From Eubacteriales bacterium (GTDB lineage Bacteria; Bacillota; Clostridia; Oscillospirales; CAG-382): 64,000 nucleotides of DNA. The notes beneath the pieces are model-generated. The model saw only the letters and a program-made list of their open reading frames with translations, was not told the DNA's origin and searched no databases. Position 1 is the stretch's first letter. The number at the start of each line of letters is the position of its first letter. This document shows, piece by piece, positions 1 to 64,000 of this stretch. The stretch covers positions 28,141 through 92,140 of the forward strand of contig JAZNUB010000069.1 in NCBI GenBank assembly GCA_045592105.1, given 5' to 3'. The translations under genes and the position numbers were made by a program.

Positions 1-1
1 T

Positions 2-547
2 TGCGTTGAATATTTGGATATCTTTAAGCCGCTTCTCGGCGAAGCAAACAACCGTGCAGAGGAGTTTAGCATTTTAGAACGGCAACAGGCTACGTTTAGG
101 CTGGCGGCGTTTTTTGCCTTGTACGGTGGAAAAAATGGTGCTTTGCCTTTGATAAAAGGCTTAAAGCCCGATAAAGAAACGGCTTTTTTAGTGTGCGCCG
201 CAACGGATGCTGTTTATAGCAACGCGCTTTCCTCTGCCGAGGATATAGCGTTTACCGTTAGCAAATACGGTGCCTTTGTTTTTGGCTGTATGTTGGATTT
301 TGCGCGGTCGCTTGGGTGCAAGGTGTATTCAAAAGCGGATGCTTTGCTTCCCTTGTTGCAAAGCAACAGCCTGCCGCGCTCTGTAAGCGAGCTAAGGGTA
401 GGCGGCAACGAGCTTATTGCTTTAGGAATTAAAGCAGGGAACGATATTGGCAGGGTGTTAAACCACCTGTTCGTTCAATGCTATAAAGGGCTTCCTAACG
501 AAAAGGCTTTACTTATTCAAGCGGCAACTGATTATTATTTTAATTAG
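2..547 (+). CDS. 3' fragment of a CCA-adding enzyme / poly(A) polymerase-family tRNA nucleotidyltransferase (N-terminus lies left of the window)
   Basis: The frame is open to the window edge, so the track start TTG at 14 is probably internal. The tail LRVGGNELIALGIKAGNDIGRVLNHL...NEKALL resembles the C-terminal domain of Firmicute CCA enzymes. Recall only; no catalytic motif is visible here. Confidence 0.45.
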   Translation, partial: CVEYLDIFKPLLGEANNRAEEFSILERQQATFRLAAFFALYGGKNGALPLIKGLKPDKETAFLVCAATDAVYSNALSSAEDIAFTVSKYGAFVFGCMLDFARSLGCKVYSKADALLPLLQSNSLPRSVSELRVGGNELIALGIKAGNDIGRVLNHLFVQCYKGLPNEKALLIQAATDYYFN

Positions 548-562
548 GGGAAGGGTTTTAAA

Positions 563-1540
563 ATGAAAAGACTATTAGCGTTATTAATTTGTATTTCCGT
601 TTGCGCTTTGGCGTTTACGGCTTGTGTTTCTATAGAAATGAATGATGATAGCAGTACAAGCGAAGCTTCGAATGGCGCAAGTGAAGCAACAAGTGTTGAC
701 GAAAGTGTAGATATATCTAAGGAGCAGGAGCCTTCTTCCGAGGACGAAACCTCGGAAATACCCGTGTATGCGCCAATATATCCGGAGAACTATGAGGAAC
801 GCGTTGCGTATTACTCAAATATGAGCTTAAAAGCAGACGTGAATGACGTGTACTTTAATAATTCTGTATTTGTGGGTAACTCCATAATGCTTCATTACAA
901 AAACTACGTTACCGCAAATAGAGCAACCGTTCCCGAGCTTCTTGGAAACGCAAGCTTCTTTGCCGCGGCAAGCTTTAGCCTTTATAACAATAAGCACCAA
1001 AAGCCTACCGATGCTGATTGTGCTTTGCCCGTATTCCGTGGTGAAAAGCTAACTATAAAGCAAGCGGTAGAAGCTATGGAGGCAAAAACTGTATACCTTT
1101 CGCTGATGGCATTAAACGACATTGCGCTGTATAAGGACGGTACAACGGGTATTGAAGAAACCTACAAGCTGTTTACGGAGCTTGTAGAGGATTTAAAGGT
1201 AAGCAATGCAGAGCTTAATATAGTTGTTATGGGGAACACATATTTGCACAAAAGCTCTTCGGGTATGAAAAAGCTTAATAACGGTACGGTGCAAACGCTT
1301 AATACAAGGGTGCTTAACTATTGCAACGATAAGGGCTATGACTTTATCGACGTTGCGGAAGTTCTTCTTGATGCGGATAACTGTTTGGGAACTGAGTTTT
1401 GCAGCGACATAGGAGCTTCCGTTGCGTGCCATCTTAACCCAACCGCCTATAATGCTTGGACGGAGATCCTGCGTGACTATGCCGCTAAAAAGGCAGAGGG
1501 GCGCTGGGCAAACCCAACAGAGCTTAAGCCCATCGCTTAA
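563..1540 (+). CDS. Putative lipoprotein, SGNH/DltD-like hydrolase fold (tentative)
   Basis: RBS GGGAAGG lies before ATG 563. There is a signal peptide with lipobox LAFTAC and an acidic Ser/Glu-rich linker. The block VFVGNSIMLHY resembles SGNH block I. Confidence 0.55.
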   Translation: MKRLLALLICISVCALAFTACVSIEMNDDSSTSEASNGASEATSVDESVDISKEQEPSSEDETSEIPVYAPIYPENYEERVAYYSNMSLKADVNDVYFNNSVFVGNSIMLHYKNYVTANRATVPELLGNASFFAAASFSLYNNKHQKPTDADCALPVFRGEKLTIKQAVEAMEAKTVYLSLMALNDIALYKDGTTGIEETYKLFTELVEDLKVSNAELNIVVMGNTYLHKSSSGMKKLNNGTVQTLNTRVLNYCNDKGYDFIDVAEVLLDADNCLGTEFCSDIGASVACHLNPTAYNAWTEILRDYAAKKAEGRWANPTELKPIA

Positions 1541-1557
1541 TTAAGATATTATAACTA

Positions 1558-1596
1558 AAGCCCTTAAGCATCCAATTGGAGCTTAAGGGCTTTTTG
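1558..1596. terminator. Bidirectional rho-independent terminator between convergent genes
   Basis: GCCCTTAAGC / GCTTAAGGGC 10-bp stem, A-run before and TTTTT after. Confidence 0.75.
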
Positions 1597-1608
1597 TAGT
1601 TAAAAAGG

Positions 1609-2100
1609 CTATTCTTCAACCGTTATTTTTGTTATAACGGGTTGCCTATCAAAGGGAACGGTGCCGTTACCGTCTATCGGGCGCACAAGCTTTGCGATAG
1701 CATCCACAGAATCCATGCCGTCGATAACGTGACCGAAAGCCGCGTACTGCCCATCCAAAAACGTTGCATCCTCATGAACGATAAAGAACTGGCTGGAGGC
1801 GCTGTTGAAATCCGAAGCGCGAGCCATTGATATAACACCGCGTTTATGAGAAATGGGGTTGTTTACTCCGTTTATCAAAAACTCACCTTTAATGTTTTCA
1901 TCACTACCGCCCATACCGTTATGCAACGGGTCACCGCCTTGAATCATAAACCCTGAAATAATGCGGTGGAAAGTAAGCCCATCGTAAAACCCGCTTTTTA
2001 CAAGCTTTATAAAATTAGCACTTGTAATAGGTGCGTTTACCTCGTCAAGCTCAAGCCTTATTTCGCCAAAGCCTTCTATTTGCATTAAAATCTTTGCCAT
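1609..2100 (-). CDS. ppiB: Peptidyl-prolyl cis-trans isomerase, cyclophilin type
   Basis: Motifs FHRIISGFMIQGGDP and SMARA..NSASSQFFI. Start trimmed to MAKILMQ (ATG at 2100) with GGAGGAAAAT just upstream; the track extension to 2232 overlaps upp. Confidence 0.9.
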   Translation of the reverse strand: MAKILMQIEGFGEIRLELDEVNAPITSANFIKLVKSGFYDGLTFHRIISGFMIQGGDPLHNGMGGSDENIKGEFLINGVNNPISHKRGVISMARASDFNSASSQFFIVHEDATFLDGQYAAFGHVIDGMDSVDAIAKLVRPIDGNGTVPFDRQPVITKITVEE

Positions 2101-2116
2101 ATTTTCCTCCAAAAGC

Positions 2117-2746
2117 TTATTTTGTGCCAAACAGTCTATCGCCCGCATCACCCAAACCGGGAACGATATAGCAATGCTCGTTAAGCTTTTCATCCAGCGC
2201 GGCGGTATAGATATCAACGTCGGGATGGTCATTCTGAACGCGCTTTACACCCTCAGGCGCGGAAACCAAGCACATAAGACGTATGTTCTTACAGCCCTTT
2301 TCTTTAAGCATACTGATAGCATCGGAAGCACTGCCACCTGTTGCAAGCATAGGGTCGCACACAACAACGATACGTTCTTGGATATCAACGGGAAGCTTGC
2401 AGTAATAAACAACGGGTGTATGCGTTTCGGGATCGCGATACAAGCCTATATGCCCAACCTTTGCAACGGGCAACAGCTTTAAAAGCCCATCAACCATGCC
2501 AAGACCTGCACGAAGGATAGGTACTATTGCGAGCTTTTTACCCGCTATCTTTTTGCCAACCATTTTCGTCATAGGAGTTTCAATATTAACGTCACAAAGC
2601 GGAAAATCTCTTGTAACCTCATACCCCATTAGCATGGATATCTCATCAAGAAGGATGCGAAAATCCTTTGCACCTGTGTTTTTGTCACGCATGATGGTAA
2701 GCTTGTGCTGAACAAGCGGATGATTAACGATATGTAAATTTCCCAT
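2117..2746 (-). CDS. upp: Uracil phosphoribosyltransferase
   Basis: [36 protein letters not shown] and [12 protein letters not shown] are the Upp signatures. Start at MGNLHIV (2746) with AAGGAGC RBS. Confidence 0.92.
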
Positions 2747-2868
2747 AATTATAGCTCCTTTGTTTTTTACTATCGTCATTATATTACAATTATTCACATT
2801 TTTCAAGGGCTTTAAACACAAAAAATACGGAGGGCGAACATTTTCACTCTCCGTATTTATATAACTCA

Positions 2869-4542
2869 TTATTTATTACTGTTAATAGCGTTCCTCTTTA
2901 TCTTTTTAGAGGAGGTTTTGGGGAATTCCTCATCGCGTATAACAACCTTGTTAATGTGCTTGTAGCTGGGAAGCTCCTTCAACGCGGCAGATATATCAGC
3001 CTTGAAAACGTCCTCGGGCTTGCCTGTTTTGGGGATAAGGTCCATATCAAGATAGCCCTCTGCACAAAGCGCGGTTTCGGCACCGTTTTCGTCCTTGATG
3101 GAATATACAACGGCATCCTTAACGTAGGGGATAGCGTATATATAGCCCTCAATCTCTTCGGGGAAAATGTTCTTACCGTTATCAAGCACGATAAGGTTCT
3201 TTTTTCTGCCCGTGATATAAAGCTTGTTGTTGGTGAAATGCCCAAGGTCGCCCGTGTTAAACCAACCGTCCTTAAGCACCTCTGCGGTTTGATCGGGTGC
3301 TTTAAAGTAGCCAAGCATTACAATGTCACCTTTAACGCAAATCTCGCCGTTTCCGTCCTCATCGGGGTTTTCTATCTTAAGCTGCAAGCAGGGAAGAATT
3401 GCACCAACGGAGGAAAAATCGTTATCAACAGCTTGGTTTACGGACACAAGCGGAGAACACTCAGTTATACCGTAGCCGTTTTCCATCTCAATGCCGATGC
3501 TTGTAAAAAACTCGCCAACCTCTGCTCTAAGCGGTGCGCCGCCGCATACTATCTGCCTAAGCTCGCCGCCAAAGCTGTCTATAATCTGCTTAAAGAATTT
3601 GCGGCGCAAATCTATGCCCACTTTTCTAAGAACGTTAGAAACCTTAATAAGCTTTCTTACCGTGCCTGCCTTGCCTTTTTCCTCAAGCACAGCCCAAACG
3701 CGCTTATAAAACAGCTCTGCAAACGCGGGCACAACGAAAATGTAAACGGGCTTATAAAGCTGAAGATTGGTAAGCACTGCACGCAAAGAGTCGTTTATGC
3801 AGATGCAGTTGTGCTTGTGTATGCTAACAAGTATACCGATAACGGATTCGTAGGTATGATGATAGGGAAGCACGGAAAGGCAACGCTCCTTAACGCTTTC
3901 AACCATCAAGCCGTAATATATTGCAGAACGCAGATTGTGCTGGGAAAGCATAACACCCTTGGGGTTACCCGTTGTGCCGGAGGTGTAAACCAAAAGCTTA
4001 AGCTCCATATCGGGGCTTGTTGCCGCCAAATATTCGTTGTAGCCATCGTTGGTTAGCTTTTCGCCTTCCTTAAGCAAAGAGGTAAGGGAAGTGCCCTCCT
4101 CTGCGTTAAGGCAAACAACAAGCTTAACGTTTGCAAGCTCTTCTTTATCAGAGTTGAATAAGGGCAAATAGGCTTTATCGCAGAACACAACAACACTTTC
4201 GCTGTGGCTAACAACGGTAAGCATATCCTTTTCGGGCATATCCTTGTCAATAGGCACAAAAACGTTCTGCCCGCAAAGCGTGCTTAAATACGCAACAAGC
4301 CAGCTATAGCTGTTGGCACCAACGCAAGCTATGTGGCAGCCCTTAACAAAGCCTCTTTTTGCAAGCGCGTTGCCAAGGTTAAGCGTTTGATTGTAAAACT
4401 CCTTTGCGCTAACGTCAACAACGTTGCCGCCATTTTTGTATTTAAAAAGCGTTTTGTCCCCCATAGCGGAAACAGCCTTTTGCAGCATATCGCGTATGGA
4501 ATCAATAGGTTCAACGTGATTGTACTTAATCTTTTTAGCCAT
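2869..4542 (-). CDS. Long-chain-fatty-acid--CoA ligase (AMP-dependent synthetase/ligase)
   Basis: AMP-binding motif [24 protein letters not shown], and TGDLG...GRKKNLI. Start at MAKKIKY (4542) preceded by GGAGGAC. Confidence 0.85.
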
Positions 4543-4641
4543 AACGTCCTCCAAACAAGTCTATCTAATATCAAAAACTATTATAAATGATTACAACAAC
4601 TATGTCAATAGATATATTGAACATTGTTAAACATTTTTTTA

Positions 4642-4670
4642 TTGACTAAAATTGACAAAAGTGCTACAAT
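4642..4670 (+). promoter_or_regulatory. Sigma-A type promoter (TTGACT-17-TACAAT)
   Basis: TTGACT 4642-4647, exact 17-nt spacer, TACAAT 4665-4670, about 30 nt upstream of the ATG at 4700. Confidence 0.6.
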
Positions 4671-4699
4671 CAGTAATAATGAAAGCGAGGTTATAAGCT

Positions 4700-5212
4700 A
4701 TGATGAACTTTAAAGACGTTGCCGCATACCGCGCTCCAAGATGGAACAGTATGCCGGATATAGATTTGTATATGGATCAGGTGCTTGTGGTATTGGATAA
4801 ATACCTTTCCATATTTAAGGAAAACGATGATGAAAAAATTGTTACATCGGCTATGATAAACAACTACGTTAAGCAAAAGATAACGCCTGCACCCGTTAAT
4901 AAAAAATACACGCGTTATCATATAGCGTTTATATACGTTGTATGCGTGCTGAAGAATTATATTAGTCTTTCCGATACCTGTAACGGCATAAACGTTTTGC
5001 TTAAAGGGCGTCATACGTCAGAAGCGTTTGATATGTTCTGTGAGGAGTTTGACAGCGCGCTGGACGAAGCTTTTAGCGGCAAAAGCGCAAAAAGACAGTT
5101 TCCTGAAACCGACGAGGGGAAGATACTGCACGCTGTAACCACCGCGATAGCAAATATGCTATACGTTAAGTGTATGGTGGCGGAAAAGGCAAAGCAAACA
5201 GAAGAACAATAA
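4700..5212 (+). CDS. DUF1836 family protein
   Basis: MPDIDLYMDQV...VTSAMINNYVKQKI.PAP..KKYTRYHIA matches my recollection of the DUF1836 signature. Function unknown. Confidence 0.7.
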   Translation: MMNFKDVAAYRAPRWNSMPDIDLYMDQVLVVLDKYLSIFKENDDEKIVTSAMINNYVKQKITPAPVNKKYTRYHIAFIYVVCVLKNYISLSDTCNGINVLLKGRHTSEAFDMFCEEFDSALDEAFSGKSAKRQFPETDEGKILHAVTTAIANMLYVKCMVAEKAKQTEEQ

Positions 5213-5218
5213 AAGGCG

Positions 5219-5701
5219 GTGTACGGCGTGACAAAGACTAATGCAATGCGTATGCTTGATGCGGCAGGGATAGAATACACAAGCTATGAATACGAGTGGG
5301 ACGAAAACGACCTTTCCGGCACAAAGGTTGCTATGCAAATAGGGCTACCCTGTGAAATGGTGTTTAAAACCTTGGTTGCAAAGGGTGATAAAACGGGCTT
5401 TTGCGTGTTTTGCATCCCCGTTGAGGCAGAGCTGGATCTTAAGCTGGCGGCAAAGCATAGCGGAAACAAAAGGGTAGAGCTTCTTCACGTAAAGGAGCTG
5501 CTTCCCACAACGGGCTATATCCGCGGCGGCTGTTCTCCTATCGGGATGAAAAAAAGCTTTCCAACGTATTTCGACGAAACGGTTATATTATTTGACGATA
5601 TAACCGTAAGCGCGGGCGTTCGCGGATGCCAGCTTCGCGTTAATGCCGAAAAAATGATTGAGTATCTGGGAGGGATGGTATGTCCCCTTACAATGGAGTA
5701 A
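5219..5701 (+). CDS. ybaK: Cys-tRNA(Pro)/Cys-tRNA(Cys) deacylase, YbaK/EbsC family
   Basis: TNAMRMLD..GI.Y..YEY, FKTLV and GGCSPIG motifs, about 158 aa. The exact start (GTG 5219 or GTG 5228) is uncertain. Confidence 0.85.
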   Translation: MYGVTKTNAMRMLDAAGIEYTSYEYEWDENDLSGTKVAMQIGLPCEMVFKTLVAKGDKTGFCVFCIPVEAELDLKLAAKHSGNKRVELLHVKELLPTTGYIRGGCSPIGMKKSFPTYFDETVILFDDITVSAGVRGCQLRVNAEKMIEYLGGMVCPLTME

Positions 5702-6561
5702 ATGAGTATTATCGCCGCCGTTTTGGGTGCAAGGTATATAAGCTTGCGCTGGACGGCGGCTTTACCTGCCCTAATCGTGACGGTACTTTGGATACAAGAG
5801 GTTGCATATTTTGCCTTGGCGGAAGCGGTAGCTTTGCGGAACGCTGTGTTAATACAGAGGATATCAAAACGCAGATAGAAAACGCCAAGCATAAAGTAAA
5901 CGCCAAAATGCAAGAAGGGAAGTATATTGCGTATTTCCAAGCCTATACAAGCACCTACGGTAGCGTTGAGTATATGGAAAAGCTATACCGCGCCGTTCTG
6001 GAGATAGACGATATAGTGGCTTTATCCATCGGCACACGGCCGGACTGTGTTCCGCCCGAGGTTTTGGATATGTTGCTTAGGCTTAACGATATAAAGCCCG
6101 TTACCGTGGAGCTTGGATTGCAAACGATACACGAAAAAAGCATTGAATACATACGCCGCGGCTATGATAACGAGTGTTATGTTCAAACCGCAAAGCGTTT
6201 GAACGAAAAGGGGATAGAGGTAGTAGCGCATATAATCTTGGGGCTACCCGACGAAACGGAGCAGATGATGCTTCAAAGCGTAGAGCTTGCGTGCCGTTAC
6301 AGCCAAGGGATAAAGCTACAGCTTTTGCACGTGCTTAGCGGTACAGACCTTGCTTTGGACTATGAAAACGGAAAATTCAGCGTTATGAATATGGAGCAGT
6401 ACGTTGCGTTGGTGAAAAAATGCGTTGATATCATCCCGCCTAACGTTGTGATACATAGATTAACAGGGGATGGCGACAAACGCCATTTGATAGCCCCTAT
6501 GTGGAGCGCGGATAAAAAACGTGTTCTTAACGCCTTGAACAATGCTTTAATAAAAAGCTAA
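5680..6561 (+). CDS. TIGR01212-family radical SAM protein
   Basis: YYRRRFGCKVYKLALDGGFTCPNRDGTLDTRGCIFC is the atypical radical-SAM Cys cluster of TIGR01212. It overlaps the ybaK end by 22 nt. Confidence 0.85.
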   Translation: MSPYNGVNEYYRRRFGCKVYKLALDGGFTCPNRDGTLDTRGCIFCLGGSGSFAERCVNTEDIKTQIENAKHKVNAKMQEGKYIAYFQAYTSTYGSVEYMEKLYRAVLEIDDIVALSIGTRPDCVPPEVLDMLLRLNDIKPVTVELGLQTIHEKSIEYIRRGYDNECYVQTAKRLNEKGIEVVAHIILGLPDETEQMMLQSVELACRYSQGIKLQLLHVLSGTDLALDYENGKFSVMNMEQYVALVKKCVDIIPPNVVIHRLTGDGDKRHLIAPMWSADKKRVLNALNNALIKS

Positions 6562-6597
6562 AGCCATCGGTTCAAAGTCCGGTGGCTTTAGCTTTTT
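6560..6597. terminator. Rho-independent terminator between convergent genes
   Basis: AAGCCATCGG / CCGGTGGCTT stem with one G-U pair, followed by a T-run. Confidence 0.65.
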
Positions 6598-6611
6598 ATA
6601 ATATAATGTTT

Positions 6612-8372
6612 TTAAAGGCTTTCTATAATACCCGCATCGTATTTTAAAATCATTGCGGCATCAAGGTTGTCCGAGGCACCGTCGTTATTAACGTCTGCCA
6701 ACGTCTCGTCCACGTTTTCGATTATACCTGCATCGTATTTCAAAATCATTGCGGCATCAAGGTTATCAACCTCACCATCGCCGTTTACGTCGCCTTTGGT
6801 GTAGTTCGATTTAAATACTATATTTGCGTTTTCAAGAGGTTCGTTAGCATACGCAATAGATATTTGCTGCCATTCTTCCTCAGTCCCACCGTAATACACA
6901 GTTTCAAGCGAGGTGCAGCCATCGAACGCATATTCACCGATACTTGTCACACTATTCGGAATGGTTATGCTTGTAAGCGAGGTGCAGTAATCGAACGCCT
7001 CCTCACTAATGCTTGTAACGCTGTTTGGGATAGTGATGCTTGTAAGCGAGGTGCAGGCATAGAACGTATAGACACCAATGCTTGTAATTCTATTCGGAAT
7101 GGTTATGCTTGCAAGCGAAGCGCATTGAGAAAACGCACGCAAACCAATGCTTGTAACGCTATTCGGGATAGTAATGCTCGTAAGCGATCTGCAGTCATAG
7201 AACGCAGTGTCCGCAATCAATTTTGTTCCGGGTTTAAACGTGAACTCACCTTCAAAATCGCTACTAACTTCAATTAAACAGTTATCAATGTATAATACTC
7301 CATTTTCCCAATTGTTTTCATCGTTATAATAATCTGTGTTATAGAACACATCCTCACCAATGCTTGTAACGCTATCTGGGATAGTGATGCTTGTAAGCGA
7401 GTTGCAGGAATAGAACGCATAGTTACCAATGCTTATAACGCTATTCGGAATGGTTATGCTTGTAAGCGAGTTGCAGTCATAGAACGCAGAGCCGGCAATC
7501 AATTTTGTTCCGGGTTTAAACGTGAACTCACCTTCAAAATCGCTACTAACTTCAATTAAACAGTTATCAATGTATAATACTCCATTTTCCCAATTACTTG
7601 CATCGTTGTAATAAGCGGTCCCATTAAACGCACTGGAACCAATGCCTGTAACGCTATACGGGATAGTTATGCTTGTAAGAGAAGTGCAGTTACCGAACGC
7701 ATAAAGACCAATACTTGTAACGCTATTCGGAATGGTTATGCTTGTAAGCGAGTTGCAGTCATAGAACGCATAGTCACTAATGCTTGTAACGCTATCAGGG
7801 ATAGTGACGCTTGTAAGCGAGGTGCAGTCATCGAACACAGACCGACCAATGTTTGTAACGCTATCAGGGATAGTGACGCTTGTAAGTGAGGTGCAGTTCT
7901 CTAACGCAGAGGCACAGATGCTTGTAACGCTATTCGGAATGGTTATGCTTGTAAGCGAGGTGCAGTCAAAAAACGTAGAGTAACCAATTCTTGTAACGCT
8001 GTTAGGGATAGTTATGCTTGTAAGCGAGGTGCAGCCAAAGAACGCATTGTCATCAATACTTGTAACGCTATTGGGGATAGTAAGGCTTGTAAGCGAGGAG
8101 CAGCCTTTGAACGCATTCACACCAATGCTTGTAACGCCATCGTTTATAACAACGGTCTTTATTTCATCGCTGTATTGTTTCCATGCATCACCATAGGGAT
8201 AAGAAACATAATCCATCTCGCCTTCGCCGCTTATGGTAAGGGTGCCTTCGTCATCAAGAACCCAATCAAGGCTTCCCCAAGTGCCGTTTGCTTCTGTTGC
8301 CGCAGTAGCAGGAACGGTTAGAGAGCCGACGATGATTAAAACAAAAAGTAATAAGCTAACAACTCTTTTCAT
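6612..8372 (-). CDS. Secreted leucine-rich-repeat (BspA-like) protein with C-terminal tandem dockerin segments
   Basis: Signal peptide [24 protein letters not shown]. About 18 copies of the 22-aa unit [19 protein letters not shown]. The last 60 aa (nt 6615-6794) are two Ca-binding segments, [23 protein letters not shown] and [22 protein letters not shown]. Confidence 0.85.
7213..7595 (-). repeat. In-frame 282-bp direct duplication inside the LRR gene
   Basis: 7213-7313 and 7495-7595 are identical over 101 nt (offset 282 nt = 94 aa). They encode [34 protein letters not shown] twice. Confidence 0.9.
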
Positions 8373-8425
8373 AAAAAATTCTCCTTGTGTTTTTTATTGT
8401 TACTTTGCTTTAATTTTGAAATAAG

Positions 8426-8451
8426 CTGTAGCGAGAATCGCTACAGTTTTT
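8426..8451. terminator. Hairpin downstream of the DUF47 gene
   Basis: CTGTAGCG / CGCTACAG stem. TTTTT lies on the + side and only CTTATTT on the - side, so function for the minus-strand operon is less certain. Confidence 0.4.
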
Positions 8452-8466
8452 ATAATTGCGATTAAC

Positions 8467-9096
8467 TTAGGTGTTTTTCATAATAACGCTTTCCATGATA
8501 TCTGCCGCATCCTCACAATAATCAAGGCAGCTTTCAAGGTCTTCGTATATGTTTGTCCATATAATAAGCTCTCTTGTATCCTTTTCGTTGCAGAAAAGGC
8601 CGTGCAACAGCTCGCTGTGAAGGTTATCGCCATCACTTTCAAGCGTGTTTACGTGCACAAGCTTGTCCTTAATAAGCTTGCTGGATTTAAAGCTTCTAAA
8701 CTCCTCCGTAGCTTCCTTAAGCGCGGCGGCACAGCGAACGATAAGCTTGGAAAACCTTAAAGCGCCTTCTTTTATATCGTCCACGTTGTACATATATATG
8801 CGGCGCGTTGTATCGTCCAAAGCATCCACTATATCATCAAGCTTTGCGGAAAGCTGCAATATGTCCTCACGGTCGATAGGCGGCAAAAACTCGTGCATTA
8901 AGCATCTTGTCATATCGTGCCTTGCTATATCTGCGCGGTTCTCAATCTCGTGCATAGCATCCACCTTGGATTGAAAACCGTCACGCTTGAAGCCGGAAAG
9001 CGAGCTGTCAAGATATGCCGCGGCTTCGCAAATTATATCTGCGGTATTGCAGAAATAATCAAAATAGTTGTAATCCTTCTTTTTTTCTCTTGCCAT
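8467..9096 (-). CDS. DUF47 family protein (PhoU-like, Pit accessory)
   Basis: About 205-aa helical protein, NYFDYF...A..L......F......E.....E..AD...H. It sits beside a PiT transporter, which is the classical pairing. Confidence 0.8.
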   Translation of the reverse strand: MAREKKKDYNYFDYFCNTADIICEAAAYLDSSLSGFKRDGFQSKVDAMHEIENRADIARHDMTRCLMHEFLPPIDREDILQLSAKLDDIVDALDDTTRRIYMYNVDDIKEGALRFSKLIVRCAAALKEATEEFRSFKSSKLIKDKLVHVNTLESDGDNLHSELLHGLFCNEKDTRELIIWTNIYEDLESCLDYCEDAADIMESVIMKNT

Positions 9097-9108
9097 TATA
9101 ACGTCCTC

Positions 9109-10167
9109 CTAAAACAGAAGCTGAAAAAGCTTAACCATTAAATATCCTAATAAACCACATCCGGGGAAGGTAAGCACCCAAGCAAGCACCATCTCCTTAA
9201 CAACCTTCCAGTTGATAGCGGAAAGGCGTTTGGAAGCGCCAACACCCATTATTGCAGTTGTTTTCGTGTGCGTGGTACTAACAGGGATACCCGTAACGCT
9301 TGCGATAAGCAAGCAAGCGGCACCGCCCATATCAGCGGCAAAGCCTTGATACGTTTCAAGCTTTACCATATCCATACCAACTGATTTAATAATCTTGTAT
9401 CCGCCGATAGAGGTGCCAAGCGCCATTACAACCGAGCAAAGTATCATAAGCCAAGGCTCGATATCGAAATTAGCAGTAGTATCGCCGCCTTGCATCATCG
9501 TGATGCCAAGCATAAAAACGCCTATGAACTTAAGCCCGTCCTGCGCGCCGTGCATAAACGCCATGGAAGCACCGCCAACAATTTGCGCGCCCTTAAAGAA
9601 CTTAACCGTTTTTATTCTATCCATTCTGCGGCATATTGTTTCTATGATCTTGGTCATTAAAAAGCCCATGCCCAAGCCTAAAACGCTGGAAAGCACCAAG
9701 CCAAGCAAAACCTTGCCCCATTCGGAAAACACAATAGCTTCGGAAAAGCTGTTTTGAAGCGCAATAGCCGCCCCTGTAAGCCCTGCGATAAGCGCGTGGC
9801 TTTCGCTGGTGGGGATACCAAACGCCCAAGCCGCCGTTGCCCATACAACTATAGCAAACAAAGCGGCACACAGTGCCAAGGTTTGGTCGGAGGTGGTAAT
9901 GCTTTCGCTTCTGAAGTTTGCCATGTTCATTATTGTAGAAGCAACCTTTTGGCTAACTATTGACATAACAAAAACGCCCAAAAAGTTAAACACAGCCGCC
10001 ATTAATATTGCCGCCTTCGGCTTCATAGCGCGTGTGGAAACGCAGGTGGCAATAGCGTTTGGGGCATCCGTCCAACCGTTTACAAGGATAACCCCTAAAG
10101 TAAGCACAACCACTATTATCATGGCGGGGTTTTCTACAATTTTACTTATAAATTCAGTAAAACTCAT
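9109..10167 (-). CDS. pit: Inorganic phosphate transporter, PiT family
   Basis: NGWTDAPNAIAT and GIPVSTTHT.T.AIMGVG signature repeats in a polytopic membrane protein. Confidence 0.9.
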   Translation of the reverse strand: MSFTEFISKIVENPAMIIVVVLTLGVILVNGWTDAPNAIATCVSTRAMKPKAAILMAAVFNFLGVFVMSIVSQKVASTIMNMANFRSESITTSDQTLALCAALFAIVVWATAAWAFGIPTSESHALIAGLTGAAIALQNSFSEAIVFSEWGKVLLGLVLSSVLGLGMGFLMTKIIETICRRMDRIKTVKFFKGAQIVGGASMAFMHGAQDGLKFIGVFMLGITMMQGGDTTANFDIEPWLMILCSVVMALGTSIGGYKIIKSVGMDMVKLETYQGFAADMGGAACLLIASVTGIPVSTTHTKTTAIMGVGASKRLSAINWKVVKEMVLAWVLTFPGCGLLGYLMVKLFQLLF

Positions 10168-10180
10168 ATACTACTGTCCT

Positions 10181-11518
10181 TTACTCCTCTTCGTCCTTAT
10201 CTTTATTCTTTTCATCTACAACTTTTTTTGTAACGCGCGCCCACTCCAAACGGTGGTTGTCAATTTCTTCGCCCTTAATTGAAAGCACGTCGGTTTCAAG
10301 CGTAAAGGTAGTACCGTCCGCAGGTATAGCACCGTACAAACCGAAAGCATAGCCGCCAAGCGTGTCATACTCGTCAACAGGCAGCTCAACATCCAAGGCT
10401 TCGGCAACCTCGTAAAGCATAACGCTGCCGCGTATAATCCAAGTGTCCTCCGACACTGCTTCTATATCGGGTCTTGCTGCTTCTTCGTCGGGGTCATCGT
10501 CAAAATCACCCATAATTTGGGAAAGCAAATCCGTCATCGTAACGATGCCTGCAAACCCGCCGTATTCATCAAGCACAACCGCAAAATGGTTGCGTATTTT
10601 CTTCATCTGTTTAAACAACACGTCCGCCTTGATGCTTTCAGGCACGAAATGCGCGGCGCGTACAGCGTTTTGCATAACAAGCTTTTTGTTGTTTCTGTCC
10701 TTTAGCGCAAAGTAGTCCTTAGCGCACAAAACGCCTTTTATCTCGTCAACCGTTTCGCCGCAAACGGGGTAGTAGGAAAAACGGTTTTCTATAATAATCT
10801 TTTCCCATTCCGCCATACTGTCCTCCTCCCAAAGAAAGGCAACGTCAGTACGGTGTGTGGCAAACTCGCCAACGGGCAAATCGTCAAACTCAAAGAGGTT
10901 ATGTATAATCTCTTTTTCGTCGTCGTCGATAATACCCATACGCGTGCTTTCGTCCACCATTAGCTTAATATCGTCCTCGCTTGCTGCCTCCTCTGTTTCC
11001 TTGGGGTCTATCCCCATAAGGCGCAAAACGCCGTTGGTGGAAACGGAAAGGAACCACACGATGGGCGCGGTTAAAGTTGCAACGAACCTTAAAAGCCCAC
11101 TCAAAGCAAGTGCCATCTTTTCCGACTTCTTCATTGCAACGCGCTTTGGAACCAGCTCACCGAAAACAAGCGTGATATACGAAAGCAGTACCGTTATAAT
11201 GATAACGGAAACGGTGTTGGCGGCGGAGGCATCAAGCCCCCAATTTTCAAACAGCGGGTTGAGGTAAACGGCAAAGTTGCTTGCCGCAAACGCACTGCCC
11301 AAAAAGCCCGCAAGGGTAATGGCAACCTGTATTGTTGCCAAAAAGCGTGATGAATCTGTTGTTAATTTTTCCAACCGTGCGGCGCGTTTATCGCCCTTTT
11401 CCTTCATTTGGGCAATTTTTGCGTCATTCACGGACAGCACCGCAATTTCGGCACAGGCAAAGATTGCATTAAGCGCAATCATAACGAATTGAAAAATAAT
11501 AGGGCCAACAATGTCCAT
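10181..11518 (-). CDS. CNNM/CorC-type hemolysin-family membrane protein (DUF21 + CBS pair + CorC_HlyC)
   Basis: N-terminal DUF21 (NAIFACAEIAVLSV), LVFGELVPKR, a CBS region (FAVVLDEYGGFAGIVTMTDL) and a C-terminal CorC domain. It is first in an apparent CNNM-pit-DUF47 operon. Confidence 0.85.
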   Translation of the reverse strand: MDIVGPIIFQFVMIALNAIFACAEIAVLSVNDAKIAQMKEKGDKRAARLEKLTTDSSRFLATIQVAITLAGFLGSAFAASNFAVYLNPLFENWGLDASAANTVSVIIITVLLSYITLVFGELVPKRVAMKKSEKMALALSGLLRFVATLTAPIVWFLSVSTNGVLRLMGIDPKETEEAASEDDIKLMVDESTRMGIIDDDEKEIIHNLFEFDDLPVGEFATHRTDVAFLWEEDSMAEWEKIIIENRFSYYPVCGETVDEIKGVLCAKDYFALKDRNNKKLVMQNAVRAAHFVPESIKADVLFKQMKKIRNHFAVVLDEYGGFAGIVTMTDLLSQIMGDFDDDPDEEAARPDIEAVSEDTWIIRGSVMLYEVAEALDVELPVDEYDTLGGYAFGLYGAIPADGTTFTLETDVLSIKGEEIDNHRLEWARVTKKVVDEKNKDKDEEE

Positions 11519-11760
11519 AGTAAATTTGTATTTCCTCCGTAATTAATATTAACCTTAAATTGAATAAGATTATAAACGTGCTTTAAAAGCTTGGGTATCA
11601 ATCGAAGGTGTTGAGGGAGGAATAACAACCGTTATTAACCCTTGCCAAAAGTGAAGTGCAATTTTGCACAAAGAATCTGAAGCAGTATAAGTTTCCCGCC
11701 CCAGGGTCGTTGTCGCTCATAAACCAAATTTCTCCTTTTTACATATTTTTATGGATGTAT
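11519..11760 (-). promoter_or_regulatory. Long (~230 nt) structured 5' leader of the CNNM operon, class unknown
   Basis: A minus-strand TATAAT at about 11768-11773 is the best -10. The leader contains hairpins GTGCA-AAAT-TGCAC and AATAAC-GGTT-GTTATT. A CCUCCC tract (+ strand 11615-11620) is complementary to the SD GGAGG (+ strand 11534-11538), which sits an unusual 15 nt from the ATG. Confidence 0.3.
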
Positions 11761-11868
11761 TATATTGTGTAATTGAGTATACTTAATTAACAGTTTTTGT
11801 CTTATTTATTAATTTTGAGGCATTCATCAATATATTAAAGGCTTTAAAGCGAAACATTTGAAAAGATA

Positions 11869-11897
11869 TTGACAAAAGCAAATAAAAGTGCTATATT
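11869..11897 (+). promoter_or_regulatory. Sigma-A type promoter (TTGACA-17-TATATT)
   Basis: TTGACA 11869-11874, 17-nt spacer, TATATT 11892-11897. It drives the leader of the P-type ATPase. Confidence 0.6.
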
Positions 11898-11936
11898 TTC
11901 CATATAAATAATACAACAAAGCAGTATAATAGCTGT

Positions 11937-12025
11937 TATGGGGGAGTAATTCCGCACCACAAGTGCGGGGCAGGTCAACAGCAAGGCGGTATCGCCTGGT
12001 CTGCCATTAAAGGATGAGACTCATA
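11937..12025 (+). ncRNA. Probable yybP-ykoY (Mn2+) riboswitch aptamer
   Basis: UAUGGG...CUCAUA forms P1. 5' GGGGAGUAA matches consensus GGGGAGUAG and 3' GGAUGAGAC matches consensus AGCAAGACC. Internal hairpins are CCGCAC/GUGCGG and GGCG/CGCC within GGCAG/CUGCC. The downstream gene class (P-type ATPase) is a known partner. Confidence 0.55.
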
Positions 12026-12053
12026 TACGTTTAGTATATGGGCTTTGTTTTTT
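12022..12053 (+). terminator. Intrinsic terminator / expression platform of the riboswitch
   Basis: CATATAC-GTTTA-GTATATG followed by GGCTTTGTTTTTT. Its 5' arm overlaps the 3' strand of the aptamer P1, so the two are mutually exclusive, consistent with an ON switch. Confidence 0.6.
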
Positions 12054-12067
12054 AAGGAGGTTTTCTT

Positions 12068-14707
12068 TTGAAAGAGTATTTGAAAGGTGTTGAGCAGGTT
12101 TTAGATGATACAAAAACCTGTGTAAACGGTCTTAGCACGGGCGAAGCGCAGGAAAGGCTTGCGAAGTACGGCCCGAACAAGCTAAAGGAAGGCAAAAAGG
12201 TTTCACTTATCCGCCGCTTTTTCGGTGAGCTGGCAGACCCGATGATTATTATATTGATAGTTGCCGCGGCAATATCGGGCGTAATGGCAGTAATGGAAGG
12301 CGGGGAAGGAATAGCCGATGTTATCATTATTATGGCGGTTGTTCTGATAAACGCCGTACTTGGCGTTGTTCAGGAAAGTAAGGCTGAAGCGGCAATAGCC
12401 GCATTGCAGGAGATAGCCGCAGCAACCAGCAAGGTTGTGCGTGATGGGAACGTTCACACCGTAAGAAGTGAGGAGCTTGTTCCCGGCGATATTATCGTGC
12501 TTGAGGCAGGGGATTCCGTTCCTGCTGATGCAAGGATTATCGAATGTGCAAGCCTAAAAATAGAGGAAGCGGCTTTAACCGGTGAATCCGTACCCGTAAA
12601 TAAGCAGGTAGAAACGCTTACAGCGGGTAGCGGCGGAGACGTGCTGCTTGGCGACCGTAAGAATATGATGTATATGGGCAGTACGGTTGTGTACGGTAGA
12701 GGCAAGGCAGTTGTAGTGGCAACTGGTATGGATACCGAGATGGGTAAGATAGCCGATGCGTTGACTAAGGCAGAGGATGGCGAAACTCCTTTGCAGATGA
12801 AGCTTAACCAGCTTAGTAAAATCCTAACCGTGCTTGTTCTTGTTATTTGTGCCGTTATATTTGGTATACAGCTTTTGCGCGCAGGCGATTTTAACGGCGG
12901 CGTTGTTATTGATACGTTTATGATAGCCGTAAGCTTGGCAGTTGCCGCAATACCGGAGGGCTTGGCGGCTGTTGTTACCATAGTATTGGCTATCGGCGTA
13001 ACCAATATGTCAAAGCGCAAGGCTGTTATCCGCAAGCTTACCGCTGTGGAAACGCTTGGTTGTACACAGATAATATGCTCCGATAAAACGGGTACCTTAA
13101 CGCAGAATAAAATGACGGTTGTGGAAACCGTTGCAGATGATAAAGCACTTCATACAAACGCTATGTCCTTGTGTAGTGATGCTGTGCAGGGTGAGGACGG
13201 AAACGCTGTTGGTGAGCCTACTGAGTGCGCGCTTGTAAATGCCGCAACCGCAGAGGGGCTTCCGAAGAATGAGCAGGCTTTGCTTTATCCCCGAATAGGT
13301 GAGGCACCTTTTGACTCTATGCGTAAGATGATGTCCACGGTTCATAAAACAGGCGATGGTGCGATAGTTCAGTACACCAAGGGCGCACCGGACGAGGTTT
13401 TGAAGCGATGCACAAGCGCTTATTTCGGTGGCAAGGCAGTACCGCTTACTGATGAAATAAGGGCAAATATACTTGCCGCTAATAAAAATATGGCAGATCA
13501 GGCGCTTCGCGTTTTGTGCGCCGCTATGCGCGTTTGGAACGAGGAGCCGTCTTCCTATGAGCCTGAATACCTTGAAGCGGAGCTTTGCTATTTGGGCCTT
13601 TCGGGCATGATAGACCCAATACGCCCCGAGGTTAAGGATGCAATTGTTGAATGCCGTAGCGCGGGTATACGCCCGATAATGATAACGGGTGACCATAAGG
13701 ACACCGCTGTTGCAATAGCAAAGCAGTTGGGCATTCTTGGCGAAAACCAGCGCGCTTTAACAGGTGCGGAGCTTAACGAGCTTTCGGACGAGTATTTGAC
13801 AGAGCATATAGCTGATTATTCCGTATATGCACGCGTTCAGCCCGAGCATAAGGTGCGTATAGTTAAGGCGTGGCGTGATAACGGTTATATCACCGCTATG
13901 ACAGGTGACGGTGTAAACGATGCACCCTCTATTAAAATCGCGGATATAGGCGTTGGTATGGGTATAACGGGTACAGACGTTACTAAAAACGTTGCCGATA
14001 TGGTGCTTGCAGACGATAACTTTGCAACCATAGTTTCCGCTGTTGAAGAGGGCAGAAGAATATACGATAATATACGAAAAGCAATACAGTTCCTTCTTTC
14101 CTCTAACCTTGCAGAGGTGTTTGCAATATTCGTTGCCACACTTATAGGCTTTACGGTTCTTGAAGCACCGCATTTGCTGTGGATAAACCTTGTAACGGAT
14201 TCGCTCCCTGCGCTTGCTTTGGGTATGGAGGCTGCAGAGGGTGATATTATGAGGCGTAAACCCCGTAATCCCAAAGAAGGCATTTTCTCCGGCGGCTTGG
14301 GCTTTGACGTTGTGTTCCAGGGTATAATAGTTGCAACGCTAACTTTAACCTCGTTCTTTGTTGGACATTATATAGAATTTGGCAACTTTGAAATAGGCAA
14401 TAGCGCAGTTGGTACAACTATGGCGTTCTTAACGCTTTCATTGGTAGAGATAATCCATTCCTTTAATATGCGTTCCAGAAGAAAGAGCGTGTTTGCGCTT
14501 AAATCGCACAACAAGGTGCTTTGGGGTGCTATGCTACTTTCTTTGGTGCTTACCACGCTTGTTGCGTTCGTTCCTTTCTTGCAAAAGGCATTTGGCTTCT
14601 ATCAGGGCTTAACCTTTAAAGAATACGCAATAGCGCTTGGCATTGCTGTTTTGATACTTCCCATAATAGAGATAGTAAAGCTTGTTCAACGCTTAGCTAA
14701 AAAATAA
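12068..14707 (+). CDS. Cation-transporting P-type ATPase, P2 (Ca2+/Mn2+, PMCA/SERCA-like)
   Basis: GLSTGEAQERLAKYGPN, TGES.P, ICSDKTGTLTQNKMTV, ITGDH, MTGDGVNDAPSIK.ADIGV.MG. TTG start sits 7 nt after GGAGG. Confidence 0.9.
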   Translation: MKEYLKGVEQVLDDTKTCVNGLSTGEAQERLAKYGPNKLKEGKKVSLIRRFFGELADPMIIILIVAAAISGVMAVMEGGEGIADVIIIMAVVLINAVLGVVQESKAEAAIAALQEIAAATSKVVRDGNVHTVRSEELVPGDIIVLEAGDSVPADARIIECASLKIEEAALTGESVPVNKQVETLTAGSGGDVLLGDRKNMMYMGSTVVYGRGKAVVVATGMDTEMGKIADALTKAEDGETPLQMKLNQLSKILTVLVLVICAVIFGIQLLRAGDFNGGVVIDTFMIAVSLAVAAIPEGLAAVVTIVLAIGVTNMSKRKAVIRKLTAVETLGCTQIICSDKTGTLTQNKMTVVETVADDKALHTNAMSLCSDAVQGEDGNAVGEPTECALVNAATAEGLPKNEQALLYPRIGEAPFDSMRKMMSTVHKTGDGAIVQYTKGAPDEVLKRCTSAYFGGKAVPLTDEIRANILAANKNMADQALRVLCAAMRVWNEEPSSYEPEYLEAELCYLGLSGMIDPIRPEVKDAIVECRSAGIRPIMITGDHKDTAVAIAKQLGILGENQRALTGAELNELSDEYLTEHIADYSVYARVQPEHKVRIVKAWRDNGYITAMTGDGVNDAPSIKIADIGVGMGITGTDVTKNVADMVLADDNFATIVSAVEEGRRIYDNIRKAIQFLLSSNLAEVFAIFVATLIGFTVLEAPHLLWINLVTDSLPALALGMEAAEGDIMRRKPRNPKEGIFSGGLGFDVVFQGIIVATLTLTSFFVGHYIEFGNFEIGNSAVGTTMAFLTLSLVEIIHSFNMRSRRKSVFALKSHNKVLWGAMLLSLVLTTLVAFVPFLQKAFGFYQGLTFKEYAIALGIAVLILPIIEIVKLVQRLAKK

Positions 14708-14721
14708 ACCGAATAACAACG

Positions 14722-14751
14722 ATGGCGGCACAAAATCGTGCCGCCATTTTT
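14722..14751. terminator. Bidirectional rho-independent terminator
   Basis: ATGGCGGCAC / GTGCCGCCAT 10-bp stem followed by TTTTT. Confidence 0.8.
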
Positions 14752-14764
14752 GTATATTGTAATC

Positions 14765-15985
14765 TTATACTTTCGCGTATTCTTTTATTATACCGATAAT
14801 GATATTTACACAGCTTTCCATTTGCTCCGCGGTAGTATGCTCATAAGGCCCGTGGAAGGCAAAACCGCCAGTTCCCAGATTGGGGCAGGGAAGCCCCATA
14901 AAACTAAGCCTTGCACCATCCGTGCCGCCTCTTATGGGAACCTCCTTGGGCGTGATACCAAGGCTTTCCGTAACTCGCTTTGCCGTTTCAACTATGTGGA
15001 AGCAGGGAAGAATTTTTTCCTTCATATTCTTGTACTGCTCCTCTATTGCAAGCCTTGCCGTGTTCTCACCGTATTTTTCATTAATATGCTTTTCTATAAG
15101 CCTTAGGGTGTTAAGCTTTGCTTCAAATGCGGCGGTGCTGTGGTCGCGTACAATATAATAAAGGTGTGCAATTTCAACGTTGCCTTTGATATCACATAGA
15201 TGATAAAAACCCTCGTAGCCCTCTGTTTTTTCAGGCGCCTCACAGGATGGAAGCATGGAGTTTATTTCCATGGCTACAAGCGATGCGTTTACCATAACGT
15301 TTTTTGCACTGCCCGGATGCACGTTTTTGCCGTTAATAGTCCATTCGGCTGAGGCTGCGTTGAAGTTTTCGTATTCAATTTCACCCGCCGCACCTCCATC
15401 AACGGTGTATGCAAAATCAGCACCGAAAAGCTTGGTATCAAAATGGTTTGCGCCCCTGCCTATCTCCTCGTCGGGCGTGAATGCAACGCTTATATTGCCG
15501 TGAGGTATGCTGTTTGTAACGATCTGCTCAAGGGCTGTCATTATATCTGCAATGCCCGCTTTATCATCGGCACCAAGCAAGGTTTCGCCGTTTGTTGTAA
15601 TAAGCGTTTGCCCCTTTAGCGCTTTAAGATGAGGGAAATCCTTTGTTTTTAGCACTCTGCCGCTATCGCCAAGCACAACGTCTTCGCCGTTATAGCTTTC
15701 GTGTATGATGGGGGAACAGCCGTTGCCCTCAAAATCGGGTGCTGTGTCCAAATGTGCTATAAAGCCTATGGAAGATGCTTTTTCATATCCTGCGGTAGAG
15801 GGCAAATGCGCATATACATAGCATTTTTCATCAACGTGGGCATCATTTAGCCCAAGCTCCTTCAGCTCCTTAACAAGTGCTTCTGCAAGTGCAAATTGCG
15901 CTTGTGTGCTGGGCACGGTTTCGCTTGAATCATTGCTTGCGGTGCCAAATTTTACATAGTTTAATAATCTTTCGTGTGCTTTCAT
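14765..15985 (-). CDS. pepT: Peptidase T (tripeptide aminopeptidase, M20B)
   Basis: MKAHERLLNYVKFGTASN..S.TVPST..Q, IGFIAHLDTAPDF and GADDKAGIA. Start trimmed to 15985 (GGAGA RBS); the track extension to 16132 overlaps the upstream gene. Confidence 0.9.
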   Translation of the reverse strand: MKAHERLLNYVKFGTASNDSSETVPSTQAQFALAEALVKELKELGLNDAHVDEKCYVYAHLPSTAGYEKASSIGFIAHLDTAPDFEGNGCSPIIHESYNGEDVVLGDSGRVLKTKDFPHLKALKGQTLITTNGETLLGADDKAGIADIMTALEQIVTNSIPHGNISVAFTPDEEIGRGANHFDTKLFGADFAYTVDGGAAGEIEYENFNAASAEWTINGKNVHPGSAKNVMVNASLVAMEINSMLPSCEAPEKTEGYEGFYHLCDIKGNVEIAHLYYIVRDHSTAAFEAKLNTLRLIEKHINEKYGENTARLAIEEQYKNMKEKILPCFHIVETAKRVTESLGITPKEVPIRGGTDGARLSFMGLPCPNLGTGGFAFHGPYEHTTAEQMESCVNIIIGIIKEYAKV

Positions 15986-15998
15986 TATCGTTCTCCGC

Positions 15999-16406
15999 TC
16001 AACGCTCGCAAAGCGTTGCTTTATTGGTGCTTTCAAAAGCCAAAAGCTCGTTCGCAAACCGTTCAAGGGCTTCTTTGCTGAAATCGTCATAGCGCGTAAA
16101 GGCTTCTGAAACGCTTTCGAAGCTGTAATCATAAAACTTGTATTTGAAAAATATACACGGCTTATCGTTATCGTGGTTATAATGAGCTGTTACAACGAAG
16201 GGAAAAGTAAGCTCTTTTGATCTTGCACGCACTTTCCATTTGCACTTGCGTTTTCCTTTGCTAAGTGCCATAAACATTTTTGCAAGGCGTTTTATACTGC
16301 GCTCCTTTAAGTAAACGCATATCTCGTGCGGGTATCGGCAGGACATATTAACGTAGATTCTGTCCTCAACCCTTTCAAACTGAACAAATTCAGCGTATCT
16401 AAGCAT
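15999..16406 (-). CDS. Hypothetical protein (135 aa), basic central patch
   Basis: It is tightly packed between murC (stop 16409) and pepT (start 15985) on the same strand. I recognise no motif. The central KGKRKCKWKVRARSK patch is strongly basic. Confidence 0.5.
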   Translation of the reverse strand: MLRYAEFVQFERVEDRIYVNMSCRYPHEICVYLKERSIKRLAKMFMALSKGKRKCKWKVRARSKELTFPFVVTAHYNHDNDKPCIFFKYKFYDYSFESVSEAFTRYDDFSKEALERFANELLAFESTNKATLCER

Positions 16407-16408
16407 GG

Positions 16409-17767
16409 CTAAAACAAAAACCGCTCTGCTTTGTCAATATCGCCCGCGCCCATAAACAGCACAATGTCGCCATCCGTTGCGTTTTCCTTTATGTACTTAG
16501 CGATACCCTCGAAGCTGTCGATATACACCCCGTTTTCAACAGCGTTTGCCAAAGCCTCTGAGCTTACGCCGTATATATTGTCCTCTCTTGCAGAGAAAAC
16601 ATCGGCAAACACTTTAACGTCAGCACCGTCGAAAGCTGTAATGAAGCTATCAAAAAAGTCGTGCAGGCGTGAATACGTGTGTGGCTGAAAAACAGTAATA
16701 ATGCGCTTTTTGCCAAGACTTTTGGCAGCAGCAAGCGTGGCTTTTATCTCGTCGGGATGATGTGCATAGTCGTCATAAATAACCGCGCCGTTAAGAGCTC
16801 CCTTGTACTCAAAGCGTCTGCCAACGCCCATAAAGTCCTTAAGCCCCTTTAGTATGGCTTCATCAGGCACTTTGGAGATAAACGCCGCGGCAACAGCCGC
16901 AAGTGAGTTGGATATATTATGCTCACCCGGGATAGAAAGCTCAGCCCTAAACACCTCGCGCTTTTTAAATACAAGCGTGTAAGAGGGGAGCCCGTTTTCG
17001 ATTTTTATATCCTTGGCGTAAAAATCTGCGTTTTCGTCTTTAATTGAGTATGTATAAGTCTTCTTGTTGCAGCCTGCCATACATTCCATTGCGTGCACGC
17101 TGTCTTTGTTTACTATAACACATCCGTTTTCTGCCGTGTTGCTTATAAAGGTTTTAAAGGATTGCTCCATCCTTTCAAGATTGTGGAAAAAATCGGTGTG
17201 GTCCAGCTCTACGTTAAGAACAACGGAAACCGTAGGGTAGAACTGCAAAAAGCTGTCTTTATACTCGCAAGCTTCGAAAACAAAGTTACCGTCGTGACCG
17301 GTGCGGAAGGTGGAGGATATGCTTGGCAATCTTGCCCCGATAAGTATTGTAGGGTCAAAGTCCTTAAAGGAAAGGAATATTTGAGAAAGTATGCCGCAGG
17401 TAGTAGATTTACCGTGTGTTCCTGCAACGGCAATAGAGTTTGGATATTCCTTTGCAATAGCCCCCAAAAGCTCTGCTCTGCTTATTGCGGGTATTCCCGC
17501 TTCGCGTATATAAACCATCTCAGGGTTATCCTCGCTAACAGCGGCGGTATAAACGGCTATATCGCATCCCGCGCAATTATCCTTGCGAGTTTCATAAAAC
17601 ACTTTAATACCTTCAGCTTCAAGGCTTTGGGTGGTATCGCTTTTCCTTCTGTCGTACCCCTTAACTTCTTTGCCGCTACGCTTTAATATAAGCGCTAAGG
17701 AGGACATACTTATACCGCCAATACCCACAAAGTAATAGCTGTTATAATTATTTATATCAAACTGCAA
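16409..17767 (-). CDS. murC: UDP-N-acetylmuramate--L-alanine ligase
   Basis: YYFVGIGGISMSSLA, AVAGTHGKSTT and Mur ligase middle and C-terminal domain motifs (DDYAHHP). Confidence 0.92.
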   Translation of the reverse strand: MQFDINNYNSYYFVGIGGISMSSLALILKRSGKEVKGYDRRKSDTTQSLEAEGIKVFYETRKDNCAGCDIAVYTAAVSEDNPEMVYIREAGIPAISRAELLGAIAKEYPNSIAVAGTHGKSTTCGILSQIFLSFKDFDPTILIGARLPSISSTFRTGHDGNFVFEACEYKDSFLQFYPTVSVVLNVELDHTDFFHNLERMEQSFKTFISNTAENGCVIVNKDSVHAMECMAGCNKKTYTYSIKDENADFYAKDIKIENGLPSYTLVFKKREVFRAELSIPGEHNISNSLAAVAAAFISKVPDEAILKGLKDFMGVGRRFEYKGALNGAVIYDDYAHHPDEIKATLAAAKSLGKKRIITVFQPHTYSRLHDFFDSFITAFDGADVKVFADVFSAREDNIYGVSSEALANAVENGVYIDSFEGIAKYIKENATDGDIVLFMGAGDIDKAERFLF

Positions 17768-17882
17768 TTAAATTCACCTCTGCAAATAATCATAGATATT
17801 ATATAATAACATATAATATGCAAAAATAAAAGAAAAATTTTTGGTTATACTTAATTTGTTATAAAATTAAGGAGTAGATTAA

Positions 17883-18134
17883 ATGAAAATAACAGAAATA
17901 ATCGTAAGAAAGCGTTTTTCGTCCGGTCCGTTATACGCGATAGTAACCGTTATTTTTGACGGTGTGCTGGCGGTACACGATATCAAAGCTGCGAAAAGGC
18001 AAAGCGGAAAGCTTATTGCGGTTATGCCAACGCGCACGGACGCGTTTGGTAAAATCCGCGACGTTGTGCACCCAACGGACGATGAGTTTAGAGAACAGTT
18101 GGAGAGGGAAATAGAAAAGAAGCTGTTTGCGTAG
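17883..18134 (+). CDS. spoVG: SpoVG family protein
   Basis: M.IT...VR......L.A.V.V.FD....VHDIK......G..IAMP.R....G..RD..HP matches the SpoVG pattern. AAGGAG RBS. Confidence 0.75.
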   Translation: MKITEIIVRKRFSSGPLYAIVTVIFDGVLAVHDIKAAKRQSGKLIAVMPTRTDAFGKIRDVVHPTDDEFREQLEREIEKKLFA

Positions 18135-18164
18135 AGAATACTTATTAGTTAAACAGCATGTTTT

Positions 18165-18196
18165 AAAAAACAACCGTTTGTGGCGGTTGTTTTTTA
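18165..18196. terminator. Bidirectional rho-independent terminator
   Basis: AAAAAACAACCG / CGGTTGTTTTTT, flanked by an A-run and a T-run. Confidence 0.75.
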
Positions 18197-18208
18197 ACTG
18201 GATACATT

Positions 18209-18730
18209 TTATTGGTATGAGTAAACTGTTCTGTTGTAGCCGCAAAGAGGGCATTGGTCGGGCGGTGTAGTACCCGTATGGGTGTGCCCGCAAACGCTGC
18301 ATCTCCACACAACGTCCTCGCTTGCTTGATATCTGGTGTTGTCTTTTGTGTTGGACATATATCTGTTTATAATTCTGCTGTGCTCGCCCTCAACATTTCC
18401 TGTGGCGTTAAACATATCTGCAAGCTTTTCATAGCCTTCAAGCTCTGCTCTTGCGGCAAGCTGCGGGTAGGTGTATTTGTATTCTTTCTCTTCGCCGTCA
18501 AAGCTGTTTTTTAAGGCGTTTTCTTCTTCCTCGCCGTTCATTTCTCTGTACCAGTTCCTTGCGTGCGCGTATTCCTCGTCTGCCAATTGCTTGTATAAAC
18601 GTGCAAGGTCGTGGTTGCCGTTGCTTTTGGCGTTGTCTGTTAATATCATATATCTAACGTGCCCTGATGATTCGTGCTCGAACGCTTTCATTAAGTTACC
18701 AAGGCTTTCGCTGTCTTTGTTATAATGCAT
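18209..18730 (-). CDS. rbr: Rubrerythrin family protein (ferritin-like domain + C-terminal rubredoxin-like CxxC..CxxC)
   Basis: EHESSGHVRY and E..EGEH di-iron helices, with C-terminal WRCSVCGH...CPLCG. Confidence 0.85.
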   Translation of the reverse strand: MHYNKDSESLGNLMKAFEHESSGHVRYMILTDNAKSNGNHDLARLYKQLADEEYAHARNWYREMNGEEEENALKNSFDGEEKEYKYTYPQLAARAELEGYEKLADMFNATGNVEGEHSRIINRYMSNTKDNTRYQASEDVVWRCSVCGHTHTGTTPPDQCPLCGYNRTVYSYQ

Positions 18731-18776
18731 AAACTGTCCCCTTTCTTTTTCTATTGACAGTTTATGCTGTTAATCA

Positions 18777-19358
18777 TCATTTTGATAGGTTGAAATAATC
18801 TTCTGCTGTTATACCATAATAGCTGAAGCTTTTGTATTCCTCTTTAATAAGCAAAGCGTTTCGCAAAGTGCCCTCGTATTTCATGCCAATATCAAGGGCA
18901 AGCTTTTCGGAGGCGGTGTTGCCAACAAGTATTCTTGCTTCTATTCTGTTAAGCCCAAGCTTTTCAAACCCTGTATATAAAACCGCCCTTGCCGCTTCGC
19001 GCATATAGCCTTTTTTGCGGTGTAAGTGGGAAAGAACGTATCCAAGCTCGCCCTTGTTATTTCTTGTGTCGATGTTTGCAAACCCACAGGTTCCAATAAG
19101 CTCATCATTTTCTTTTAACGCAACACCCCAATCCGTGCAGCGCCCTTTGCGGTATTCCTTTAGTAAATATTCTATATGTCCTTTTGTTTCGTCCAAATTA
19201 AGGTGCGGCGACCACATAAGGTATCTCGACACTTCTTCCTCGCGGGAGTAAGTGTACATATCATATAAATCCTTTTCGGAAATTTTGCGCAGTACAAGCC
19301 TGTTTGTTTCAATGCGTGGCAAATCCGTAAATAGTTTGCGGTATTTTTTGTCGTCCAA
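18777..19358 (-). CDS. GNAT family N-acetyltransferase (RimJ/RimL-like)
   Basis: RLVLRKISEKDLYDMY, IGTCGF, HRKKGYMREAA and NRIEARI..N..S..L patterns. TTG start sits about 7 nt after GAGGTG. Confidence 0.8.
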   Translation of the reverse strand: MDDKKYRKLFTDLPRIETNRLVLRKISEKDLYDMYTYSREEEVSRYLMWSPHLNLDETKGHIEYLLKEYRKGRCTDWGVALKENDELIGTCGFANIDTRNNKGELGYVLSHLHRKKGYMREAARAVLYTGFEKLGLNRIEARILVGNTASEKLALDIGMKYEGTLRNALLIKEEYKSFSYYGITAEDYFNLSK

Positions 19359-19441
19359 AACATCTCACCTCTTGATTAGTATAATACTAAGATTATCAAA
19401 ATGCAACACAGTATCTTGTTATTAAATTTGAAAAAATCTTA

Positions 19442-19470
19442 TTGACATATACAAGATTATGGTGTAAAAT
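19442..19470 (+). promoter_or_regulatory. Sigma-A type promoter (TTGACA-17-TAAAAT)
   Basis: TTGACA 19442-19447, 17-nt spacer ending in TG, TAAAAT 19465-19470. Confidence 0.6.
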
Positions 19471-19519
19471 ACAGTAAGCGCGTTATTATGGCATTTAGTT
19501 TTGGAGGGGTGTCTTTCAC

Positions 19520-21868
19520 ATGAAAAAGAATAACAAATTAAAGAAAATCGTTATTATTGTTCTCATTGTTGCTTTGGTTGCAGGCGTTGTTGCCTTTGTG
19601 TTGGGCCGCAATGACGATGCTGATGAAATCACGCTTGTTGATATACCGATTATCACATATTTCGGTGTTACAAACAGCTCTACAACACCTGAGGATATCA
19701 TCGCTGTTGAAAGAGACCTTAATAATGTACTTATCACCGATGGCTATGCAGTGAAGCTGTTCCTCGCACCTGAGGAAAGGTATGAAACCATGATTTCTTC
19801 CGCAAAAACCATGATGGATGCGTACATGGAAAACAACAAAAAAACTTCAAGCGAGAAGCTTGGCTTTGAATATAAGTTTGATTATGCAACTTCTACCTTT
19901 GAGTTTAAGTGTGATGCAGATGCCAAAACGCCCGCTGTTGTTTATAATCAGGACACTATTATAGAAATGCTTGATGACGGCAAGGAAATTTATCCTAACG
20001 TTCCTTCTATCGACGTAATGCTTGTTACTGATTATGACAATTATTTTGAAATGGCGCAAAACGGTGAGTTTACAAGGCTTAACAGTTCTCTTACCGATAT
20101 TGCAAAATCCTTGAAGCAATCCATCCCCAACGCTTTCTTTGAGGCATTAAAGCTTAACAATAGCGGCGATATATACGGCGTTCCCAGCGTTCAGGTTGTT
20201 GGCGAATACGAGTTTATGGTTTACGATAAGGATCTGCTTACAAAATACAATGTTTCTAAAAACCAGCTTTTGTCTGTTGAAGATCTTGATTCCTACCTTA
20301 AAACAGTTGCCAATGATGCAGAGGTTGACGTTATTCCTTTGCTAAACGCTCCTCAGTCTTCTCCGTTGGAGCTTTCTGATGGCAAATCCATTGGTATAAC
20401 CTTCAACGGCGCGCTTGACCTTCCTTTTAGAAATGACGATTATATGGCCTATTATGCAACTATCGCTCGTTACCGTTCTCTCGGCTATATGGGCGAGGTT
20501 GGTGCAGATATCGAAAGCTCTGATTTTGCCGTTGCTTTCTTCTCCGGTACCGAAGATGAGGTAAAGGCTCTTGCTGAAAAGACAGGCAAGAACTTGGTAT
20601 ACAACAAGTTCTCTATGCCTTACGCTACCAGCACCGAAGTTGGTGCGGCTGTTTTCTGCATCTGTGCTGAGAAGAAGTATTCTGTTAGCAAGTCTGATTT
20701 CGGTATAGACTTTGTTTGTAAGCTTAATGCGCCTAAGAGCCAAACGGATATTAAAAATATTCTTCTTTACGGTGCTTTAGGTATAAATTACGCTATTTCC
20801 GAAACCGACGGCAACGTTGAATATGCAAACGGCAATACATACAGCATGGAGAACCTTTATACCGGTCATACTCTCCACGCGCATCACGCTGTTGATAAGG
20901 GCGTTAATGCTGAATGGATAGCAAGTGCTCAAGCTCATAATCTTGACCTTGTTGTATCCAAGCTTTCCGGCTTTAAGTTTGAAACCAACGTTTATTCCGT
21001 TGACGGTTTGAACGGTGAATCTTTTAGAATAGCTGGTCCCGATTATCTTGCAGTTATGGATAACATCGTAAGCAGCATATATTCCGATTATATTAACGGT
21101 ATATCCGGCGCTGTTGACCTTGATGATTTCAACGCTCGCGTTGATGACCTTATCCGTGCAGACATTGCTAACGAGGTTCAAAAACTGTTTGAGGCTTCCG
21201 AGGAAAAGAGGATGTCTGTAACTTTCGAAGAACAGATCCGTGCAGACGAAGCTTGGATGGCTACAAAAACCGAAGAAGCTGCAAGCTCCTCTTTGTTTGA
21301 CCTTAAGGAAACCGTTAAGGCAGAGCTTACTGCTGAGCTTACCGTTATGTATAACAGCTTGGGCGTTACCGATGCTGAAGAAATAGCAACTCGTCTTAAT
21401 AAGGACATTACTGATGAGCTTATTGAAGAACGCTTGAACAAGAATTATACAGAGCAGGAAATCAAAGAAGCTGCAGAAGCTAAGCTTAACAGCTATATTG
21501 CGGGCGAGATTGCCGTTAAAATAGCTGAGTATAGAAGAACTGAGGCTTACGCTGCTACTGTAAACGCATATATTAACTCTGCTGAGTTTAATGCTATAGT
21601 TGCTGAACGCTTTGAAGACGAACGCGATGAAGCATACTTTGAAGTGTTGGACAGCGAAATTGAAGACAAGCTTTTCACATTCAGCGAAGAGATAGTTACA
21701 AAGATAGACGCTGCAATTATTGAAGCTAACGCTAAGTTTATCGCTGATAATAAGGACAAGGTTTCCGAAAAAGAGCTTTCCGAGATTACTCTTTGCGCAG
21801 GCTTTAGCGAGCTTTTGGATAATATGCTTAGATCGCAGTATTACGACCTTAAGGGCGAACCTAAATAA
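19520..21868 (+). CDS. Membrane-anchored extracellular protein, solute-binding-protein-like N-terminal half plus long acidic helical C-terminal half (hypothetical)
   Basis: N-terminal anchor KKIVIIVLIVALVAGVVAFVLG. The region 150-330 resembles family-1 extracellular solute-binding lipoproteins. The last ~280 aa are Glu/Ala/Lys-rich and predicted helical. No partner permease is adjacent. Confidence 0.6.
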   Translation: MKKNNKLKKIVIIVLIVALVAGVVAFVLGRNDDADEITLVDIPIITYFGVTNSSTTPEDIIAVERDLNNVLITDGYAVKLFLAPEERYETMISSAKTMMDAYMENNKKTSSEKLGFEYKFDYATSTFEFKCDADAKTPAVVYNQDTIIEMLDDGKEIYPNVPSIDVMLVTDYDNYFEMAQNGEFTRLNSSLTDIAKSLKQSIPNAFFEALKLNNSGDIYGVPSVQVVGEYEFMVYDKDLLTKYNVSKNQLLSVEDLDSYLKTVANDAEVDVIPLLNAPQSSPLELSDGKSIGITFNGALDLPFRNDDYMAYYATIARYRSLGYMGEVGADIESSDFAVAFFSGTEDEVKALAEKTGKNLVYNKFSMPYATSTEVGAAVFCICAEKKYSVSKSDFGIDFVCKLNAPKSQTDIKNILLYGALGINYAISETDGNVEYANGNTYSMENLYTGHTLHAHHAVDKGVNAEWIASAQAHNLDLVVSKLSGFKFETNVYSVDGLNGESFRIAGPDYLAVMDNIVSSIYSDYINGISGAVDLDDFNARVDDLIRADIANEVQKLFEASEEKRMSVTFEEQIRADEAWMATKTEEAASSSLFDLKETVKAELTAELTVMYNSLGVTDAEEIATRLNKDITDELIEERLNKNYTEQEIKEAAEAKLNSYIAGEIAVKIAEYRRTEAYAATVNAYINSAEFNAIVAERFEDERDEAYFEVLDSEIEDKLFTFSEEIVTKIDAAIIEANAKFIADNKDKVSEKELSEITLCAGFSELLDNMLRSQYYDLKGEPK

Positions 21869-21884
21869 AGCTATTACTTGATAG

Positions 21885-21918
21885 AAGCGCAAGCTCTTAA
21901 TACGGGCTTGCGCTTTTT
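21885..21918 (+). terminator. Rho-independent terminator (possibly leaky)
   Basis: GCGCAAGC / GCTTGCGC stem followed by TTTTT. The next gene starts 22 nt later with no visible promoter. Confidence 0.6.
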
Positions 21919-21939
21919 ATAACAATTACGGAGGATTTT

Positions 21940-22839
21940 ATGTTTGCTGATGCTATTGAAAGGGTAGGAGAGTATACCCGCCCACTGATATATATATTTA
22001 GAAACTATGGCGAAACCGTTGTTACTCCGGGGTCTGCAACGATGTTTTTCGTGAACGAGGAGGGCTGTGCCGTTACTTGCAGGCACGTTGCGGAAACGAT
22101 ACTTGCATCCCATAATGTTAACAACAAATATGCACAGTTTAAAAAAGCCAAAGCCCAGCTTGTTAATGAAAAAAACAGAATGCAGATGCTAAAAAAGTTA
22201 GAGCTTGAGTATGGATATAAAAAAGGCGTTACGGTTAATATGAAATGCAACTTTAAAGGCTGTGTTTTTCCTGTTAAAGAGATTACTTGCCACATCCATA
22301 AGCATTATGACCTTGCAATAGTTCGCTTCAAGGGCTTTGAAAAGCGTATGTATAACGATTATGCAATTTTTGCCGACAATGCTGATACCTTGCGTCCCGG
22401 TCAAAGCCTTTGCCGTGTTGGGTTCCCGTTTCCTGAGTTTACTAATTCAATTTATAACGGTATTACCGACGATATCGAGTGGGGCGACGTTTCTAATATA
22501 AATACCCCCCGTTTTCCGATAGACGGTATGGTTACACGGCACGTTGCAAAGGACGGAAAAATTTGCGGCGTAGAGCTAAGCACCCCCGGGCTTAAAGGGC
22601 AAAGCGGTGGGCCTTTGTTCGATAAAAACGGTGTGGTTTACGGCATGCAGTACGAAACGCGCCATTTAAACTTAGGGTTTAGGTTTGATGAAAGCGGAAC
22701 GCCGATAAAGGATGCAAACAAAAACGGTACCTCGCAAGCTTTTTTGCACGTTGGTCATTGCCTTAGCGCAGAGATAATTAAAGCGTTTTTAAAAGATAAC
22801 GGTGTAAAGTTTTATACCGAAACGGGCGTTGTTGAATAA
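21940..22839 (+). CDS. Trypsin-like (S1/S1C-type) serine peptidase, no signal peptide
   Basis: Catalytic triad context TCRHV (His), HYDLAIVRF (Asp), GQSGGPLF (Ser). No N-terminal hydrophobic leader. Confidence 0.75.
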   Translation: MFADAIERVGEYTRPLIYIFRNYGETVVTPGSATMFFVNEEGCAVTCRHVAETILASHNVNNKYAQFKKAKAQLVNEKNRMQMLKKLELEYGYKKGVTVNMKCNFKGCVFPVKEITCHIHKHYDLAIVRFKGFEKRMYNDYAIFADNADTLRPGQSLCRVGFPFPEFTNSIYNGITDDIEWGDVSNINTPRFPIDGMVTRHVAKDGKICGVELSTPGLKGQSGGPLFDKNGVVYGMQYETRHLNLGFRFDESGTPIKDANKNGTSQAFLHVGHCLSAEIIKAFLKDNGVKFYTETGVVE

Positions 22840-22913
22840 TATGATAAAACTTTAAATTAGTATATAGTTTAACATCGGATGTAAATATTTTGTTATTTTA
22901 CATAAAAATAGAG

Positions 22914-22942
22914 TTGACAATTATACGGTTTTATTATAAAAT
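22914..22942 (+). promoter_or_regulatory. Sigma-A type promoter (TTGACA-17-TAAAAT)
   Basis: TTGACA 22914-22919, 17-nt spacer, TAAAAT 22937-22942. Confidence 0.6.
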
Positions 22943-23003
22943 GCTATTAAGACAATGCAAAGCGTGTGCCTTTGCAAATTTATTTAACTAAGGAGAGAAG
23001 AAT

Positions 23004-25397
23004 ATGAAGAAACGTTTAGCTTGCTTATTGCTTGTTATCGTGCTTGTTGTTACCTCCGTTTGCGTTGCAGTTCCCGCTGTTGCTATAAGCGATGCGGAAT
23101 TCGTTGCGCCGGTTATAACAATACCCGAAACGCTTGTTGTTCCCGACAACGATATGTTGACGAATAATGTTACTTACTATCTTGCAGAAGGCTCCAGGTG
23201 GGAACAGCTTGTTACTGCGGACTTTATGGCTGAGGGCTTTAAAAGCCGCGGTACATATAACTATCAAAAGTACATAGTTGTTCATAACACAGGTGCTTAT
23301 CCTGTTTCTTCTACCGCACTTGCTAACCATACATACGGTAAAACTACCGATGCAGAGGTTTCTTGGCACTTCACTTGCGGTAACGACGGTATTTATCAGA
23401 TGATACCCGTTAACGAAAAGGGTTGGCACGCAGGCGGTAACTATTGGGGTACTGATGATGTTGAAATTAAGCTTAACATGGGCTGGGTTCAAGATGCTTC
23501 TAACAGCACCGGTATCGGTATTGAAACTGCAACCCCCGGCTTCCCTGCAGACAGTACCTCTAGCGGTGAACATTGGGATAGCGAAGAGATGTATGAGTGG
23601 TATGAAAATACCTATGACAGCACTGCAACCTATCTTGCAGAGCTTGTAGCATCCCTTTGCGTTCGTCTTAATTTTAACCCCTACACCCAGATAGTACAGC
23701 ATTTCAATACCGCAAATAAAAATTGCCCTATTCAGATGCGCTATGTATTTGGTACAAACGCTCAGTTTACTACCTACGGTACATATTACAAGGTATTCCT
23801 TGACAGAATGTATGACTATTATGAAGCGTTTGGTGGCTCCTATGTATCTACCGATACGTTAAAGAACACTTATTATAACCCCAGCTCTATTGTATATAAC
23901 AAGGGTCTTTATAAGGCAAATGCAGAAACCACAGTTTACCGTGCAGGTAACACCACCACAGGTGCTGTTGGTACCGTTGATGCTAACACCGTTGTTGATG
24001 TTAAGGTTGTTGGTTTTGATTGGGGTAAGATCACCCTTGCTAACGGTACTGAAGGCTGGGTTAAGCTTGATGCTTTTACATACGTTACCGATGATTATGA
24101 TTATGGTACATATAGAACAGAGGGCGGCGAAATAATTGAGATAACCGCTATTGACGGTACTACAGGCACCTATGCCGGCGGCACAGTTGATATGACTAAG
24201 GTCACAAGAGTTTACAAGGTTGAAGTTGAAAACGATACCGAGTTTGGCTCTGAGCCCAAATATTTCGCTTCCGGCGAATCTTTCTCTGTAACAGCAGTTG
24301 CTCCTGTTGCTCCTCTTCTTTACGACATTTGGGAAACCACCGATGGCGTTGCGAAGATAGAGAACAAGGAAGCAGAAAAAACAACCGTTACCGTTCTTAA
24401 CTCCGATATTAAGCTTAAAGCTACCTATCGTGACAAGTATTTCCTCTCTGTAGAATACGGTGTTGGTTCCGGTAAGTATGACGTTGGTGACGAGGTTACC
24501 GTTACCGCAAGAGCAAGAGTTGGTTATACCTTCACAAATTGGTCTGTTGTAAGCGGTGAGGGCACCTTTACGGATGCAAATGCTGCTACCACTAAGTTTG
24601 TAATGGGTCAGGACGATACCGTTATTACGGCAAATTATCAGATATCTAAGGATATTGACCTTTCCGGTCTTACAAACTTTGCACTTAACCAAAGCTATAC
24701 CTTTAAGTGGAGAGATGCAACGGGAGATGGCATAGAATGGCGTGGCAGTTTGAAGGACCTTGAGCTTAAGAAGCTAACTGATGGTAAGATTGCCACTTCC
24801 GGCTTTTCCGAAATACCAAGCCTTTATGTTGGTGTTATGGGCACTAATGGTATGGCAGAGGTTGTAGTAAACCTTAGCGAAGCAAAGAAGATTAATAAGG
24901 TTGTGCTTCGTGATATTGCTGATAACGGTGGCTCTTTTGCTGATCTTATCAGCACGTCGATTGCTGTTTCTATATCTGATGACGGCGTTGAATATACGCC
25001 TGTTGAAGGCCTTGTTGATACGCTTTACTTCTCTTACAAGGTTGGCGAAGACGGCTCTGTAACTCAGTTTACTAACCTATACACACACTCTATAGACTTT
25101 GCGCAGATAAGTGCTAAGTTCGTTAAGATAAGATTCCAATCCAGTAAGTACCTTATGACGATTACCGAAGTTGAGGTTTACGGCCCCACTGTACAGGGTG
25201 ACGAGCCTGTTGTAGAGCTTGGTGATGCTAACGGTGACGGTGAGATAGATAATCTTGATGCTGCTGCAGTTCTTAAGTATGATGCAGGTGAGATTGATGA
25301 AATCAGCAACTGTGACGTTAACAACGACGGTGAGATAGACAATCTTGATGCTGCTCTTATCCTTAAATACGATGCGGGCATTATTGATAAGTTTTAG
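23004..25397 (+). CDS. Secreted N-acetylmuramoyl-L-alanine amidase (amidase_2/PGRP-type) with SH3-like, Listeria-Bacteroides repeat, F5/8-type-C-like and C-terminal dockerin modules
   Basis: Signal peptide. YIVVHNTGAYP...WHAGG...NCPIQMR at nt ~23270-23740. SH3-like TVYRAG...GWVKLDAF. Two repeats ending TNWSVV...VITANY. A discoidin-like block ending ITEVEVYG. Dockerin GDANGDGEIDNLDAAAVLKYDAG / DVNNDGEIDNLDAALILKYDAG at nt 25221-25394. Confidence 0.85.
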   Translation: MKKRLACLLLVIVLVVTSVCVAVPAVAISDAEFVAPVITIPETLVVPDNDMLTNNVTYYLAEGSRWEQLVTADFMAEGFKSRGTYNYQKYIVVHNTGAYPVSSTALANHTYGKTTDAEVSWHFTCGNDGIYQMIPVNEKGWHAGGNYWGTDDVEIKLNMGWVQDASNSTGIGIETATPGFPADSTSSGEHWDSEEMYEWYENTYDSTATYLAELVASLCVRLNFNPYTQIVQHFNTANKNCPIQMRYVFGTNAQFTTYGTYYKVFLDRMYDYYEAFGGSYVSTDTLKNTYYNPSSIVYNKGLYKANAETTVYRAGNTTTGAVGTVDANTVVDVKVVGFDWGKITLANGTEGWVKLDAFTYVTDDYDYGTYRTEGGEIIEITAIDGTTGTYAGGTVDMTKVTRVYKVEVENDTEFGSEPKYFASGESFSVTAVAPVAPLLYDIWETTDGVAKIENKEAEKTTVTVLNSDIKLKATYRDKYFLSVEYGVGSGKYDVGDEVTVTARARVGYTFTNWSVVSGEGTFTDANAATTKFVMGQDDTVITANYQISKDIDLSGLTNFALNQSYTFKWRDATGDGIEWRGSLKDLELKKLTDGKIATSGFSEIPSLYVGVMGTNGMAEVVVNLSEAKKINKVVLRDIADNGGSFADLISTSIAVSISDDGVEYTPVEGLVDTLYFSYKVGEDGSVTQFTNLYTHSIDFAQISAKFVKIRFQSSKYLMTITEVEVYGPTVQGDEPVVELGDANGDGEIDNLDAAAVLKYDAGEIDEISNCDVNNDGEIDNLDAALILKYDAGIIDKF

Positions 25398-25515
25398 TTT
25401 TTAATGGCTTCTAAAATCCTTTGTATTATGTAAATACATAAAGTGAATATAGAACAAAAAGACGATTTTGAAAGAAACCGTCTTTTTGTTCGTCTATAAG
25501 AATTGGGTGATTGAT

Positions 25516-26088
25516 ATGATAAGTTTGCGTGAAATGGAGAAAAAACTGTTATCAGGGCATATAGGCAACGGCAATGTTGTTGCGGATTTTACTATTGGTA
25601 ACGGCAACGATACGCTGTGGTTAGCAAAGCGCGTGGGCGAAAACGGATTTGTTTACGGCTTTGATATACAACAGCAGGCTGTTGATAATACTAAAGCTTT
25701 GCTTGCGGAAAACGGCGTTGAGGATAGGTGTAATATTATCTGTGACAGCCATCATAAGCTACTTGAATATATAAAAACGCCTATCAATGCAGGTGTTTTC
25801 AACCTTGGTTTTTTACCCGGTGGCGATAAAGGTATAACAACCTTGCGAGAAACTACCATACCCGCAATAAAGGATGCGATATCTTTGGTTAAGGCAGGCG
25901 GCTGCTTGCTTATAGCCGTTTATCCGGGGCATGAAGAAGGGCGGCTTGAAGGCGATATGATATGCGATATGCTTTCAAAGTATCAGCAAAAGCACCTTTC
26001 GGCGTACCGTTTTTGCGTTCTTAACGCGCCAACCTCGCCTTACTTTATTTTTATTGAAATCAGCCCTAAATACAAAGGGGAGGTATAG
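25516..26088 (+). CDS. Class I SAM-dependent methyltransferase (putative rRNA-methylase family, YtqB/MnmM-like)
   Basis: VADFTIGNGNDTLWLAK and VYGFDIQ..A motifs, about 190 aa. Start set to ATG 25516 (MISLREM). Confidence 0.7.
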   Translation: MISLREMEKKLLSGHIGNGNVVADFTIGNGNDTLWLAKRVGENGFVYGFDIQQQAVDNTKALLAENGVEDRCNIICDSHHKLLEYIKTPINAGVFNLGFLPGGDKGITTLRETTIPAIKDAISLVKAGGCLLIAVYPGHEEGRLEGDMICDMLSKYQQKHLSAYRFCVLNAPTSPYFIFIEISPKYKGEV

Positions 26089-26092
26089 CTTT

Positions 26093-26752
26093 ATGGAAGC
26101 GTTGACCCATTGTAAGCTGTTTGAGGGGATACCGCTTGCGCGCATTTTGTTGATAAAAAGCAAAATAGGTGCAATAGAATTTGGCTGCGGTAACGGCGAG
26201 GTGATAATACACCAAGGAGAAAGCACGGAAAAGCTTGGCGTTGTATTATCTGGCGAGATAGAGGCTGTTCATTATCGTTCTGACGGTACGTATACCGTTA
26301 TTTCGGTGCTTGGCGAAGGGGAAGTGTTTGCGGATTTCCTTGCCGCTGACGATACCGCGCACAGCCCCGCAACCGTTTCTGCACGCGGCGCGTGCCGTGT
26401 GTTGCTGATACCGTTTGCGGCACTGTTTTCAAGCCTTGATGGTTTTGAAGCGGAGCAACGGGTAATCCTTGCCAACCTTTCAAAAATTTATGCAGAAAAA
26501 TATTTTGAGCTTAAAGACAGGCTCGTTTGCATTTCTGCCACCACGTTGAGGGGGAAGCTTACAAATTATTTATATCTTATGAGCGAAAGAGCAGGAAGCG
26601 ATACATTTACCATACCTTTTGACAGGGACGGATTGGCGGGCTATCTTAATGCAGACCGTTCCGCACTTTCACGCGAGCTTGCGAAAATGAAAAAAGATGG
26701 GCTTATTGAATATTATAAAAACAGCTTTAAATTAAGAAACGGCAAAAAATGA
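26093..26752 (+). CDS. Crp/Fnr family transcriptional regulator
   Basis: N-terminal cNMP-binding beta-roll (LF.G......, GE.FA) and a C-terminal HTH (R..LAGYLNADRSALSRELAKMKKDGLI). AAAGGGGAGG RBS. Confidence 0.85.
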   Translation: MEALTHCKLFEGIPLARILLIKSKIGAIEFGCGNGEVIIHQGESTEKLGVVLSGEIEAVHYRSDGTYTVISVLGEGEVFADFLAADDTAHSPATVSARGACRVLLIPFAALFSSLDGFEAEQRVILANLSKIYAEKYFELKDRLVCISATTLRGKLTNYLYLMSERAGSDTFTIPFDRDGLAGYLNADRSALSRELAKMKKDGLIEYYKNSFKLRNGKK

Positions 26753-26770
26753 TAAAATAGATATATTTGC

Positions 26771-26799
26771 TTGACAAATTATGTTTGTTTCGGTATAAT
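26771..26799 (+). promoter_or_regulatory. Sigma-A type promoter (TTGACA-17-TATAAT)
   Basis: Perfect consensus hexamers with a 17-nt spacer, about 55 nt upstream of oadB. Confidence 0.7.
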
Positions 26800-26853
26800 C
26801 CTTTTAGAATTATAAGGAGGATGCAGCAGATATTCTGTTGCTGATTTTATGTA

Positions 26854-27996
26854 ATGGAGTTTTTAAAAGAGCTTTCTGTTTTGTTTGAACACTTTGGCTT
26901 TTTTGCCGATAATTGGCAGTCTGTTATCATGTGGGTTATCGGTGCGGTTCTAATCTACCTTGCTATTAAGAAGGAGATGGAGCCCACACTGTTACTTCCC
27001 ATGGGCTTTGGTGCAATACTTATGAATCTTCCTGCCGTTGAGGGTATGGAAGGCGTTGGTGAAGTGCTGGGCACTTTGTATAACGCAGGTATTAAGAACG
27101 AGCTGTTCCCGTTGCTTCTCTTCATCGGTATAGGCGCAATGATAGATTTTGGCCCGTTGCTTTCCAACCCCAAAATGCTTCTTTTTGGTGCAGCGGCTCA
27201 GTTTGGTATATTCTTCACCTATTTTGTAGCATCCTTTTTCTTCGATATACCCGATGCGGCTTCTATCGGTATTATCGGTGCTGCAGATGGCCCTACCGCG
27301 ATAGTTGTTGCTCAACAGCTTGGCTCTAAATATGCAGGGCCTATAACGGTTGCCGCATACTCGTATATGGCGCTTGTTCCTATTATCCAACCGCCTGTTA
27401 TCCGTCTTATAACAACGAGAAAAGAGCGTCTTATAAGAATGGAATATAAGCCTGCGGCTGTTTCTAAAACAACGCGTATTCTTTTCCCCATAGTTATTAC
27501 CGTAATTGCGGGCTTGTTTGCACCCGCTTCCGTAGCACTTGTTGGCTTCTTAATGTTTGGTAACCTTATCAGAGAGTGCGGCGTTTTAGATAATCTTTCT
27601 CAAACGGCACAAAAGGAGCTTGCAAACCTTATTACCTTGATACTTGGTATTTCTATCGCTTTCCAGATGAATGCCGATAAGTTCCTTAAGGTTGATACTC
27701 TCCTTATTATGGGTCTTGGCTTGTTTGCATTTGTGTTTGATACCGTTGGCGGCGTTATGCTTGCTAAGGTGATGAACCTGTTCTCCAAGAAGAAGGTAAA
27801 CCCCATGGTTGGTGCTGCAGGTATATCTGCTTTCCCCATGTCTTCCAGAGTAATACACAAGATGGGCTTGAAGGAAGATCCTCAAAACTTCCTGCTTATG
27901 CACTCCACCGCGGCTAACGTTTCCGGTCAGATAGCTTCCGTTATTGCGGGCGGCTTAATCCTTGGCTTGGTTCAAAAATTCCTTGGAGGTGCGTAA
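26854..27996 (+). CDS. oadB: Sodium ion-translocating decarboxylase, beta subunit
   Basis: AIKKEMEPTLLLPMGFGAILMN, GIIGAADGPTAI and NPMVGAAGISAFPMS are characteristic of OadB/GcdB/MmdB. Confidence 0.88.
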   Translation: MEFLKELSVLFEHFGFFADNWQSVIMWVIGAVLIYLAIKKEMEPTLLLPMGFGAILMNLPAVEGMEGVGEVLGTLYNAGIKNELFPLLLFIGIGAMIDFGPLLSNPKMLLFGAAAQFGIFFTYFVASFFFDIPDAASIGIIGAADGPTAIVVAQQLGSKYAGPITVAAYSYMALVPIIQPPVIRLITTRKERLIRMEYKPAAVSKTTRILFPIVITVIAGLFAPASVALVGFLMFGNLIRECGVLDNLSQTAQKELANLITLILGISIAFQMNADKFLKVDTLLIMGLGLFAFVFDTVGGVMLAKVMNLFSKKKVNPMVGAAGISAFPMSSRVIHKMGLKEDPQNFLLMHSTAANVSGQIASVIAGGLILGLVQKFLGGA

Positions 27997-27997
27997 A

Positions 27998-28336
27998 ATG
28001 AAAAAAGTATTAGTGTTTGGTTTGCTTTTGGCTGTTTTGTTCTCTTTGTTTACCTTAACTGCTTTTGCTGAATCTACGGATGCTAACAACGATGTTTCCA
28101 CCGAAACTTCTGTTGATAACGTATCAACCGATAGCGATATTTCAAAAGAAGAGCTGTCCACCAATACAACAGGTGGCGAACAGTCTAAAGACGGCGTTAT
28201 AAGCTTTGAGTTTTCTACTACAAGATTTCCCACCGCACTTAAGCATATGGCAATAGGTATGCTTGGCGTGCTTATAGTGCTTTCTTTGATAGCGTTAGTT
28301 GTTTTTGTGCTTAATAAGCTTTGTAAGCCCAGATAA
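27998..28336 (+). CDS. Small secreted/membrane protein with OadG-like C-terminal transmembrane segment
   Basis: ATG lies 1 nt after the oadB stop, with GGAGGTG RBS. Signal peptide ...LTAFA, an acidic Ser/Thr/Asp-rich region, then MAIGMLGVLIVLSLIALVVFVLNKL resembling the OadG helix. Assignment is tentative. Confidence 0.45.
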   Translation: MKKVLVFGLLLAVLFSLFTLTAFAESTDANNDVSTETSVDNVSTDSDISKEELSTNTTGGEQSKDGVISFEFSTTRFPTALKHMAIGMLGVLIVLSLIALVVFVLNKLCKPR

Positions 28337-28361
28337 ACACAGAACACATAGTTAAGCATAT

Positions 28362-28401
28362 AAAAAACTGACTTCGTTCTTCTAAGCGAAGTCAGTTTTT
28401 T
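28362..28401 (+). terminator. Rho-independent terminator
   Basis: CTGACTTCG / CGAAGTCAG stem followed by TTTTTT. Confidence 0.8.
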
Positions 28402-28411
28402 GCATTTGTGT

Positions 28412-28454
28412 AAAATAAAGCGGCTGTTCTAAACAAGCTCGTTTAGGACAGCCG
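28412..28454 (-). terminator. Rho-independent terminator of the MATE gene
   Basis: 14-bp stem CGGCTGTCCTAAAC / GTTTAGAACAGCCG (one G-U) followed on the minus strand by CTTTATTTT. Confidence 0.75.
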
Positions 28455-28471
28455 AAAGTGTTATTAACTTT

Positions 28472-29869
28472 TTAGTTTACGTTAACACGGTGCTTGCCGA
28501 ATTTGCAAAACTTGTAATACATTAGCGTGCATAGCGCGCAAACGAACCAACCGGCAGGGTAGCCAAAGGCTATTGGTAAAATATCGTTGGATATAAAGTT
28601 TGAAACACAGTATAAATACACCTGTCTAAACCCAACAAACGATAAAAGCATTATAAGCATAGGAGCCTTCGTGTCACCCGAGCCGCGCAACGAAGCGGAG
28701 AATACTTGGTTTACACAGCAAAAGATATAAAACGGTGTTAAGTACTTTAGCAAGGTTCTCGCATAGAAGGCTACGTGTTTATCGGGGTTAAAAACGTTTG
28801 CAAGTGTTGGTGTAAACACCATAACTGCCGCGATAACAAAAACGGTAACGCCTGTTGCCATAAGGTAAGCTTGCATAGTACCTTTGCGTGCGCGTTTGAT
28901 ATCGTTTATGCCTAAGTTTTGCCCAACAAACGTTGTAACGGCAAGCGATATTGATTGAACAGGTAAGAATATAAACTGGTCAATTTTTGTATACGATGTC
29001 CAGCCCGATAAAAGATATTCGGGCGTGCCGTTTGCTCCAACTATGTATGATTGAACAAATATATTGGAAAACGCTGTAAGCGCCATTTGTATAGCGGCAG
29101 GGAAGCCGATACGGATGATGTTTTTAAGCGTTTGCATCTCTATTCTCAGTTCAGACCATACAAGCCTTATAACCGATTTTGTTCTAATCAAGGTTATAAG
29201 AACCAGCACCGCAGACAAGCCTTGTGAAATGATTGTTGCCAACGCAACACCGTCCGCCGCCATACCCAAAGCGTTTACAAAAACTAAATCTAAGATTACG
29301 TTAGAGATAGCGGAAACAACAAGAAAATAAAACGGGCGGCGCGAATCGCCAACAGCTCTTAAAATGCCTGAGCCCATGTTATATATCAAAAGACCAATGA
29401 TACCCGAAAAGTAAATGATTAGATACTTTTTAGCATGCGGATAAATTGCGGAAGCGTCGTTATTGCTTCTAAGCATAATGTTTAACGCAAACGGTGTAAT
29501 AAGTATCCCAACAACGGTAAAAACTACGGATAATATAAGCGTGAGAGCAATAGACGTATGAACTGCTGATTTAACCTTATTTTCGTTTTTTGCACCGTAG
29601 TATTGGGAAATAACAACGCCTGCACCGCTGGATAAGCCCATAAAAGTGCCTATAAGCATATTTATTATCGGCCCAACGCTGCCAACTGCCGCATACGCAG
29701 CATTGTTTTCGGTTTGACCAACAACCCACGTATCAACCATATTGTATAGCTGTTGAAACAGATTTCCTGCAAGCAAGGGCAATGCAAATTTTATAATATT
29801 GCCCGATATGCTCCCAACAGTCATATCAACGTCTTTTCGTTTTGAAACGGTCCGTGCTGTGTATGCCAA
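28472..29869 (-). CDS. MATE family efflux transporter
   Basis: GSISGNIIKFALPLLAGNLFQQLYN.VDT..VG is the typical MATE N-terminus, with 12 predicted TM segments. Start is uncertain (TTG 29869 or ATG 29824). Confidence 0.85.
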   Translation of the reverse strand: MAYTARTVSKRKDVDMTVGSISGNIIKFALPLLAGNLFQQLYNMVDTWVVGQTENNAAYAAVGSVGPIINMLIGTFMGLSSGAGVVISQYYGAKNENKVKSAVHTSIALTLILSVVFTVVGILITPFALNIMLRSNNDASAIYPHAKKYLIIYFSGIIGLLIYNMGSGILRAVGDSRRPFYFLVVSAISNVILDLVFVNALGMAADGVALATIISQGLSAVLVLITLIRTKSVIRLVWSELRIEMQTLKNIIRIGFPAAIQMALTAFSNIFVQSYIVGANGTPEYLLSGWTSYTKIDQFIFLPVQSISLAVTTFVGQNLGINDIKRARKGTMQAYLMATGVTVFVIAAVMVFTPTLANVFNPDKHVAFYARTLLKYLTPFYIFCCVNQVFSASLRGSGDTKAPMLIMLLSFVGFRQVYLYCVSNFISNDILPIAFGYPAGWFVCALCTLMYYKFCKFGKHRVNVN

Positions 29870-29896
29870 AATAAATGTCCTTTCTTTGCCGATGTG

Positions 29897-31270
29897 CTAC
29901 TCAGCCTTCAACAATATGTCCCTTGCAACGTGTACGCCGCTTGCGGATGCGTGCGAAAGCGAGTGCGTAACGCCGGAACAGTCCCCTATAACGTAAAGCC
30001 CCTTGTGCTTGGTTTGAAGGTTTTTATCGATAGCAACCTCCATATTGTAAAACTTAACCTCAACACCGTATAAAAGCGTATCGTCATTAGCTGTGCCGGG
30101 GGCGATTTTATCTAAAGCGTAAATCATTTCTATAATACCGTCAAGTATGCGCTTGGGCATTACAAGGCTTAAATCGCCGGGTGTTGCCGCAAGGGTAGGG
30201 GTAATATAGCATTCTTCTACTCTGCGTTCCGTACTTCTGCGTCCGCGCACAAGGTCACCAAAGCGCTGTACTATAACTCCGCCACCAAGCATATTGGAAA
30301 GCCTTGCGATGCTTTCGCCGTATCCATTGCTGTCCTTAAAAGGCTCGGAAAAATGCTTGCTTACAAGAAGCGCAAAGTTTGTGTTTTCCGTGTGCTTGGA
30401 TTTGTCCTCGTAGCTGTGACCGTTTACCGTAACGATGCCGTTGGTGTTTTCGTTTACAACAACGCCGTTAGGGTTCATACAGAAGGTACGCACAAGGTCC
30501 TCAAACTTTTCGGTGCGGTATACTATTTTACTTTCGTATAGCTCGTCAGTAAGATGTGAGAAAACAGCCGCAGGCAGCTCAACCCTAACGCCGATGTCAA
30601 CACGATTGGATTTTGTGGGGATATCAAGCTCGCGGCAAACGCCCTCCATCCATTTGCTTCCGCTTCTGCCAACGGAGATAACACATTTTTCACAAGTGTA
30701 TTCTCCATCCTTTGTGTGTACCTTGTAGCCACCATCTACCTTAGATACGGTGGAAACCGCGGTGTTGAAATGGAAATCAACCTTGTCCTTAAGTTCGTTG
30801 TATATGTTTTCAAGAACAATATAATTAATGTCCGTACCAAGATGGCGCACCTGTGCATCCAGCAAGTGCAAGCCGTTTTCAAGGCACTGCTTTTTTATCT
30901 TGGTATTGGCAGTTGTATATAGCTTGGTGCCTGTTCCGCCGTGAGAAAGGTTGATCTCATCCACGTACTGCATAAGCTCCGTTGCTTGGCGCTTGCCAAC
31001 ATATTCATAAAGAGTGCCGCCAAATTGGTTGGTTATATTATATTTACCGTCGGAAAAAGCGCCTGCACCACCAAAACCGCTCATAATAGCGCAAACCTTG
31101 CACCCAATGCAGGATTTAACTTTTTTTCCGTCTATGGGGCATTTGCGGTTGCTTAAAGGGTTGCCAAGCTCAAAAACGGCAATATTTAAGCTTTTATTGC
31201 TTTTTGCAAGCTCGTACGCGGTAAAAATACCACCGGGGCCGGCGCCGATAATAATAACATCGTAGTTCAT
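29897..31270 (-). CDS. FAD-dependent oxidoreductase (uncharacterized FAD-dependent dehydrogenase family)
   Basis: YDVIIIGAGPGGIFTAYEL dinucleotide fold and C-terminal LYVIGDCSG. Start trimmed to MNYDVII (31270) after GGAGAAAAC. Confidence 0.8.
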   Translation of the reverse strand: MNYDVIIIGAGPGGIFTAYELAKSNKSLNIAVFELGNPLSNRKCPIDGKKVKSCIGCKVCAIMSGFGGAGAFSDGKYNITNQFGGTLYEYVGKRQATELMQYVDEINLSHGGTGTKLYTTANTKIKKQCLENGLHLLDAQVRHLGTDINYIVLENIYNELKDKVDFHFNTAVSTVSKVDGGYKVHTKDGEYTCEKCVISVGRSGSKWMEGVCRELDIPTKSNRVDIGVRVELPAAVFSHLTDELYESKIVYRTEKFEDLVRTFCMNPNGVVVNENTNGIVTVNGHSYEDKSKHTENTNFALLVSKHFSEPFKDSNGYGESIARLSNMLGGGVIVQRFGDLVRGRRSTERRVEECYITPTLAATPGDLSLVMPKRILDGIIEMIYALDKIAPGTANDDTLLYGVEVKFYNMEVAIDKNLQTKHKGLYVIGDCSGVTHSLSHASASGVHVARDILLKAE

Positions 31271-31335
31271 AAGTTTTCTCCTTCTATATATATATTTGCC
31301 GTAACAGTTATCCAACGGCAAACCAATACATATTT

Positions 31336-31364
31336 AATATATCACTAACGAATGAATTTGTCAA
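31336..31364 (-). promoter_or_regulatory. Sigma-A type promoter (TTGACA-17-TATATT) for the oxidoreductase gene
   Basis: On the minus strand: TTGACA (31364-31359), 17-nt spacer, TATATT (31341-31336). Confidence 0.55.
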
Positions 31365-31392
31365 TAAAAGCACTGTTAGTAATAATGAAAAG

Positions 31393-31421
31393 TTGACAAA
31401 ATAGGATTATTATTATAAAAT
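31393..31421 (+). promoter_or_regulatory. Sigma-A type promoter (TTGACA-17-TAAAAT) for the CARF-nuclease gene
   Basis: TTGACA 31393-31398, 17-nt spacer, TAAAAT 31416-31421, 30 nt upstream of the ATG at 31451. Confidence 0.6.
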
Positions 31422-31450
31422 ATATCTACTACTGCACGGAGGTGATTTTA

Positions 31451-32665
31451 ATGACGGTTGTAGAGTTTTTTGCTTGCTCACCAATCGAGAATATGATAAG
31501 CTGTTTTTCATTGAATCCCGATAAGGTTATTTTTATCGGTAACGGCCGCCGTGTGAGGAGGCGCGTTAAATCATACGAAGCAATAGCCAAGCGTTTAGGC
31601 ATGGATGTTGTTTTTGAGTTTAAATGCGTAATGCAAAACAGCGTTAATAAGATATGCGATGCGCTTATCGAAATAGTTGAAACCGAGGCGGATTGTTGCT
31701 TTGATTTAACGGGCGGCAATGAGCTTGCGCTGGTTGCAATGGGTAAGGTTTACCAGATGTACGATGGGGAAAGGCACTTGCAAATGCAACGCTTTAATAT
31801 CGAAACAGGGCGTATTATTGACTGTGACGATGATGGCGAGCTTCCTGCAACGCATATGGGGATATTGCTAAACGGGGCAGAGAACGTTGCTTTACACGGT
31901 GGCAAGGTTGTGCAAAGCACGCGCTTGGACGATATTAGCTTTGCAGAGGATATAGCAACGCTTTGGGAGCTATGCAAAAGAAAAGCTTTATTATGGAATT
32001 CCAGTATCAATAAGCTTGGTGAGCTGTTGGCTGTTTCTCATCACGAAAACAGCGGTAAGCGTGCCGTTATTGATAAACGCCGCTGTTCAGGGCTTGTTAA
32101 TTTCCATCAGAAGCTTGAAGCTGTTAAGGATTTTGTTGGTAATCTGTGCGAAGTAGGGATGGTAACTGCTGTAAAAGATAATGCGGAAGAGTTTTCTTTT
32201 GCATATAAAAATCCCATTGTAAAAAAGTGTTTATTAAAAGCGGGCAATGTGTTGGAGCTTAAAGCTTTGCTTCTTGCGTCTACCGTTCGTGATAAAAACG
32301 GTGAAAAGCTTTATAACGATTGTTCAAGCGGCGTTGTTATTGATTGGGACGGTAAAAAGGATGAAAACGGCTTTGAAGGCACGGTAAACGAAATAGACCT
32401 GCTTTTAATGCGCGGCTTTATGCCCATTTTTATCTCCTGCAAAAACGGCGGTGTTGATGATGCAGAGCTTTATAAGCTTTCATCCGTGGCGGAAATGTTT
32501 GGCGGTAAATACGCAAAAAAGGCTTTGATCGTAACGGATTTTAACAGGAGAGGCGCATCTAAAAGCTATTTTTTAAAGCGTGCTTCTGATATGGGGATAA
32601 AAGTTATTGAAGGTGTAAATAAAATGACGGATAAGGCGTTTGCCGAACAATTATCAAAAATATAA
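31451..32665 (+). CDS. Card1/Can2-like (DUF1887-type) protein: N-terminal CARF-like domain + C-terminal PD-(D/E)xK nuclease-like domain
   Basis: ACGGAGG RBS lies 8 nt before ATG 31451. DLTGGNE loop at nt 31703-31723 (CARF-like D.TGG.K/E). C-terminal GNVLELK ... NEIDLLLMRGFMPIFISCKNG (E 32390, D 32396, K 32441) fits the restriction-endonuclease-fold E.D...(S/E)CK motif. Recall-based assignment. Confidence 0.65.
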   Translation: MTVVEFFACSPIENMISCFSLNPDKVIFIGNGRRVRRRVKSYEAIAKRLGMDVVFEFKCVMQNSVNKICDALIEIVETEADCCFDLTGGNELALVAMGKVYQMYDGERHLQMQRFNIETGRIIDCDDDGELPATHMGILLNGAENVALHGGKVVQSTRLDDISFAEDIATLWELCKRKALLWNSSINKLGELLAVSHHENSGKRAVIDKRRCSGLVNFHQKLEAVKDFVGNLCEVGMVTAVKDNAEEFSFAYKNPIVKKCLLKAGNVLELKALLLASTVRDKNGEKLYNDCSSGVVIDWDGKKDENGFEGTVNEIDLLLMRGFMPIFISCKNGGVDDAELYKLSSVAEMFGGKYAKKALIVTDFNRRGASKSYFLKRASDMGIKVIEGVNKMTDKAFAEQLSKI

Positions 32666-32672
32666 AAAGCTA

Positions 32673-32701
32673 TTGCATAATGAGGAAAAAACGGCTATAA
32701 T
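32673..32701 (+). promoter_or_regulatory. Sigma-A type promoter (TTGCAT-17-TATAAT)
   Basis: TTGCAT 32673-32678, 17-nt spacer, TATAAT 32696-32701. This makes the ACT/UPF0210 pair a separate unit from the CARF-nuclease gene. Confidence 0.55.
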
Positions 32702-32729
32702 GCAAAAAGAAAAGAGAGGTGTGTTTTAT

Positions 32730-32999
32730 ATGAACGCTGTAATAACTGTTACAGGTAAGGATAGCAAGGGCATCATAGCAAAGGTAAGCACGGTTTGTAC
32801 CGAATACGGTGCAAATATTGTTGATATTTCCCAAAGCGTTTTAAGGGATTATTTCGTTATGTTTATGATAGCCGATATCTCGGAGTTAAAGGTTAAGCTT
32901 TCTGAGTTTGTGGATATTCTCGATGCGCTTGCGGCAGATAACGCTTTAAAGATACAAACAATGCACGAAGATATATTTAATGCGATGCACAGGATATGA
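32730..32999 (+). CDS. ACT domain-containing protein (UPF0237 family)
   Basis: MNAVITVTGKDSKGIIAKVS......G.NI.DISQ.V...YF.M, 89 aa. It shows the classical pairing with a UPF0210 gene. Confidence 0.8.
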   Translation: MNAVITVTGKDSKGIIAKVSTVCTEYGANIVDISQSVLRDYFVMFMIADISELKVKLSEFVDILDALAADNALKIQTMHEDIFNAMHRI

Positions 33000-33008
33000 G
33001 GTGGCGGC

Positions 33009-34367
33009 GTGATAAATGTTGGTGATATTCTTGAAACGGTAAATATGATAAGCAACGACCATCTTGATATCCGCACTATCACAATGGGTATATCCCTTTT
33101 GGACTGTGCGGCAAAAGGTAAAGATGGTTTTGCAGCCGCTGTTTATGAAAAGATTACAAGCCGTGCCGAAAAGCTTGTTGCCGTTGGTGAAGAGATTGAA
33201 AAGGAATATGGTATACCGATAATAAATAAGCGTGTATCGGTTACTCCTATTGCAATTGCAGGTGCCTGCTTGGATGAAAAGGGCTTTGTTGAAACGGCAA
33301 AAGCAATGGATAAAGCTGCTGATACGCTGGGTATTAACTTTATAGGCGGTTACAGCACGCTTGTTCAAAAGGGGATGACTGATGCGGACAAACGCTTTAT
33401 CTCCACCATACCTGAAGCATTAGCTTCAACACAAAGAGTATGTTCCTCTGTAAACATAGGCTCCACAAAGTCGGGCATAAATATGGATGCCGTGCGTACA
33501 ATGGGCGAGGTAGTAAAAAGAACGGCTGAGCTTACTAAGGATAACGGCTCTATCGGCTGTGCAAAGCTTGTTGTATTTGCTAACGCACCGGAGGATAATC
33601 CGTTTATGGCAGGTGCTTTTCACGGCGTTAGTGAAGGTGAAACGATTCTTAACGTAGGCGTTTCCGGCCCCGGTGTTGTTAAAACCGCTATTGAAAAGCT
33701 TCGCGGTGCGGATCTTGAGGCTGTTGCCGAGGAGATTAAACGCACAGCGTTTAAGATAACGCGTGTAGGTCAGCTTGTTGCTATGGAAGCAAGCAAAAGG
33801 CTTGGCATACCCTTCGGTATAGTAGACCTTTCGTTGGCACCCACACCCGCGGTAGGCGATTCCGTTGCAGAAATTATTGAAGCGATGGGGATAGGCAGAT
33901 GCGGTGGTTGCGGTACAACTGCGGCGTTGGCAATGCTTAACGATGCCGTAAAGAAGGGCGGCGTTATGGCTTCTTCTAAAGTTGGCGGTCTTTCAGGTGC
34001 GTTTATCCCCGTTTCCGAGGATGCAGGCATGATAAGAGCGGTAAACGAAGGCGCTTTGTGCATTGAAAAGCTTGAGGCTATGACTGCTGTATGCTCCGTA
34101 GGCTTGGATATGATCGCTGTTCCCGGTGATACAACGGCTTCCGTTATATCCGCACTTATAGCGGACGAGGCGGCGATTGGCGTTATCAACGCTAAAACCA
34201 CGGCAGTTAGAGTTATACCCGCTTACGGCAAGGTTGTTGGCGACCACGTTGATTTCGGCGGCTTGCTTGGCAGTGCCCCTGTTATGCAAATCAGCAAGTG
34301 TGACCCTACGGAGTTTATCAACCGTGGTGGTTTAATTCCTGCTCCAATACATTCGCTAAAAAATTAA
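33009..34367 (+). CDS. UPF0210 (DUF711 / PFL-family) protein
   Basis: ILETV.MI....[15 protein letters not shown] and ...[12 protein letters not shown], about 450 aa, immediately after the UPF0237 ACT gene. Confidence 0.85.
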
Positions 34368-34435
34368 AATATAAGCGTAATATGTTTGGTGTTTGTGCAA
34401 TAATCACAAAATCAAATCAAAATATTATAAAGTTT

Positions 34436-34472
34436 AAGCCGCTATCGACAAAAAATCGATAGCGGCTTTGTG
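34436..34472 (+). terminator. Rho-independent terminator
   Basis: AAGCCGCTATCGA / TCGATAGCGGCTT 13-bp stem followed by TGTG; the U-tract is weak. Confidence 0.65.
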
Positions 34473-34586
34473 CAAAAGGGCGAAAAAACTTAAATAAAAT
34501 CTTTCCTTAATTTTATTAATCTGATGTTTACATTTAAGGTTTATACTTAATTATGCTTCTGATTTGGAATTGAAAGGGGAGTTATT

Positions 34587-37500
34587 ATGAAACTAAGGCG
34601 TAGCCTGTCTGCTTTGCTGGTTGTTGTTTTGTTTATAACGATGTTTACGGCATATCCCGCAGGCTTTGTAAAGGCGGCATCCAAGCTTCAGTCCGATGTG
34701 TATTACATTGATAGAGACGGAGGCTTTATTTACGATGTTGCTGTTGGCACAACTGTTTCTCAATTAGTTAAAAACTTTAAAAATACTGATGCTGTAACAG
34801 TATCGGATAAAAACGGCAACGTTCAGGCAGACGATGCCTGCGTTGCTACAGGTTATAAGGTTACGTACGGTGACACTGTCTTTGACGTTATCGTTAAGGG
34901 CGATATTACCGGTGATGGCCTTTTGAGTTCTGCCGATGCGGTTGAGTACTCCGGATATATAAGGGCTTCAACCGTTTTAGAGGGTGCTTTTCTTCTTGCA
35001 GGCGATATCGACTATGATGGAGTTTTGGGTTCTAACGATTACTTGCTTATTAAAAAGCATATGAAGGGCGCTTTTGATATATATTCGCTAAAGCATCCCT
35101 TAACAGGTACAACCGTTACCTATACCGTTGAGTTTATAGCAGGTGCAAACGGTACATTACAGGGAACTGCAAGCTTTGTTGTAGATGATGGCTCAAGCTT
35201 TGCCGATATTGCTGTACCTACTCCTGTTGCAAATGCGGGCTATGTATTTTATGGTTGGACACCGGAATTTCCTGAAACGGTGGAAGAAAACATATCGTTT
35301 ACCGCTGTTTTTGCACGGGATGGCTCTTCTTGGCACACGCTAAGCTTCGTTGCGGGTGAAAACGGCAGCTTAACAGGCACAACGGTTATACCCGATATAT
35401 ATGACGAAACAGAATCTGAAGAAATAACGCTTCCCACTCCTGTAGCTGATCGCGGCTATAAGTTTAAGGAATGGTCTCCCGCTATACCCGAAGAGATAAC
35501 CGAAAGCGGTGTTTATACCGCTGTGTTTGAATACGACCCTACACAGTATGCAACCGTAACGTTCACGGCGGGTAACTACGGTTCGCTTGAGGGTACAACC
35601 TCTTATACCGTTCTTAAGGGTACGGCTTGGGATGAAATAGTTGTTCCCAGCTGCGTTCCTGACCGATATTATATATTCAGCTCTTGGTCTGCTGATTTCC
35701 CAAGTGTAATTAATGAGGATTTATCCTTCACAGCTAACTTCACTTCCGACCCTAACAGCTCGGTTAAAAACTATGCAAGCTCTGCCAACGGCGGTTCGTA
35801 TATAATAACCGCGGGTACTATACGCGAGGATTTTGCAGATAGCTTTGATTCAAGCTCTGCATATGGTAGTGGCTATCTTAACGATATGATTAGCTTAACC
35901 GATACTGACGATAATTGGGTAGAGGTGTCCCGTTCCTTCTCAAGGATAACCATTATGGTTAAGCTTGCACAGCCTATCACAATGACAAGTGCGGCTTTAA
36001 ACCTTGGTTTAAGATACGATTCAAGAAACCGCGTTCTTCCCGAAGAGGTAAACGTTTACGTTGGTTCAACCGCTGAAACGGCAAACACGTATTTTGGCGG
36101 AGCTTATCCCGATTCCTTTGTACAAGACGGTGAGTATGGCTACAACGTAACGATAGAAGGCAATGCCGAAAACGTTCAGTACGTGCAATTCGTTTTCGTG
36201 ATGGAAGAAACCAATAGCTTCATAGCGCGCTTTGGCGAGATAGAGGTTTACGGTTCTGTTGGCGTGATAGTTCCTACTTATAACGTTAGCTTCGTGGCAG
36301 GGCAGAATGGCTCTCTTACAGGTACAACAGATTATACCGTAGATGAAGGTACGTTGTGGAGCGTTATAACCGTCCCCACTCCCGTTCCTGCACCAGGTTA
36401 TAAGTTTACAGGGTGGACTCCTGCCATCCCCGATTCTACCGAGCCTGTTACAGATGATGTGGTATATACCGCAAGCTTTGAGTATGATAGTACTCAATGG
36501 GCAACGCTTACGTTTAACGCTGGCGAAGGTGGCTCTTTAAGCGGAAACACCTCTGTTACAGTTCTCAAGGGAGAGAGCTTTGCTAACGTAGCCGTTCCTA
36601 CCCCCGTGGCAGACGAGGGCTATGAGTTTGCAAGCTGGGCGCCTGCGCTACCTACGACTGTAACTGAAGATGCAGCCTATACTGCAACCTTCGTTGTTGA
36701 TGACAGCCAGTACGCAACCATAAGCTTCGTAGCAGGTGCTAACGGCACGATAAGCGGAACAGCAAGCTACAAGGTGCTTAAGGGTACGGCTTGGTCTGAA
36801 ATTACCGTTCCTACCTATACTGCAAACACGGGCTATAAGTTTGATTCTTGGTCTCCTGCTTTCCCAACAACTATTACATCAAATGCTACATATACCGCAA
36901 ACTTTGTTATTGACGATAGCCAATACGCAGTTATAACCTTTGTTGCGGGTGATAACGGTGCTATAAACGGCACAACAAGCTACACGGTTCTCAAGGGTAC
37001 GGCTTGGTCTGAAATTACCGTTCCCACATATACCGCAAACGCGGGCTATAAGTTTAGCGAATGGTCGCCTTCGTTCCCAACAACTATCGAAGAAAGCGCA
37101 ACTTATACGGCAAGCTTTGCATATGATGATTCACAGTGGAGCGAAATAACCTTTGTTGCAGGCGAAAACGGCACTATCAGCGGCACAACAAGCGTTACCG
37201 TTCTTAACGGTACTGCTTGGTCTCAGATAAACGTTCCTACTTATACTGCAAACCCCGGTTATAAGTTTAAGGCTTGGTCTCCTTCGTTCCCAAGCACGGT
37301 TACTTCCGATGCAACCTATACCGCAACGTTTGAATACGATGCTACTCAGCACGCAACGGTAAGCTTTGTTGCAAGCACAGGCGGCACTATAAGCGGTACA
37401 ACAAGCTTTACCGTTATTAAAGGCAGCGCGTGGAGCGCAATAACCGTTCCTACCGCAACCGCAAGTGAGGGGTATACATTCGATGGGTGGACGCCTTCGT

Positions 37501-40500
37501 TCCCCACTACAATTACGGCAGACGTAACGTTTACCGCGCAGTTCTCGCTTATCCCCACCTACGCAGTTGTATTTACCGCAGGGGATGGCGGTTCGCTTAA
37601 CGGTGATTGGTACTTTGAAGGCATCTACTCAGGCACGGTTTGGGGCGATGTTGTAACCGTTCCTGCGCCTGTTCCTAACAGTGGTTACGTGTTTGACGGT
37701 TGGTCTCCTGCTTTGCCGGATTCTAACGCAGTGATAACAGAAAACGTTACATACACGGCAGTATTTACTCCCGAGCTTCCTACTACAACCCGTCCTAACT
37801 ACGCTTCTGCGGCAAACGGCGGCTCATACGCATACGTTGCCGGTGCGGCGCTTGACACTAATAATGATACCGCGTTTACCGTTACAAGCACCGAGTCTTA
37901 TCGTAGCGGCTGGTCTAACACCTCGCTTGATTTCGGTACAGGCTTGCTCAATAACGATGCGTTGGTTACCGCAACGGACGGTGCGTGGGTTGAAAGAACG
38001 CGTGGCACTTATTCCAGCGGTTTCACTTCCACAAGCAACGTAATTGTATTGATCGTTAAGCTAAACTCTGCTAAAACTGATATCGAGCGCGTTGTTATAA
38101 ACCTCGGTACTATGCTTGGTACGTCTAACCGCGGTTTGCCAAACAGCGTTAAAGTTCAGTATTCCACTAAAACATCAATGTCCAGTAGTATGAGCTGGCG
38201 CGAGATGGGTACAGCTACCGAATTTGAAAATATAGCTTCTTACGGATACACAGCAACTATCGAAAACACCTCCTCGAGCAGATCCATTAAGTACCTGCAA
38301 ATTACACTTACTATGTCCACTTATTACGTTGGCCGTATAGGTGAAATACAGGTTCTTGGCCCGGAAACAAGTACAACTCCTCGCAAGGTTACCTTCTCTG
38401 CGGGTGAGGGCGGTACTCTTAGCGGTACAACTTCCTTTACCGTAGCTGATGGCACGTCCTGGAGCCAGATTAATGTTCCCACTCCCGTACCCAATGCAGG
38501 TTATAAGTTCTCTCATTGGTCTCCCACGCTTCCTGCTTCCACAAGCACCGTAACGAATGATGCTTCCTATGAAGCAGTATTCACCGTTGATAACGGCGGG
38601 GAAGAAAAGAACTACGCATTGTCCACCAACGGTGGTACCTATATGGTAACTACGGGTACGGTACAAACAGGCTATCCCGACACGTTTGAGTCCGATGGGG
38701 CATACGGTAGCGGTAGACTTAACGATGGCTTGATGCTTAATGCAAATGACGATGCATGGGTTGAGATCTCTCGTTCTTCTGATATGATTTCAATTACGGT
38801 TAAGCTAAGTGTAACAATAAAGATGACCAAAGCTGTTATAAACCTTGGTTTAAGAAGCGGCTCTTCCAACCGCGTACTGCCCGATAGCGTAAGCGTTTAC
38901 GCAGGCAGCACGCTTGGTACGCTTGCGTTGTTCGGCACCTCCACAAGCTTTGTTCAAGATGGCAGTTACGGGTATATCGTTACTATCAACGGCTCTGCCG
39001 AAGACGTAGCGTACGTTCGCTTCGATTGCCCGATGAGCAACTACATCGCTCGCTTCGGTGAAGTAGAGGTTTACGGCACCACAGGCCCTGTAATTCCTAC
39101 TTACAACGTAACCTTTAATGCAGGCAACCACGGTTCTCTTACAGGAACAACCGTTCAAACGGTACAAGAGGGCGCAACTTGGGCAGATATAGTTCTTCCC
39201 ACACCTGTTGCCGATGCAGGATATAAGTTTGATTCTTGGACTCCTGCGATTCCTTCTGCTACTGATGAGATCACTTCCGACCTCAACTTCACTGCTAACT
39301 TTGTTTATGATGCTTCTCAATGGTCTACCGTAACCTTCGTTGCAGGTGCTAACGGTACACTTAGCGGCACAACAAGCTTCACGGTTCTTAACGGCACCGA
39401 TTGGGGCGACATAACAGTTCCTTCTCCCAACGGCAACGATGGCTATTCCTTCACAGGCTGGTCGCCTTCGTTCCCGTCCACGGTTACAACAAGCGCAACC
39501 TACACCGCAAGCTTTGAGCTTACGCCTGTTGCTAAGTATACCATAACCTTTGTTGCGGGTAGCGGCGGTGCTTTAAGCGGTACAACCAGATTTACCGTTG
39601 AAGAGGGTACTACTTGGTCTGCTATAACAGTACCTACTACCGTTGCAAATAGCGGTTATACGTTTGTAACCTGGTCGCCTGCGTTGCCTTCCAACGATAC
39701 GGCTATTACATCTAACCTTATATTTACAGCAAGGTTTGAGGAAAGCGGCGCGCAAGCACTAAAGGGCGTTATCAACATCAACGGTATTAACGCAAGCCAA
39801 TACATAAGCGGCGGCTCTCACGTTTATACCGAGGCTTACGGTCAGTACTTCACATCTGCATACTGGAACGTATTCATTGCCAAGTACTCCGAAGCAAAGG
39901 GCGGCTATATAATTACCGAAATCCTTGATGTAGGTGCAACAAAGTCTGTTGAAGTACCTACAAACGGCATCGTTGTTGCGGTACATATGGGTGCAGAAAA
40001 TCAAGCTATTTGCTCTAACGTTGCTGTTGGCGACTTGTTGATACCCAATTCCGCAATTGACCTTGAGAACCAAACTATAACCAATGGCTACTCTTACATA
40101 AGCGTTTACACCGGGGACGGTACGCTTCCTGACGATACAGGGAATCAGGGCGGCTCAACGGATGACCCTGATGGTGGTGAATATACGCAAATCAACTATG
40201 ATGGCGTTAAAGCAATGTGGCTGTCTCAGTTTGACCTTAACGGTGTATATATGTCCGGCTCTACCCAACGTTCCGAAAGCAGCTACCGTACCTTGATGGC
40301 AACTATCCTTGATAATTGTGTAACTCTCGGTCTTAATACTATAATCATTCAGATAAGACCTAACGGGGATAGTATGTATCCTTCCGAATACTACACAATG
40401 AGTAAGTACGTTGTTGGTGCATACGGTAGAAACGCAACTTACGACCCCTTTAAGATAGTTATAGATCTCGCACATGAACGCAACCTTTCCGTTCAGGCGT

Positions 40501-41348
40501 GGATAAATCCTTTGCGTTTGATGTCTTCTTCCGATATCGCCAAGGTAAGCTCCACCTATAAGGTTGCAGAATGGTATCAAAGCTCTACCTACAATGGCAA
40601 ATACGTTGTTCTATACAATAATTACTATTATTTGAACCCCGCGTATGAAGAAGTTCGTCAGCTTATCATAGACGGTGCAGTTGAAATCTGCAACCTTTAT
40701 GACGTTGATGGCGTTCATATGGATGACTACTTCTATCCCACCACGGCTTCTTCGTTCGACTCTGCGGCGTACAATTCCTATACGGGCAGCTTGTCGCTTG
40801 CTAACTGGAGAAGACAAAATCTTAACTTGCTTGTAAGCGGCTTGTATAGCGCTATTAAGGCTGTGGATCCCGATATATTGTTCGGTATCTCTCCCGCAGG
40901 TAATATGAGCACGGTTTACAACTCTCAATACGCAGATGTTTATACTTGGTGCTCTACCGCAGGGTATATCGACTATATCTGCCCGCAGGTATACTTTGGT
41001 ATGAAGCATTCAACCCAAGGCTTTGCATCCTGCTCTACAGGCTGGTCCAACATAGTCACTCACGCAAACGTAACGCTTTACGTTGGTGTTACATTAAGCA
41101 AGGCGTTGGAAGGCTATAACGGTGGTATAGATACATATGCCGGCACCACCGAAGGTCAGTACGAATGGGTAAATAATCGTGATGTTATGAAGACCTGTCT
41201 TGAATACACGCGTGATAACCTTAGCAAGTGTACGGGCGTTGCATTCTTCTGCTATCAGTACTTCTATGATCCTATTACAGGCGCAGCAGTTGTTGAAACG
41301 GCAGAAGAGCTTAACAACTTCCTTCCCGTGCTTAAAGAAATGTGGTAA
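34587..41348 (+). CDS. Giant (2,253 aa) secreted multidomain protein: N-proximal dockerin-like module, 14 Listeria-Bacteroides-type repeats, 3 discoidin-like modules, C-terminal glycoside-hydrolase-like family 10 (GHL10) domain
   Basis: Signal peptide ...FVKAAS. Dockerin-like GDITGDGLLSSADAVEY / GDIDYDGVLGSNDYLLIKKHM at nt 34896-35069. Repeats carry the AG.NG.L.G...GY.F..W.P..P signature. Modules sit at 35769-36254, 37797-38360 and 38610-39077. The GHL10-like C-terminus (nt ~40180-41345) has MWLSQFDL, VQAWINP and DGVHMDDYFYP. Confidence 0.85.
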   Translation: MKLRRSLSALLVVVLFITMFTAYPAGFVKAASKLQSDVYYIDRDGGFIYDVAVGTTVSQLVKNFKNTDAVTVSDKNGNVQADDACVATGYKVTYGDTVFDVIVKGDITGDGLLSSADAVEYSGYIRASTVLEGAFLLAGDIDYDGVLGSNDYLLIKKHMKGAFDIYSLKHPLTGTTVTYTVEFIAGANGTLQGTASFVVDDGSSFADIAVPTPVANAGYVFYGWTPEFPETVEENISFTAVFARDGSSWHTLSFVAGENGSLTGTTVIPDIYDETESEEITLPTPVADRGYKFKEWSPAIPEEITESGVYTAVFEYDPTQYATVTFTAGNYGSLEGTTSYTVLKGTAWDEIVVPSCVPDRYYIFSSWSADFPSVINEDLSFTANFTSDPNSSVKNYASSANGGSYIITAGTIREDFADSFDSSSAYGSGYLNDMISLTDTDDNWVEVSRSFSRITIMVKLAQPITMTSAALNLGLRYDSRNRVLPEEVNVYVGSTAETANTYFGGAYPDSFVQDGEYGYNVTIEGNAENVQYVQFVFVMEETNSFIARFGEIEVYGSVGVIVPTYNVSFVAGQNGSLTGTTDYTVDEGTLWSVITVPTPVPAPGYKFTGWTPAIPDSTEPVTDDVVYTASFEYDSTQWATLTFNAGEGGSLSGNTSVTVLKGESFANVAVPTPVADEGYEFASWAPALPTTVTEDAAYTATFVVDDSQYATISFVAGANGTISGTASYKVLKGTAWSEITVPTYTANTGYKFDSWSPAFPTTITSNATYTANFVIDDSQYAVITFVAGDNGAINGTTSYTVLKGTAWSEITVPTYTANAGYKFSEWSPSFPTTIEESATYTASFAYDDSQWSEITFVAGENGTISGTTSVTVLNGTAWSQINVPTYTANPGYKFKAWSPSFPSTVTSDATYTATFEYDATQHATVSFVASTGGTISGTTSFTVIKGSAWSAITVPTATASEGYTFDGWTPSFPTTITADVTFTAQFSLIPTYAVVFTAGDGGSLNGDWYFEGIYSGTVWGDVVTVPAPVPNSGYVFDGWSPALPDSNAVITENVTYTAVFTPELPTTTRPNYASAANGGSYAYVAGAALDTNNDTAFTVTSTESYRSGWSNTSLDFGTGLLNNDALVTATDGAWVERTRGTYSSGFTSTSNVIVLIVKLNSAKTDIERVVINLGTMLGTSNRGLPNSVKVQYSTKTSMSSSMSWREMGTATEFENIASYGYTATIENTSSSRSIKYLQITLTMSTYYVGRIGEIQVLGPETSTTPRKVTFSAGEGGTLSGTTSFTVADGTSWSQINVPTPVPNAGYKFSHWSPTLPASTSTVTNDASYEAVFTVDNGGEEKNYALSTNGGTYMVTTGTVQTGYPDTFESDGAYGSGRLNDGLMLNANDDAWVEISRSSDMISITVKLSVTIKMTKAVINLGLRSGSSNRVLPDSVSVYAGSTLGTLALFGTSTSFVQDGSYGYIVTINGSAEDVAYVRFDCPMSNYIARFGEVEVYGTTGPVIPTYNVTFNAGNHGSLTGTTVQTVQEGATWADIVLPTPVADAGYKFDSWTPAIPSATDEITSDLNFTANFVYDASQWSTVTFVAGANGTLSGTTSFTVLNGTDWGDITVPSPNGNDGYSFTGWSPSFPSTVTTSATYTASFELTPVAKYTITFVAGSGGALSGTTRFTVEEGTTWSAITVPTTVANSGYTFVTWSPALPSNDTAITSNLIFTARFEESGAQALKGVININGINASQYISGGSHVYTEAYGQYFTSAYWNVFIAKYSEAKGGYIITEILDVGATKSVEVPTNGIVVAVHMGAENQAICSNVAVGDLLIPNSAIDLENQTITNGYSYISVYTGDGTLPDDTGNQGGSTDDPDGGEYTQINYDGVKAMWLSQFDLNGVYMSGSTQRSESSYRTLMATILDNCVTLGLNTIIIQIRPNGDSMYPSEYYTMSKYVVGAYGRNATYDPFKIVIDLAHERNLSVQAWINPLRLMSSSDIAKVSSTYKVAEWYQSSTYNGKYVVLYNNYYYLNPAYEEVRQLIIDGAVEICNLYDVDGVHMDDYFYPTTASSFDSAAYNSYTGSLSLANWRRQNLNLLVSGLYSAIKAVDPDILFGISPAGNMSTVYNSQYADVYTWCSTAGYIDYICPQVYFGMKHSTQGFASCSTGWSNIVTHANVTLYVGVTLSKALEGYNGGIDTYAGTTEGQYEWVNNRDVMKTCLEYTRDNLSKCTGVAFFCYQYFYDPITGAAVVETAEELNNFLPVLKEMW

Positions 41349-41379
41349 GCAAAATTTGATGCTTTAATCCAATAACGAT

Positions 41380-41416
41380 AGCCCCAACTGTAAAAAATGC
41401 AGTTGGGGCTTTTCTT
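41380..41416 (+). terminator. Rho-independent terminator
   Basis: AGCCCCAACTG / CAGTTGGGGCT 11-bp stem followed by TTTCTT. Confidence 0.75.
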
Positions 41417-41427
41417 GCATTAAGGTA

Positions 41428-41456
41428 TTGACAAAAGTACGCGAATATGATATCAT
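41428..41456 (+). promoter_or_regulatory. Sigma-A type promoter P1 (TTGACA-17-TATCAT)
   Basis: TTGACA 41428-41433, 17-nt spacer, TATCAT 41451-41456. It is overlapped by the palindrome at 41440-41474. Confidence 0.5.
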
Positions 41457-41474
41457 AGTGATATCATATTCGCG
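41440..41474. promoter_or_regulatory. Perfect 16+3+16 palindrome (candidate operator)
   Basis: CGCGAATATGATATCA-TAG-TGATATCATATTCGCG has exactly complementary arms and is centred on the P1 -10/TSS. Confidence 0.5.
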
Positions 41475-41486
41475 TGCATATAGATA

Positions 41487-41515
41487 TTGACATTTTAAAC
41501 AAGCTGTACTATAAT
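41487..41515 (+). promoter_or_regulatory. Sigma-A type promoter P2 (TTGACA-17-TATAAT)
   Basis: Perfect consensus hexamers with a 17-nt spacer, about 37 nt upstream of the TTG start at 41552. Confidence 0.65.
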
Positions 41516-41551
41516 TTGTTACATAGCTTGTTTGGTTGAGGAGGTAATATA

Positions 41552-42481
41552 TTGGTTAACAAAGAACATAAGATGCTTGAAATAAAAAGCTTATCCAAGC
41601 GTTTTGGCAACCTGCAAGCTGTTGATAATTTAAGCTTTACCGTTAAGGAGGGTGAGCTTTTTGCTTTTCTTGGGCTTAACGGCGCAGGTAAAAGCACAAC
41701 TATTTCAATTATTTGCGGCAATTTATCAAAGGATAACGGTAGCGTTATAGTTAACGGAAAGGATATTGATAATGATATTTTTTCTGTTAAAAGCACGCTA
41801 GGCGTTGTATTTCAAAATTCTGTTTTGGATAAACAGCTAACAGCTTTAGATAACCTTAAGTGCCGCGCCGCTTTGTACGGCATCAATGGTGATGCTTTCA
41901 ATAAGCGGTTAGAAGAATTAAGCAAGCTGTTAAATCTTAAAGAGCTGTTTAACAGGCCGATAGAAAAGCTTTCGGGCGGTCAACGCCGTAGAGTTGATAT
42001 CGCACGGGCTTTGATACATAACCCAAAAATTTTAATTTTAGACGAGCCAACAACAGGCTTGGATCCCCAAACCAGAAAGCTTTTATGGGCTGTTGTGGAA
42101 ACCTTGCGTAAAGATATGGGGGTAACGGTTTTCCTAACCACGCATTATATGGAAGAAGCAGAAGGTGCTGATTACGTTGTTATATTGGATAGCGGAAAGA
42201 TTGTTGCAGAAGGCACGCCGCTTGAGCTTAAAAATCAGTACACGGGCGACTTTTTGATTGTTTATGGTGTAACCGAGCAACAGATTAAAAAATTGTGTAT
42301 GCCTTATGAGCTTCAACATGGAGCGTATCGCGTTTATGTTCCCAACACAAAAACGGCAACAGAGCTTATAATGGCCAACCCCGATTTGTTTGTGGATTAT
42401 GAGCTTATCAAGGGGCGTATGGATGATGTTTTCCTTGCCGTAACCGGCAAAAAGCTTGTTGGGGGTGAAGAAAATGAATGA
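41552..42481 (+). CDS. ABC transporter ATP-binding protein (DrrA/ABC-2 exporter type)
   Basis: Walker A GLNGAGKST, signature LSGGQRRR, Walker B ILILDEPTTGLD. TTG start sits 7 nt after GGAGG; ATG 41573 is an alternative. Confidence 0.88.
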   Translation: MVNKEHKMLEIKSLSKRFGNLQAVDNLSFTVKEGELFAFLGLNGAGKSTTISIICGNLSKDNGSVIVNGKDIDNDIFSVKSTLGVVFQNSVLDKQLTALDNLKCRAALYGINGDAFNKRLEELSKLLNLKELFNRPIEKLSGGQRRRVDIARALIHNPKILILDEPTTGLDPQTRKLLWAVVETLRKDMGVTVFLTTHYMEEAEGADYVVILDSGKIVAEGTPLELKNQYTGDFLIVYGVTEQQIKKLCMPYELQHGAYRVYVPNTKTATELIMANPDLFVDYELIKGRMDDVFLAVTGKKLVGGEENE

Positions 42482-43382
42482 GATAAAGGCATTAACTTAT
42501 CGTAATATTAAGCTGTTTTTTAAGGATAAGGGCTTGTTTTTCACCTCTCTGATAACTCCGCTGATACTGCTTGTGCTTTATATCACGTTCCTTGCTAACG
42601 TGTATACGGATAGTTTAAAATTTGTTTGCGCCCCGAACGGTGGGGAAGCTACAGGGGTTTACAGCGATATTTTAAACGGCTTGGTAAGCGGCCAGCTTAT
42701 ATCTTCGTTGCTTGCGGTTTGCTGTGTTACGGTGGCCTTTTGCTCCAATATGCTAATGGTGCAGGACAAAGCAAGCGGTGTGCGTGTGGATTTGGATATG
42801 GCACCCGTTAAAGGCTGGAAGCTATCCGTTGCGTATTATATCGCTTCTGCCTTTTCAACGTTGGTTATATGCTTTATCGCTTTGGCGGCGGGGCTGGTAT
42901 ATATAGCCGTTCGCGGGTGGTTTTTATCCGTTACTGATGTATTGCTTCTCGTGCTGGACGTATTTTTGCTTTCAATGTTTGGCACGGCGTTTTCATCGGT
43001 TATAAACTTTTTCCTATCCTCGCAGGGGCAGATATCCGCAGTTGGAACAATTGTAAGCTCGTGCTACGGTTTTGTTTGCGGGGCGTATATGCCAATCTCG
43101 CAGTTCAGCCCCGTGTTGCAAAAGGTTATATCTTTTTTGCCCGGCACCTACGGTACTGCGCTTGTTCGTAACCATGCAATGAGTGGGCCTTTAAGGAAGC
43201 TAAGTAAGCTTGGAACTGATAATGCTTTAATAGAAGAAGCTAAGGATAGTATGGATTGCAATTTATATTTCTTCGGCAATAAAGTGGGAGAACCCCAAAT
43301 GTATTTGGTTTTGGGCATCACGATATTTGTGCTGTGCGGAATATATGTGCTTTTAAACGCTAAACAAAGAAAGAAAGGATAA
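42474..43382 (+). CDS. ABC-2 type transporter permease
   Basis: Six predicted TM segments. The ATG overlaps the ATPase stop (ATGAATGA), indicating translational coupling. Confidence 0.75.
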   Translation: MNEIKALTYRNIKLFFKDKGLFFTSLITPLILLVLYITFLANVYTDSLKFVCAPNGGEATGVYSDILNGLVSGQLISSLLAVCCVTVAFCSNMLMVQDKASGVRVDLDMAPVKGWKLSVAYYIASAFSTLVICFIALAAGLVYIAVRGWFLSVTDVLLLVLDVFLLSMFGTAFSSVINFFLSSQGQISAVGTIVSSCYGFVCGAYMPISQFSPVLQKVISFLPGTYGTALVRNHAMSGPLRKLSKLGTDNALIEEAKDSMDCNLYFFGNKVGEPQMYLVLGITIFVLCGIYVLLNAKQRKKG

Positions 43383-43387
43383 ACGTT

Positions 43388-44224
43388 ATGAAAAGAATCG
43401 TTTCTGTGCAGGATATTTCCTGTTTAGGCAAATGCTCGCTAACCGTTGCGCTGCCCATCATCTCCGCAATGGGCGTGGAGTGTGCAGTTGTACCCACTGC
43501 GGTGCTATCTACGCACACTATGTTCAGAGGGTATACCTTCCGCGATTTAACGGAAGATATAAAGCCTATTATTAAGCATTGGGAAAAAGAAGGCATAAAA
43601 TACGATGCCGTTTATACGGGATATCTTGGCTCTTTTGAGCAGCTTCAGCTTGTTTCGGAAATGTTTGATACATACAAAAAACACGGCGCGCTGATTGTTG
43701 TTGACCCCGTTATGGCTGATAATGGTAAGCTATACCCAGGCTTTACCGAGGAGTTTGCCAATAATATGGCAAAGCTTTGCGGCAAGGCCGATGTAATAAT
43801 GCCCAATTTAACAGAGGCGGCGTATATGCTTAACATACCGTATGTGGGAAGTGATTATGACGAGGATTATATAAAAGACCTGCTTGTTAAGCTAAGTGGG
43901 CTTGGTTGCCGCCATGCCGTTATCACAGGCGTTAGCTTTGAAAAGGGAAAGCTTGGCGTAATGGCATACGATAGCGAAACAAATGAGTATTTTAAGTACT
44001 TTAACACTCATCTGCCTGTTAGCTATCACGGCACGGGTGATATCTTTTCATCCTGCTTCGTTGGCGGTATGATGAATGGGCTGGGCGTGAACGGAGCGCT
44101 TGAGGTTGCCGTTGATTACACCGTTGATTGTATCTCTAAAACGATGGCAAACCCAAACAGCAACAGCTACGGGGTTGATTTTGAAGCCTCAATACCTATG
44201 CTTGTTAAACGGCTTGAAAAGTAA
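43388..44224 (+). CDS. pdxK: Pyridoxamine/pyridoxal kinase
   Basis: VSVQDISCLGKCSLTVALPIISAMG, TGYLGS and YHGTGDIF motifs. Confidence 0.85.
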   Translation: MKRIVSVQDISCLGKCSLTVALPIISAMGVECAVVPTAVLSTHTMFRGYTFRDLTEDIKPIIKHWEKEGIKYDAVYTGYLGSFEQLQLVSEMFDTYKKHGALIVVDPVMADNGKLYPGFTEEFANNMAKLCGKADVIMPNLTEAAYMLNIPYVGSDYDEDYIKDLLVKLSGLGCRHAVITGVSFEKGKLGVMAYDSETNEYFKYFNTHLPVSYHGTGDIFSSCFVGGMMNGLGVNGALEVAVDYTVDCISKTMANPNSNSYGVDFEASIPMLVKRLEK

Positions 44225-44240
44225 ATATTATATAGAAAAC

Positions 44241-44274
44241 GCGCCTTGTCTATAATGCACAAGGCGCATTTTTA
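44241..44274 (+). terminator. Rho-independent terminator
   Basis: GCGCCTTGT / ACAAGGCGC stem followed by ATTTTTA. Confidence 0.75.
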
Positions 44275-44304
44275 TGTGTTCTTTAAAAATGTTGTATATG
44301 GTAA

Positions 44305-44333
44305 TTGACACAGATAACGAAAAGTAATATAAT
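44305..44333 (+). promoter_or_regulatory. Sigma-A type promoter (TTGACA-17-TATAAT)
   Basis: Perfect consensus hexamers with a 17-nt spacer upstream of the MarR gene. Confidence 0.65.
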
Positions 44334-44360
44334 TAACCTATTAATAGTTAATTAGTTAAT
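44333..44360. promoter_or_regulatory. AT-rich imperfect inverted repeats (candidate MarR operator)
   Basis: TTAACCTATTAATAGTTAATTAGTTAA lies immediately downstream of the -10. The half-sites TTAAC..A / T..GTTAA are pseudo-palindromic. Confidence 0.35.
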
Positions 44361-44379
44361 AAATCGCGGAGGGGTATAG

Positions 44380-44832
44380 ATGGCTGATATTATTAATGAA
44401 GATGCTACGCTTGAAAAGGCGATAAAGCTGTTTATCTGTACGGAAAGGCTGCATCGTTGCGTGTTTGACCGCAAGGTTTCACGTTTTAATTTGCACAGAA
44501 GCCAACATCGGATGCTTATGCACCTAAACAGGAAAAACGCGCCTGTTTCGCAAAAGCAATTGGCGGACGAATTTCAGATAAGCCCTGCGGCAGTAGCCGT
44601 ATCCTGCAAAAAGCTTGAAGCTCTTGGCTTTATCAGCAGGGAGGTTTCCAAAAACGATAACAGAGTAAACAATCTAACCGTAACACAAAAGGGAAAAGAG
44701 CTTGCAGAGGAATCCAAAAGGGTTTTCAACGGTATTGATACCGCGATGTTTGCAGGTCTTACCGAGGAAGAGCTTAAAGGCTTTGTGTCCTGCTTAGAAA
44801 AAATGCAGGTTAATTTAAACAACATTAAATAA
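44380..44832 (+). CDS. MarR family transcriptional regulator
   Basis: Winged-HTH pattern L..SQHRML..L......SQKQLA....ISPAAV......LE..GFI.R......D.R, 150 aa. Confidence 0.85.
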   Translation: MADIINEDATLEKAIKLFICTERLHRCVFDRKVSRFNLHRSQHRMLMHLNRKNAPVSQKQLADEFQISPAAVAVSCKKLEALGFISREVSKNDNRVNNLTVTQKGKELAEESKRVFNGIDTAMFAGLTEEELKGFVSCLEKMQVNLNNIK

Positions 44833-44844
44833 GGAGAGGCAGCT

Positions 44845-46608
44845 ATGTTTAAATGGTTTAAATATGTTAAGCCCTATATGTGGAGCTTTATTTTAGGCCC
44901 GCTTTGTATGATAGTTGAAGTTTTGGGTGAGGTGGTTTTGCCTAAAATGCTTGGCTCTATCATCAATTCGGGTGTTGGCACCGAGATAACGGCGGGTAAC
45001 GGCGTTACCTACATATTAACTATGGCGGGTTTGATGATACTTACAGCAGTTTTAATGCTGTTAGGCGGTGTTGGCGGGGCGTATTTTGGCGCAAAAGGCT
45101 CTGTTGGCTTTGCTTCTGATTTGCGTATGGATGCATACACAAAAATTCAAAGCTTTTCGTTTGCCAATATAGATAAATTCCGTACTGGCTCCCTTATTAC
45201 AAGGCTTACAAACGATATAACACAGCTACAAAGCTTCGTTAATATGCTGCTTCGTATGTTTTTGCGAACTCCCGGTATGCTTATCGGCGCGATAATTATG
45301 GCTATAATTATCAATCCCGGTCTTGCAAAAACTTTGTTGTTTGTTTTGCCGATTATTTTTGTTTTAATCCTTTTTGTTGTGTTCTTTGGCTTTCCGCGCT
45401 TTTCTAAAATGCAGATTAAGATAGACGCTCTTAATACAACGGTTCAAGAAAACCTAACGAACGTGCGTGTTGTTAAATCCTTTGTTAGCGAGGATAGGGA
45501 AAACCAAAAGTTCAATATAGCAAGCGGCGATTTAAAAAATGCAGGTCTGTCCGCAATGAACGTTATGATACTGATACAACCGTTGATGATGCTTGTTATG
45601 AACGGTACAATACTGACCGTTCTGTGGCTTGGCGGTAATCAGGTTGCCGATTACATTGGCGGCAAAACGGGTATGGAACCCGGTGACCTTTCCGCGTTTT
45701 TAACCTATGTAAATCAGATACTTATGTCCTTGATGATGGTAACGATGCTGTTTATACAAACGTCCCGCGCAATCGCTTCGGGCAAACGCGTTGCCGCCGT
45801 GCTTAACGAAAAGCCTGATATAAGCGATTATTTAGCTACGGAAAAGGACAAAAAGATAACGGAAGGCGAAATACGCTTTGAAAACGTTTCCTTCAGATAT
45901 TACAAAAACAGCGTTGATAAGGTGCTGGAGGATATAAACCTAACCATTAAAGCGGGCTCCACTGTTGGTATTATCGGCTCAACGGGCTGCGGTAAAACCA
46001 CGCTTGTTTCGCTTATACCTCGTTTGTACGATGCAGACGAAGGTGCTGTTTACGTTGACGGCGTTAACGTAAAGGATTACAGCCTAACAAACCTGCGTGA
46101 CGGTATAGGTATGGTTTTGCAAAAAAACGTGTTGTTTTCGGGTAGTGTTGAAGATAATTTGCGATGGGGTAATGGTGATGCAACCGATGAAGAGATGCGC
46201 CAAGCAGCCATCTGCGCGCAGGCGGATGGCTTTGTTTCGGAGATGGATGGTGGCTACAGCGCAGATATCGTGCAAGGCGGAAAGAACGTTTCGGGCGGAC
46301 AAAAGCAAAGGCTGTGCATTGCGCGTGCAATGCTTAAAAAGCCTAAAATATTGATCCTTGACGATAGCACCAGCGCAGTTGATACCGCAACCGAAGCGCA
46401 GATAAGGCAATCTTTTCGTAACGATTTGAAAAACTCTACAAAAATAATAATCGCACAAAGAATAAGCTCTGTAATAGATGCAGATGCGATTATCGTTATG
46501 AACGATGGCAAAATCACAGGCGTTGGAACGCATCAGGAGCTGATAAAAACCAACGATGAATACAAAGAAATATACTATTCACAAATTGATACAAAGGAGG
46601 CCAACTAA
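44845..46608 (+). CDS. ABC exporter, fused permease/ATPase (heterodimer subunit 1)
   Basis: Six-TM exporter domain, Walker A GSTGCGKTT, signature VSGGQKQRL, Walker B ILILDDSTSAVD. Confidence 0.9.
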   Translation: MFKWFKYVKPYMWSFILGPLCMIVEVLGEVVLPKMLGSIINSGVGTEITAGNGVTYILTMAGLMILTAVLMLLGGVGGAYFGAKGSVGFASDLRMDAYTKIQSFSFANIDKFRTGSLITRLTNDITQLQSFVNMLLRMFLRTPGMLIGAIIMAIIINPGLAKTLLFVLPIIFVLILFVVFFGFPRFSKMQIKIDALNTTVQENLTNVRVVKSFVSEDRENQKFNIASGDLKNAGLSAMNVMILIQPLMMLVMNGTILTVLWLGGNQVADYIGGKTGMEPGDLSAFLTYVNQILMSLMMVTMLFIQTSRAIASGKRVAAVLNEKPDISDYLATEKDKKITEGEIRFENVSFRYYKNSVDKVLEDINLTIKAGSTVGIIGSTGCGKTTLVSLIPRLYDADEGAVYVDGVNVKDYSLTNLRDGIGMVLQKNVLFSGSVEDNLRWGNGDATDEEMRQAAICAQADGFVSEMDGGYSADIVQGGKNVSGGQKQRLCIARAMLKKPKILILDDSTSAVDTATEAQIRQSFRNDLKNSTKIIIAQRISSVIDADAIIVMNDGKITGVGTHQELIKTNDEYKEIYYSQIDTKEAN

Positions 46609-48873
46609 ATGATACGTTCACTTGAAGAACTGCAAAAACGTTACAGCTACGGCGGCAGCGGAAAAAGCGGAAACGTTGGCCCGGGCAGAGGCGGCCCAGG
46701 AAGGGGAGGCCCCGGCAGAAGGCGCCCGCCGGAGGAAAAGCAAAAGACCTCCAAAGGTGCGATTTTGCGCCTGTTAAGCTATCTTTCGGCATATAAATAC
46801 AAATTTGTGGTTGTGTTCTTTTGTTTGATGCTAAGCACTACCTCAGGCCTTTTGGCTTCTTATATGCTTTCACCAATATTGGATAAGGTGGCAGAAGAAA
46901 ACCCGCCCGTTGTGCAGTATGCCAATGGGAAGCTAAGCGTTAGCTCTACCGTCTTAATGAAGGACGTGAGTTTATATGTAGAAGGAGCAACAGAAAAGCT
47001 AAACGCTTTAGAAATCAAAAAGGACGAAACCTATACAGAAACGGTTGATTTTGGCACAAATAAAAAATATATACTTGAGTATACAAACGCTTCGGGAAAT
47101 AAAAAGGTTTATTCCATTGAAAAAGTCGTTGACGATGATGCTTGCACTATAACCGACCAAAGCAAAAAGGGCAGTGACTTTGGCGATAAGGTGATAACGA
47201 AAGCTGTAAGCATTATGAAGCCTGTAACTGAGGGTGTTCTTGGTGTAAACGCTTCTTCAAAGATTGTGTACCTATTAACAGGCATAATTATGCTTGCCGT
47301 GCTGTATATCGTGTCTATTATCTGTACCTATATCCAAAGTAAATTGCTAATAGGCATATCGCAAAGCGCAGTTCAGCGCATACGCAACCAACTGTTTGCA
47401 AAGGTGCAAACTCTGCCTTTAAGCTTTCACGATAGTACCACAACGGGCGAAACTATGAGCCGTTTTACCAACGACGTGGATAATATAGGCGTTATGTTTG
47501 ACTCTACTGCTGTCAGCCTTGTGTCCGGCGTTGTAACCTTGGTTGGTACACTATGCCTGATGCTTTATATAAACCCCTTGCTTACGCTAATAACGATAAT
47601 TTTTATTCCTATATTTGCTTTCGGCGGTGGCAAGCTTGCCCAAAACAGTAGCAAATATTATAAGGCACAGCAGGCGGCTTTAGGGTCCGTAAACGGCTAT
47701 ATAGAGGAGTTTGTTGCAGGGCAGAAGGTTGTTAAGGTGTTTAACCACGAGGACGAATGTATAGAGGAGTTTCGCCTTCTTAATAACGAACTTAAAGAAA
47801 AACAAACAAAAGCTATGTTTTTCGGCGGCATAATGGGGCCCGTTATGGGTAACATCAGCAAGCTTAGCTACGCGATAACCGCAGGTGTTGGCGGCATTTT
47901 GTGCTTCCTTACCTTAACTGGTGATATCGCTTCCTCAAGCTTTATGGCGCTTACCATAGGCGGTTTAACGGTTTTTGTTCAGTATGCAAACCAATTTGCA
48001 AGGCCCATAAACGAGATTTCAATGCAGATGACCAATATCTTTTCCGCACTTGCGGGTGCTGAAAGAGTGTTTAAGGTTTTAGATTTGCCGTCCGAAACCG
48101 CAGATGCAGAAAACGCAACAGATATGCAACCCGAAGGTATAAAAGGCCACGTTGTATTAAAAGACGTAACTTTTGGGTACGTACCCGAAAAAACGGTGCT
48201 TAAAAACATATCGTTGTACGCAAAGCCGGGGCAGAAGATTGCGTTTGTTGGCTCAACAGGAGCAGGCAAAACCACGATAACTAATTTGCTTAACCGTTTT
48301 TACGATATCCAAAGTGGCACTATCACAATAGATGGTGTTGATATTATGGATATAAAACGCTCTGTTTTGCGTAAGAATATAGCCATGGTATTACAGGATA
48401 CACACCTGTTCACAGCAACGGTGCGGGAGAATATACGCTACGGCAGACCTGATGCAACCGATGAAGAAGTAAAAAAAGCGGCAAAAACCGCTTTTGCACA
48501 CAGCTTTATTATGAGGCTTGAAAACGGATATGACACTATGATAGAGGGTGACGGTGCAAACCTGTCTCAAGGTCAACGCCAGCTATTAAATATTGCGCGT
48601 GCGGCATTAAGTAAAGCACCGATACTTGTGTTGGATGAAGCAACAAGCTCTGTTGATACAAGAACCGAAAGGCACATAGAAAAGGGTATGGATGCTATTA
48701 TGGAGGACAGAACGACCTTCGTTATTGCACATAGGCTGTCTACGGTACGAAACGCAAACGCAATAATGGTGCTTGAAAAGGGCGAGATTATTGAAAGGGG
48801 CGACCACGACGAGCTTTTAACTATGGGTGGAAGGTATTACGAGCTGTATACAGGCTTAAAGGAGCTTGATTAA
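46609..48873 (+). CDS. ABC exporter, fused permease/ATPase (heterodimer subunit 2) with Gly/Pro/Arg-rich N-terminus and enlarged first extracytoplasmic loop
   Basis: ATG abuts the upstream stop. N-terminal GGSGKSGNVGPGRGGPGRGGPGRRRPPEEK. About 125 aa lie between TM1 and TM2 (nt 46888-47262). Walker A GSTGAGKTT, signature LSQGQRQLL, Walker B ILVLDEATSSVD. Confidence 0.9.
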   Translation: MIRSLEELQKRYSYGGSGKSGNVGPGRGGPGRGGPGRRRPPEEKQKTSKGAILRLLSYLSAYKYKFVVVFFCLMLSTTSGLLASYMLSPILDKVAEENPPVVQYANGKLSVSSTVLMKDVSLYVEGATEKLNALEIKKDETYTETVDFGTNKKYILEYTNASGNKKVYSIEKVVDDDACTITDQSKKGSDFGDKVITKAVSIMKPVTEGVLGVNASSKIVYLLTGIIMLAVLYIVSIICTYIQSKLLIGISQSAVQRIRNQLFAKVQTLPLSFHDSTTTGETMSRFTNDVDNIGVMFDSTAVSLVSGVVTLVGTLCLMLYINPLLTLITIIFIPIFAFGGGKLAQNSSKYYKAQQAALGSVNGYIEEFVAGQKVVKVFNHEDECIEEFRLLNNELKEKQTKAMFFGGIMGPVMGNISKLSYAITAGVGGILCFLTLTGDIASSSFMALTIGGLTVFVQYANQFARPINEISMQMTNIFSALAGAERVFKVLDLPSETADAENATDMQPEGIKGHVVLKDVTFGYVPEKTVLKNISLYAKPGQKIAFVGSTGAGKTTITNLLNRFYDIQSGTITIDGVDIMDIKRSVLRKNIAMVLQDTHLFTATVRENIRYGRPDATDEEVKKAAKTAFAHSFIMRLENGYDTMIEGDGANLSQGQRQLLNIARAALSKAPILVLDEATSSVDTRTERHIEKGMDAIMEDRTTFVIAHRLSTVRNANAIMVLEKGEIIERGDHDELLTMGGRYYELYTGLKELD

Positions 48874-48895
48874 GTTGTAGCATTATAAAAAGTTA

Positions 48896-48940
48896 CCTCC
48901 TATGGTAGAACGTAAGCAACTACCATAGGAGGATTTTGTT
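48896..48940. terminator. Bidirectional rho-independent terminator
   Basis: CCTCCTATGGTAG / CTACCATAGGAGG 13-bp stem, AAAAA before and ATTTTGTT after. Confidence 0.8.
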
Positions 48941-48951
48941 GGGGTTGGCCG

Positions 48952-49317
48952 TTATGTTGTTTCAAGAAACTTTTTTATTGCAGTAATCGTTTCGTCGCTA
49001 ACAACGTGCTCTATTTTGCACGCATCCTTCGCGGCTATTTCATCGTTCACGCCGATAAAAGCCAAAAACTGTGATAAAACCGTGTGCCGTTCAAAAATCT
49101 TTTTGGCAGAGCTACGCCCCATCTCCGTTAAGGAGAGATATCCGCCCTCAGCCATAGTTAAATACCCGCCTTTTTTTAGCAGGCTAACTGCGCGGCTAAC
49201 GCTGGGCTTGGAATACCCCATATGTTCCGCCACATCAATGCTTCGTACAAAGCCTGTTTTTTGCGAGAGCACATATATAGTTTCAAGATACATCTCTGCA
49301 GATTCGTGTAAAAACAT
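48952..49317 (-). CDS. DtxR/MntR-family metal-dependent transcriptional repressor (short form, 121 aa)
   Basis: ESAEMYLETIY.L......VRSIDVAE..G.SKPSVSRAV..L...GY, an N-terminal wHTH plus dimerisation helix. It is divergent from feoA. Confidence 0.8.
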   Translation of the reverse strand: MFLHESAEMYLETIYVLSQKTGFVRSIDVAEHMGYSKPSVSRAVSLLKKGGYLTMAEGGYLSLTEMGRSSAKKIFERHTVLSQFLAFIGVNDEIAAKDACKIEHVVSDETITAIKKFLETT

Positions 49318-49399
49318 TAGTATTCCCCCTTGTTTTCTTTAATTTATTGTAACATATAAATAAAAAGATTGCAATAGCAATATTTTTTGAAAAAAAGCA

Positions 49400-49428
49400 T
49401 TGACAATTTTTTGGCTTTGTGATAATAT
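49400..49428 (+). promoter_or_regulatory. Sigma-A type promoter (TTGACA-17-TAATAT) of feoA
   Basis: TTGACA 49400-49405, 17-nt spacer ending TG, TAATAT 49423-49428. Confidence 0.6.
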
Positions 49429-49436
49429 ACACACAG

Positions 49437-49483
49437 TTAACAATGGCTAATTTGCTTTTTGGCTAATAGTTAGTTTGCGCTAA
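49437..49483. promoter_or_regulatory. Two TTA(R)(Y)-N4-GCTAA inverted-repeat boxes (candidate DtxR-family operators)
   Basis: TTAACAATGGCTAA (49437-49450) and TTAGTTTGCGCTAA (49470-49483) lie just downstream of the feoA -10. They resemble half of the TTAGG..A.GCTAACCTAA-type iron box. Confidence 0.45.
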
Positions 49484-49507
49484 CCAATCTGTTTTGGAGT
49501 AGTTATT

Positions 49508-49720
49508 ATGACCTTGAATAGTGCAGAGGAAGGCAAGGAATACATAATAAAGCGTATAGAAACCGATGATGAGGAGCTGGATGCTTTCTTGTTTTCTCTC
49601 GGATGTTATAGTGGGGAACCTATAACCGTTGTTTCCCGTAGAAAAAGTAGTTGTTTCGTTTCTATAAAAGACGGTAGGTATAATATTGATAATCAGCTTG
49701 CAGAGGCTATTATAATTTAA
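49508..49720 (+). CDS. feoA: FeoA family protein
   Basis: 70-aa SH3-like protein with G....I.....D....FL.SLG...G..I.V motifs, directly upstream of feoB. Confidence 0.85.
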   Translation: MTLNSAEEGKEYIIKRIETDDEELDAFLFSLGCYSGEPITVVSRRKSSCFVSIKDGRYNIDNQLAEAIII

Positions 49721-49756
49721 TTAGGGCAATATGCTCTAATTTATTTTGCAAAACAG

Positions 49757-49770
49757 TTAGCAATGGCTAA
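49757..49770. promoter_or_regulatory. Third, perfect TTAGC-N4-GCTAA box between feoA and feoB
   Basis: CAGTTAGCAATGGCTAA repeats the 49434-49450 sequence with one substitution, which makes the palindrome perfect. Confidence 0.4.
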
Positions 49771-49806
49771 CCGAGGATATAAAAATTTATTTGGAGGCGA
49801 TTTATT

Positions 49807-51795
49807 ATGCGGATTGCATTAACGGGTAATCCAAACAGCGGAAAAACTACTATGTATAACGCTTTAACCGGTAGCAACGAAAAGGTTGGTAACTGGGCAG
49901 GCGTTACGGTTGATAAGAAGGAGCACTCTATAAAAAGCAAATACTACAAAGGCAATGAGCCACTGATAGCTGTTGACCTTCCGGGTGCTTATTCAATGTC
50001 GCCTTATACCTCCGAGGAAAGCATTACAAGTGACTATGTTAAGAACCAAAAGCCCGATGTTATCATCAATATAGTTGATGCAACCAATCTAAGCCGTAGC
50101 TTGTTTTTCACAACACAGTTGTTAGAGCTGGGCATACCAATGGTTGTAGCATTAAACAAGGCGGATATAAACAAGAAAAAGCATAATTTCATTGATAGCA
50201 AAGAGCTTTCCAAAAAGCTTGGTTGTTTGGTTGTTGATACCGTTTCAACTTCTAAGAGGGGGCTAAAAGAGCTTGTTGCGGCGGCAATTGCTCAGGCGGG
50301 TAAACAGCAAAAAGCACCTTACGTTCAAAACGATATTGATTTAAGTGATAAAAACGCAGTTGAACAAGCGGACAGAAAGCGTTTCGAGTTTGTTAATGCC
50401 ATAGTTTCCGAGGTTGAGAAGCGGGAGGTGTTAACTAAGTCGCAAAACTTTAGTGATAAGCTTGATAAGGTTTTAACCAATAAGTGGCTTGGGATACCTA
50501 TATTTGTTATAGTTATTTTCGCCATGTTTTGGATATCGCAGGCAGGCCCCGGTATATGGATATCTGATAGCCTCGTATATGTGCTTGAGATTGGGCAGGA
50601 ATGGGTAAGAGGTTTGCTTGAAAATGCAAGTCCGTTGCTTACGGCTTTGCTTGTTGATGGCGTTATCGGCGGCGTAATTGCAGTTGTTGGGTTCCTACCG
50701 CTGGTAATGGTTATGTATTTCCTTTTGGCTTTGCTTGAGGATTGCGGATATATGGCTCGTGTTTCCGTTGTGCTGGATCCTATCTTTAAAAAAGTTGGGC
50801 TTTCGGGTAAATCGGTTATACCTTTTGTCATTGCAACAGGCTGTGCGATCCCCGGTGTTATGGCTTGCCGTACAATTCGTAACGAGCGCGAACGCAGAGC
50901 AACCGCTATGCTTGCTCCGTTTATGCCTTGCGGCGCAAAGCTTCCTGTTATTTCCTTGTTTGCAGGCGCTTTCTTTGGTAATGCCTCTTGGGTTGGCGCA
51001 ACAATGTATTTGGCGGGTATCGTTATAATTTTTGTAGGCGCATTAATCGTTAATAAAATTACGGGAAATAAGGCTAAAAAATCGTATTTCATTATAGAGC
51101 TGCCTGAATATAAGCTTCCTTCTTTTTGGGGTGCTTTTAAATCAATGTGCAGCCGTGGTTGGGCGTACATAGTTAAAGCCGCTACTATAATTCTTGTATG
51201 TAATACAGCGGTTCAGATTATGCAAACCTTTACTTGGAGCTTTAAGGTTGCGGAAACGGCAGATGCCTCTATCCTTGCCTCTATTGCAGGTCCGTTTGCT
51301 TATTTGCTTATACCTGTTGTTGGCGTTTTGTCGTGGCAGCTTGCCGCCGCCGCAATTACAGGCTTTATTGCAAAAGAAAACGTTGTTGGTACATTGGCTG
51401 TTTGCTTTGTTGGGCTTGAAAACCTTATTGATACCGAGGAGCTTGCGCTTATGGAAGGCGCAGGGGAAGAGGTTGCGGCTGTATTTGCAATAACAAAGGT
51501 TGCGGCACTTGCATACCTTGTATTTAACCTCTTCACACCGCCGTGCTTTGCCGCCATCGGTGCTATGAATGCAGAGATGAAAAGCGCAAAATGGCTTTGG
51601 GGCGGTATAGGTTTACAGCTTGGCGTGGGTTTCACGGTTGGATATTTGGTATATCAAATCGGCACTCTTATTACAACGGGCGCTTTGGGTGCAGGCTTTA
51701 TCCCCGGATTAGTTGCAGTTGTAATATTCATCGGCGTTCTTTGCTATATGGGGATTAGCTCCTCCAAAGCGGTAAAGGCTGAGGTAGCTAAATAA
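49807..51795 (+). CDS. feoB: Ferrous iron transport protein B
   Basis: N-terminal G-domain IALTGNPNSGKTT, DLPG.YS, NK.D, followed by a polytopic membrane domain with gate motifs. Confidence 0.93.
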   Translation: MRIALTGNPNSGKTTMYNALTGSNEKVGNWAGVTVDKKEHSIKSKYYKGNEPLIAVDLPGAYSMSPYTSEESITSDYVKNQKPDVIINIVDATNLSRSLFFTTQLLELGIPMVVALNKADINKKKHNFIDSKELSKKLGCLVVDTVSTSKRGLKELVAAAIAQAGKQQKAPYVQNDIDLSDKNAVEQADRKRFEFVNAIVSEVEKREVLTKSQNFSDKLDKVLTNKWLGIPIFVIVIFAMFWISQAGPGIWISDSLVYVLEIGQEWVRGLLENASPLLTALLVDGVIGGVIAVVGFLPLVMVMYFLLALLEDCGYMARVSVVLDPIFKKVGLSGKSVIPFVIATGCAIPGVMACRTIRNERERRATAMLAPFMPCGAKLPVISLFAGAFFGNASWVGATMYLAGIVIIFVGALIVNKITGNKAKKSYFIIELPEYKLPSFWGAFKSMCSRGWAYIVKAATIILVCNTAVQIMQTFTWSFKVAETADASILASIAGPFAYLLIPVVGVLSWQLAAAAITGFIAKENVVGTLAVCFVGLENLIDTEELALMEGAGEEVAAVFAITKVAALAYLVFNLFTPPCFAAIGAMNAEMKSAKWLWGGIGLQLGVGFTVGYLVYQIGTLITTGALGAGFIPGLVAVVIFIGVLCYMGISSSKAVKAEVAK

Positions 51796-51831
51796 TCCAT
51801 TGTTTAATATTTAACTTTTCGTGGTGATTAT

Positions 51832-52002
51832 ATGGAAAATTATATTATTATTGCAGTTGTCGCTGTAATTGTAACCTTGGCAGTGTTTTATATTTACAAG
51901 GCTAAAAAAAGCGGCAAAAAGTGTATAGGGTGCCCAAGCGCGGGCACTTGTAACAGCAAAACCTGCGGAGGCAATTGCTCAAACTGTAAAAAGCATAGCT
52001 AA
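51832..52002 (+). CDS. FeoB-associated Cys-rich membrane protein (56 aa; absent from the ORF track)
   Basis: Hand translation: MENYIIIAVVAVIVTLAVFYIYKAKKSGKKCIGCPSAGTCNSKTCGGNCSNCKKHS. It has one TM helix plus a tail with six Cys, a GGTGA RBS, starts 37 nt after feoB and is followed by a terminator. Confidence 0.7.
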   Translation: MENYIIIAVVAVIVTLAVFYIYKAKKSGKKCIGCPSAGTCNSKTCGGNCSNCKKHS

Positions 52003-52005
52003 AAT

Positions 52006-52037
52006 AAAAAGCGTTGGCGATGAACCAACGCTTTTTT
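52006..52037. terminator. Bidirectional rho-independent terminator
   Basis: AAAAAGCGTTGG / CCAACGCTTTTTT. Confidence 0.8.
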
Positions 52038-52051
52038 GTGCTAATTGTTGA

Positions 52052-52834
52052 TTATACTTTTGATAGTGCTTTCGATTTCTTTTGTATGGCTGTGTATGCA
52101 AAAGTAAACAGCAAAATATAAACCACAAACAAAAGAACAACCGTTAAGGGATAAAGTACGGGGTTGCCGTTCACTAATTTATACACTATATCGTAAGGCG
52201 TTCCGTCGCCCCTCATTAAAAACATATAATTGCAGGAGAAAAACACATTGGCAATATAAGCCGCAACACAGAACGAAAGCAGTATAGCAAACGATATAGG
52301 CAGGTTTTTCTTTTTCATGGTTGCCATCTTCGCAATAAGGACGTAAAGAGAAGCAAAGCCTATTGTAGAATGCGTAATTGCGGAAACAACATTTTCAAGC
52401 GACAGCACGGGGTATGAGTTAAAATTGTTGCCTGCACAGTATGTTCCAAGTAAACCGCCAATCAATCCAAAAACGGCAATAAAGTCCAAACAAGCTTCTT
52501 TGATTCTGCCCTTTGATACGGCGGCAATCGGTATGGTGATCATCTGAATACTGCATAAAAACAGGGGAAGGCAGTTTACCCAGTGCAAGGGATTACTTTC
52601 CCTAAAGCATAGAAAAACTATTTTGCAAATTTCAATCCCATCAAGCACAAATGCCGTATAAAGCAAAACGCGGCATTTTTCTTTAAGGGTTTTGTTTTTA
52701 TTCCTTTTGCCTAAAACAATAGCAAGTGCTATCATTGCAACTGCGAAGATAGAAACAAATAAAATATGTTGCCAAGAAAGAAACCCCTCGGCGGTACGCT
52801 TGTATCCGCCAATACCTAAAAATTCTTTCATCAA
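52052..52834 (-). CDS. Integral membrane protein, YwaF/TMEM164-like (TIGR02206-type), tentative
   Basis: Seven or eight predicted TM helices. The LPLFLCSI motif resembles the LPLHLC(D/S) motif of the YwaF family. Confidence 0.5.
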   Translation of the reverse strand: MMKEFLGIGGYKRTAEGFLSWQHILFVSIFAVAMIALAIVLGKRNKNKTLKEKCRVLLYTAFVLDGIEICKIVFLCFRESNPLHWVNCLPLFLCSIQMITIPIAAVSKGRIKEACLDFIAVFGLIGGLLGTYCAGNNFNSYPVLSLENVVSAITHSTIGFASLYVLIAKMATMKKKNLPISFAILLSFCVAAYIANVFFSCNYMFLMRGDGTPYDIVYKLVNGNPVLYPLTVVLLFVVYILLFTFAYTAIQKKSKALSKV

Positions 52835-52979
52835 ATATATCTCCTATTCCAACGCTTGATATATAAGTGTTGATTGCTTTCAGTATATACTAATGTCGAA
52901 CAATTGTCAAGTTTGTATGTTGATGAGATTATTTGGGAATTGTGTTGCTAAGAATGCTAAATTTAATGCCGTAAAACCA

Positions 52980-53008
52980 TTGACAAAAACTAAACTATGT
53001 AGTATAAT
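52980..53008 (+). promoter_or_regulatory. Sigma-A type promoter (TTGACA-17-TATAAT) of the tRNA-Pro locus
   Basis: Perfect consensus hexamers with a 17-nt spacer. The predicted TSS is about 40 nt before the first (truncated) tRNA copy. Confidence 0.7.
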
Positions 53009-53035
53009 ACTTTAGCTAAAGAAAATTTATCCATC

Positions 53036-53076
53036 AAATATATTAATTACTATCGGGGTGTGGCTCAGTTTGGTAG
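53036..53076 (+). repeat. Direct repeat copy 1 (41 nt): 18-nt leader + first 23 nt of tRNA-Pro
   Basis: AAATATATTAATTACTATCGGGGTGTGGCTCAGTTTGGTAG is identical to 53233-53273 (offset 197 nt). Confidence 0.95.
53054..53076 (+). pseudogene. Truncated tRNA-Pro 5' fragment (acceptor 5' strand, D-stem 5' strand, D-loop)
   Basis: Identity with the intact gene stops after GGTAG. No anticodon arm or T-arm follows. Confidence 0.8.
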
Positions 53077-53215
53077 GCGAGCACAGCCGCGCCGCCGGGG
53101 GCGGATGAAGCGGCTGATGCGAGGGCGAAGCACCGCCGTTAAATAAGCATTAACTAAGGCGTAGCATCATCGGTGCGAGCGTAAGCGTAGCGCTCTACAT
53201 AAGAATGCTTTTCTT
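53077..53215 (+). other. GC-rich insert between the repeat copies (possible structured RNA or foreign DNA remnant)
   Basis: The first 64 nt are 48/64 G+C by hand count, in an AT-rich spacer. It has nested hairpins CAGCCGC[..CCGCC-GGG-GGCGG..]GCGGCTG (53084-53116) and an outer stem AAGCATT (53145-53151) / AATGCTT (53204-53210). AGCGCTCTAC (53189-53198) is the reverse complement of tRNA positions GTAGAGCGCT (53270-53279). Confidence 0.5.
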
Positions 53216-53250
53216 GGCAAATATAACTATTTAAATATATTAATTACTAT

Positions 53251-53327
53251 CGGGGTGTGGCTCAGTTTGGTAGAGCGCTTGGTTCGGGACCAAGAGGCCG
53301 TGGGTTCGAATCCCGCCACTCCGACCA
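53251..53327 (+). tRNA. tRNA-Pro (anticodon CGG), CCA encoded
   Basis: Hand-folded cloverleaf: acceptor CGGGGTG/CACTCCG, D-arm GCTC/GAGC, anticodon arm CTTGG-TTCGGGA-CCAAG, T-arm GTGGG-TTCGAAT-CCCGC, then discriminator A + CCA. Confidence 0.9.
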
Positions 53328-53338
53328 AAGGCAACAAT

Positions 53339-53386
53339 CCGAACCTTCTTACAATATGTGAAAGGTTTGGTTTTTGTTTTTTACAG
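53339..53386 (+). terminator. Rho-independent terminator after tRNA-Pro
   Basis: CCGAACCTT / AAGGTTTGG stem (one G-U, 14-nt loop) followed by TTTTTGTTTTTT. Confidence 0.6.
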
Positions 53387-53403
53387 TAAAAAGGGGATTA
53401 GTT

Positions 53404-54558
53404 ATGGAACAAATTAAAGGCTTTAAAAACAGTTATATCCTAACCGAAAATGGGCTTGAAAAAACCAATTTGCTTATTGAAAACGGCTTGATTAAGCGCA
53501 TTGGCTCTTTTGAATGTGATGGGCTTATAGAATTAAGTGACGATATGGTTATAGTCCCAGGCTTTATTGACCAGCACACGCACGGTGCGGCCGGCAATGA
53601 TGTGATGGATGGAACTACTGATGCATTAGAAACGATGGCAACAGCTCTTGCAATGGAGGGAACTACTGCTTTTTTGGCAACCACGGCTATGCAAAGCCCT
53701 AAGGATATAGAGAAATCTTTATGTGTCGTTAAAGAATATATGGAAGCGGCGCACAAAACAGGAGCGGAGATAATAGGCGTGCATTTAGAGGGGCCGTTTA
53801 TTTCGTGCGCATATAGCGGTGCGTTGCTTGCTGAATATTTGGAAGCTCCAAGTGTTGAGGCTTTTAAGCGTTATGAAAAAGCAAGCGTCAATAATATTAA
53901 GCTTGTTACTATGGCGGTTGAAGAAGATGGCGCCGATGCCTTGATTGAATATTTGGTTTCCAAAGATATAGTAGTATCTATCGGGCACACAAATTCGAAT
54001 TATAAGGACGTAGAAAAAGCAGTTAAAGCAGGGGCTACTTGCGTTACGCACACGTTCAACGCACAAAAGCCCATACATCACCGCGAGGTTGGAACTGCAG
54101 GCTCGGCTTTGCTGTTTGATGAGCTGTACTGTGAAGCTATTTGTGACGGTATACATTTGTCACCACCTGCAATTAAGCTTTTATGGAAGAACAAGCCTGC
54201 AGATAAGATGGTTTTGGTAACGGATTCGTTGCGTGCAAAATTTATGCCGGACGGGGAGTATATCGAAGCGGGAAATCAGAAGGTTATTGTAAAAAACGGT
54301 GCAGGCAGGCTTGAAGACGGAACTCTTGCAGGTAGCACCGCCAAGATGAACGAAGCGGTTAGCAACGTTATGGAGTTTGTGGGTGTAGACCTTGCTGCTG
54401 CCGTTAAGCTTGCAAGTGAAAACCCTGCTAAAAATTTAGGCGTGTTTGATAGGATGGGCAGCATTAAAGAAGGGAAGCTTGCAAATTTCGTAATCGTTGA
54501 TAAAGACGTAAACGTTTATCAAACCATAAGGAACGGAAAAGTTATTTACAGTAAATAA
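53404..54558 (+). CDS. nagA: N-acetylglucosamine-6-phosphate deacetylase
   Basis: PGFIDQHTHGAAG, HLEGPF, GHTN and TH.FNA motifs. Start at MEQIKGF (53404) after AAAGGGGA. Confidence 0.88.
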   Translation: MEQIKGFKNSYILTENGLEKTNLLIENGLIKRIGSFECDGLIELSDDMVIVPGFIDQHTHGAAGNDVMDGTTDALETMATALAMEGTTAFLATTAMQSPKDIEKSLCVVKEYMEAAHKTGAEIIGVHLEGPFISCAYSGALLAEYLEAPSVEAFKRYEKASVNNIKLVTMAVEEDGADALIEYLVSKDIVVSIGHTNSNYKDVEKAVKAGATCVTHTFNAQKPIHHREVGTAGSALLFDELYCEAICDGIHLSPPAIKLLWKNKPADKMVLVTDSLRAKFMPDGEYIEAGNQKVIVKNGAGRLEDGTLAGSTAKMNEAVSNVMEFVGVDLAAAVKLASENPAKNLGVFDRMGSIKEGKLANFVIVDKDVNVYQTIRNGKVIYSK

Positions 54559-54582
54559 AAACAAAAAATTAAGGAGCTTGTT

Positions 54583-56136
54583 ATGATTGATTACAGAGTT
54601 AAACCCGTTGATGAAATGACAGTTGATGAATTAATAGGCCAAGTAATAATGGTAGGTTTGCCCGGTGATAGACTTGATGATGTATATGCCGAGTTTATCA
54701 AAGAGAAAAAAATCGGTAACTATATTTTGTTTGCAAGAAATTATAAAGACACAAAGCAAATGAAAGCTTTTATGAAAGAGCTGTATGAGCATACTCTTGA
54801 TGTAACCGGCTCTTACCCTTTAGTTTCTATCGACCAAGAGGGCGGTATGGTTGTAAGGCTGTTTAAGGACGTTACTTTTCCGGCAAGCCCTTTAACAACT
54901 TCTGCAACGTCTGTTCCTGATGCGCCGTACAAAACAGGTGCAATAATAGGAAAAGACATGATGAAAATGGGCATCAATTTGAACTTGGCGCCCTGTTTGG
55001 AAATAAACGATGACTTATCTAATCCGTTGGTAAATATACGCGGCTACGGCGCAACTAAGGAGCTTGTTCTTAAAAACGCAACAAGGTTTGTAAACGGTAT
55101 ACAAGATAGCGGCGCGTTAAGCTGTATCAAGCATTTTCCGGGCGCAGGCTCCAGCACTAAGGATTCGCATTGGGAGCTTCCGATAATAGAGGACCCGCAG
55201 GAAGATTTGATAAACTACAATATGTATCCGTTTTTCCACTTATTGGAAAGCGATGCGTTGATGACAAGCCATTGCATATACAAATCGTTTGATGAACTGC
55301 CTTCTACCTTGTCAAAGGTTTTACTTACCGAGGTTTTGCGTGAAAAAATCGGGTTTAAGGGCTTAGTAATATCCGACGGTATGGAGATGAAGGCTATTTC
55401 TGACCACTATGGTATTGGTAACGGCTGTGTTATGGCACTTAATGCGGGCTGTGATATTTTGCTTTTGTGTCACGAATACGAGGAGCAGAGAGAAGCGTTC
55501 AATTGCGTTAAGCGTGCTGTGGAAAGCGGCGAGCTTCCTGTTGAGCTATTAAAAGAGAAGGCTGAAAGAATTAACAAAGCAAAGCAAAAGCTGTTAAAGG
55601 GTATGCAGCAGTATTTTACTGATGATGAGTATGTTCGCAACGAAGAAGAGCACGCTTTGATGCAAAATATCGTTGATAATTCCTATACTTTGATAATGGG
55701 CAACGAGCCTGCTATCACTCCTAATACGTTGATAGTTTCTTCCAATGTTAGGGTTGCAAGTATTGCCGAGGATGAGTTTGACGAGAGAAATTTGACCAAA
55801 GCGTTAAAAACAAGCTTTCCTGATAATGAGGTAGTGCAGTATACAAGCGATGAAAACATTAAAAAGACCGTGTGGGAAAAGCTTGATGCCTGTGATAGGG
55901 TGTTGATGTATTCGTATGATGCTTGCTATGATGAGATACAACAGGATTTGGTAAATAGCCTTTTGAAAACTGATAAGGAAGTATATGTAATTTCTATAAA
56001 AGGTCCGATAGACAGGCAGCATTTTGAAGGGCTAAAGAATTACTCTTGCGTATACGAGTATACGCCTAACAGCATTAGAACTATTATTAAGCAGCTTAAA
56101 AAAGAGATAACGCTAAACGGTAAGCTGCCTCAATAA
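54583..56136 (+). CDS. Glycoside hydrolase family 3 beta-N-acetylhexosaminidase (NagZ-like) with C-terminal extension
   Basis: IDQEGG.V.R, KHFPGAGSSTKDSHWELP and VISDGMEM motifs. It follows nagA by 24 nt. Confidence 0.85.
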   Translation: MIDYRVKPVDEMTVDELIGQVIMVGLPGDRLDDVYAEFIKEKKIGNYILFARNYKDTKQMKAFMKELYEHTLDVTGSYPLVSIDQEGGMVVRLFKDVTFPASPLTTSATSVPDAPYKTGAIIGKDMMKMGINLNLAPCLEINDDLSNPLVNIRGYGATKELVLKNATRFVNGIQDSGALSCIKHFPGAGSSTKDSHWELPIIEDPQEDLINYNMYPFFHLLESDALMTSHCIYKSFDELPSTLSKVLLTEVLREKIGFKGLVISDGMEMKAISDHYGIGNGCVMALNAGCDILLLCHEYEEQREAFNCVKRAVESGELPVELLKEKAERINKAKQKLLKGMQQYFTDDEYVRNEEEHALMQNIVDNSYTLIMGNEPAITPNTLIVSSNVRVASIAEDEFDERNLTKALKTSFPDNEVVQYTSDENIKKTVWEKLDACDRVLMYSYDACYDEIQQDLVNSLLKTDKEVYVISIKGPIDRQHFEGLKNYSCVYEYTPNSIRTIIKQLKKEITLNGKLPQ

Positions 56137-56169
56137 TTAGGATAGAAACAAAATAATTGAATGATTAAG

Positions 56170-56218
56170 GGGGGCTGTTAGAAATGCTCATTCAAGCATT
56201 TCTAACAGCCCCCGTTTC
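56170..56218. terminator. Bidirectional terminator, 19-bp perfect stem
   Basis: GGGGGCTGTTAGAAATGCT / AGCATTTCTAACAGCCCCC with a 6-nt loop. Confidence 0.8.
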
Positions 56219-56241
56219 ATTGTTGTAATTAGTGCTGTGGT

Positions 56242-56673
56242 TTATAGGTTGTTGATGTCCTCTTGTGCAAGTAGAACCATCCCCGTATCCTTAAGCACTT
56301 GTTCTGCCAGTTCGTTATTAGCAACGCGTAAAACAACGTAAGCGTTTTCCTTAACGGTGGCGATAAAAGCGTACATATACTCGATATTAATGTCTTTTTC
56401 AGCAAGCAAAGCCAAAATCTTTGCAAGCCCACCGGGAACGTTTGGCATTTGCACGCCGATAACATCGGTTACTGAAACAACGGTGCCTTTATCCTTAAGT
56501 AAGTTTACTGCTTTGTCCAAATCGCTAACGATAAGGCGAAGGATGCCAAAATCCATAGTGTCTGCAATACTCAACGCGCGAACGTCTATGTGTTCGTTTG
56601 CAAGTGCATTAAGCGTTTCGTATACAGAGCCGCGTTTGTTTTCTGCAAAAACAGATAGTTGTTTAATTGCCAT
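56242..56673 (-). CDS. ACT domain-containing protein (amino-acid-binding, PaaK-associated)
   Basis: MAIKQLSVFAENKRGSVYE....LA...I.VRALSIADT.DFGILR.IV.D, tandem ACT. AAAGGGGAG RBS; start at 56673. Confidence 0.8.
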   Translation of the reverse strand: MAIKQLSVFAENKRGSVYETLNALANEHIDVRALSIADTMDFGILRLIVSDLDKAVNLLKDKGTVVSVTDVIGVQMPNVPGGLAKILALLAEKDINIEYMYAFIATVKENAYVVLRVANNELAEQVLKDTGMVLLAQEDINNL

Positions 56674-56694
56674 AATATGCTCCCCTTTCAAATA

Positions 56695-57996
56695 TTAATA
56701 AAGCTTTCTCTTGTCTATAACACGTACAGCCTTGCCCTCGCTTCTAACGATGGATTTAGGCTCTACAATGCTAACCTTGGCGTGTATACCCAGGACAGAT
56801 TTCAGTGCCTCGGTTATTTCTTTTTCCTTTTGGGTAAGATGCTGAACGGTATCAGAAAACAGCTCAGGCGTCATTTCAACCTTAACCTCAATAGTATCGC
56901 TGTTGTTTTGACGGTCAACAAGTATTTGATAGTTGCTTGTAAGCCCCATATTAAGCAGAACCATTTCGATTTGGGAAGGGAATACGTTTACGCCCCTAAT
57001 GATAAGCATATCATCGCTTCTGCCCATAGGTTTGGACATTCTAACGTGTGTTCTGCCGCAGGAGCAGGGGGTTTTATCCAGCACGCAAATATCACGCGTT
57101 CTGTAACGTATAAGCGGAAAAGCTTCTTTGGTTATGCTGGTGAACACAAGCTCGCCCTTCTCCCCATCGGGAAGCACCTCACCCGTGTTGGGGTCAATAA
57201 TTTCCGCTATAAAGTGGTCCTCGTTAATGTGCATACCCTTTTGCTCGATACACTCGAAAGATACGCCGGGGCCGGACATTTCGGTAAGCCCGTAAATGTC
57301 AAAAGCTTTTATGCCCAGTTTTTGTTCTATATCGTTTCTCATTTCGCCGGTCCAAGCCTCTGCACCGAAAATACCAGCTTTAAGCTTTATTTGGTCGCGA
57401 ACGCCGCGCTCGTAGATGGATTCAGTGAGATATGCGGCGTAAGAGGGGGTGCAGCAAATTATGGTAGAACCAAGGTCGCACATAAATTGAATTTGCCTGT
57501 CCGTGTTACCGGAGGACATTGGAAGCGTTAAGGAGCCAACCTTGTGAGAGCCGCCGTGCAGCCCCGAGCCGCCGGTAAACAAGCCGTAGCCATAGCAAAC
57601 CTGAACAACATCCTCTTCTGTACCGCCTGCGGCAACTATTGCGCGCGCGCAGCAGTCCTCCCATAAATCAATATCGTTCTGTGTATAAAACGCTATAACT
57701 CGTTTTCCCGTTGTACCGCTTGTGGAGTGTATGCGTACACAATCCTTCAGCGGTGCTGCCATTAAGCCGTAGGGATAAGCATCCCTTAGATCAGCTTTTG
57801 TAAGGAAAGGAAGCTTATGTAAATCGGCAGTGGACCTTATATCCTCAGGCTTAACACCTTTTTCGTCCATCTTGTTACGATAATACTCAACATTTTCGTA
57901 AACACGTTTAACCGTTGCAACCAGCCTTTCATCCTGCCAAGCCTGTATCTGCTCTCTGGAGGCTGTTTCTATATCCTTTTGGTAATATCTTTCCAT
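56695..57996 (-). CDS. paaK: Phenylacetate--CoA ligase family protein
   Basis: HSTSGTTGK, YGLTE and RYRTRD motifs, about 433 aa. The start ATG shares one base with the upstream stop (TAATG). Confidence 0.88.
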   Translation of the reverse strand: MERYYQKDIETASREQIQAWQDERLVATVKRVYENVEYYRNKMDEKGVKPEDIRSTADLHKLPFLTKADLRDAYPYGLMAAPLKDCVRIHSTSGTTGKRVIAFYTQNDIDLWEDCCARAIVAAGGTEEDVVQVCYGYGLFTGGSGLHGGSHKVGSLTLPMSSGNTDRQIQFMCDLGSTIICCTPSYAAYLTESIYERGVRDQIKLKAGIFGAEAWTGEMRNDIEQKLGIKAFDIYGLTEMSGPGVSFECIEQKGMHINEDHFIAEIIDPNTGEVLPDGEKGELVFTSITKEAFPLIRYRTRDICVLDKTPCSCGRTHVRMSKPMGRSDDMLIIRGVNVFPSQIEMVLLNMGLTSNYQILVDRQNNSDTIEVKVEMTPELFSDTVQHLTQKEKEITEALKSVLGIHAKVSIVEPKSIVRSEGKAVRVIDKRKLY

Positions 57997-58592
57997 TATT
58001 TTTTCTCGCGCTTTTGGCGTGCCTTTCTTTTGATGGTTGATTTTTTTGTAACCGAGTAGCCAAAGCTACCAAGCTTTTTTCCCAGCCCAAAATATTCCCC
58101 GTGAGAATATGTAACGAGCTTGCATTTATCAAGACACAACTTACCGTCGCACACATATTTATCATCAACACTTACACATACTATATCAGCAATAAACATA
58201 TCGTGTGAGCCAAGAGAAACCTTATCGGTAACCTTGCACTCCAAAGAGATAGGGCATTGAGCTATAGAAACGCAATCTATCTCAAAGCATTCCTCAGCAT
58301 CAAAGCCGCAAAGCTCAAACTTATCCGCATCCTTGCCGCTTTTAACGCCGCAAAGGTCAAGCTGCTTTACAATCTCTTCCGTCGGTAAGTTGATGGTAAA
58401 CACTCCGTTAGAATCGATTAGCTCATAAGAAAACCTTTCGGGCCGTACCGAGATATAGGTTTTCGGCGGATGGCTGTTGATGATACCCGTCCATGCAATA
58501 GTAATAACGTTTTTACTGCTGCCTTTTCCGCAGGCAACAAGCACAGCAGGTAACGGAGCCATCAGCGTAGAGCCTTTCCATTTTTGCTTCAT
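57996..58592 (-). CDS. Flavin reductase family protein with Lys/Arg-rich C-terminal tail
   Basis: PLPAVLV.CG......N.ITIAW.G...S.PP pattern. The C-terminus is KKSTIKRKARQKREKK. Confidence 0.8.
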   Translation of the reverse strand: MKQKWKGSTLMAPLPAVLVACGKGSSKNVITIAWTGIINSHPPKTYISVRPERFSYELIDSNGVFTINLPTEEIVKQLDLCGVKSGKDADKFELCGFDAEECFEIDCVSIAQCPISLECKVTDKVSLGSHDMFIADIVCVSVDDKYVCDGKLCLDKCKLVTYSHGEYFGLGKKLGSFGYSVTKKSTIKRKARQKREKK

Positions 58593-58780
58593 AAAGCTCC
58601 TCCGTACTTATTAAGATGAAAATCTTCAAAACAATACTAACATATTTATAAAACCATGTCAAGGCGAAAGGAATAATAATTCATTGCTTTTGCATACTTT
58701 TTGTTGCAATTGCAACGGAAAACGCACCTGTATATAGCTACAATATAGTCAAGAAAATAATACTAAAGGAGATAGATTAT

Positions 58781-59860
58781 ATGAAAAAATTTACAGCTTT
58801 ATTACTTGTGCTTCTTATGAGCGTTGCGGCATTTGCTTCCTGCGCTGATGATGTTAAGGAAGTAGTTTCGGATGACGTTAGCACTGAAGCATCTGATGCA
58901 GTTGTTTCTGAAGAAAGCGAAGAAAGCAAAGATGCAGCTTCGTCTGAGGACAGCTCTGATATCGTTACAGATACGGTTTTCCGCATCGGCGGCTTAAAGG
59001 GCCCAACCTCTATGGGCTTGGTAAAGCTTATGCAGGATAACGAGCAGGACAAATCCAAGCTAAACTACGATTTTAAAGTAGAGGCAACCGCAGATATGAT
59101 AAGCCCGCTTCTTATTAAAGGGGAGCTTGATATGGTAGCCGTACCAGCAAATTTGGCTTCTATCCTTTACAATAACACTCAGGGTAAGGTTAAGGTATTG
59201 GCAATCAACACCCTTGGCGTTATCTATATCGTCGAGAAAAACGCAGGTATAACAAATCTTGCAGACCTTAAGGGGAAAACAATATATGCAACTGGCAAAG
59301 GTTCAACGCCCGAATATAATTTGCGTTATCTGCTTTCACAAGCAGGTGTTGACCCCGATAAGGACGTTACTATAGAGTGGAAGAGCGAGCCTAACGAGGT
59401 TGTTGCATTGCTTAAGAACTCTGATAGCGGCGTTGCAATGTTGCCCCAGCCTTACGTTACCGTGGCACAAACTCAAGTGCCCGAGCTTAAGATTGCAATT
59501 AATCTTAACGAAGAGTGGAACAAGCTAAACAACGGCAGTATGATGGTAACAGGCGTTCTTGTTGCGCGTGCTGATTTTGTGGAGAATAACAAGGGTGCTA
59601 TTGATACATTTCTTAACGAGTACAAGGCTTCTACCGAGTATATCAACTCCAACCCCAAGGAAGCATCCGTTTGGGTAGAGGAGCGCATCGGCGTTAAAGC
59701 TGCAGTTGCTGAAAAGGCAGTACCTTACTGCAATATTACGTTTATATCCGGTGCTGATATGAAGGAAGCACTTAGCGGATATCTTAAAGTTCTATACGAC
59801 CAAAATGCAAAATCCGTAGGCGGTGCAATGCCTGCAGATGGCTTCTATTATGGGGCTTAA
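58781..59860 (+). CDS. ABC transporter substrate-binding lipoprotein (NMT1/THI5-like, NitT/TauT family)
   Basis: Lipobox AAFASC and an acidic Ser-rich linker, then FRIGGLKGPTSMGLVKL...DMVAVPANLA, typical of aliphatic sulfonate/HMP-type binding proteins. Confidence 0.8.
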   Translation: MKKFTALLLVLLMSVAAFASCADDVKEVVSDDVSTEASDAVVSEESEESKDAASSEDSSDIVTDTVFRIGGLKGPTSMGLVKLMQDNEQDKSKLNYDFKVEATADMISPLLIKGELDMVAVPANLASILYNNTQGKVKVLAINTLGVIYIVEKNAGITNLADLKGKTIYATGKGSTPEYNLRYLLSQAGVDPDKDVTIEWKSEPNEVVALLKNSDSGVAMLPQPYVTVAQTQVPELKIAINLNEEWNKLNNGSMMVTGVLVARADFVENNKGAIDTFLNEYKASTEYINSNPKEASVWVEERIGVKAAVAEKAVPYCNITFISGADMKEALSGYLKVLYDQNAKSVGGAMPADGFYYGA

Positions 59861-60602
59861 AAAAACGTTACAAAAGCTGGCTGCTGTTCTGCTTGCACTT
59901 CTTGTGTGGCAGGCGGCAGCCGCCTACATTAATGAAAAAATACTTCTTGTTTCACCAATACAAGTGCTAAAAAGGCTTTTCACGCTTGTTTTTGAGGATG
60001 GATTTTTACAAACCGTTTCATTTACGCTGTTGCGTATAATCGGCGGCTTTTTTGCAGGCTTTGTGCTTGGTGCCGTATTGGGCGTTATTGCAGGCCGCTT
60101 TAAGCTTATTGAAACCTTGCTTTGGCCGTATATGATAACGGTAAAATCCGTTCCCGTGGCGTCATTTATAGTTATCGCTCTAATATGGCTTGCATCCTCA
60201 AAGCTATCGGTTTTTATATCGTTTCTTATGGTGCTTCCAATTGTGTATACAAATATCCTAACAGGTATAAAAAACACGGATAAAAAGCTTGTTCAAGCGG
60301 CAAAGCTTTTTAAGCTATCGGGTGCAAAAAAGTTCCTGTTTATACATTTGCCACAGCTAAAGCCATATATAATCTCAGCTTGCAACGTTTCTATTGGCCT
60401 TGCGTGGAAAAGCGGTGTTGCGGCGGAAGTAATTGCCATCCCCGATGGTTCACTTGGGGAAATGCTTTATAACGCAAAGGTTTATTATGATACGGCAGAT
60501 TTGTTTGCATGGACAGTTGTTATTGTAATAGTAAGCGTTGCTTTTGAAAAGCTGTTTGTGTATGGCATAAAATCTATATTTAAGGCGGTGGAAAAGCTAT
60601 GA
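59850..60602 (+). CDS. ABC transporter permease (NitT/TauT family)
   Basis: Six TM segments and an EAA-like loop. The start ATG 59850 overlaps the end of the binding-protein gene. Confidence 0.8.
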   Translation: MGLKKTLQKLAAVLLALLVWQAAAAYINEKILLVSPIQVLKRLFTLVFEDGFLQTVSFTLLRIIGGFFAGFVLGAVLGVIAGRFKLIETLLWPYMITVKSVPVASFIVIALIWLASSKLSVFISFLMVLPIVYTNILTGIKNTDKKLVQAAKLFKLSGAKKFLFIHLPQLKPYIISACNVSIGLAWKSGVAAEVIAIPDGSLGEMLYNAKVYYDTADLFAWTVVIVIVSVAFEKLFVYGIKSIFKAVEKL

Positions 60603-61183
60603 GCGATATAAGCATAAAAAAACTTACAAAAAGCTATGGCGAAAACACGGTTTTAAACGGCGTTAGCTTTGATATAAAAGCAGGGAAAACAACTTGTATA
60701 ATGGGCCCATCGGGCTGTGGAAAAACAACGCTTATAAACATACTTTTAGGCTTTGAAAAAGCAGATAGCGGTGAAATAAGCGGCACGCCCGAAAGAACAG
60801 CCGTTGTTTTTCAAGAGGATAGGCTTTTTGAGGATTTTACAGCGCTTTCTAATATAAAAGCCGTTTCAGACAAGAACAAAGCTTTAAATCTTATAGCTGC
60901 AATGGGCTTGCAGGGAAGCGAGAAAAAGCCTGTTAATAAGCTATCCGGCGGTATGAAGCGTAGGGTGGCAATAGCACGCGCACTTGCGTTTGATGCCGAT
61001 TTTGTGGTTATGGATGAACCCTTTAAAGGTTTGGACGAGAAAACAAAGCATAGCGTTATAAGCTATGTAAAAGAAGCACTTTGCGGGAAAACCGTTTTCT
61101 TGGTAACCCATGACTTGCAAGAAGCAGAAGCTATGGAAGCGATAGTTGTAACTATGAACGATGAGGGCGAGATAAACCAATAA
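60599..61183 (+). CDS. ABC transporter ATP-binding protein (short, 194 aa)
   Basis: Walker A GPSGCGKTT, signature LSGGMKRRV, Walker B FVVMDEPFKGLD. ATGA overlap with the permease gene. Confidence 0.85.
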   Translation: MSDISIKKLTKSYGENTVLNGVSFDIKAGKTTCIMGPSGCGKTTLINILLGFEKADSGEISGTPERTAVVFQEDRLFEDFTALSNIKAVSDKNKALNLIAAMGLQGSEKKPVNKLSGGMKRRVAIARALAFDADFVVMDEPFKGLDEKTKHSVISYVKEALCGKTVFLVTHDLQEAEAMEAIVVTMNDEGEINQ

Positions 61184-61231
61184 ACAATAAAGTATAAGGC
61201 GATGAGCTTAACGATAAGCCCATCGTCTTTT

Positions 61232-61921
61232 TTATTGTAATAGATCCTTAATAATTTCTTCTGCCATTAACAGCCCTGCCGCCGCAGGAACAAAGGGTAC
61301 AGAGCTAACAACGGTACCCTTATATTTAGGCTCCTCTTTGCTGTATATAACCTTAAGCTTTTTAACGCCGCGCTCCTTAAGCAAGCAGCGCATCGCCTTA
61401 GCAAGCGGACAAACAGAGGTTTTGTAAATATCCGTGCATTCGAATGCGTTGCTTTTAAGCTTGTTGCCCGTGCCCATACACGAAATCATCGGTATGCCGC
61501 ATTTTTGCGCCTCTACCGCAAGCGTTAGCTTTGCCGTGATATTATCAATGGCATCGGCAATATAATCGGGCTTATATTTGTCTAAAAGAGCAGGTATATT
61601 ATCGGGCGTTAAAAAAAGTATTTCCGCGGAAATATTAACGTCCTCGTTTATCACCTTTGCTCTCTTATAAGCCGCATCGGCTTTATACGTGCCTATGTTT
61701 TCGGCAGTACATAAAAGCTGGCGGTTAAGGTTTGTTGCATCAAAAACGTCGTTGTCCAAAGCTATTAGGTTGCCAACACCTGCACGCACAAGCGCTTCCA
61801 ATACATAGCCGCCAACTCCGCCAAGCCCGCATAAAAGCACGCTCTTTTGTTTTAATATCGAAGGTGAGCTTTCGCCAAGCAACGGAAGCTGCCTTTCATA
61901 TCTGTTTCCTAACCCCATCAT
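61232..61921 (-). CDS. tcdA: tRNA threonylcarbamoyladenosine dehydratase (ThiF/TcdA family)
   Basis: RYERQL.L.GE.....L....VL..GLGGVGGY..EAL.R.GVG......D.D.....NLNRQ. 4-nt overlap with the mutS2 stop. Confidence 0.8.
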   Translation of the reverse strand: MMGLGNRYERQLPLLGESSPSILKQKSVLLCGLGGVGGYVLEALVRAGVGNLIALDNDVFDATNLNRQLLCTAENIGTYKADAAYKRAKVINEDVNISAEILFLTPDNIPALLDKYKPDYIADAIDNITAKLTLAVEAQKCGIPMISCMGTGNKLKSNAFECTDIYKTSVCPLAKAMRCLLKERGVKKLKVIYSKEEPKYKGTVVSSVPFVPAAAGLLMAEEIIKDLLQ

Positions 61922-64000
61922 TTGTGTTTACCCGTAAGCTCAACAACGGTAACGCCCGTATCCCCTTCGCCGTAACGCCCGCTACGGAAGGATTTAATGC
62001 GTTTATCACCACGCATATATTTCCAAAGCGCGGCGCGTAACGCACCTGTTCCTTTTCCGTGGATTATCGTAACTGTTGTATACCCTGCGGTAACAGCGCT
62101 GTCAAGATACCTGTCAACCATAAACCACGCATCATCGCCAACCTCACCGCGCACGTCTATTTCGTTGCGTACGGATTCACGAAGCGGTGCCTGCGTTGAT
62201 TTTTTAGTAAAGGTATCGGGTATCTCTACCTTATCCTTGGTTAAGCGCAGATTTTTAATAGGCGTTTTTGTTTTTATAATCCCTGCTTGAACAATAGCGT
62301 TTTTGCCCTCAATAGCAAGCACTATACCGGGTTTATTGATGTCTGCTATTATTACAGAATCGCCTTTTTCAAGCGGGCGCGGCAATACGTAGTTATCGTC
62401 AACAACCGTTTCCGCCTCCTTGTATATATCGGAATCAGCGCCTTTTAAGCTGTTGCGTATATCAGCGCGGGATTTTTCAAGCCTTTGTTTGGCGTCTGCT
62501 TTGTCCTTTTCCTTCTGAAGCTTATTAAGCTCGTCAAACACAAATTCACTGCTTGCCTTAGCACTTGCAAGTATGGCATTGGCCTGCTCACGCGCACGCT
62601 CAAGCTGCTTTTCGCCTTTTTCTTCAAGCTCCTTAGCCTTTGCTTGGGCTTCGGCAAGCTTTGCTTCTGCTTCAGCGCGCGCGGCCGCAAGCGCGGCACG
62701 CTCTTTTTCCATTGCGTTTTCAGCGTTTTCAAGCTTGGATAGCATATCTTCAAATTTAACGTTATCCTCTTTCATTATCCTGCCTGCTCGTTCGATAATT
62801 GCAGGGTCTATGCCAAGGCGTGAGGATATCGCAAACGCGTTTGATTTACCGGGCAACCCAGTAATAAGCCTGTAGGTTGGCTTTAGAGTGTCCACATCAA
62901 ATTCGCAGGAAGCGTTTAGCACGTCATCGTTTTCGAGCGCATACAGCTTAAGCTCCGCATAATGCGTTGTTGCCGCAGATAGCGCACCAACCTCTTTAAC
63001 TCTTTCAAGTATGGCAACGGCAAGCGCCGCACCCTCAACAGGGTCTGTACCTGCGCCAAGCTCATCAAACAATACAAGGCAGTTTTCGTCCATCTCCTCA
63101 AGTATTGATGCAATGTTTACCATATGAGCAGAGAAGGTGGATAGTGATTGCTCTATGCTTTGCTCATCACCGATATCAGCAAGTATACCTGAAAATACGG
63201 GAAGCTCCGAGCCGTAGCTACAAGGAATATGCAAGCCGCATTGAGCCATCATAGCAAAAAGCCCGATAGTTTTAAGCGTAACGGTTTTGCCGCCCGTGTT
63301 AGGCCCTGTTATTATTAAGGATTGCTGTGTTTTGCCAAACTCCAGACTTATTGGAACAACCTTTTCGCGCTCTATAAGCGGATGGCGCGCCTTTATAAGC
63401 TTTATATTTCTTGCACCCTCTCGCATAATTGCGGCACAGCCGTCTATCTCGTAGGAATATGCGGCGCGTGCAAAAATACACGCAAGGTCCGTTATAACCT
63501 TGCAGTTAAGCGTAAGCTGAGAGGAAAAACGCACAACCTCCTCAGAAAGCTCTGAAAGTATGCGTTCTATCTCATCGCTTTCGGCGGATTTAAGCTCCCG
63601 CAGGCGGTTGTTAGCCTCAAGCACTGCAAGCGGCTCTATAAAATACGTTGCGCCTGAAGCAGAGGTATCGTGAAGTAAGCCCTTAACCTCGTTTCGGTAT
63701 TCCGCTTTTACAGGAATAACGTATCTACCGCCGCGTATAGTAACAATATTTTCCTGCAAGTATTTGGATTTGGTGCCTGTGGTATAGCTTGATAAAATAT
63801 CACGGATAGAGCTTTCAGCCTTTCGCTGTTCGCGCCTTATTTTATATAGTGCGTCACTTGCATCGTCTGCAATCATATCCTCGCCTATAATTGCGGTAGA
63901 AATGCGCTTTTCAAGAAAGCTGTTTTCCTGCAACATCGAAAAGTAGGTATAAAGGCAACCGCTACCGCTACCCGCGTATTTAAGCAGGGATGCCACTATA
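61918..64000 (-). CDS. mutS2: Endonuclease MutS2 (N-terminus lies right of the window)
   Basis: Walker A ITGPNTGGKTV, DELGAGTDP, a long coiled-coil region, and a C-terminal Smr domain (IDVRG...IIHGKGTGALR). The frame is open to the window edge. Confidence 0.9.
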   Translation of the reverse strand, partial: IVASLLKYAGSGSGCLYTYFSMLQENSFLEKRISTAIIGEDMIADDASDALYKIRREQRKAESSIRDILSSYTTGTKSKYLQENIVTIRGGRYVIPVKAEYRNEVKGLLHDTSASGATYFIEPLAVLEANNRLRELKSAESDEIERILSELSEEVVRFSSQLTLNCKVITDLACIFARAAYSYEIDGCAAIMREGARNIKLIKARHPLIEREKVVPISLEFGKTQQSLIITGPNTGGKTVTLKTIGLFAMMAQCGLHIPCSYGSELPVFSGILADIGDEQSIEQSLSTFSAHMVNIASILEEMDENCLVLFDELGAGTDPVEGAALAVAILERVKEVGALSAATTHYAELKLYALENDDVLNASCEFDVDTLKPTYRLITGLPGKSNAFAISSRLGIDPAIIERAGRIMKEDNVKFEDMLSKLENAENAMEKERAALAAARAEAEAKLAEAQAKAKELEEKGEKQLERAREQANAILASAKASSEFVFDELNKLQKEKDKADAKQRLEKSRADIRNSLKGADSDIYKEAETVVDDNYVLPRPLEKGDSVIIADINKPGIVLAIEGKNAIVQAGIIKTKTPIKNLRLTKDKVEIPDTFTKKSTQAPLRESVRNEIDVRGEVGDDAWFMVDRYLDSAVTAGYTTVTIIHGKGTGALRAALWKYMRGDKRIKSFRSGRYGEGDTGVTVVELTGKHK

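Follow-up and report, generated by a model that had tools for sequence, protein, structure and literature searches.

How a sensor-nuclease of a kind usually treated as cA4-activated comes to stand alone among housekeeping genes, and what it might sense there, is the question raised by one gene in the 64-kb stretch of DNA analyzed here (the window). Its 404-residue product had been read as a CARF domain joined to a PD-(D/E)xK nuclease of the DUF1887/Card1/Can2 kind, and the checks proposed with that reading (searches with CARF and DUF1887 profiles, and comparison of a predicted structure with Card1 and Can2) bore it out. The PADLOC model PDLC01881 (CARF4--CARF_PDDEXK) matched the protein over its full length (E = 1.3e-23, aa 14-404), nine further PADLOC CARF4/CARF_PDDEXK models also matched, and a 41-sequence family profile searched against the PDB retrieved Can2 7bdv (7e-7), VC1899 (4e-6), and Can2 8bao (1e-3). 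The AF2 model (pLDDT 90.5, pTM 0.87) predicts a Rossmann CARF domain, an insertion, and a restriction-endonuclease-like domain; its best 21 Foldseek matches were all VC1899, Cdn1, Can2, Card1, or Can1, all full length, with TM-scores of 0.42-0.73. Single-sequence searches were weak, so the assignment needed the PADLOC profiles, the family profile, and the model: phmmer against the PDB returned VC1899 only at E = 0.65, and NCBIfam yielded nothing beyond a spurious DeoR fragment. Pfam PF09002 (Card1_endonuc) matched aa 289-386 at E = 0.0018 with 18.3 bits, under the gathering cut-off of 26.4, making the protein borderline for a family that has a precomputed match in roughly one in three of the homologues listed. 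On the evidence of the profiles and the predicted fold, the gene product belongs, as a divergent member, to the DUF1887/Can2/Card1 class. The coordinates originally given for its open reading frame and motifs were all exact on recheck (Table 1).

Table 1. Features of the sensor-nuclease gene and its flanks, in window coordinates
Feature	Position	Strand	Evidence or remark
Promoter-like TTGACA-17-TAAAAT	31393..31421	+	11/12 consensus positions; ATG ~30 nt downstream
Ribosome-binding site GGAGGTG	31439..31445	+	Read from sequence
CDS, Can2/Card1-like (DUF1887/CARF4) protein	31451..32665	+	404 aa plus stop
N-terminal CARF-type Rossmann domain, aa 1-160	31451..31930	+	AF2 secondary structure, SthCan2 profile alignment, Foldseek
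Loop D85-L-T-G-G-N90-E91 after β4	31703..31723	+	Positional match of Can2 NxTGGTK, but acidic
Loop D124-C-D-D-D128-G129 (DxDxDG form) after β6	31820..31837	+	Subfamily-specific, nearly invariant
Helical/winged insertion (INS) domain, aa 161-254, joining sensor to nuclease	31931..32212	+	Holds invariant W182-N183; alignment, AF2
C-terminal PD-(D/E)xK nuclease domain, aa 255-404	32213..32662	+	Pfam Card1_endonuc (sub-threshold), PADLOC, family profile, Foldseek
Core-helix residue E269, opening glutamate of E-ExD-(E/S)CK	32255..32257	+	Invariant; equivalent to Glu304 of TbrCan2 (PMC10783487)
N313-E314-I-D316, metal-binding ExD strand	32387..32398	+	Invariant; E314 at 32390, D316 at 32396
S329-C330-K331, Ser variant of (E/S)CK	32435..32443	+	Invariant in 78/78; K331 at 32441
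E339-L-Y-K342-L helix after SCK strand	32465..32479	+	Invariant
TTGCAT-17-TATAAT 5' of ACT-domain gene	32673..32701	+	-10 perfect, -35 only 3/6; under scan threshold
ACT-domain gene and DUF711 gene	32730..34367	+	Conserved downstream neighbors in the window's clade

The open frame runs on the + strand from 31442 or 31451 to 32665. The ATG at 31451 was taken as the true start because it yields 404 aa, homologues open with MT(V/I)(V/I)EFF, and a ribosome-binding site lies just 5' of it. The gene had been credited with its own promoter, and the consensus-like site is there, but such sites are no commoner in this AT-rich stretch than in shuffled sequence (5 vs 5.8 ± 2.5); the promoter is thus plausible and statistically undistinctive. 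The separate promoter assigned to the next genes stands as to its -10 element but not its -35. The gene may not be monocistronic, as it had appeared: no terminator-like hairpin was found in the interval from its stop codon (32665) to the ACT start (32730), which leaves read-through into ACT-DUF711 possible.

The predicted catalytic set of the nuclease domain, comprising E269 (within GNVLELK at 32243-32263), E314xD316, and S329-C-K331, is complete in the window protein. These residues agree with the Can2 motif E-ExD-(E/S)CK in 78 of 78 sequences, among which N313, E339, and K342 are also invariant or nearly so. The glutamate, aspartate, and lysine named as catalytic in the original prediction are those mutated or described in Can2 (PMC7969007), the counterparts of E314 and D316 being E276 and D278 of SthCan2 and E291 and D293 of VC1899 (PMC7969007). 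Two readings of S329, as a mark of inactivation or as part of a Cfr10I/NgoMIV-type "migrated" acid arrangement, were dropped because the Can2 consensus allows serine and TbrCan2, where S356 stands in for the Glu, shows cA4-dependent nuclease activity (PMC10783487); S329 is therefore compatible with catalysis. TbrCan2 (clade 1, type III-D, 8Q3Y), a cA4-switched ssDNase/RNase (PMC10783487), is nevertheless a weaker structural match (E = 1e-14); it has SxTTS with a displaced Lys369 where the window protein keeps the canonical S-C-K, and it retains the cOA-binding CARF motif. K342 may correspond to that lysine, since it lies 26 residues after D316, the spacing of catalytic K369 after D343 in TbrCan2 (PMC10783487). 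The Can2 INS domain has been described in the same work (PMC10783487).

The sensor domain departs further from Can2. The AF2 model places CARF-domain strands at residues 2-6, 25-30, 54-59, 81-85, 109-116, 121-124, and 152-158. The loop DLTGGNE had been taken for the CARF ligand-binding loop in both position and form; the position holds, the profile alignment matching the TGG anchor to NVTGGTK of 7bdv without ambiguity, but the form does not, the phosphate-binding T-K being N-E here. NxTGGTK, the motif through which Can2 binds cOA, occurs in every one of the seven Can2 clades (PMC10783487), whereas the subfamily consensus is DxTGG(D/E)(D/E): among 78 sequences, position 85 is D in 71 and G in 7, and D or E occupies position 90 in 71-77 and position 91 in 76-77. 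Acidic residues are also common at position 8 (66/78) and position 31 (48/78). By profile alignment rather than superposed coordinates, the SthCan2 cA4 contacts S19, T42, K99, and Y118 map to A8, N31, E91, and R114, where the family consensus reads D, D/E, D/E, and R; the pocket of the window protein itself, with A8, N31, N90, and E91, is less acidic than that consensus. Neither NxTGGTK nor the conserved cA4 contacts were found in the window protein, and because their replacements across the family are mostly acidic, cA4 is an improbable ligand. The DxDxDG loop is absent from SthCan2, VC1899, and 8bao in profile alignments. E5, N14, G88, and G89 are invariant in the 78 sequences, and D85 and T87 nearly so; the conservation of E5, N14, D85, T87, D126, and D128 across proteins only 35-50% identical argues for a working binding site. 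Of the two possibilities originally raised, a signal from a distant locus or a sensor tuned to a different ligand, the remodeled pocket as aligned here favors the second.

The gene was described as solitary amid housekeeping genes, with no cas gene, repeat array, CD-NTase, cyclase, or ring nuclease in the window, and this description held. Pfam returned only housekeeping families for the neighbors and remaining ORFs, and the Rfam scan returned only tRNA-Pro. Among the 25 of 48 families listed by PADLOC for 49 window ORFs, none was Cas10, a CD-NTase, or a ring nuclease; no CRISPR-like array was found in the 64 kb, its tandem repeats being coding repeats; and no GGDD/GGDEF-type motif occurred in any window ORF of at least 100 aa. 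Neither corA nor any cas gene was found in the window, and no mCpol (the hallmark of Panoptes type II) adjoins the gene, nor did the window yield any palm-domain/GGDD protein. No signal maker lies within 64 kb, so the gene would either work in trans for a distant locus or be an orphan.

An orthologue-neighborhood survey, also proposed with the original prediction, gave a divided answer. The order gene-ACT-DUF711 is fixed in the window and in loci L001-L006 and L081-L084, and a 99% identical relative on a 2.7-kb contig has the same neighbors, but the arrangement is confined to one clade and contexts elsewhere differ, with type III systems or an AAA-M41 cassette beside the gene. We treat the ACT-DUF711 neighbors as context only, a functional link being a candidate. 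Taken as a whole, the subfamily numbers at least 771 clusters at 50% identity, from at least 554 species, and every genome in which it was seen here was a Clostridia-type gut genome. Searches with tblastn of 72,556 plasmids and 50,697 phages gave no subfamily match, nor did the IMG/VR viral collection, and a mobile or phage origin or an anti-defense role is accordingly unsupported. Synonymous divergence was saturated for most pairs; in the only pair with a usable omega (L002-L003), the value was 0.10 for the gene vs 0.025 and 0.017 for its flanks, and the gene's dN was 3-6 times that of the flanking genes. The gene is under purifying selection (omega about 0.1), though faster-evolving than its flanks.

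The subfamily is not CRISPR-free, a point against the original interpretation as stated: of 160 family loci, 16 stand beside type III systems (III-B or III-D), mostly CorA/DEDD type III-B, and about 90% have no CRISPR genes within 10 kb. CorA is encoded in nine of the linked loci (L033, L035, L037, L099, L102, L104, L105, L107, and L117). In L035 and L037, the gene comes 41 and 24 nt, respectively, after Cmr-Cas10b-CorA; L099, L102, L104, L105, L107, and L117 have the gene first, followed by Cas6, Cmr, and CorA. A DEDD homologue was found in six loci, namely L033 and all members of the latter group except L117. In L036 the gene is followed by Cas6-Csx20-Csx1-Cas10d and a Cas7-Cas5 fusion (type III-D). 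The loci with these three gene orders form five lineages with mutual identity below 56%. Small ORFs flanking CorA or the CARF gene gave no matches in PDB sequence searches. The CorA-type locus in the studied case does not make cOA (PMC10600005), and by analogy with published systems the Cas10 of CorA-linked loci would produce SAM-AMP (PMC10600005, PMC13294483); type III loci tend toward one messenger each (PMC11229360).

A second recurrent context is an undescribed AAA-M41 protease/RyR/YbjN cassette, carried by 34 of 77 genome-derived loci. Its members (AAA_2+AAA+Peptidase_M41, RyR-TM, a small RyR protein, YbjN, and a sigma70_r2-like protein) lie on the same strand as the gene, often 9-27 nt away, and metagenome loci show these partners again. 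The cassettes yielded no GGDD-type cyclase and, Cas10b excepted, no GGDD-type gene lay next to the CARF gene in 80 genome loci. A search of the window for AAA-M41, RyR, YbjN, sigma-like, TraG, and other partner genes gave no matches.

To turn to characterized systems, the protein shares the CARF, insertion, and PD-(D/E)xK architecture of Can2/Card1 (SthCan2 7BDV, TresuCard1 6WXW/6XL1, and Dysgonamonadaceae Can2 8BAO), with full-length Foldseek E-values of 1e-15 to 1e-18 at 13-15% identity; E-ExD-(E/S)CK is kept, and some subfamily members sit inside type III operons. The subfamily differs in its DxTGG(D/E)(D/E) loop, extra DxDxDG loop, changed cA4 contacts, and mostly non-CRISPR loci. Ranked first by structure is Vibrio cholerae VC1899 (1XMX, the DUF1887 founder; E = 7.6e-21, TM 0.67/0.71, 17% identity), itself an orphan without type III CRISPR whose nuclease residues are kept and whose negatively charged pocket is unsuited to cA4 (PMC7969007). 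VC1899 was unresponsive to every tested cOA, its acidic pocket being held responsible, and is not cA4-regulated (PMC7969007). It differs from the window protein in having ECK instead of SCK, a loop NASCGLR that retains the asparagine and a basic residue, and no DxDxDG loop, and it comes from another phylum and gene context. Second best is Cdn1 of Psychrobacter lutiphocae (9U49; E = 5e-20, 16% identity), a divergent Can2-family member from a type III-B locus that binds cA3, cA4, and cA6 (PMC12825302); its altered ligand range shows that the pocket of the Can2 fold is evolvable. The lack of a partner had been put forward as a possible sign of new biology, but precedents exist in orphan VC1899 (PMC7969007) and in Panoptes type II (mCpol plus CARF-TM, cA3), which likewise has a CARF sensor outside CRISPR-Cas (PMC13577387). 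Panoptes type II differs from the window gene in depending on a neighboring mCpol cyclase and in having a membrane protein as effector instead of a nuclease. TieA of Helicobacter pylori is another DUF1887 nuclease studied outside CRISPR (PMC5100599). CRISPR CorA with NrN, DEDD, or SAM-AMP lyase is the gene set that recurs beside subfamily members; CorA itself is a membrane channel and not a CARF protein, and the window holds no member of the set.

The reading we tentatively prefer, at a little short of an even chance, is that the gene encodes a divergent Can2-like sensor-nuclease whose ligand is probably not cA4, with SAM-AMP as the best candidate. The product would probably be a homodimer with its CARF domain coupled to the nuclease via the insertion domain. 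A small ligand would bind a conserved pocket formed by the loops after β1, β4, and β5 of the CARF domains, and binding would allosterically trigger the nuclease; like Can2/Card1, it would then cut RNA and/or DNA nonspecifically and in a metal-dependent manner, in the service of anti-phage or anti-plasmid defense. A SAM-AMP-type messenger is the best candidate because relatives repeatedly sit in type III-B operons of the CorA/DEDD type and, in one case, in a III-D operon whose Cas7 and Cas5 are fused. Against this reading, the window holds no cas10, corA, or cyclase, and an acidic pocket also left VC1899 unresponsive to cOA (PMC7969007), so that the sensor might bind nothing. Further points against it are the less acidic pocket of the window protein itself, a residue mapping that comes from profile alignment, and the pairing of L036 and L107 described below. 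With some 90% of loci away from CRISPR and at least 554 species involved, probably far more than carry type III systems, Cas10 products could not be the universal activator unless most copies are idle. Were the protein instead an ordinary Can2, a nuclease acting in trans on cA4 or another cOA for a type III locus elsewhere in the genome, its fold and nuclease motif would be as expected, as would relatives inside type III operons, one of them with the CARF-HEPN protein Csx1 (L036); effector-less type III loci are thought to borrow effectors encoded elsewhere (PMC11229360). We consider this unlikely, given the replaced NxTGGTK motif and cA4 contacts, acidic residues at phosphate-binding positions that should repel a cyclic polyphosphate, and CRISPR-linked relatives that are mostly in CorA-type loci, which made no cOA in the studied case (PMC10600005). 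The CorA setting raises another role, that of an "off switch" cleaving SAM-AMP or cOA in the manner of NrN, DEDD, and ring nucleases. In L035 and L037 the gene directly follows corA, the usual slot of NrN, DEDD, or SAM-AMP lyase (PMC10600005), and no DEDD was seen there. Replacement of NrN or DEDD by the gene is weakened by the co-occurrence of DEDD in six other loci, and as Can2 CARF domains lack ring-nuclease activity (PMC12825302) and a full nuclease site with DNA/RNA-type architecture is conserved, such a role is very improbable.

Two further readings dispense with CRISPR. The protein might serve as a nuclease in conflict or stress, its one-time CARF pocket now sensing something other than a nucleotide messenger, such as divalent cations or partner proteins, which we judge distinctly unlikely; the same low probability attaches to its partners being the AAA-M41 protease, RyR membrane proteins, YbjN-like protein, and a sigma/anti-sigma pair that the window copy lost or never had. 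The frequency of the cassette in genome and metagenome loci, with no GGDD-type cyclase, is consistent with such a nuclease, as are the acidic pocket, the nearly invariant DxDxDG loop, and the proximity in CRISPR loci of CorA, a homologue of cation channels. However, the partners are absent from the window and their association may be defense-island clustering, the DxDxDG loop comes after an antiparallel strand and perhaps sits away from the pocket, and a metal-gated CARF domain has no known experimental precedent. Alternatively, the sensor could be a ligand-free relic of the VC1899 type, leaving a weak, unregulated nuclease whose role may be housekeeping or something else, possibly cotranscribed with ACT-DUF711. 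VC1899, with its negatively charged and hydrophobic pocket and weak cA4-independent RNase activity (PMC7969007), is the top structural match, ACT-DUF711 synteny is fixed in the clade with no terminator before ACT, and TieA offers a precedent (PMC5100599). We find this quite improbable: the invariant polar residues of the sensor argue for a working site; omega is about 0.1; the ACT-DUF711 link belongs to one clade only, and fast evolution and the island contexts elsewhere fit defense.

Returning to the sensor-nuclease with a non-cA4 ligand, the most far-reaching form of that reading is possible if doubtful: the subfamily would be the first CARF-family receptor for SAM-AMP or SAM-AMP2, a SAM-AMP-activated nuclease and second effector beside CorA. 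The acidic DxTGG(D/E)(D/E) pocket would hold the cationic methionine/sulfonium part of the messenger, and hundreds of gut species, this one among them, would keep orphan copies awaiting a signal made in trans. In a bolder variant, the pocket and DxDxDG loop would sense cation flux through CorA or RyR-type partners, with no nucleotide involved. No CARF-family receptor for SAM-AMP was found in the literature searched, and Hoikkala et al. assume one activator per effector family (PMC11229360), whereas this large subfamily keeps the nuclease while replacing the cOA-binding residues. If its ligand is SAM-AMP, receptors for that messenger extend beyond CorA, and the protein would provide a soluble, assayable reporter nuclease for it; if the ligand is another, the recurrent AAA-M41/RyR/YbjN/sigma cassette suggests a hitherto undescribed conflict system with a CARF-derived sensor at its core. 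In annotation, "DUF1887/Can2" matches in Clostridia should be equated neither with cA4 effectors nor with proof of type III CRISPR.

Two smaller observations concern the CRISPR connection. The TGGDD form of the sensor loop has the same letters as the Cas10 GGDD signature and was rejected as such, since it lies in a strand-loop-helix and not in a palm hairpin. Copies 95% identical to each other head L036 (type III-D, with Csx1 CARF-HEPN) and L107 (CorA-DEDD type III-B), a pairing that could reflect island neighborhood and not shared signaling.

Searched on its own, the 404-aa window protein scored E = 0.0018 against Pfam Card1_endonuc, below the gathering score, and matched the PDB weakly by phmmer (E = 0.65). 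PADLOC CARF4--CARF_PDDEXK models matched its full length (E = 1.3e-23), and a profile of 41 homologues retrieved Can2 (7bdv), VC1899 (1xmx), and a second Can2 (8bao) from the PDB. The AlphaFold2 model built from the same alignment was confident (pLDDT 90.5, pTM 0.87), with three domains (see table), and its best 21 PDB matches were all full-length matches to VC1899, Cdn1, Can2, Card1, or Can1. PADLOC profiles, family profile, and model matches agree on the CARF and PD-(D/E)xK architecture of the DUF1887 kind read in the original prediction, and both profile and fold place the protein in the DUF1887/CARF4 class.

The predicted open reading frame was present and the coordinates assigned to its motifs were exact. 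The downstream of its two starts was preferred because it follows a GGAGGTG ribosome-binding site and yields the MT(V/I)(V/I)EFF N-terminus common to all homologues. The gene had also been credited with its own consensus promoter and a monocistronic transcript. A good match lies upstream, but promoter-like sites in this region are no more frequent than in shuffled sequence, so the promoter is plausible rather than proven. A second site points toward the divergent FAD-oxidoreductase gene, which it would serve; together the two give the 130-nt intergenic region the look of a divergent promoter pair. A monocistronic transcript is not established, since no terminator-like hairpin was found after the stop codon and the downstream gene's promoter-like site pairs a perfect -10 with a weak -35.

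Features of the window and of the Can2-like protein
Feature	Position	Strand	Remark
Can2-like open reading frame	31442/31451-32665	+	ATG 31451, 404 aa
Promoter-like site, TTGACA-17-TAAAAT	31393-31421	+	11/12 positions matched
Promoter-like site, TTGACA-17-TATATT	31364-31336	-	11/12, TG extension
DLTGGNE loop	31703-31723	+
TGGDD(L)-equivalent letters	31712-31726	+
GNVLELK	32243-32263	+
E314	32390	+
D316	32396	+
K331	32441	+
CARF Rossmann domain	aa 1-160
Insertion domain, helical/winged	aa 161-254
PD-(D/E)xK domain	aa 255-404
BspA-type leucine-rich-repeat protein	6612-8372	-	Pfam LRR_5, E=6e-119
782-aa open reading frame	19520-21868	+
Crp/Fnr-type regulator	26054-26752	+	cNMP_binding + HTH_Crp_2
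2253-aa secreted protein	34587-41348	+

Among 78 sequences only 35-55% identical to the window protein, E269, N313-E314-x-D316, S329-C330-K331, E339, and K342 were invariant or nearly so. Inactivation through replacement of the ExK glutamate by S329 was considered and dropped, as E-ExD-(E/S)CK is the Can2 motif given by Jungfer et al. and TbrCan2, with Ser356 at the Glu position, is an active cA4-switched nuclease (PMC10783487). E314 and D316 are the counterparts of SthCan2 E276 and D278, whose mutation was used to inactivate that nuclease (PMC7969007). Given this motif, the active TbrCan2, and the shared catalytic residues, the window nuclease is most likely competent.

The sensor site differs from that of known Can2 proteins. 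NxTGGTK, which binds cyclic oligoadenylate (cOA), is reported in all seven Can2 clades (PMC10783487). The loop that had been taken as a CARF ligand loop in form reads D-L-T-G-G-N-E at this position, with the TGG anchor aligned unambiguously, and D/E occupies position 90 in 71 and position 91 in 76 of the 78 sequences. Four cA4 contacts are common to Can1 and SthCan2 (PMC7969007); by profile alignment, SthCan2 S19, T42, K99, and Y118 correspond to A8, N31, E91, and R114 of the window protein and to D, D/E, D/E, and R in the family consensus. Since neither the defining cOA-binding motif nor these contacts were found, the protein should not be filed as canonical Can2/Card1. E5, N14, G88, and G89 were invariant and D85 and T87 near-invariant; judged from this conservation, the sensor site of the subfamily is not decaying. 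A nearly invariant DxDxDG-form loop (D124-C-D-x-D-G) follows β6 and is absent from SthCan2, VC1899, and 8bao, and the median net charge of the CARF domain is -7. In Rossmann topology, the loops after β1, β4, and β5 converge on the canonical ligand site; the pocket, its geometry taken from this topology, is thus predicted to be conserved and acidic. It would resemble that of VC1899, an orphan unresponsive to cA4, as described by Zhu et al. (PMC7969007). The sensor loop of most relatives is TGGDD(L), with the GGDD letters of the Cas10 palm (compare SGGDDLL in Cas10b of L035, a CRISPR-linked relative locus); with a predicted strand-loop-helix secondary structure, this was taken as coincidence.

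A word-indexed search returned 240 relatives, and an exhaustive profile search 771 clusters at 50% identity (E<=1e-30) or 2447 (E<=1e-3). At least 554 GTDB species genomes encode the subfamily. Among the 80 best loci, mostly gut MAGs, nearly all titles were Clostridia, Eubacteriales, Oscillospiraceae, Acutalibacteraceae, or Lachnospiraceae, and two were labelled Bacilli. It is also encoded on 279 metagenome contigs; the subfamily was absent from plasmid, phage, and IMG/VR collections. One homologue (P0165, 833 aa) is a natural fusion of a Can2-like protein (aa 1-416) to C-terminal Sel1/TPR_12-type repeats. Similar repeats occur in TIR_2+TPR proteins adjoining the gene in loci L044, L049, L053, and L068.

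In the window's clade (L001-L006, L081-L083, and L084), the gene lies directly upstream of ACT-DUF711 and a giant surface protein, as in the window, and its upstream side varies. Flanking proteins share 83-91% identity with the window's, the Can2-like protein only 45-54%. For L002-L003, the sole pair with unsaturated dS, the Can2-like gene gave dN 0.098, dS 0.97, and ω 0.10, the FAD oxidoreductase 0.029, 1.15, and 0.025, and DUF711 0.016, 0.96, and 0.017. The constant position and ω of 0.10 indicate vertical inheritance of the gene and its maintenance by selection. In this pair it has diverged 3-6 times as fast as the flanking genes, often a trait of defence genes.

Type III CRISPR linkage was found in 16 of 160 loci, from five lineages sharing <56% identity, and all 16 keep the acidic loop. 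In L035, Cas6, Cmr1, Cas10b, Cmr3-6, and a CorA-like gene precede the Can2-like gene by 41 nt, and a second Cas6 and a 6-repeat array follow; L037 has the same layout with a 24-nt gap after CorA. L033 carries Cmr4-6, a DEDD-like gene, and CorA 6 kb upstream. In L099, L102, L104, L105, L107, and L117 the Can2-like gene heads Cas6, Cmr1, Cas10b, Cmr3-6, and CorA, followed by a DEDD homologue in all but L117. L036 (cultured Coprococcus intestinihominis) has an M41 peptidase, the Can2-like gene, and, after 8 nt, Cas6, Csx20, Csx1, Cas10d, a Cas7-Cas5 fusion, Cas7, Csx19, and Cas7, a layout that appears to resemble type III-D2 (PMC13294483). The pairing of CorA with DEDD/NrN is the signature of SAM-AMP signalling (PMC10600005), SAM-AMP is likewise a product of type III-D2 (PMC13294483), and one messenger per locus is a tendency (PMC11229360). 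The searchable literature made no mention of a Can2-type effector in CorA loci.

Human-gut metagenome contigs L094, L098-L105, and L107 represent one widespread element with a repeated order of AAA-M41 protease, TraG-like coupling protein, Can2-like gene, Cas6, Cmr1, Cas10b, Cmr3-6, CorA, and DEDD; given the TraG gene, it may be carried on an integrative conjugative element. Can2-like genes 95% identical to each other head different modules in L036 (1280-12517; type III-D with Csx20, Csx1, and the Cas7-Cas5 fusion) and metagenome contig L107 (7966-17940; type III-B Cmr with CorA and DEDD). This looks like a CRISPR module swapped behind a constant flank, so the linkage may partly reflect island architecture.

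Same-strand partner genes flank the Can2-like gene in 34 of 77 genome loci (e.g., L009, L016, L060, L062, L042, and L038) and in metagenome loci L085-L092, often with gaps of only 9-27 nt. Two kinds of product occur in 19 genome loci each: an AAA_2+AAA+Peptidase_M41 protein, soluble and 1120-1200 aa long, and a membrane protein with RyR as its C-terminal domain. YbjN-like proteins, one or two at a time, are encoded in 12 loci and a small RyR protein in 11; a sigma70_r2-like gene (8 loci) is followed by a zinc-finger gene (7). TraG (the type IV secretion coupling protein), TIR-TPR, PrsW, and HTH-AAA_28-CYTH genes also lie nearby. Of the cassette, PADLOC recognises the AAA part alone (IetA/DolB-like); the cassettes yielded no cyclase-type motif, and the searchable literature no description of them. 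In a neighbour-joining tree, CRISPR-linked and cassette-linked members interleave, and the window's clade stands apart with other partner-less loci. Two contigs of MAG JAFSCD01 (Oscillospiraceae RGIG3008), L069 and L072, each carry a gene copy with AAA-M41/RyR-TM neighbours; the cassette can therefore occur twice per genome. In L032 (2416-3720) and L023 an HTH_3+AAA_28+CYTH protein is encoded directly upstream. Since the CYTH enzymes, whose substrates are triphosphates, include class IV adenylate cyclases, this protein could conceivably make a signal.

The recurrent CorA/DEDD company and the replacement of phosphate-binding residues by acidic ones make SAM-AMP the best candidate ligand. With the observed fold, catalytic motif, conserved remodelled pocket, selection, and contexts, we tentatively favour, at a little short of an even chance, a Can2-like defence nuclease whose sensor has been retuned from cA4, possibly to SAM-AMP. 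Such a protein would be a dimer with ligand binding gating the nuclease allosterically, and the window copy would act in trans or as an orphan. The missing NxTGGTK makes a canonical cOA effector, working in trans, unlikely. Control of a conflict nuclease by a partner or a non-nucleotide ligand would accord with the cassette and the DxDxDG loop but is without precedent, and appears less likely again. In view of the conserved pocket, we regard as improbable an unregulated nuclease like VC1899, which might be linked to ACT-DUF711. An off switch degrading the messenger is very improbable, the co-occurring DEDD genes counting against it.

The stand-alone CARF nuclease of the original prediction is not new in kind: orphan DUF1887 proteins were already known in VC1899 and H. 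pylori TieA (PMC5100599), and Panoptes type II (PMC13577387) is a case of CARF signalling outside CRISPR. We found no description in the searchable literature of the subfamily as such, which combines an intact nuclease with an acidic DxTGG(D/E)(D/E) pocket and a DxDxDG loop, is widespread in gut Clostridia, and recurs beside CorA-type type III-B systems and with the AAA-M41/RyR/YbjN cassette. The window copy adds little context; its family poses a clear, testable question.

The stand-alone character of the gene held within the 64-kb window (43% G+C): no CRISPR-like array was found, PADLOC gave no Cas10, CD-NTase, or ring nuclease among the matched families listed (25 of 48), no ORF of at least 100 aa contained a GGDD/GGDEF palm motif, and the cassette genes were looked for and none found. 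Rfam returned tRNA-Pro only. MatE and FAD-dependent oxidoreductase genes lie upstream on the minus strand, and an ACT-domain gene, DUF711, the 2253-aa surface protein, and an ABC transporter downstream. Elsewhere in the window are genes for a P-type ATPase, Mur ligase, rubrerythrin, phosphate and Mg/Co transporters, UPRTase, FeoB, a MutS2-like protein, ThiF, a radical SAM enzyme, and the like. The Crp/Fnr-type regulator has the sole recognised cyclic-nucleotide-binding domain in the window; 5 kb away beyond unrelated genes, it is probably unconnected. The 782-aa ORF, with an N-terminal membrane anchor and a long, acidic, coiled-coil-like C-terminal part, matched no Pfam family at E<=1e-5. The leucine-rich-repeat gene consists of 69-nt (23-aa) tandem units of 75-84% identity. 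The 2253-aa secreted protein has 213-nt internal repeats, dockerin-like and Flg_new-type repeats, and a C-terminal GHL10 glycoside-hydrolase-like domain, and occupies the same position in L002-L006 and L081-L083.
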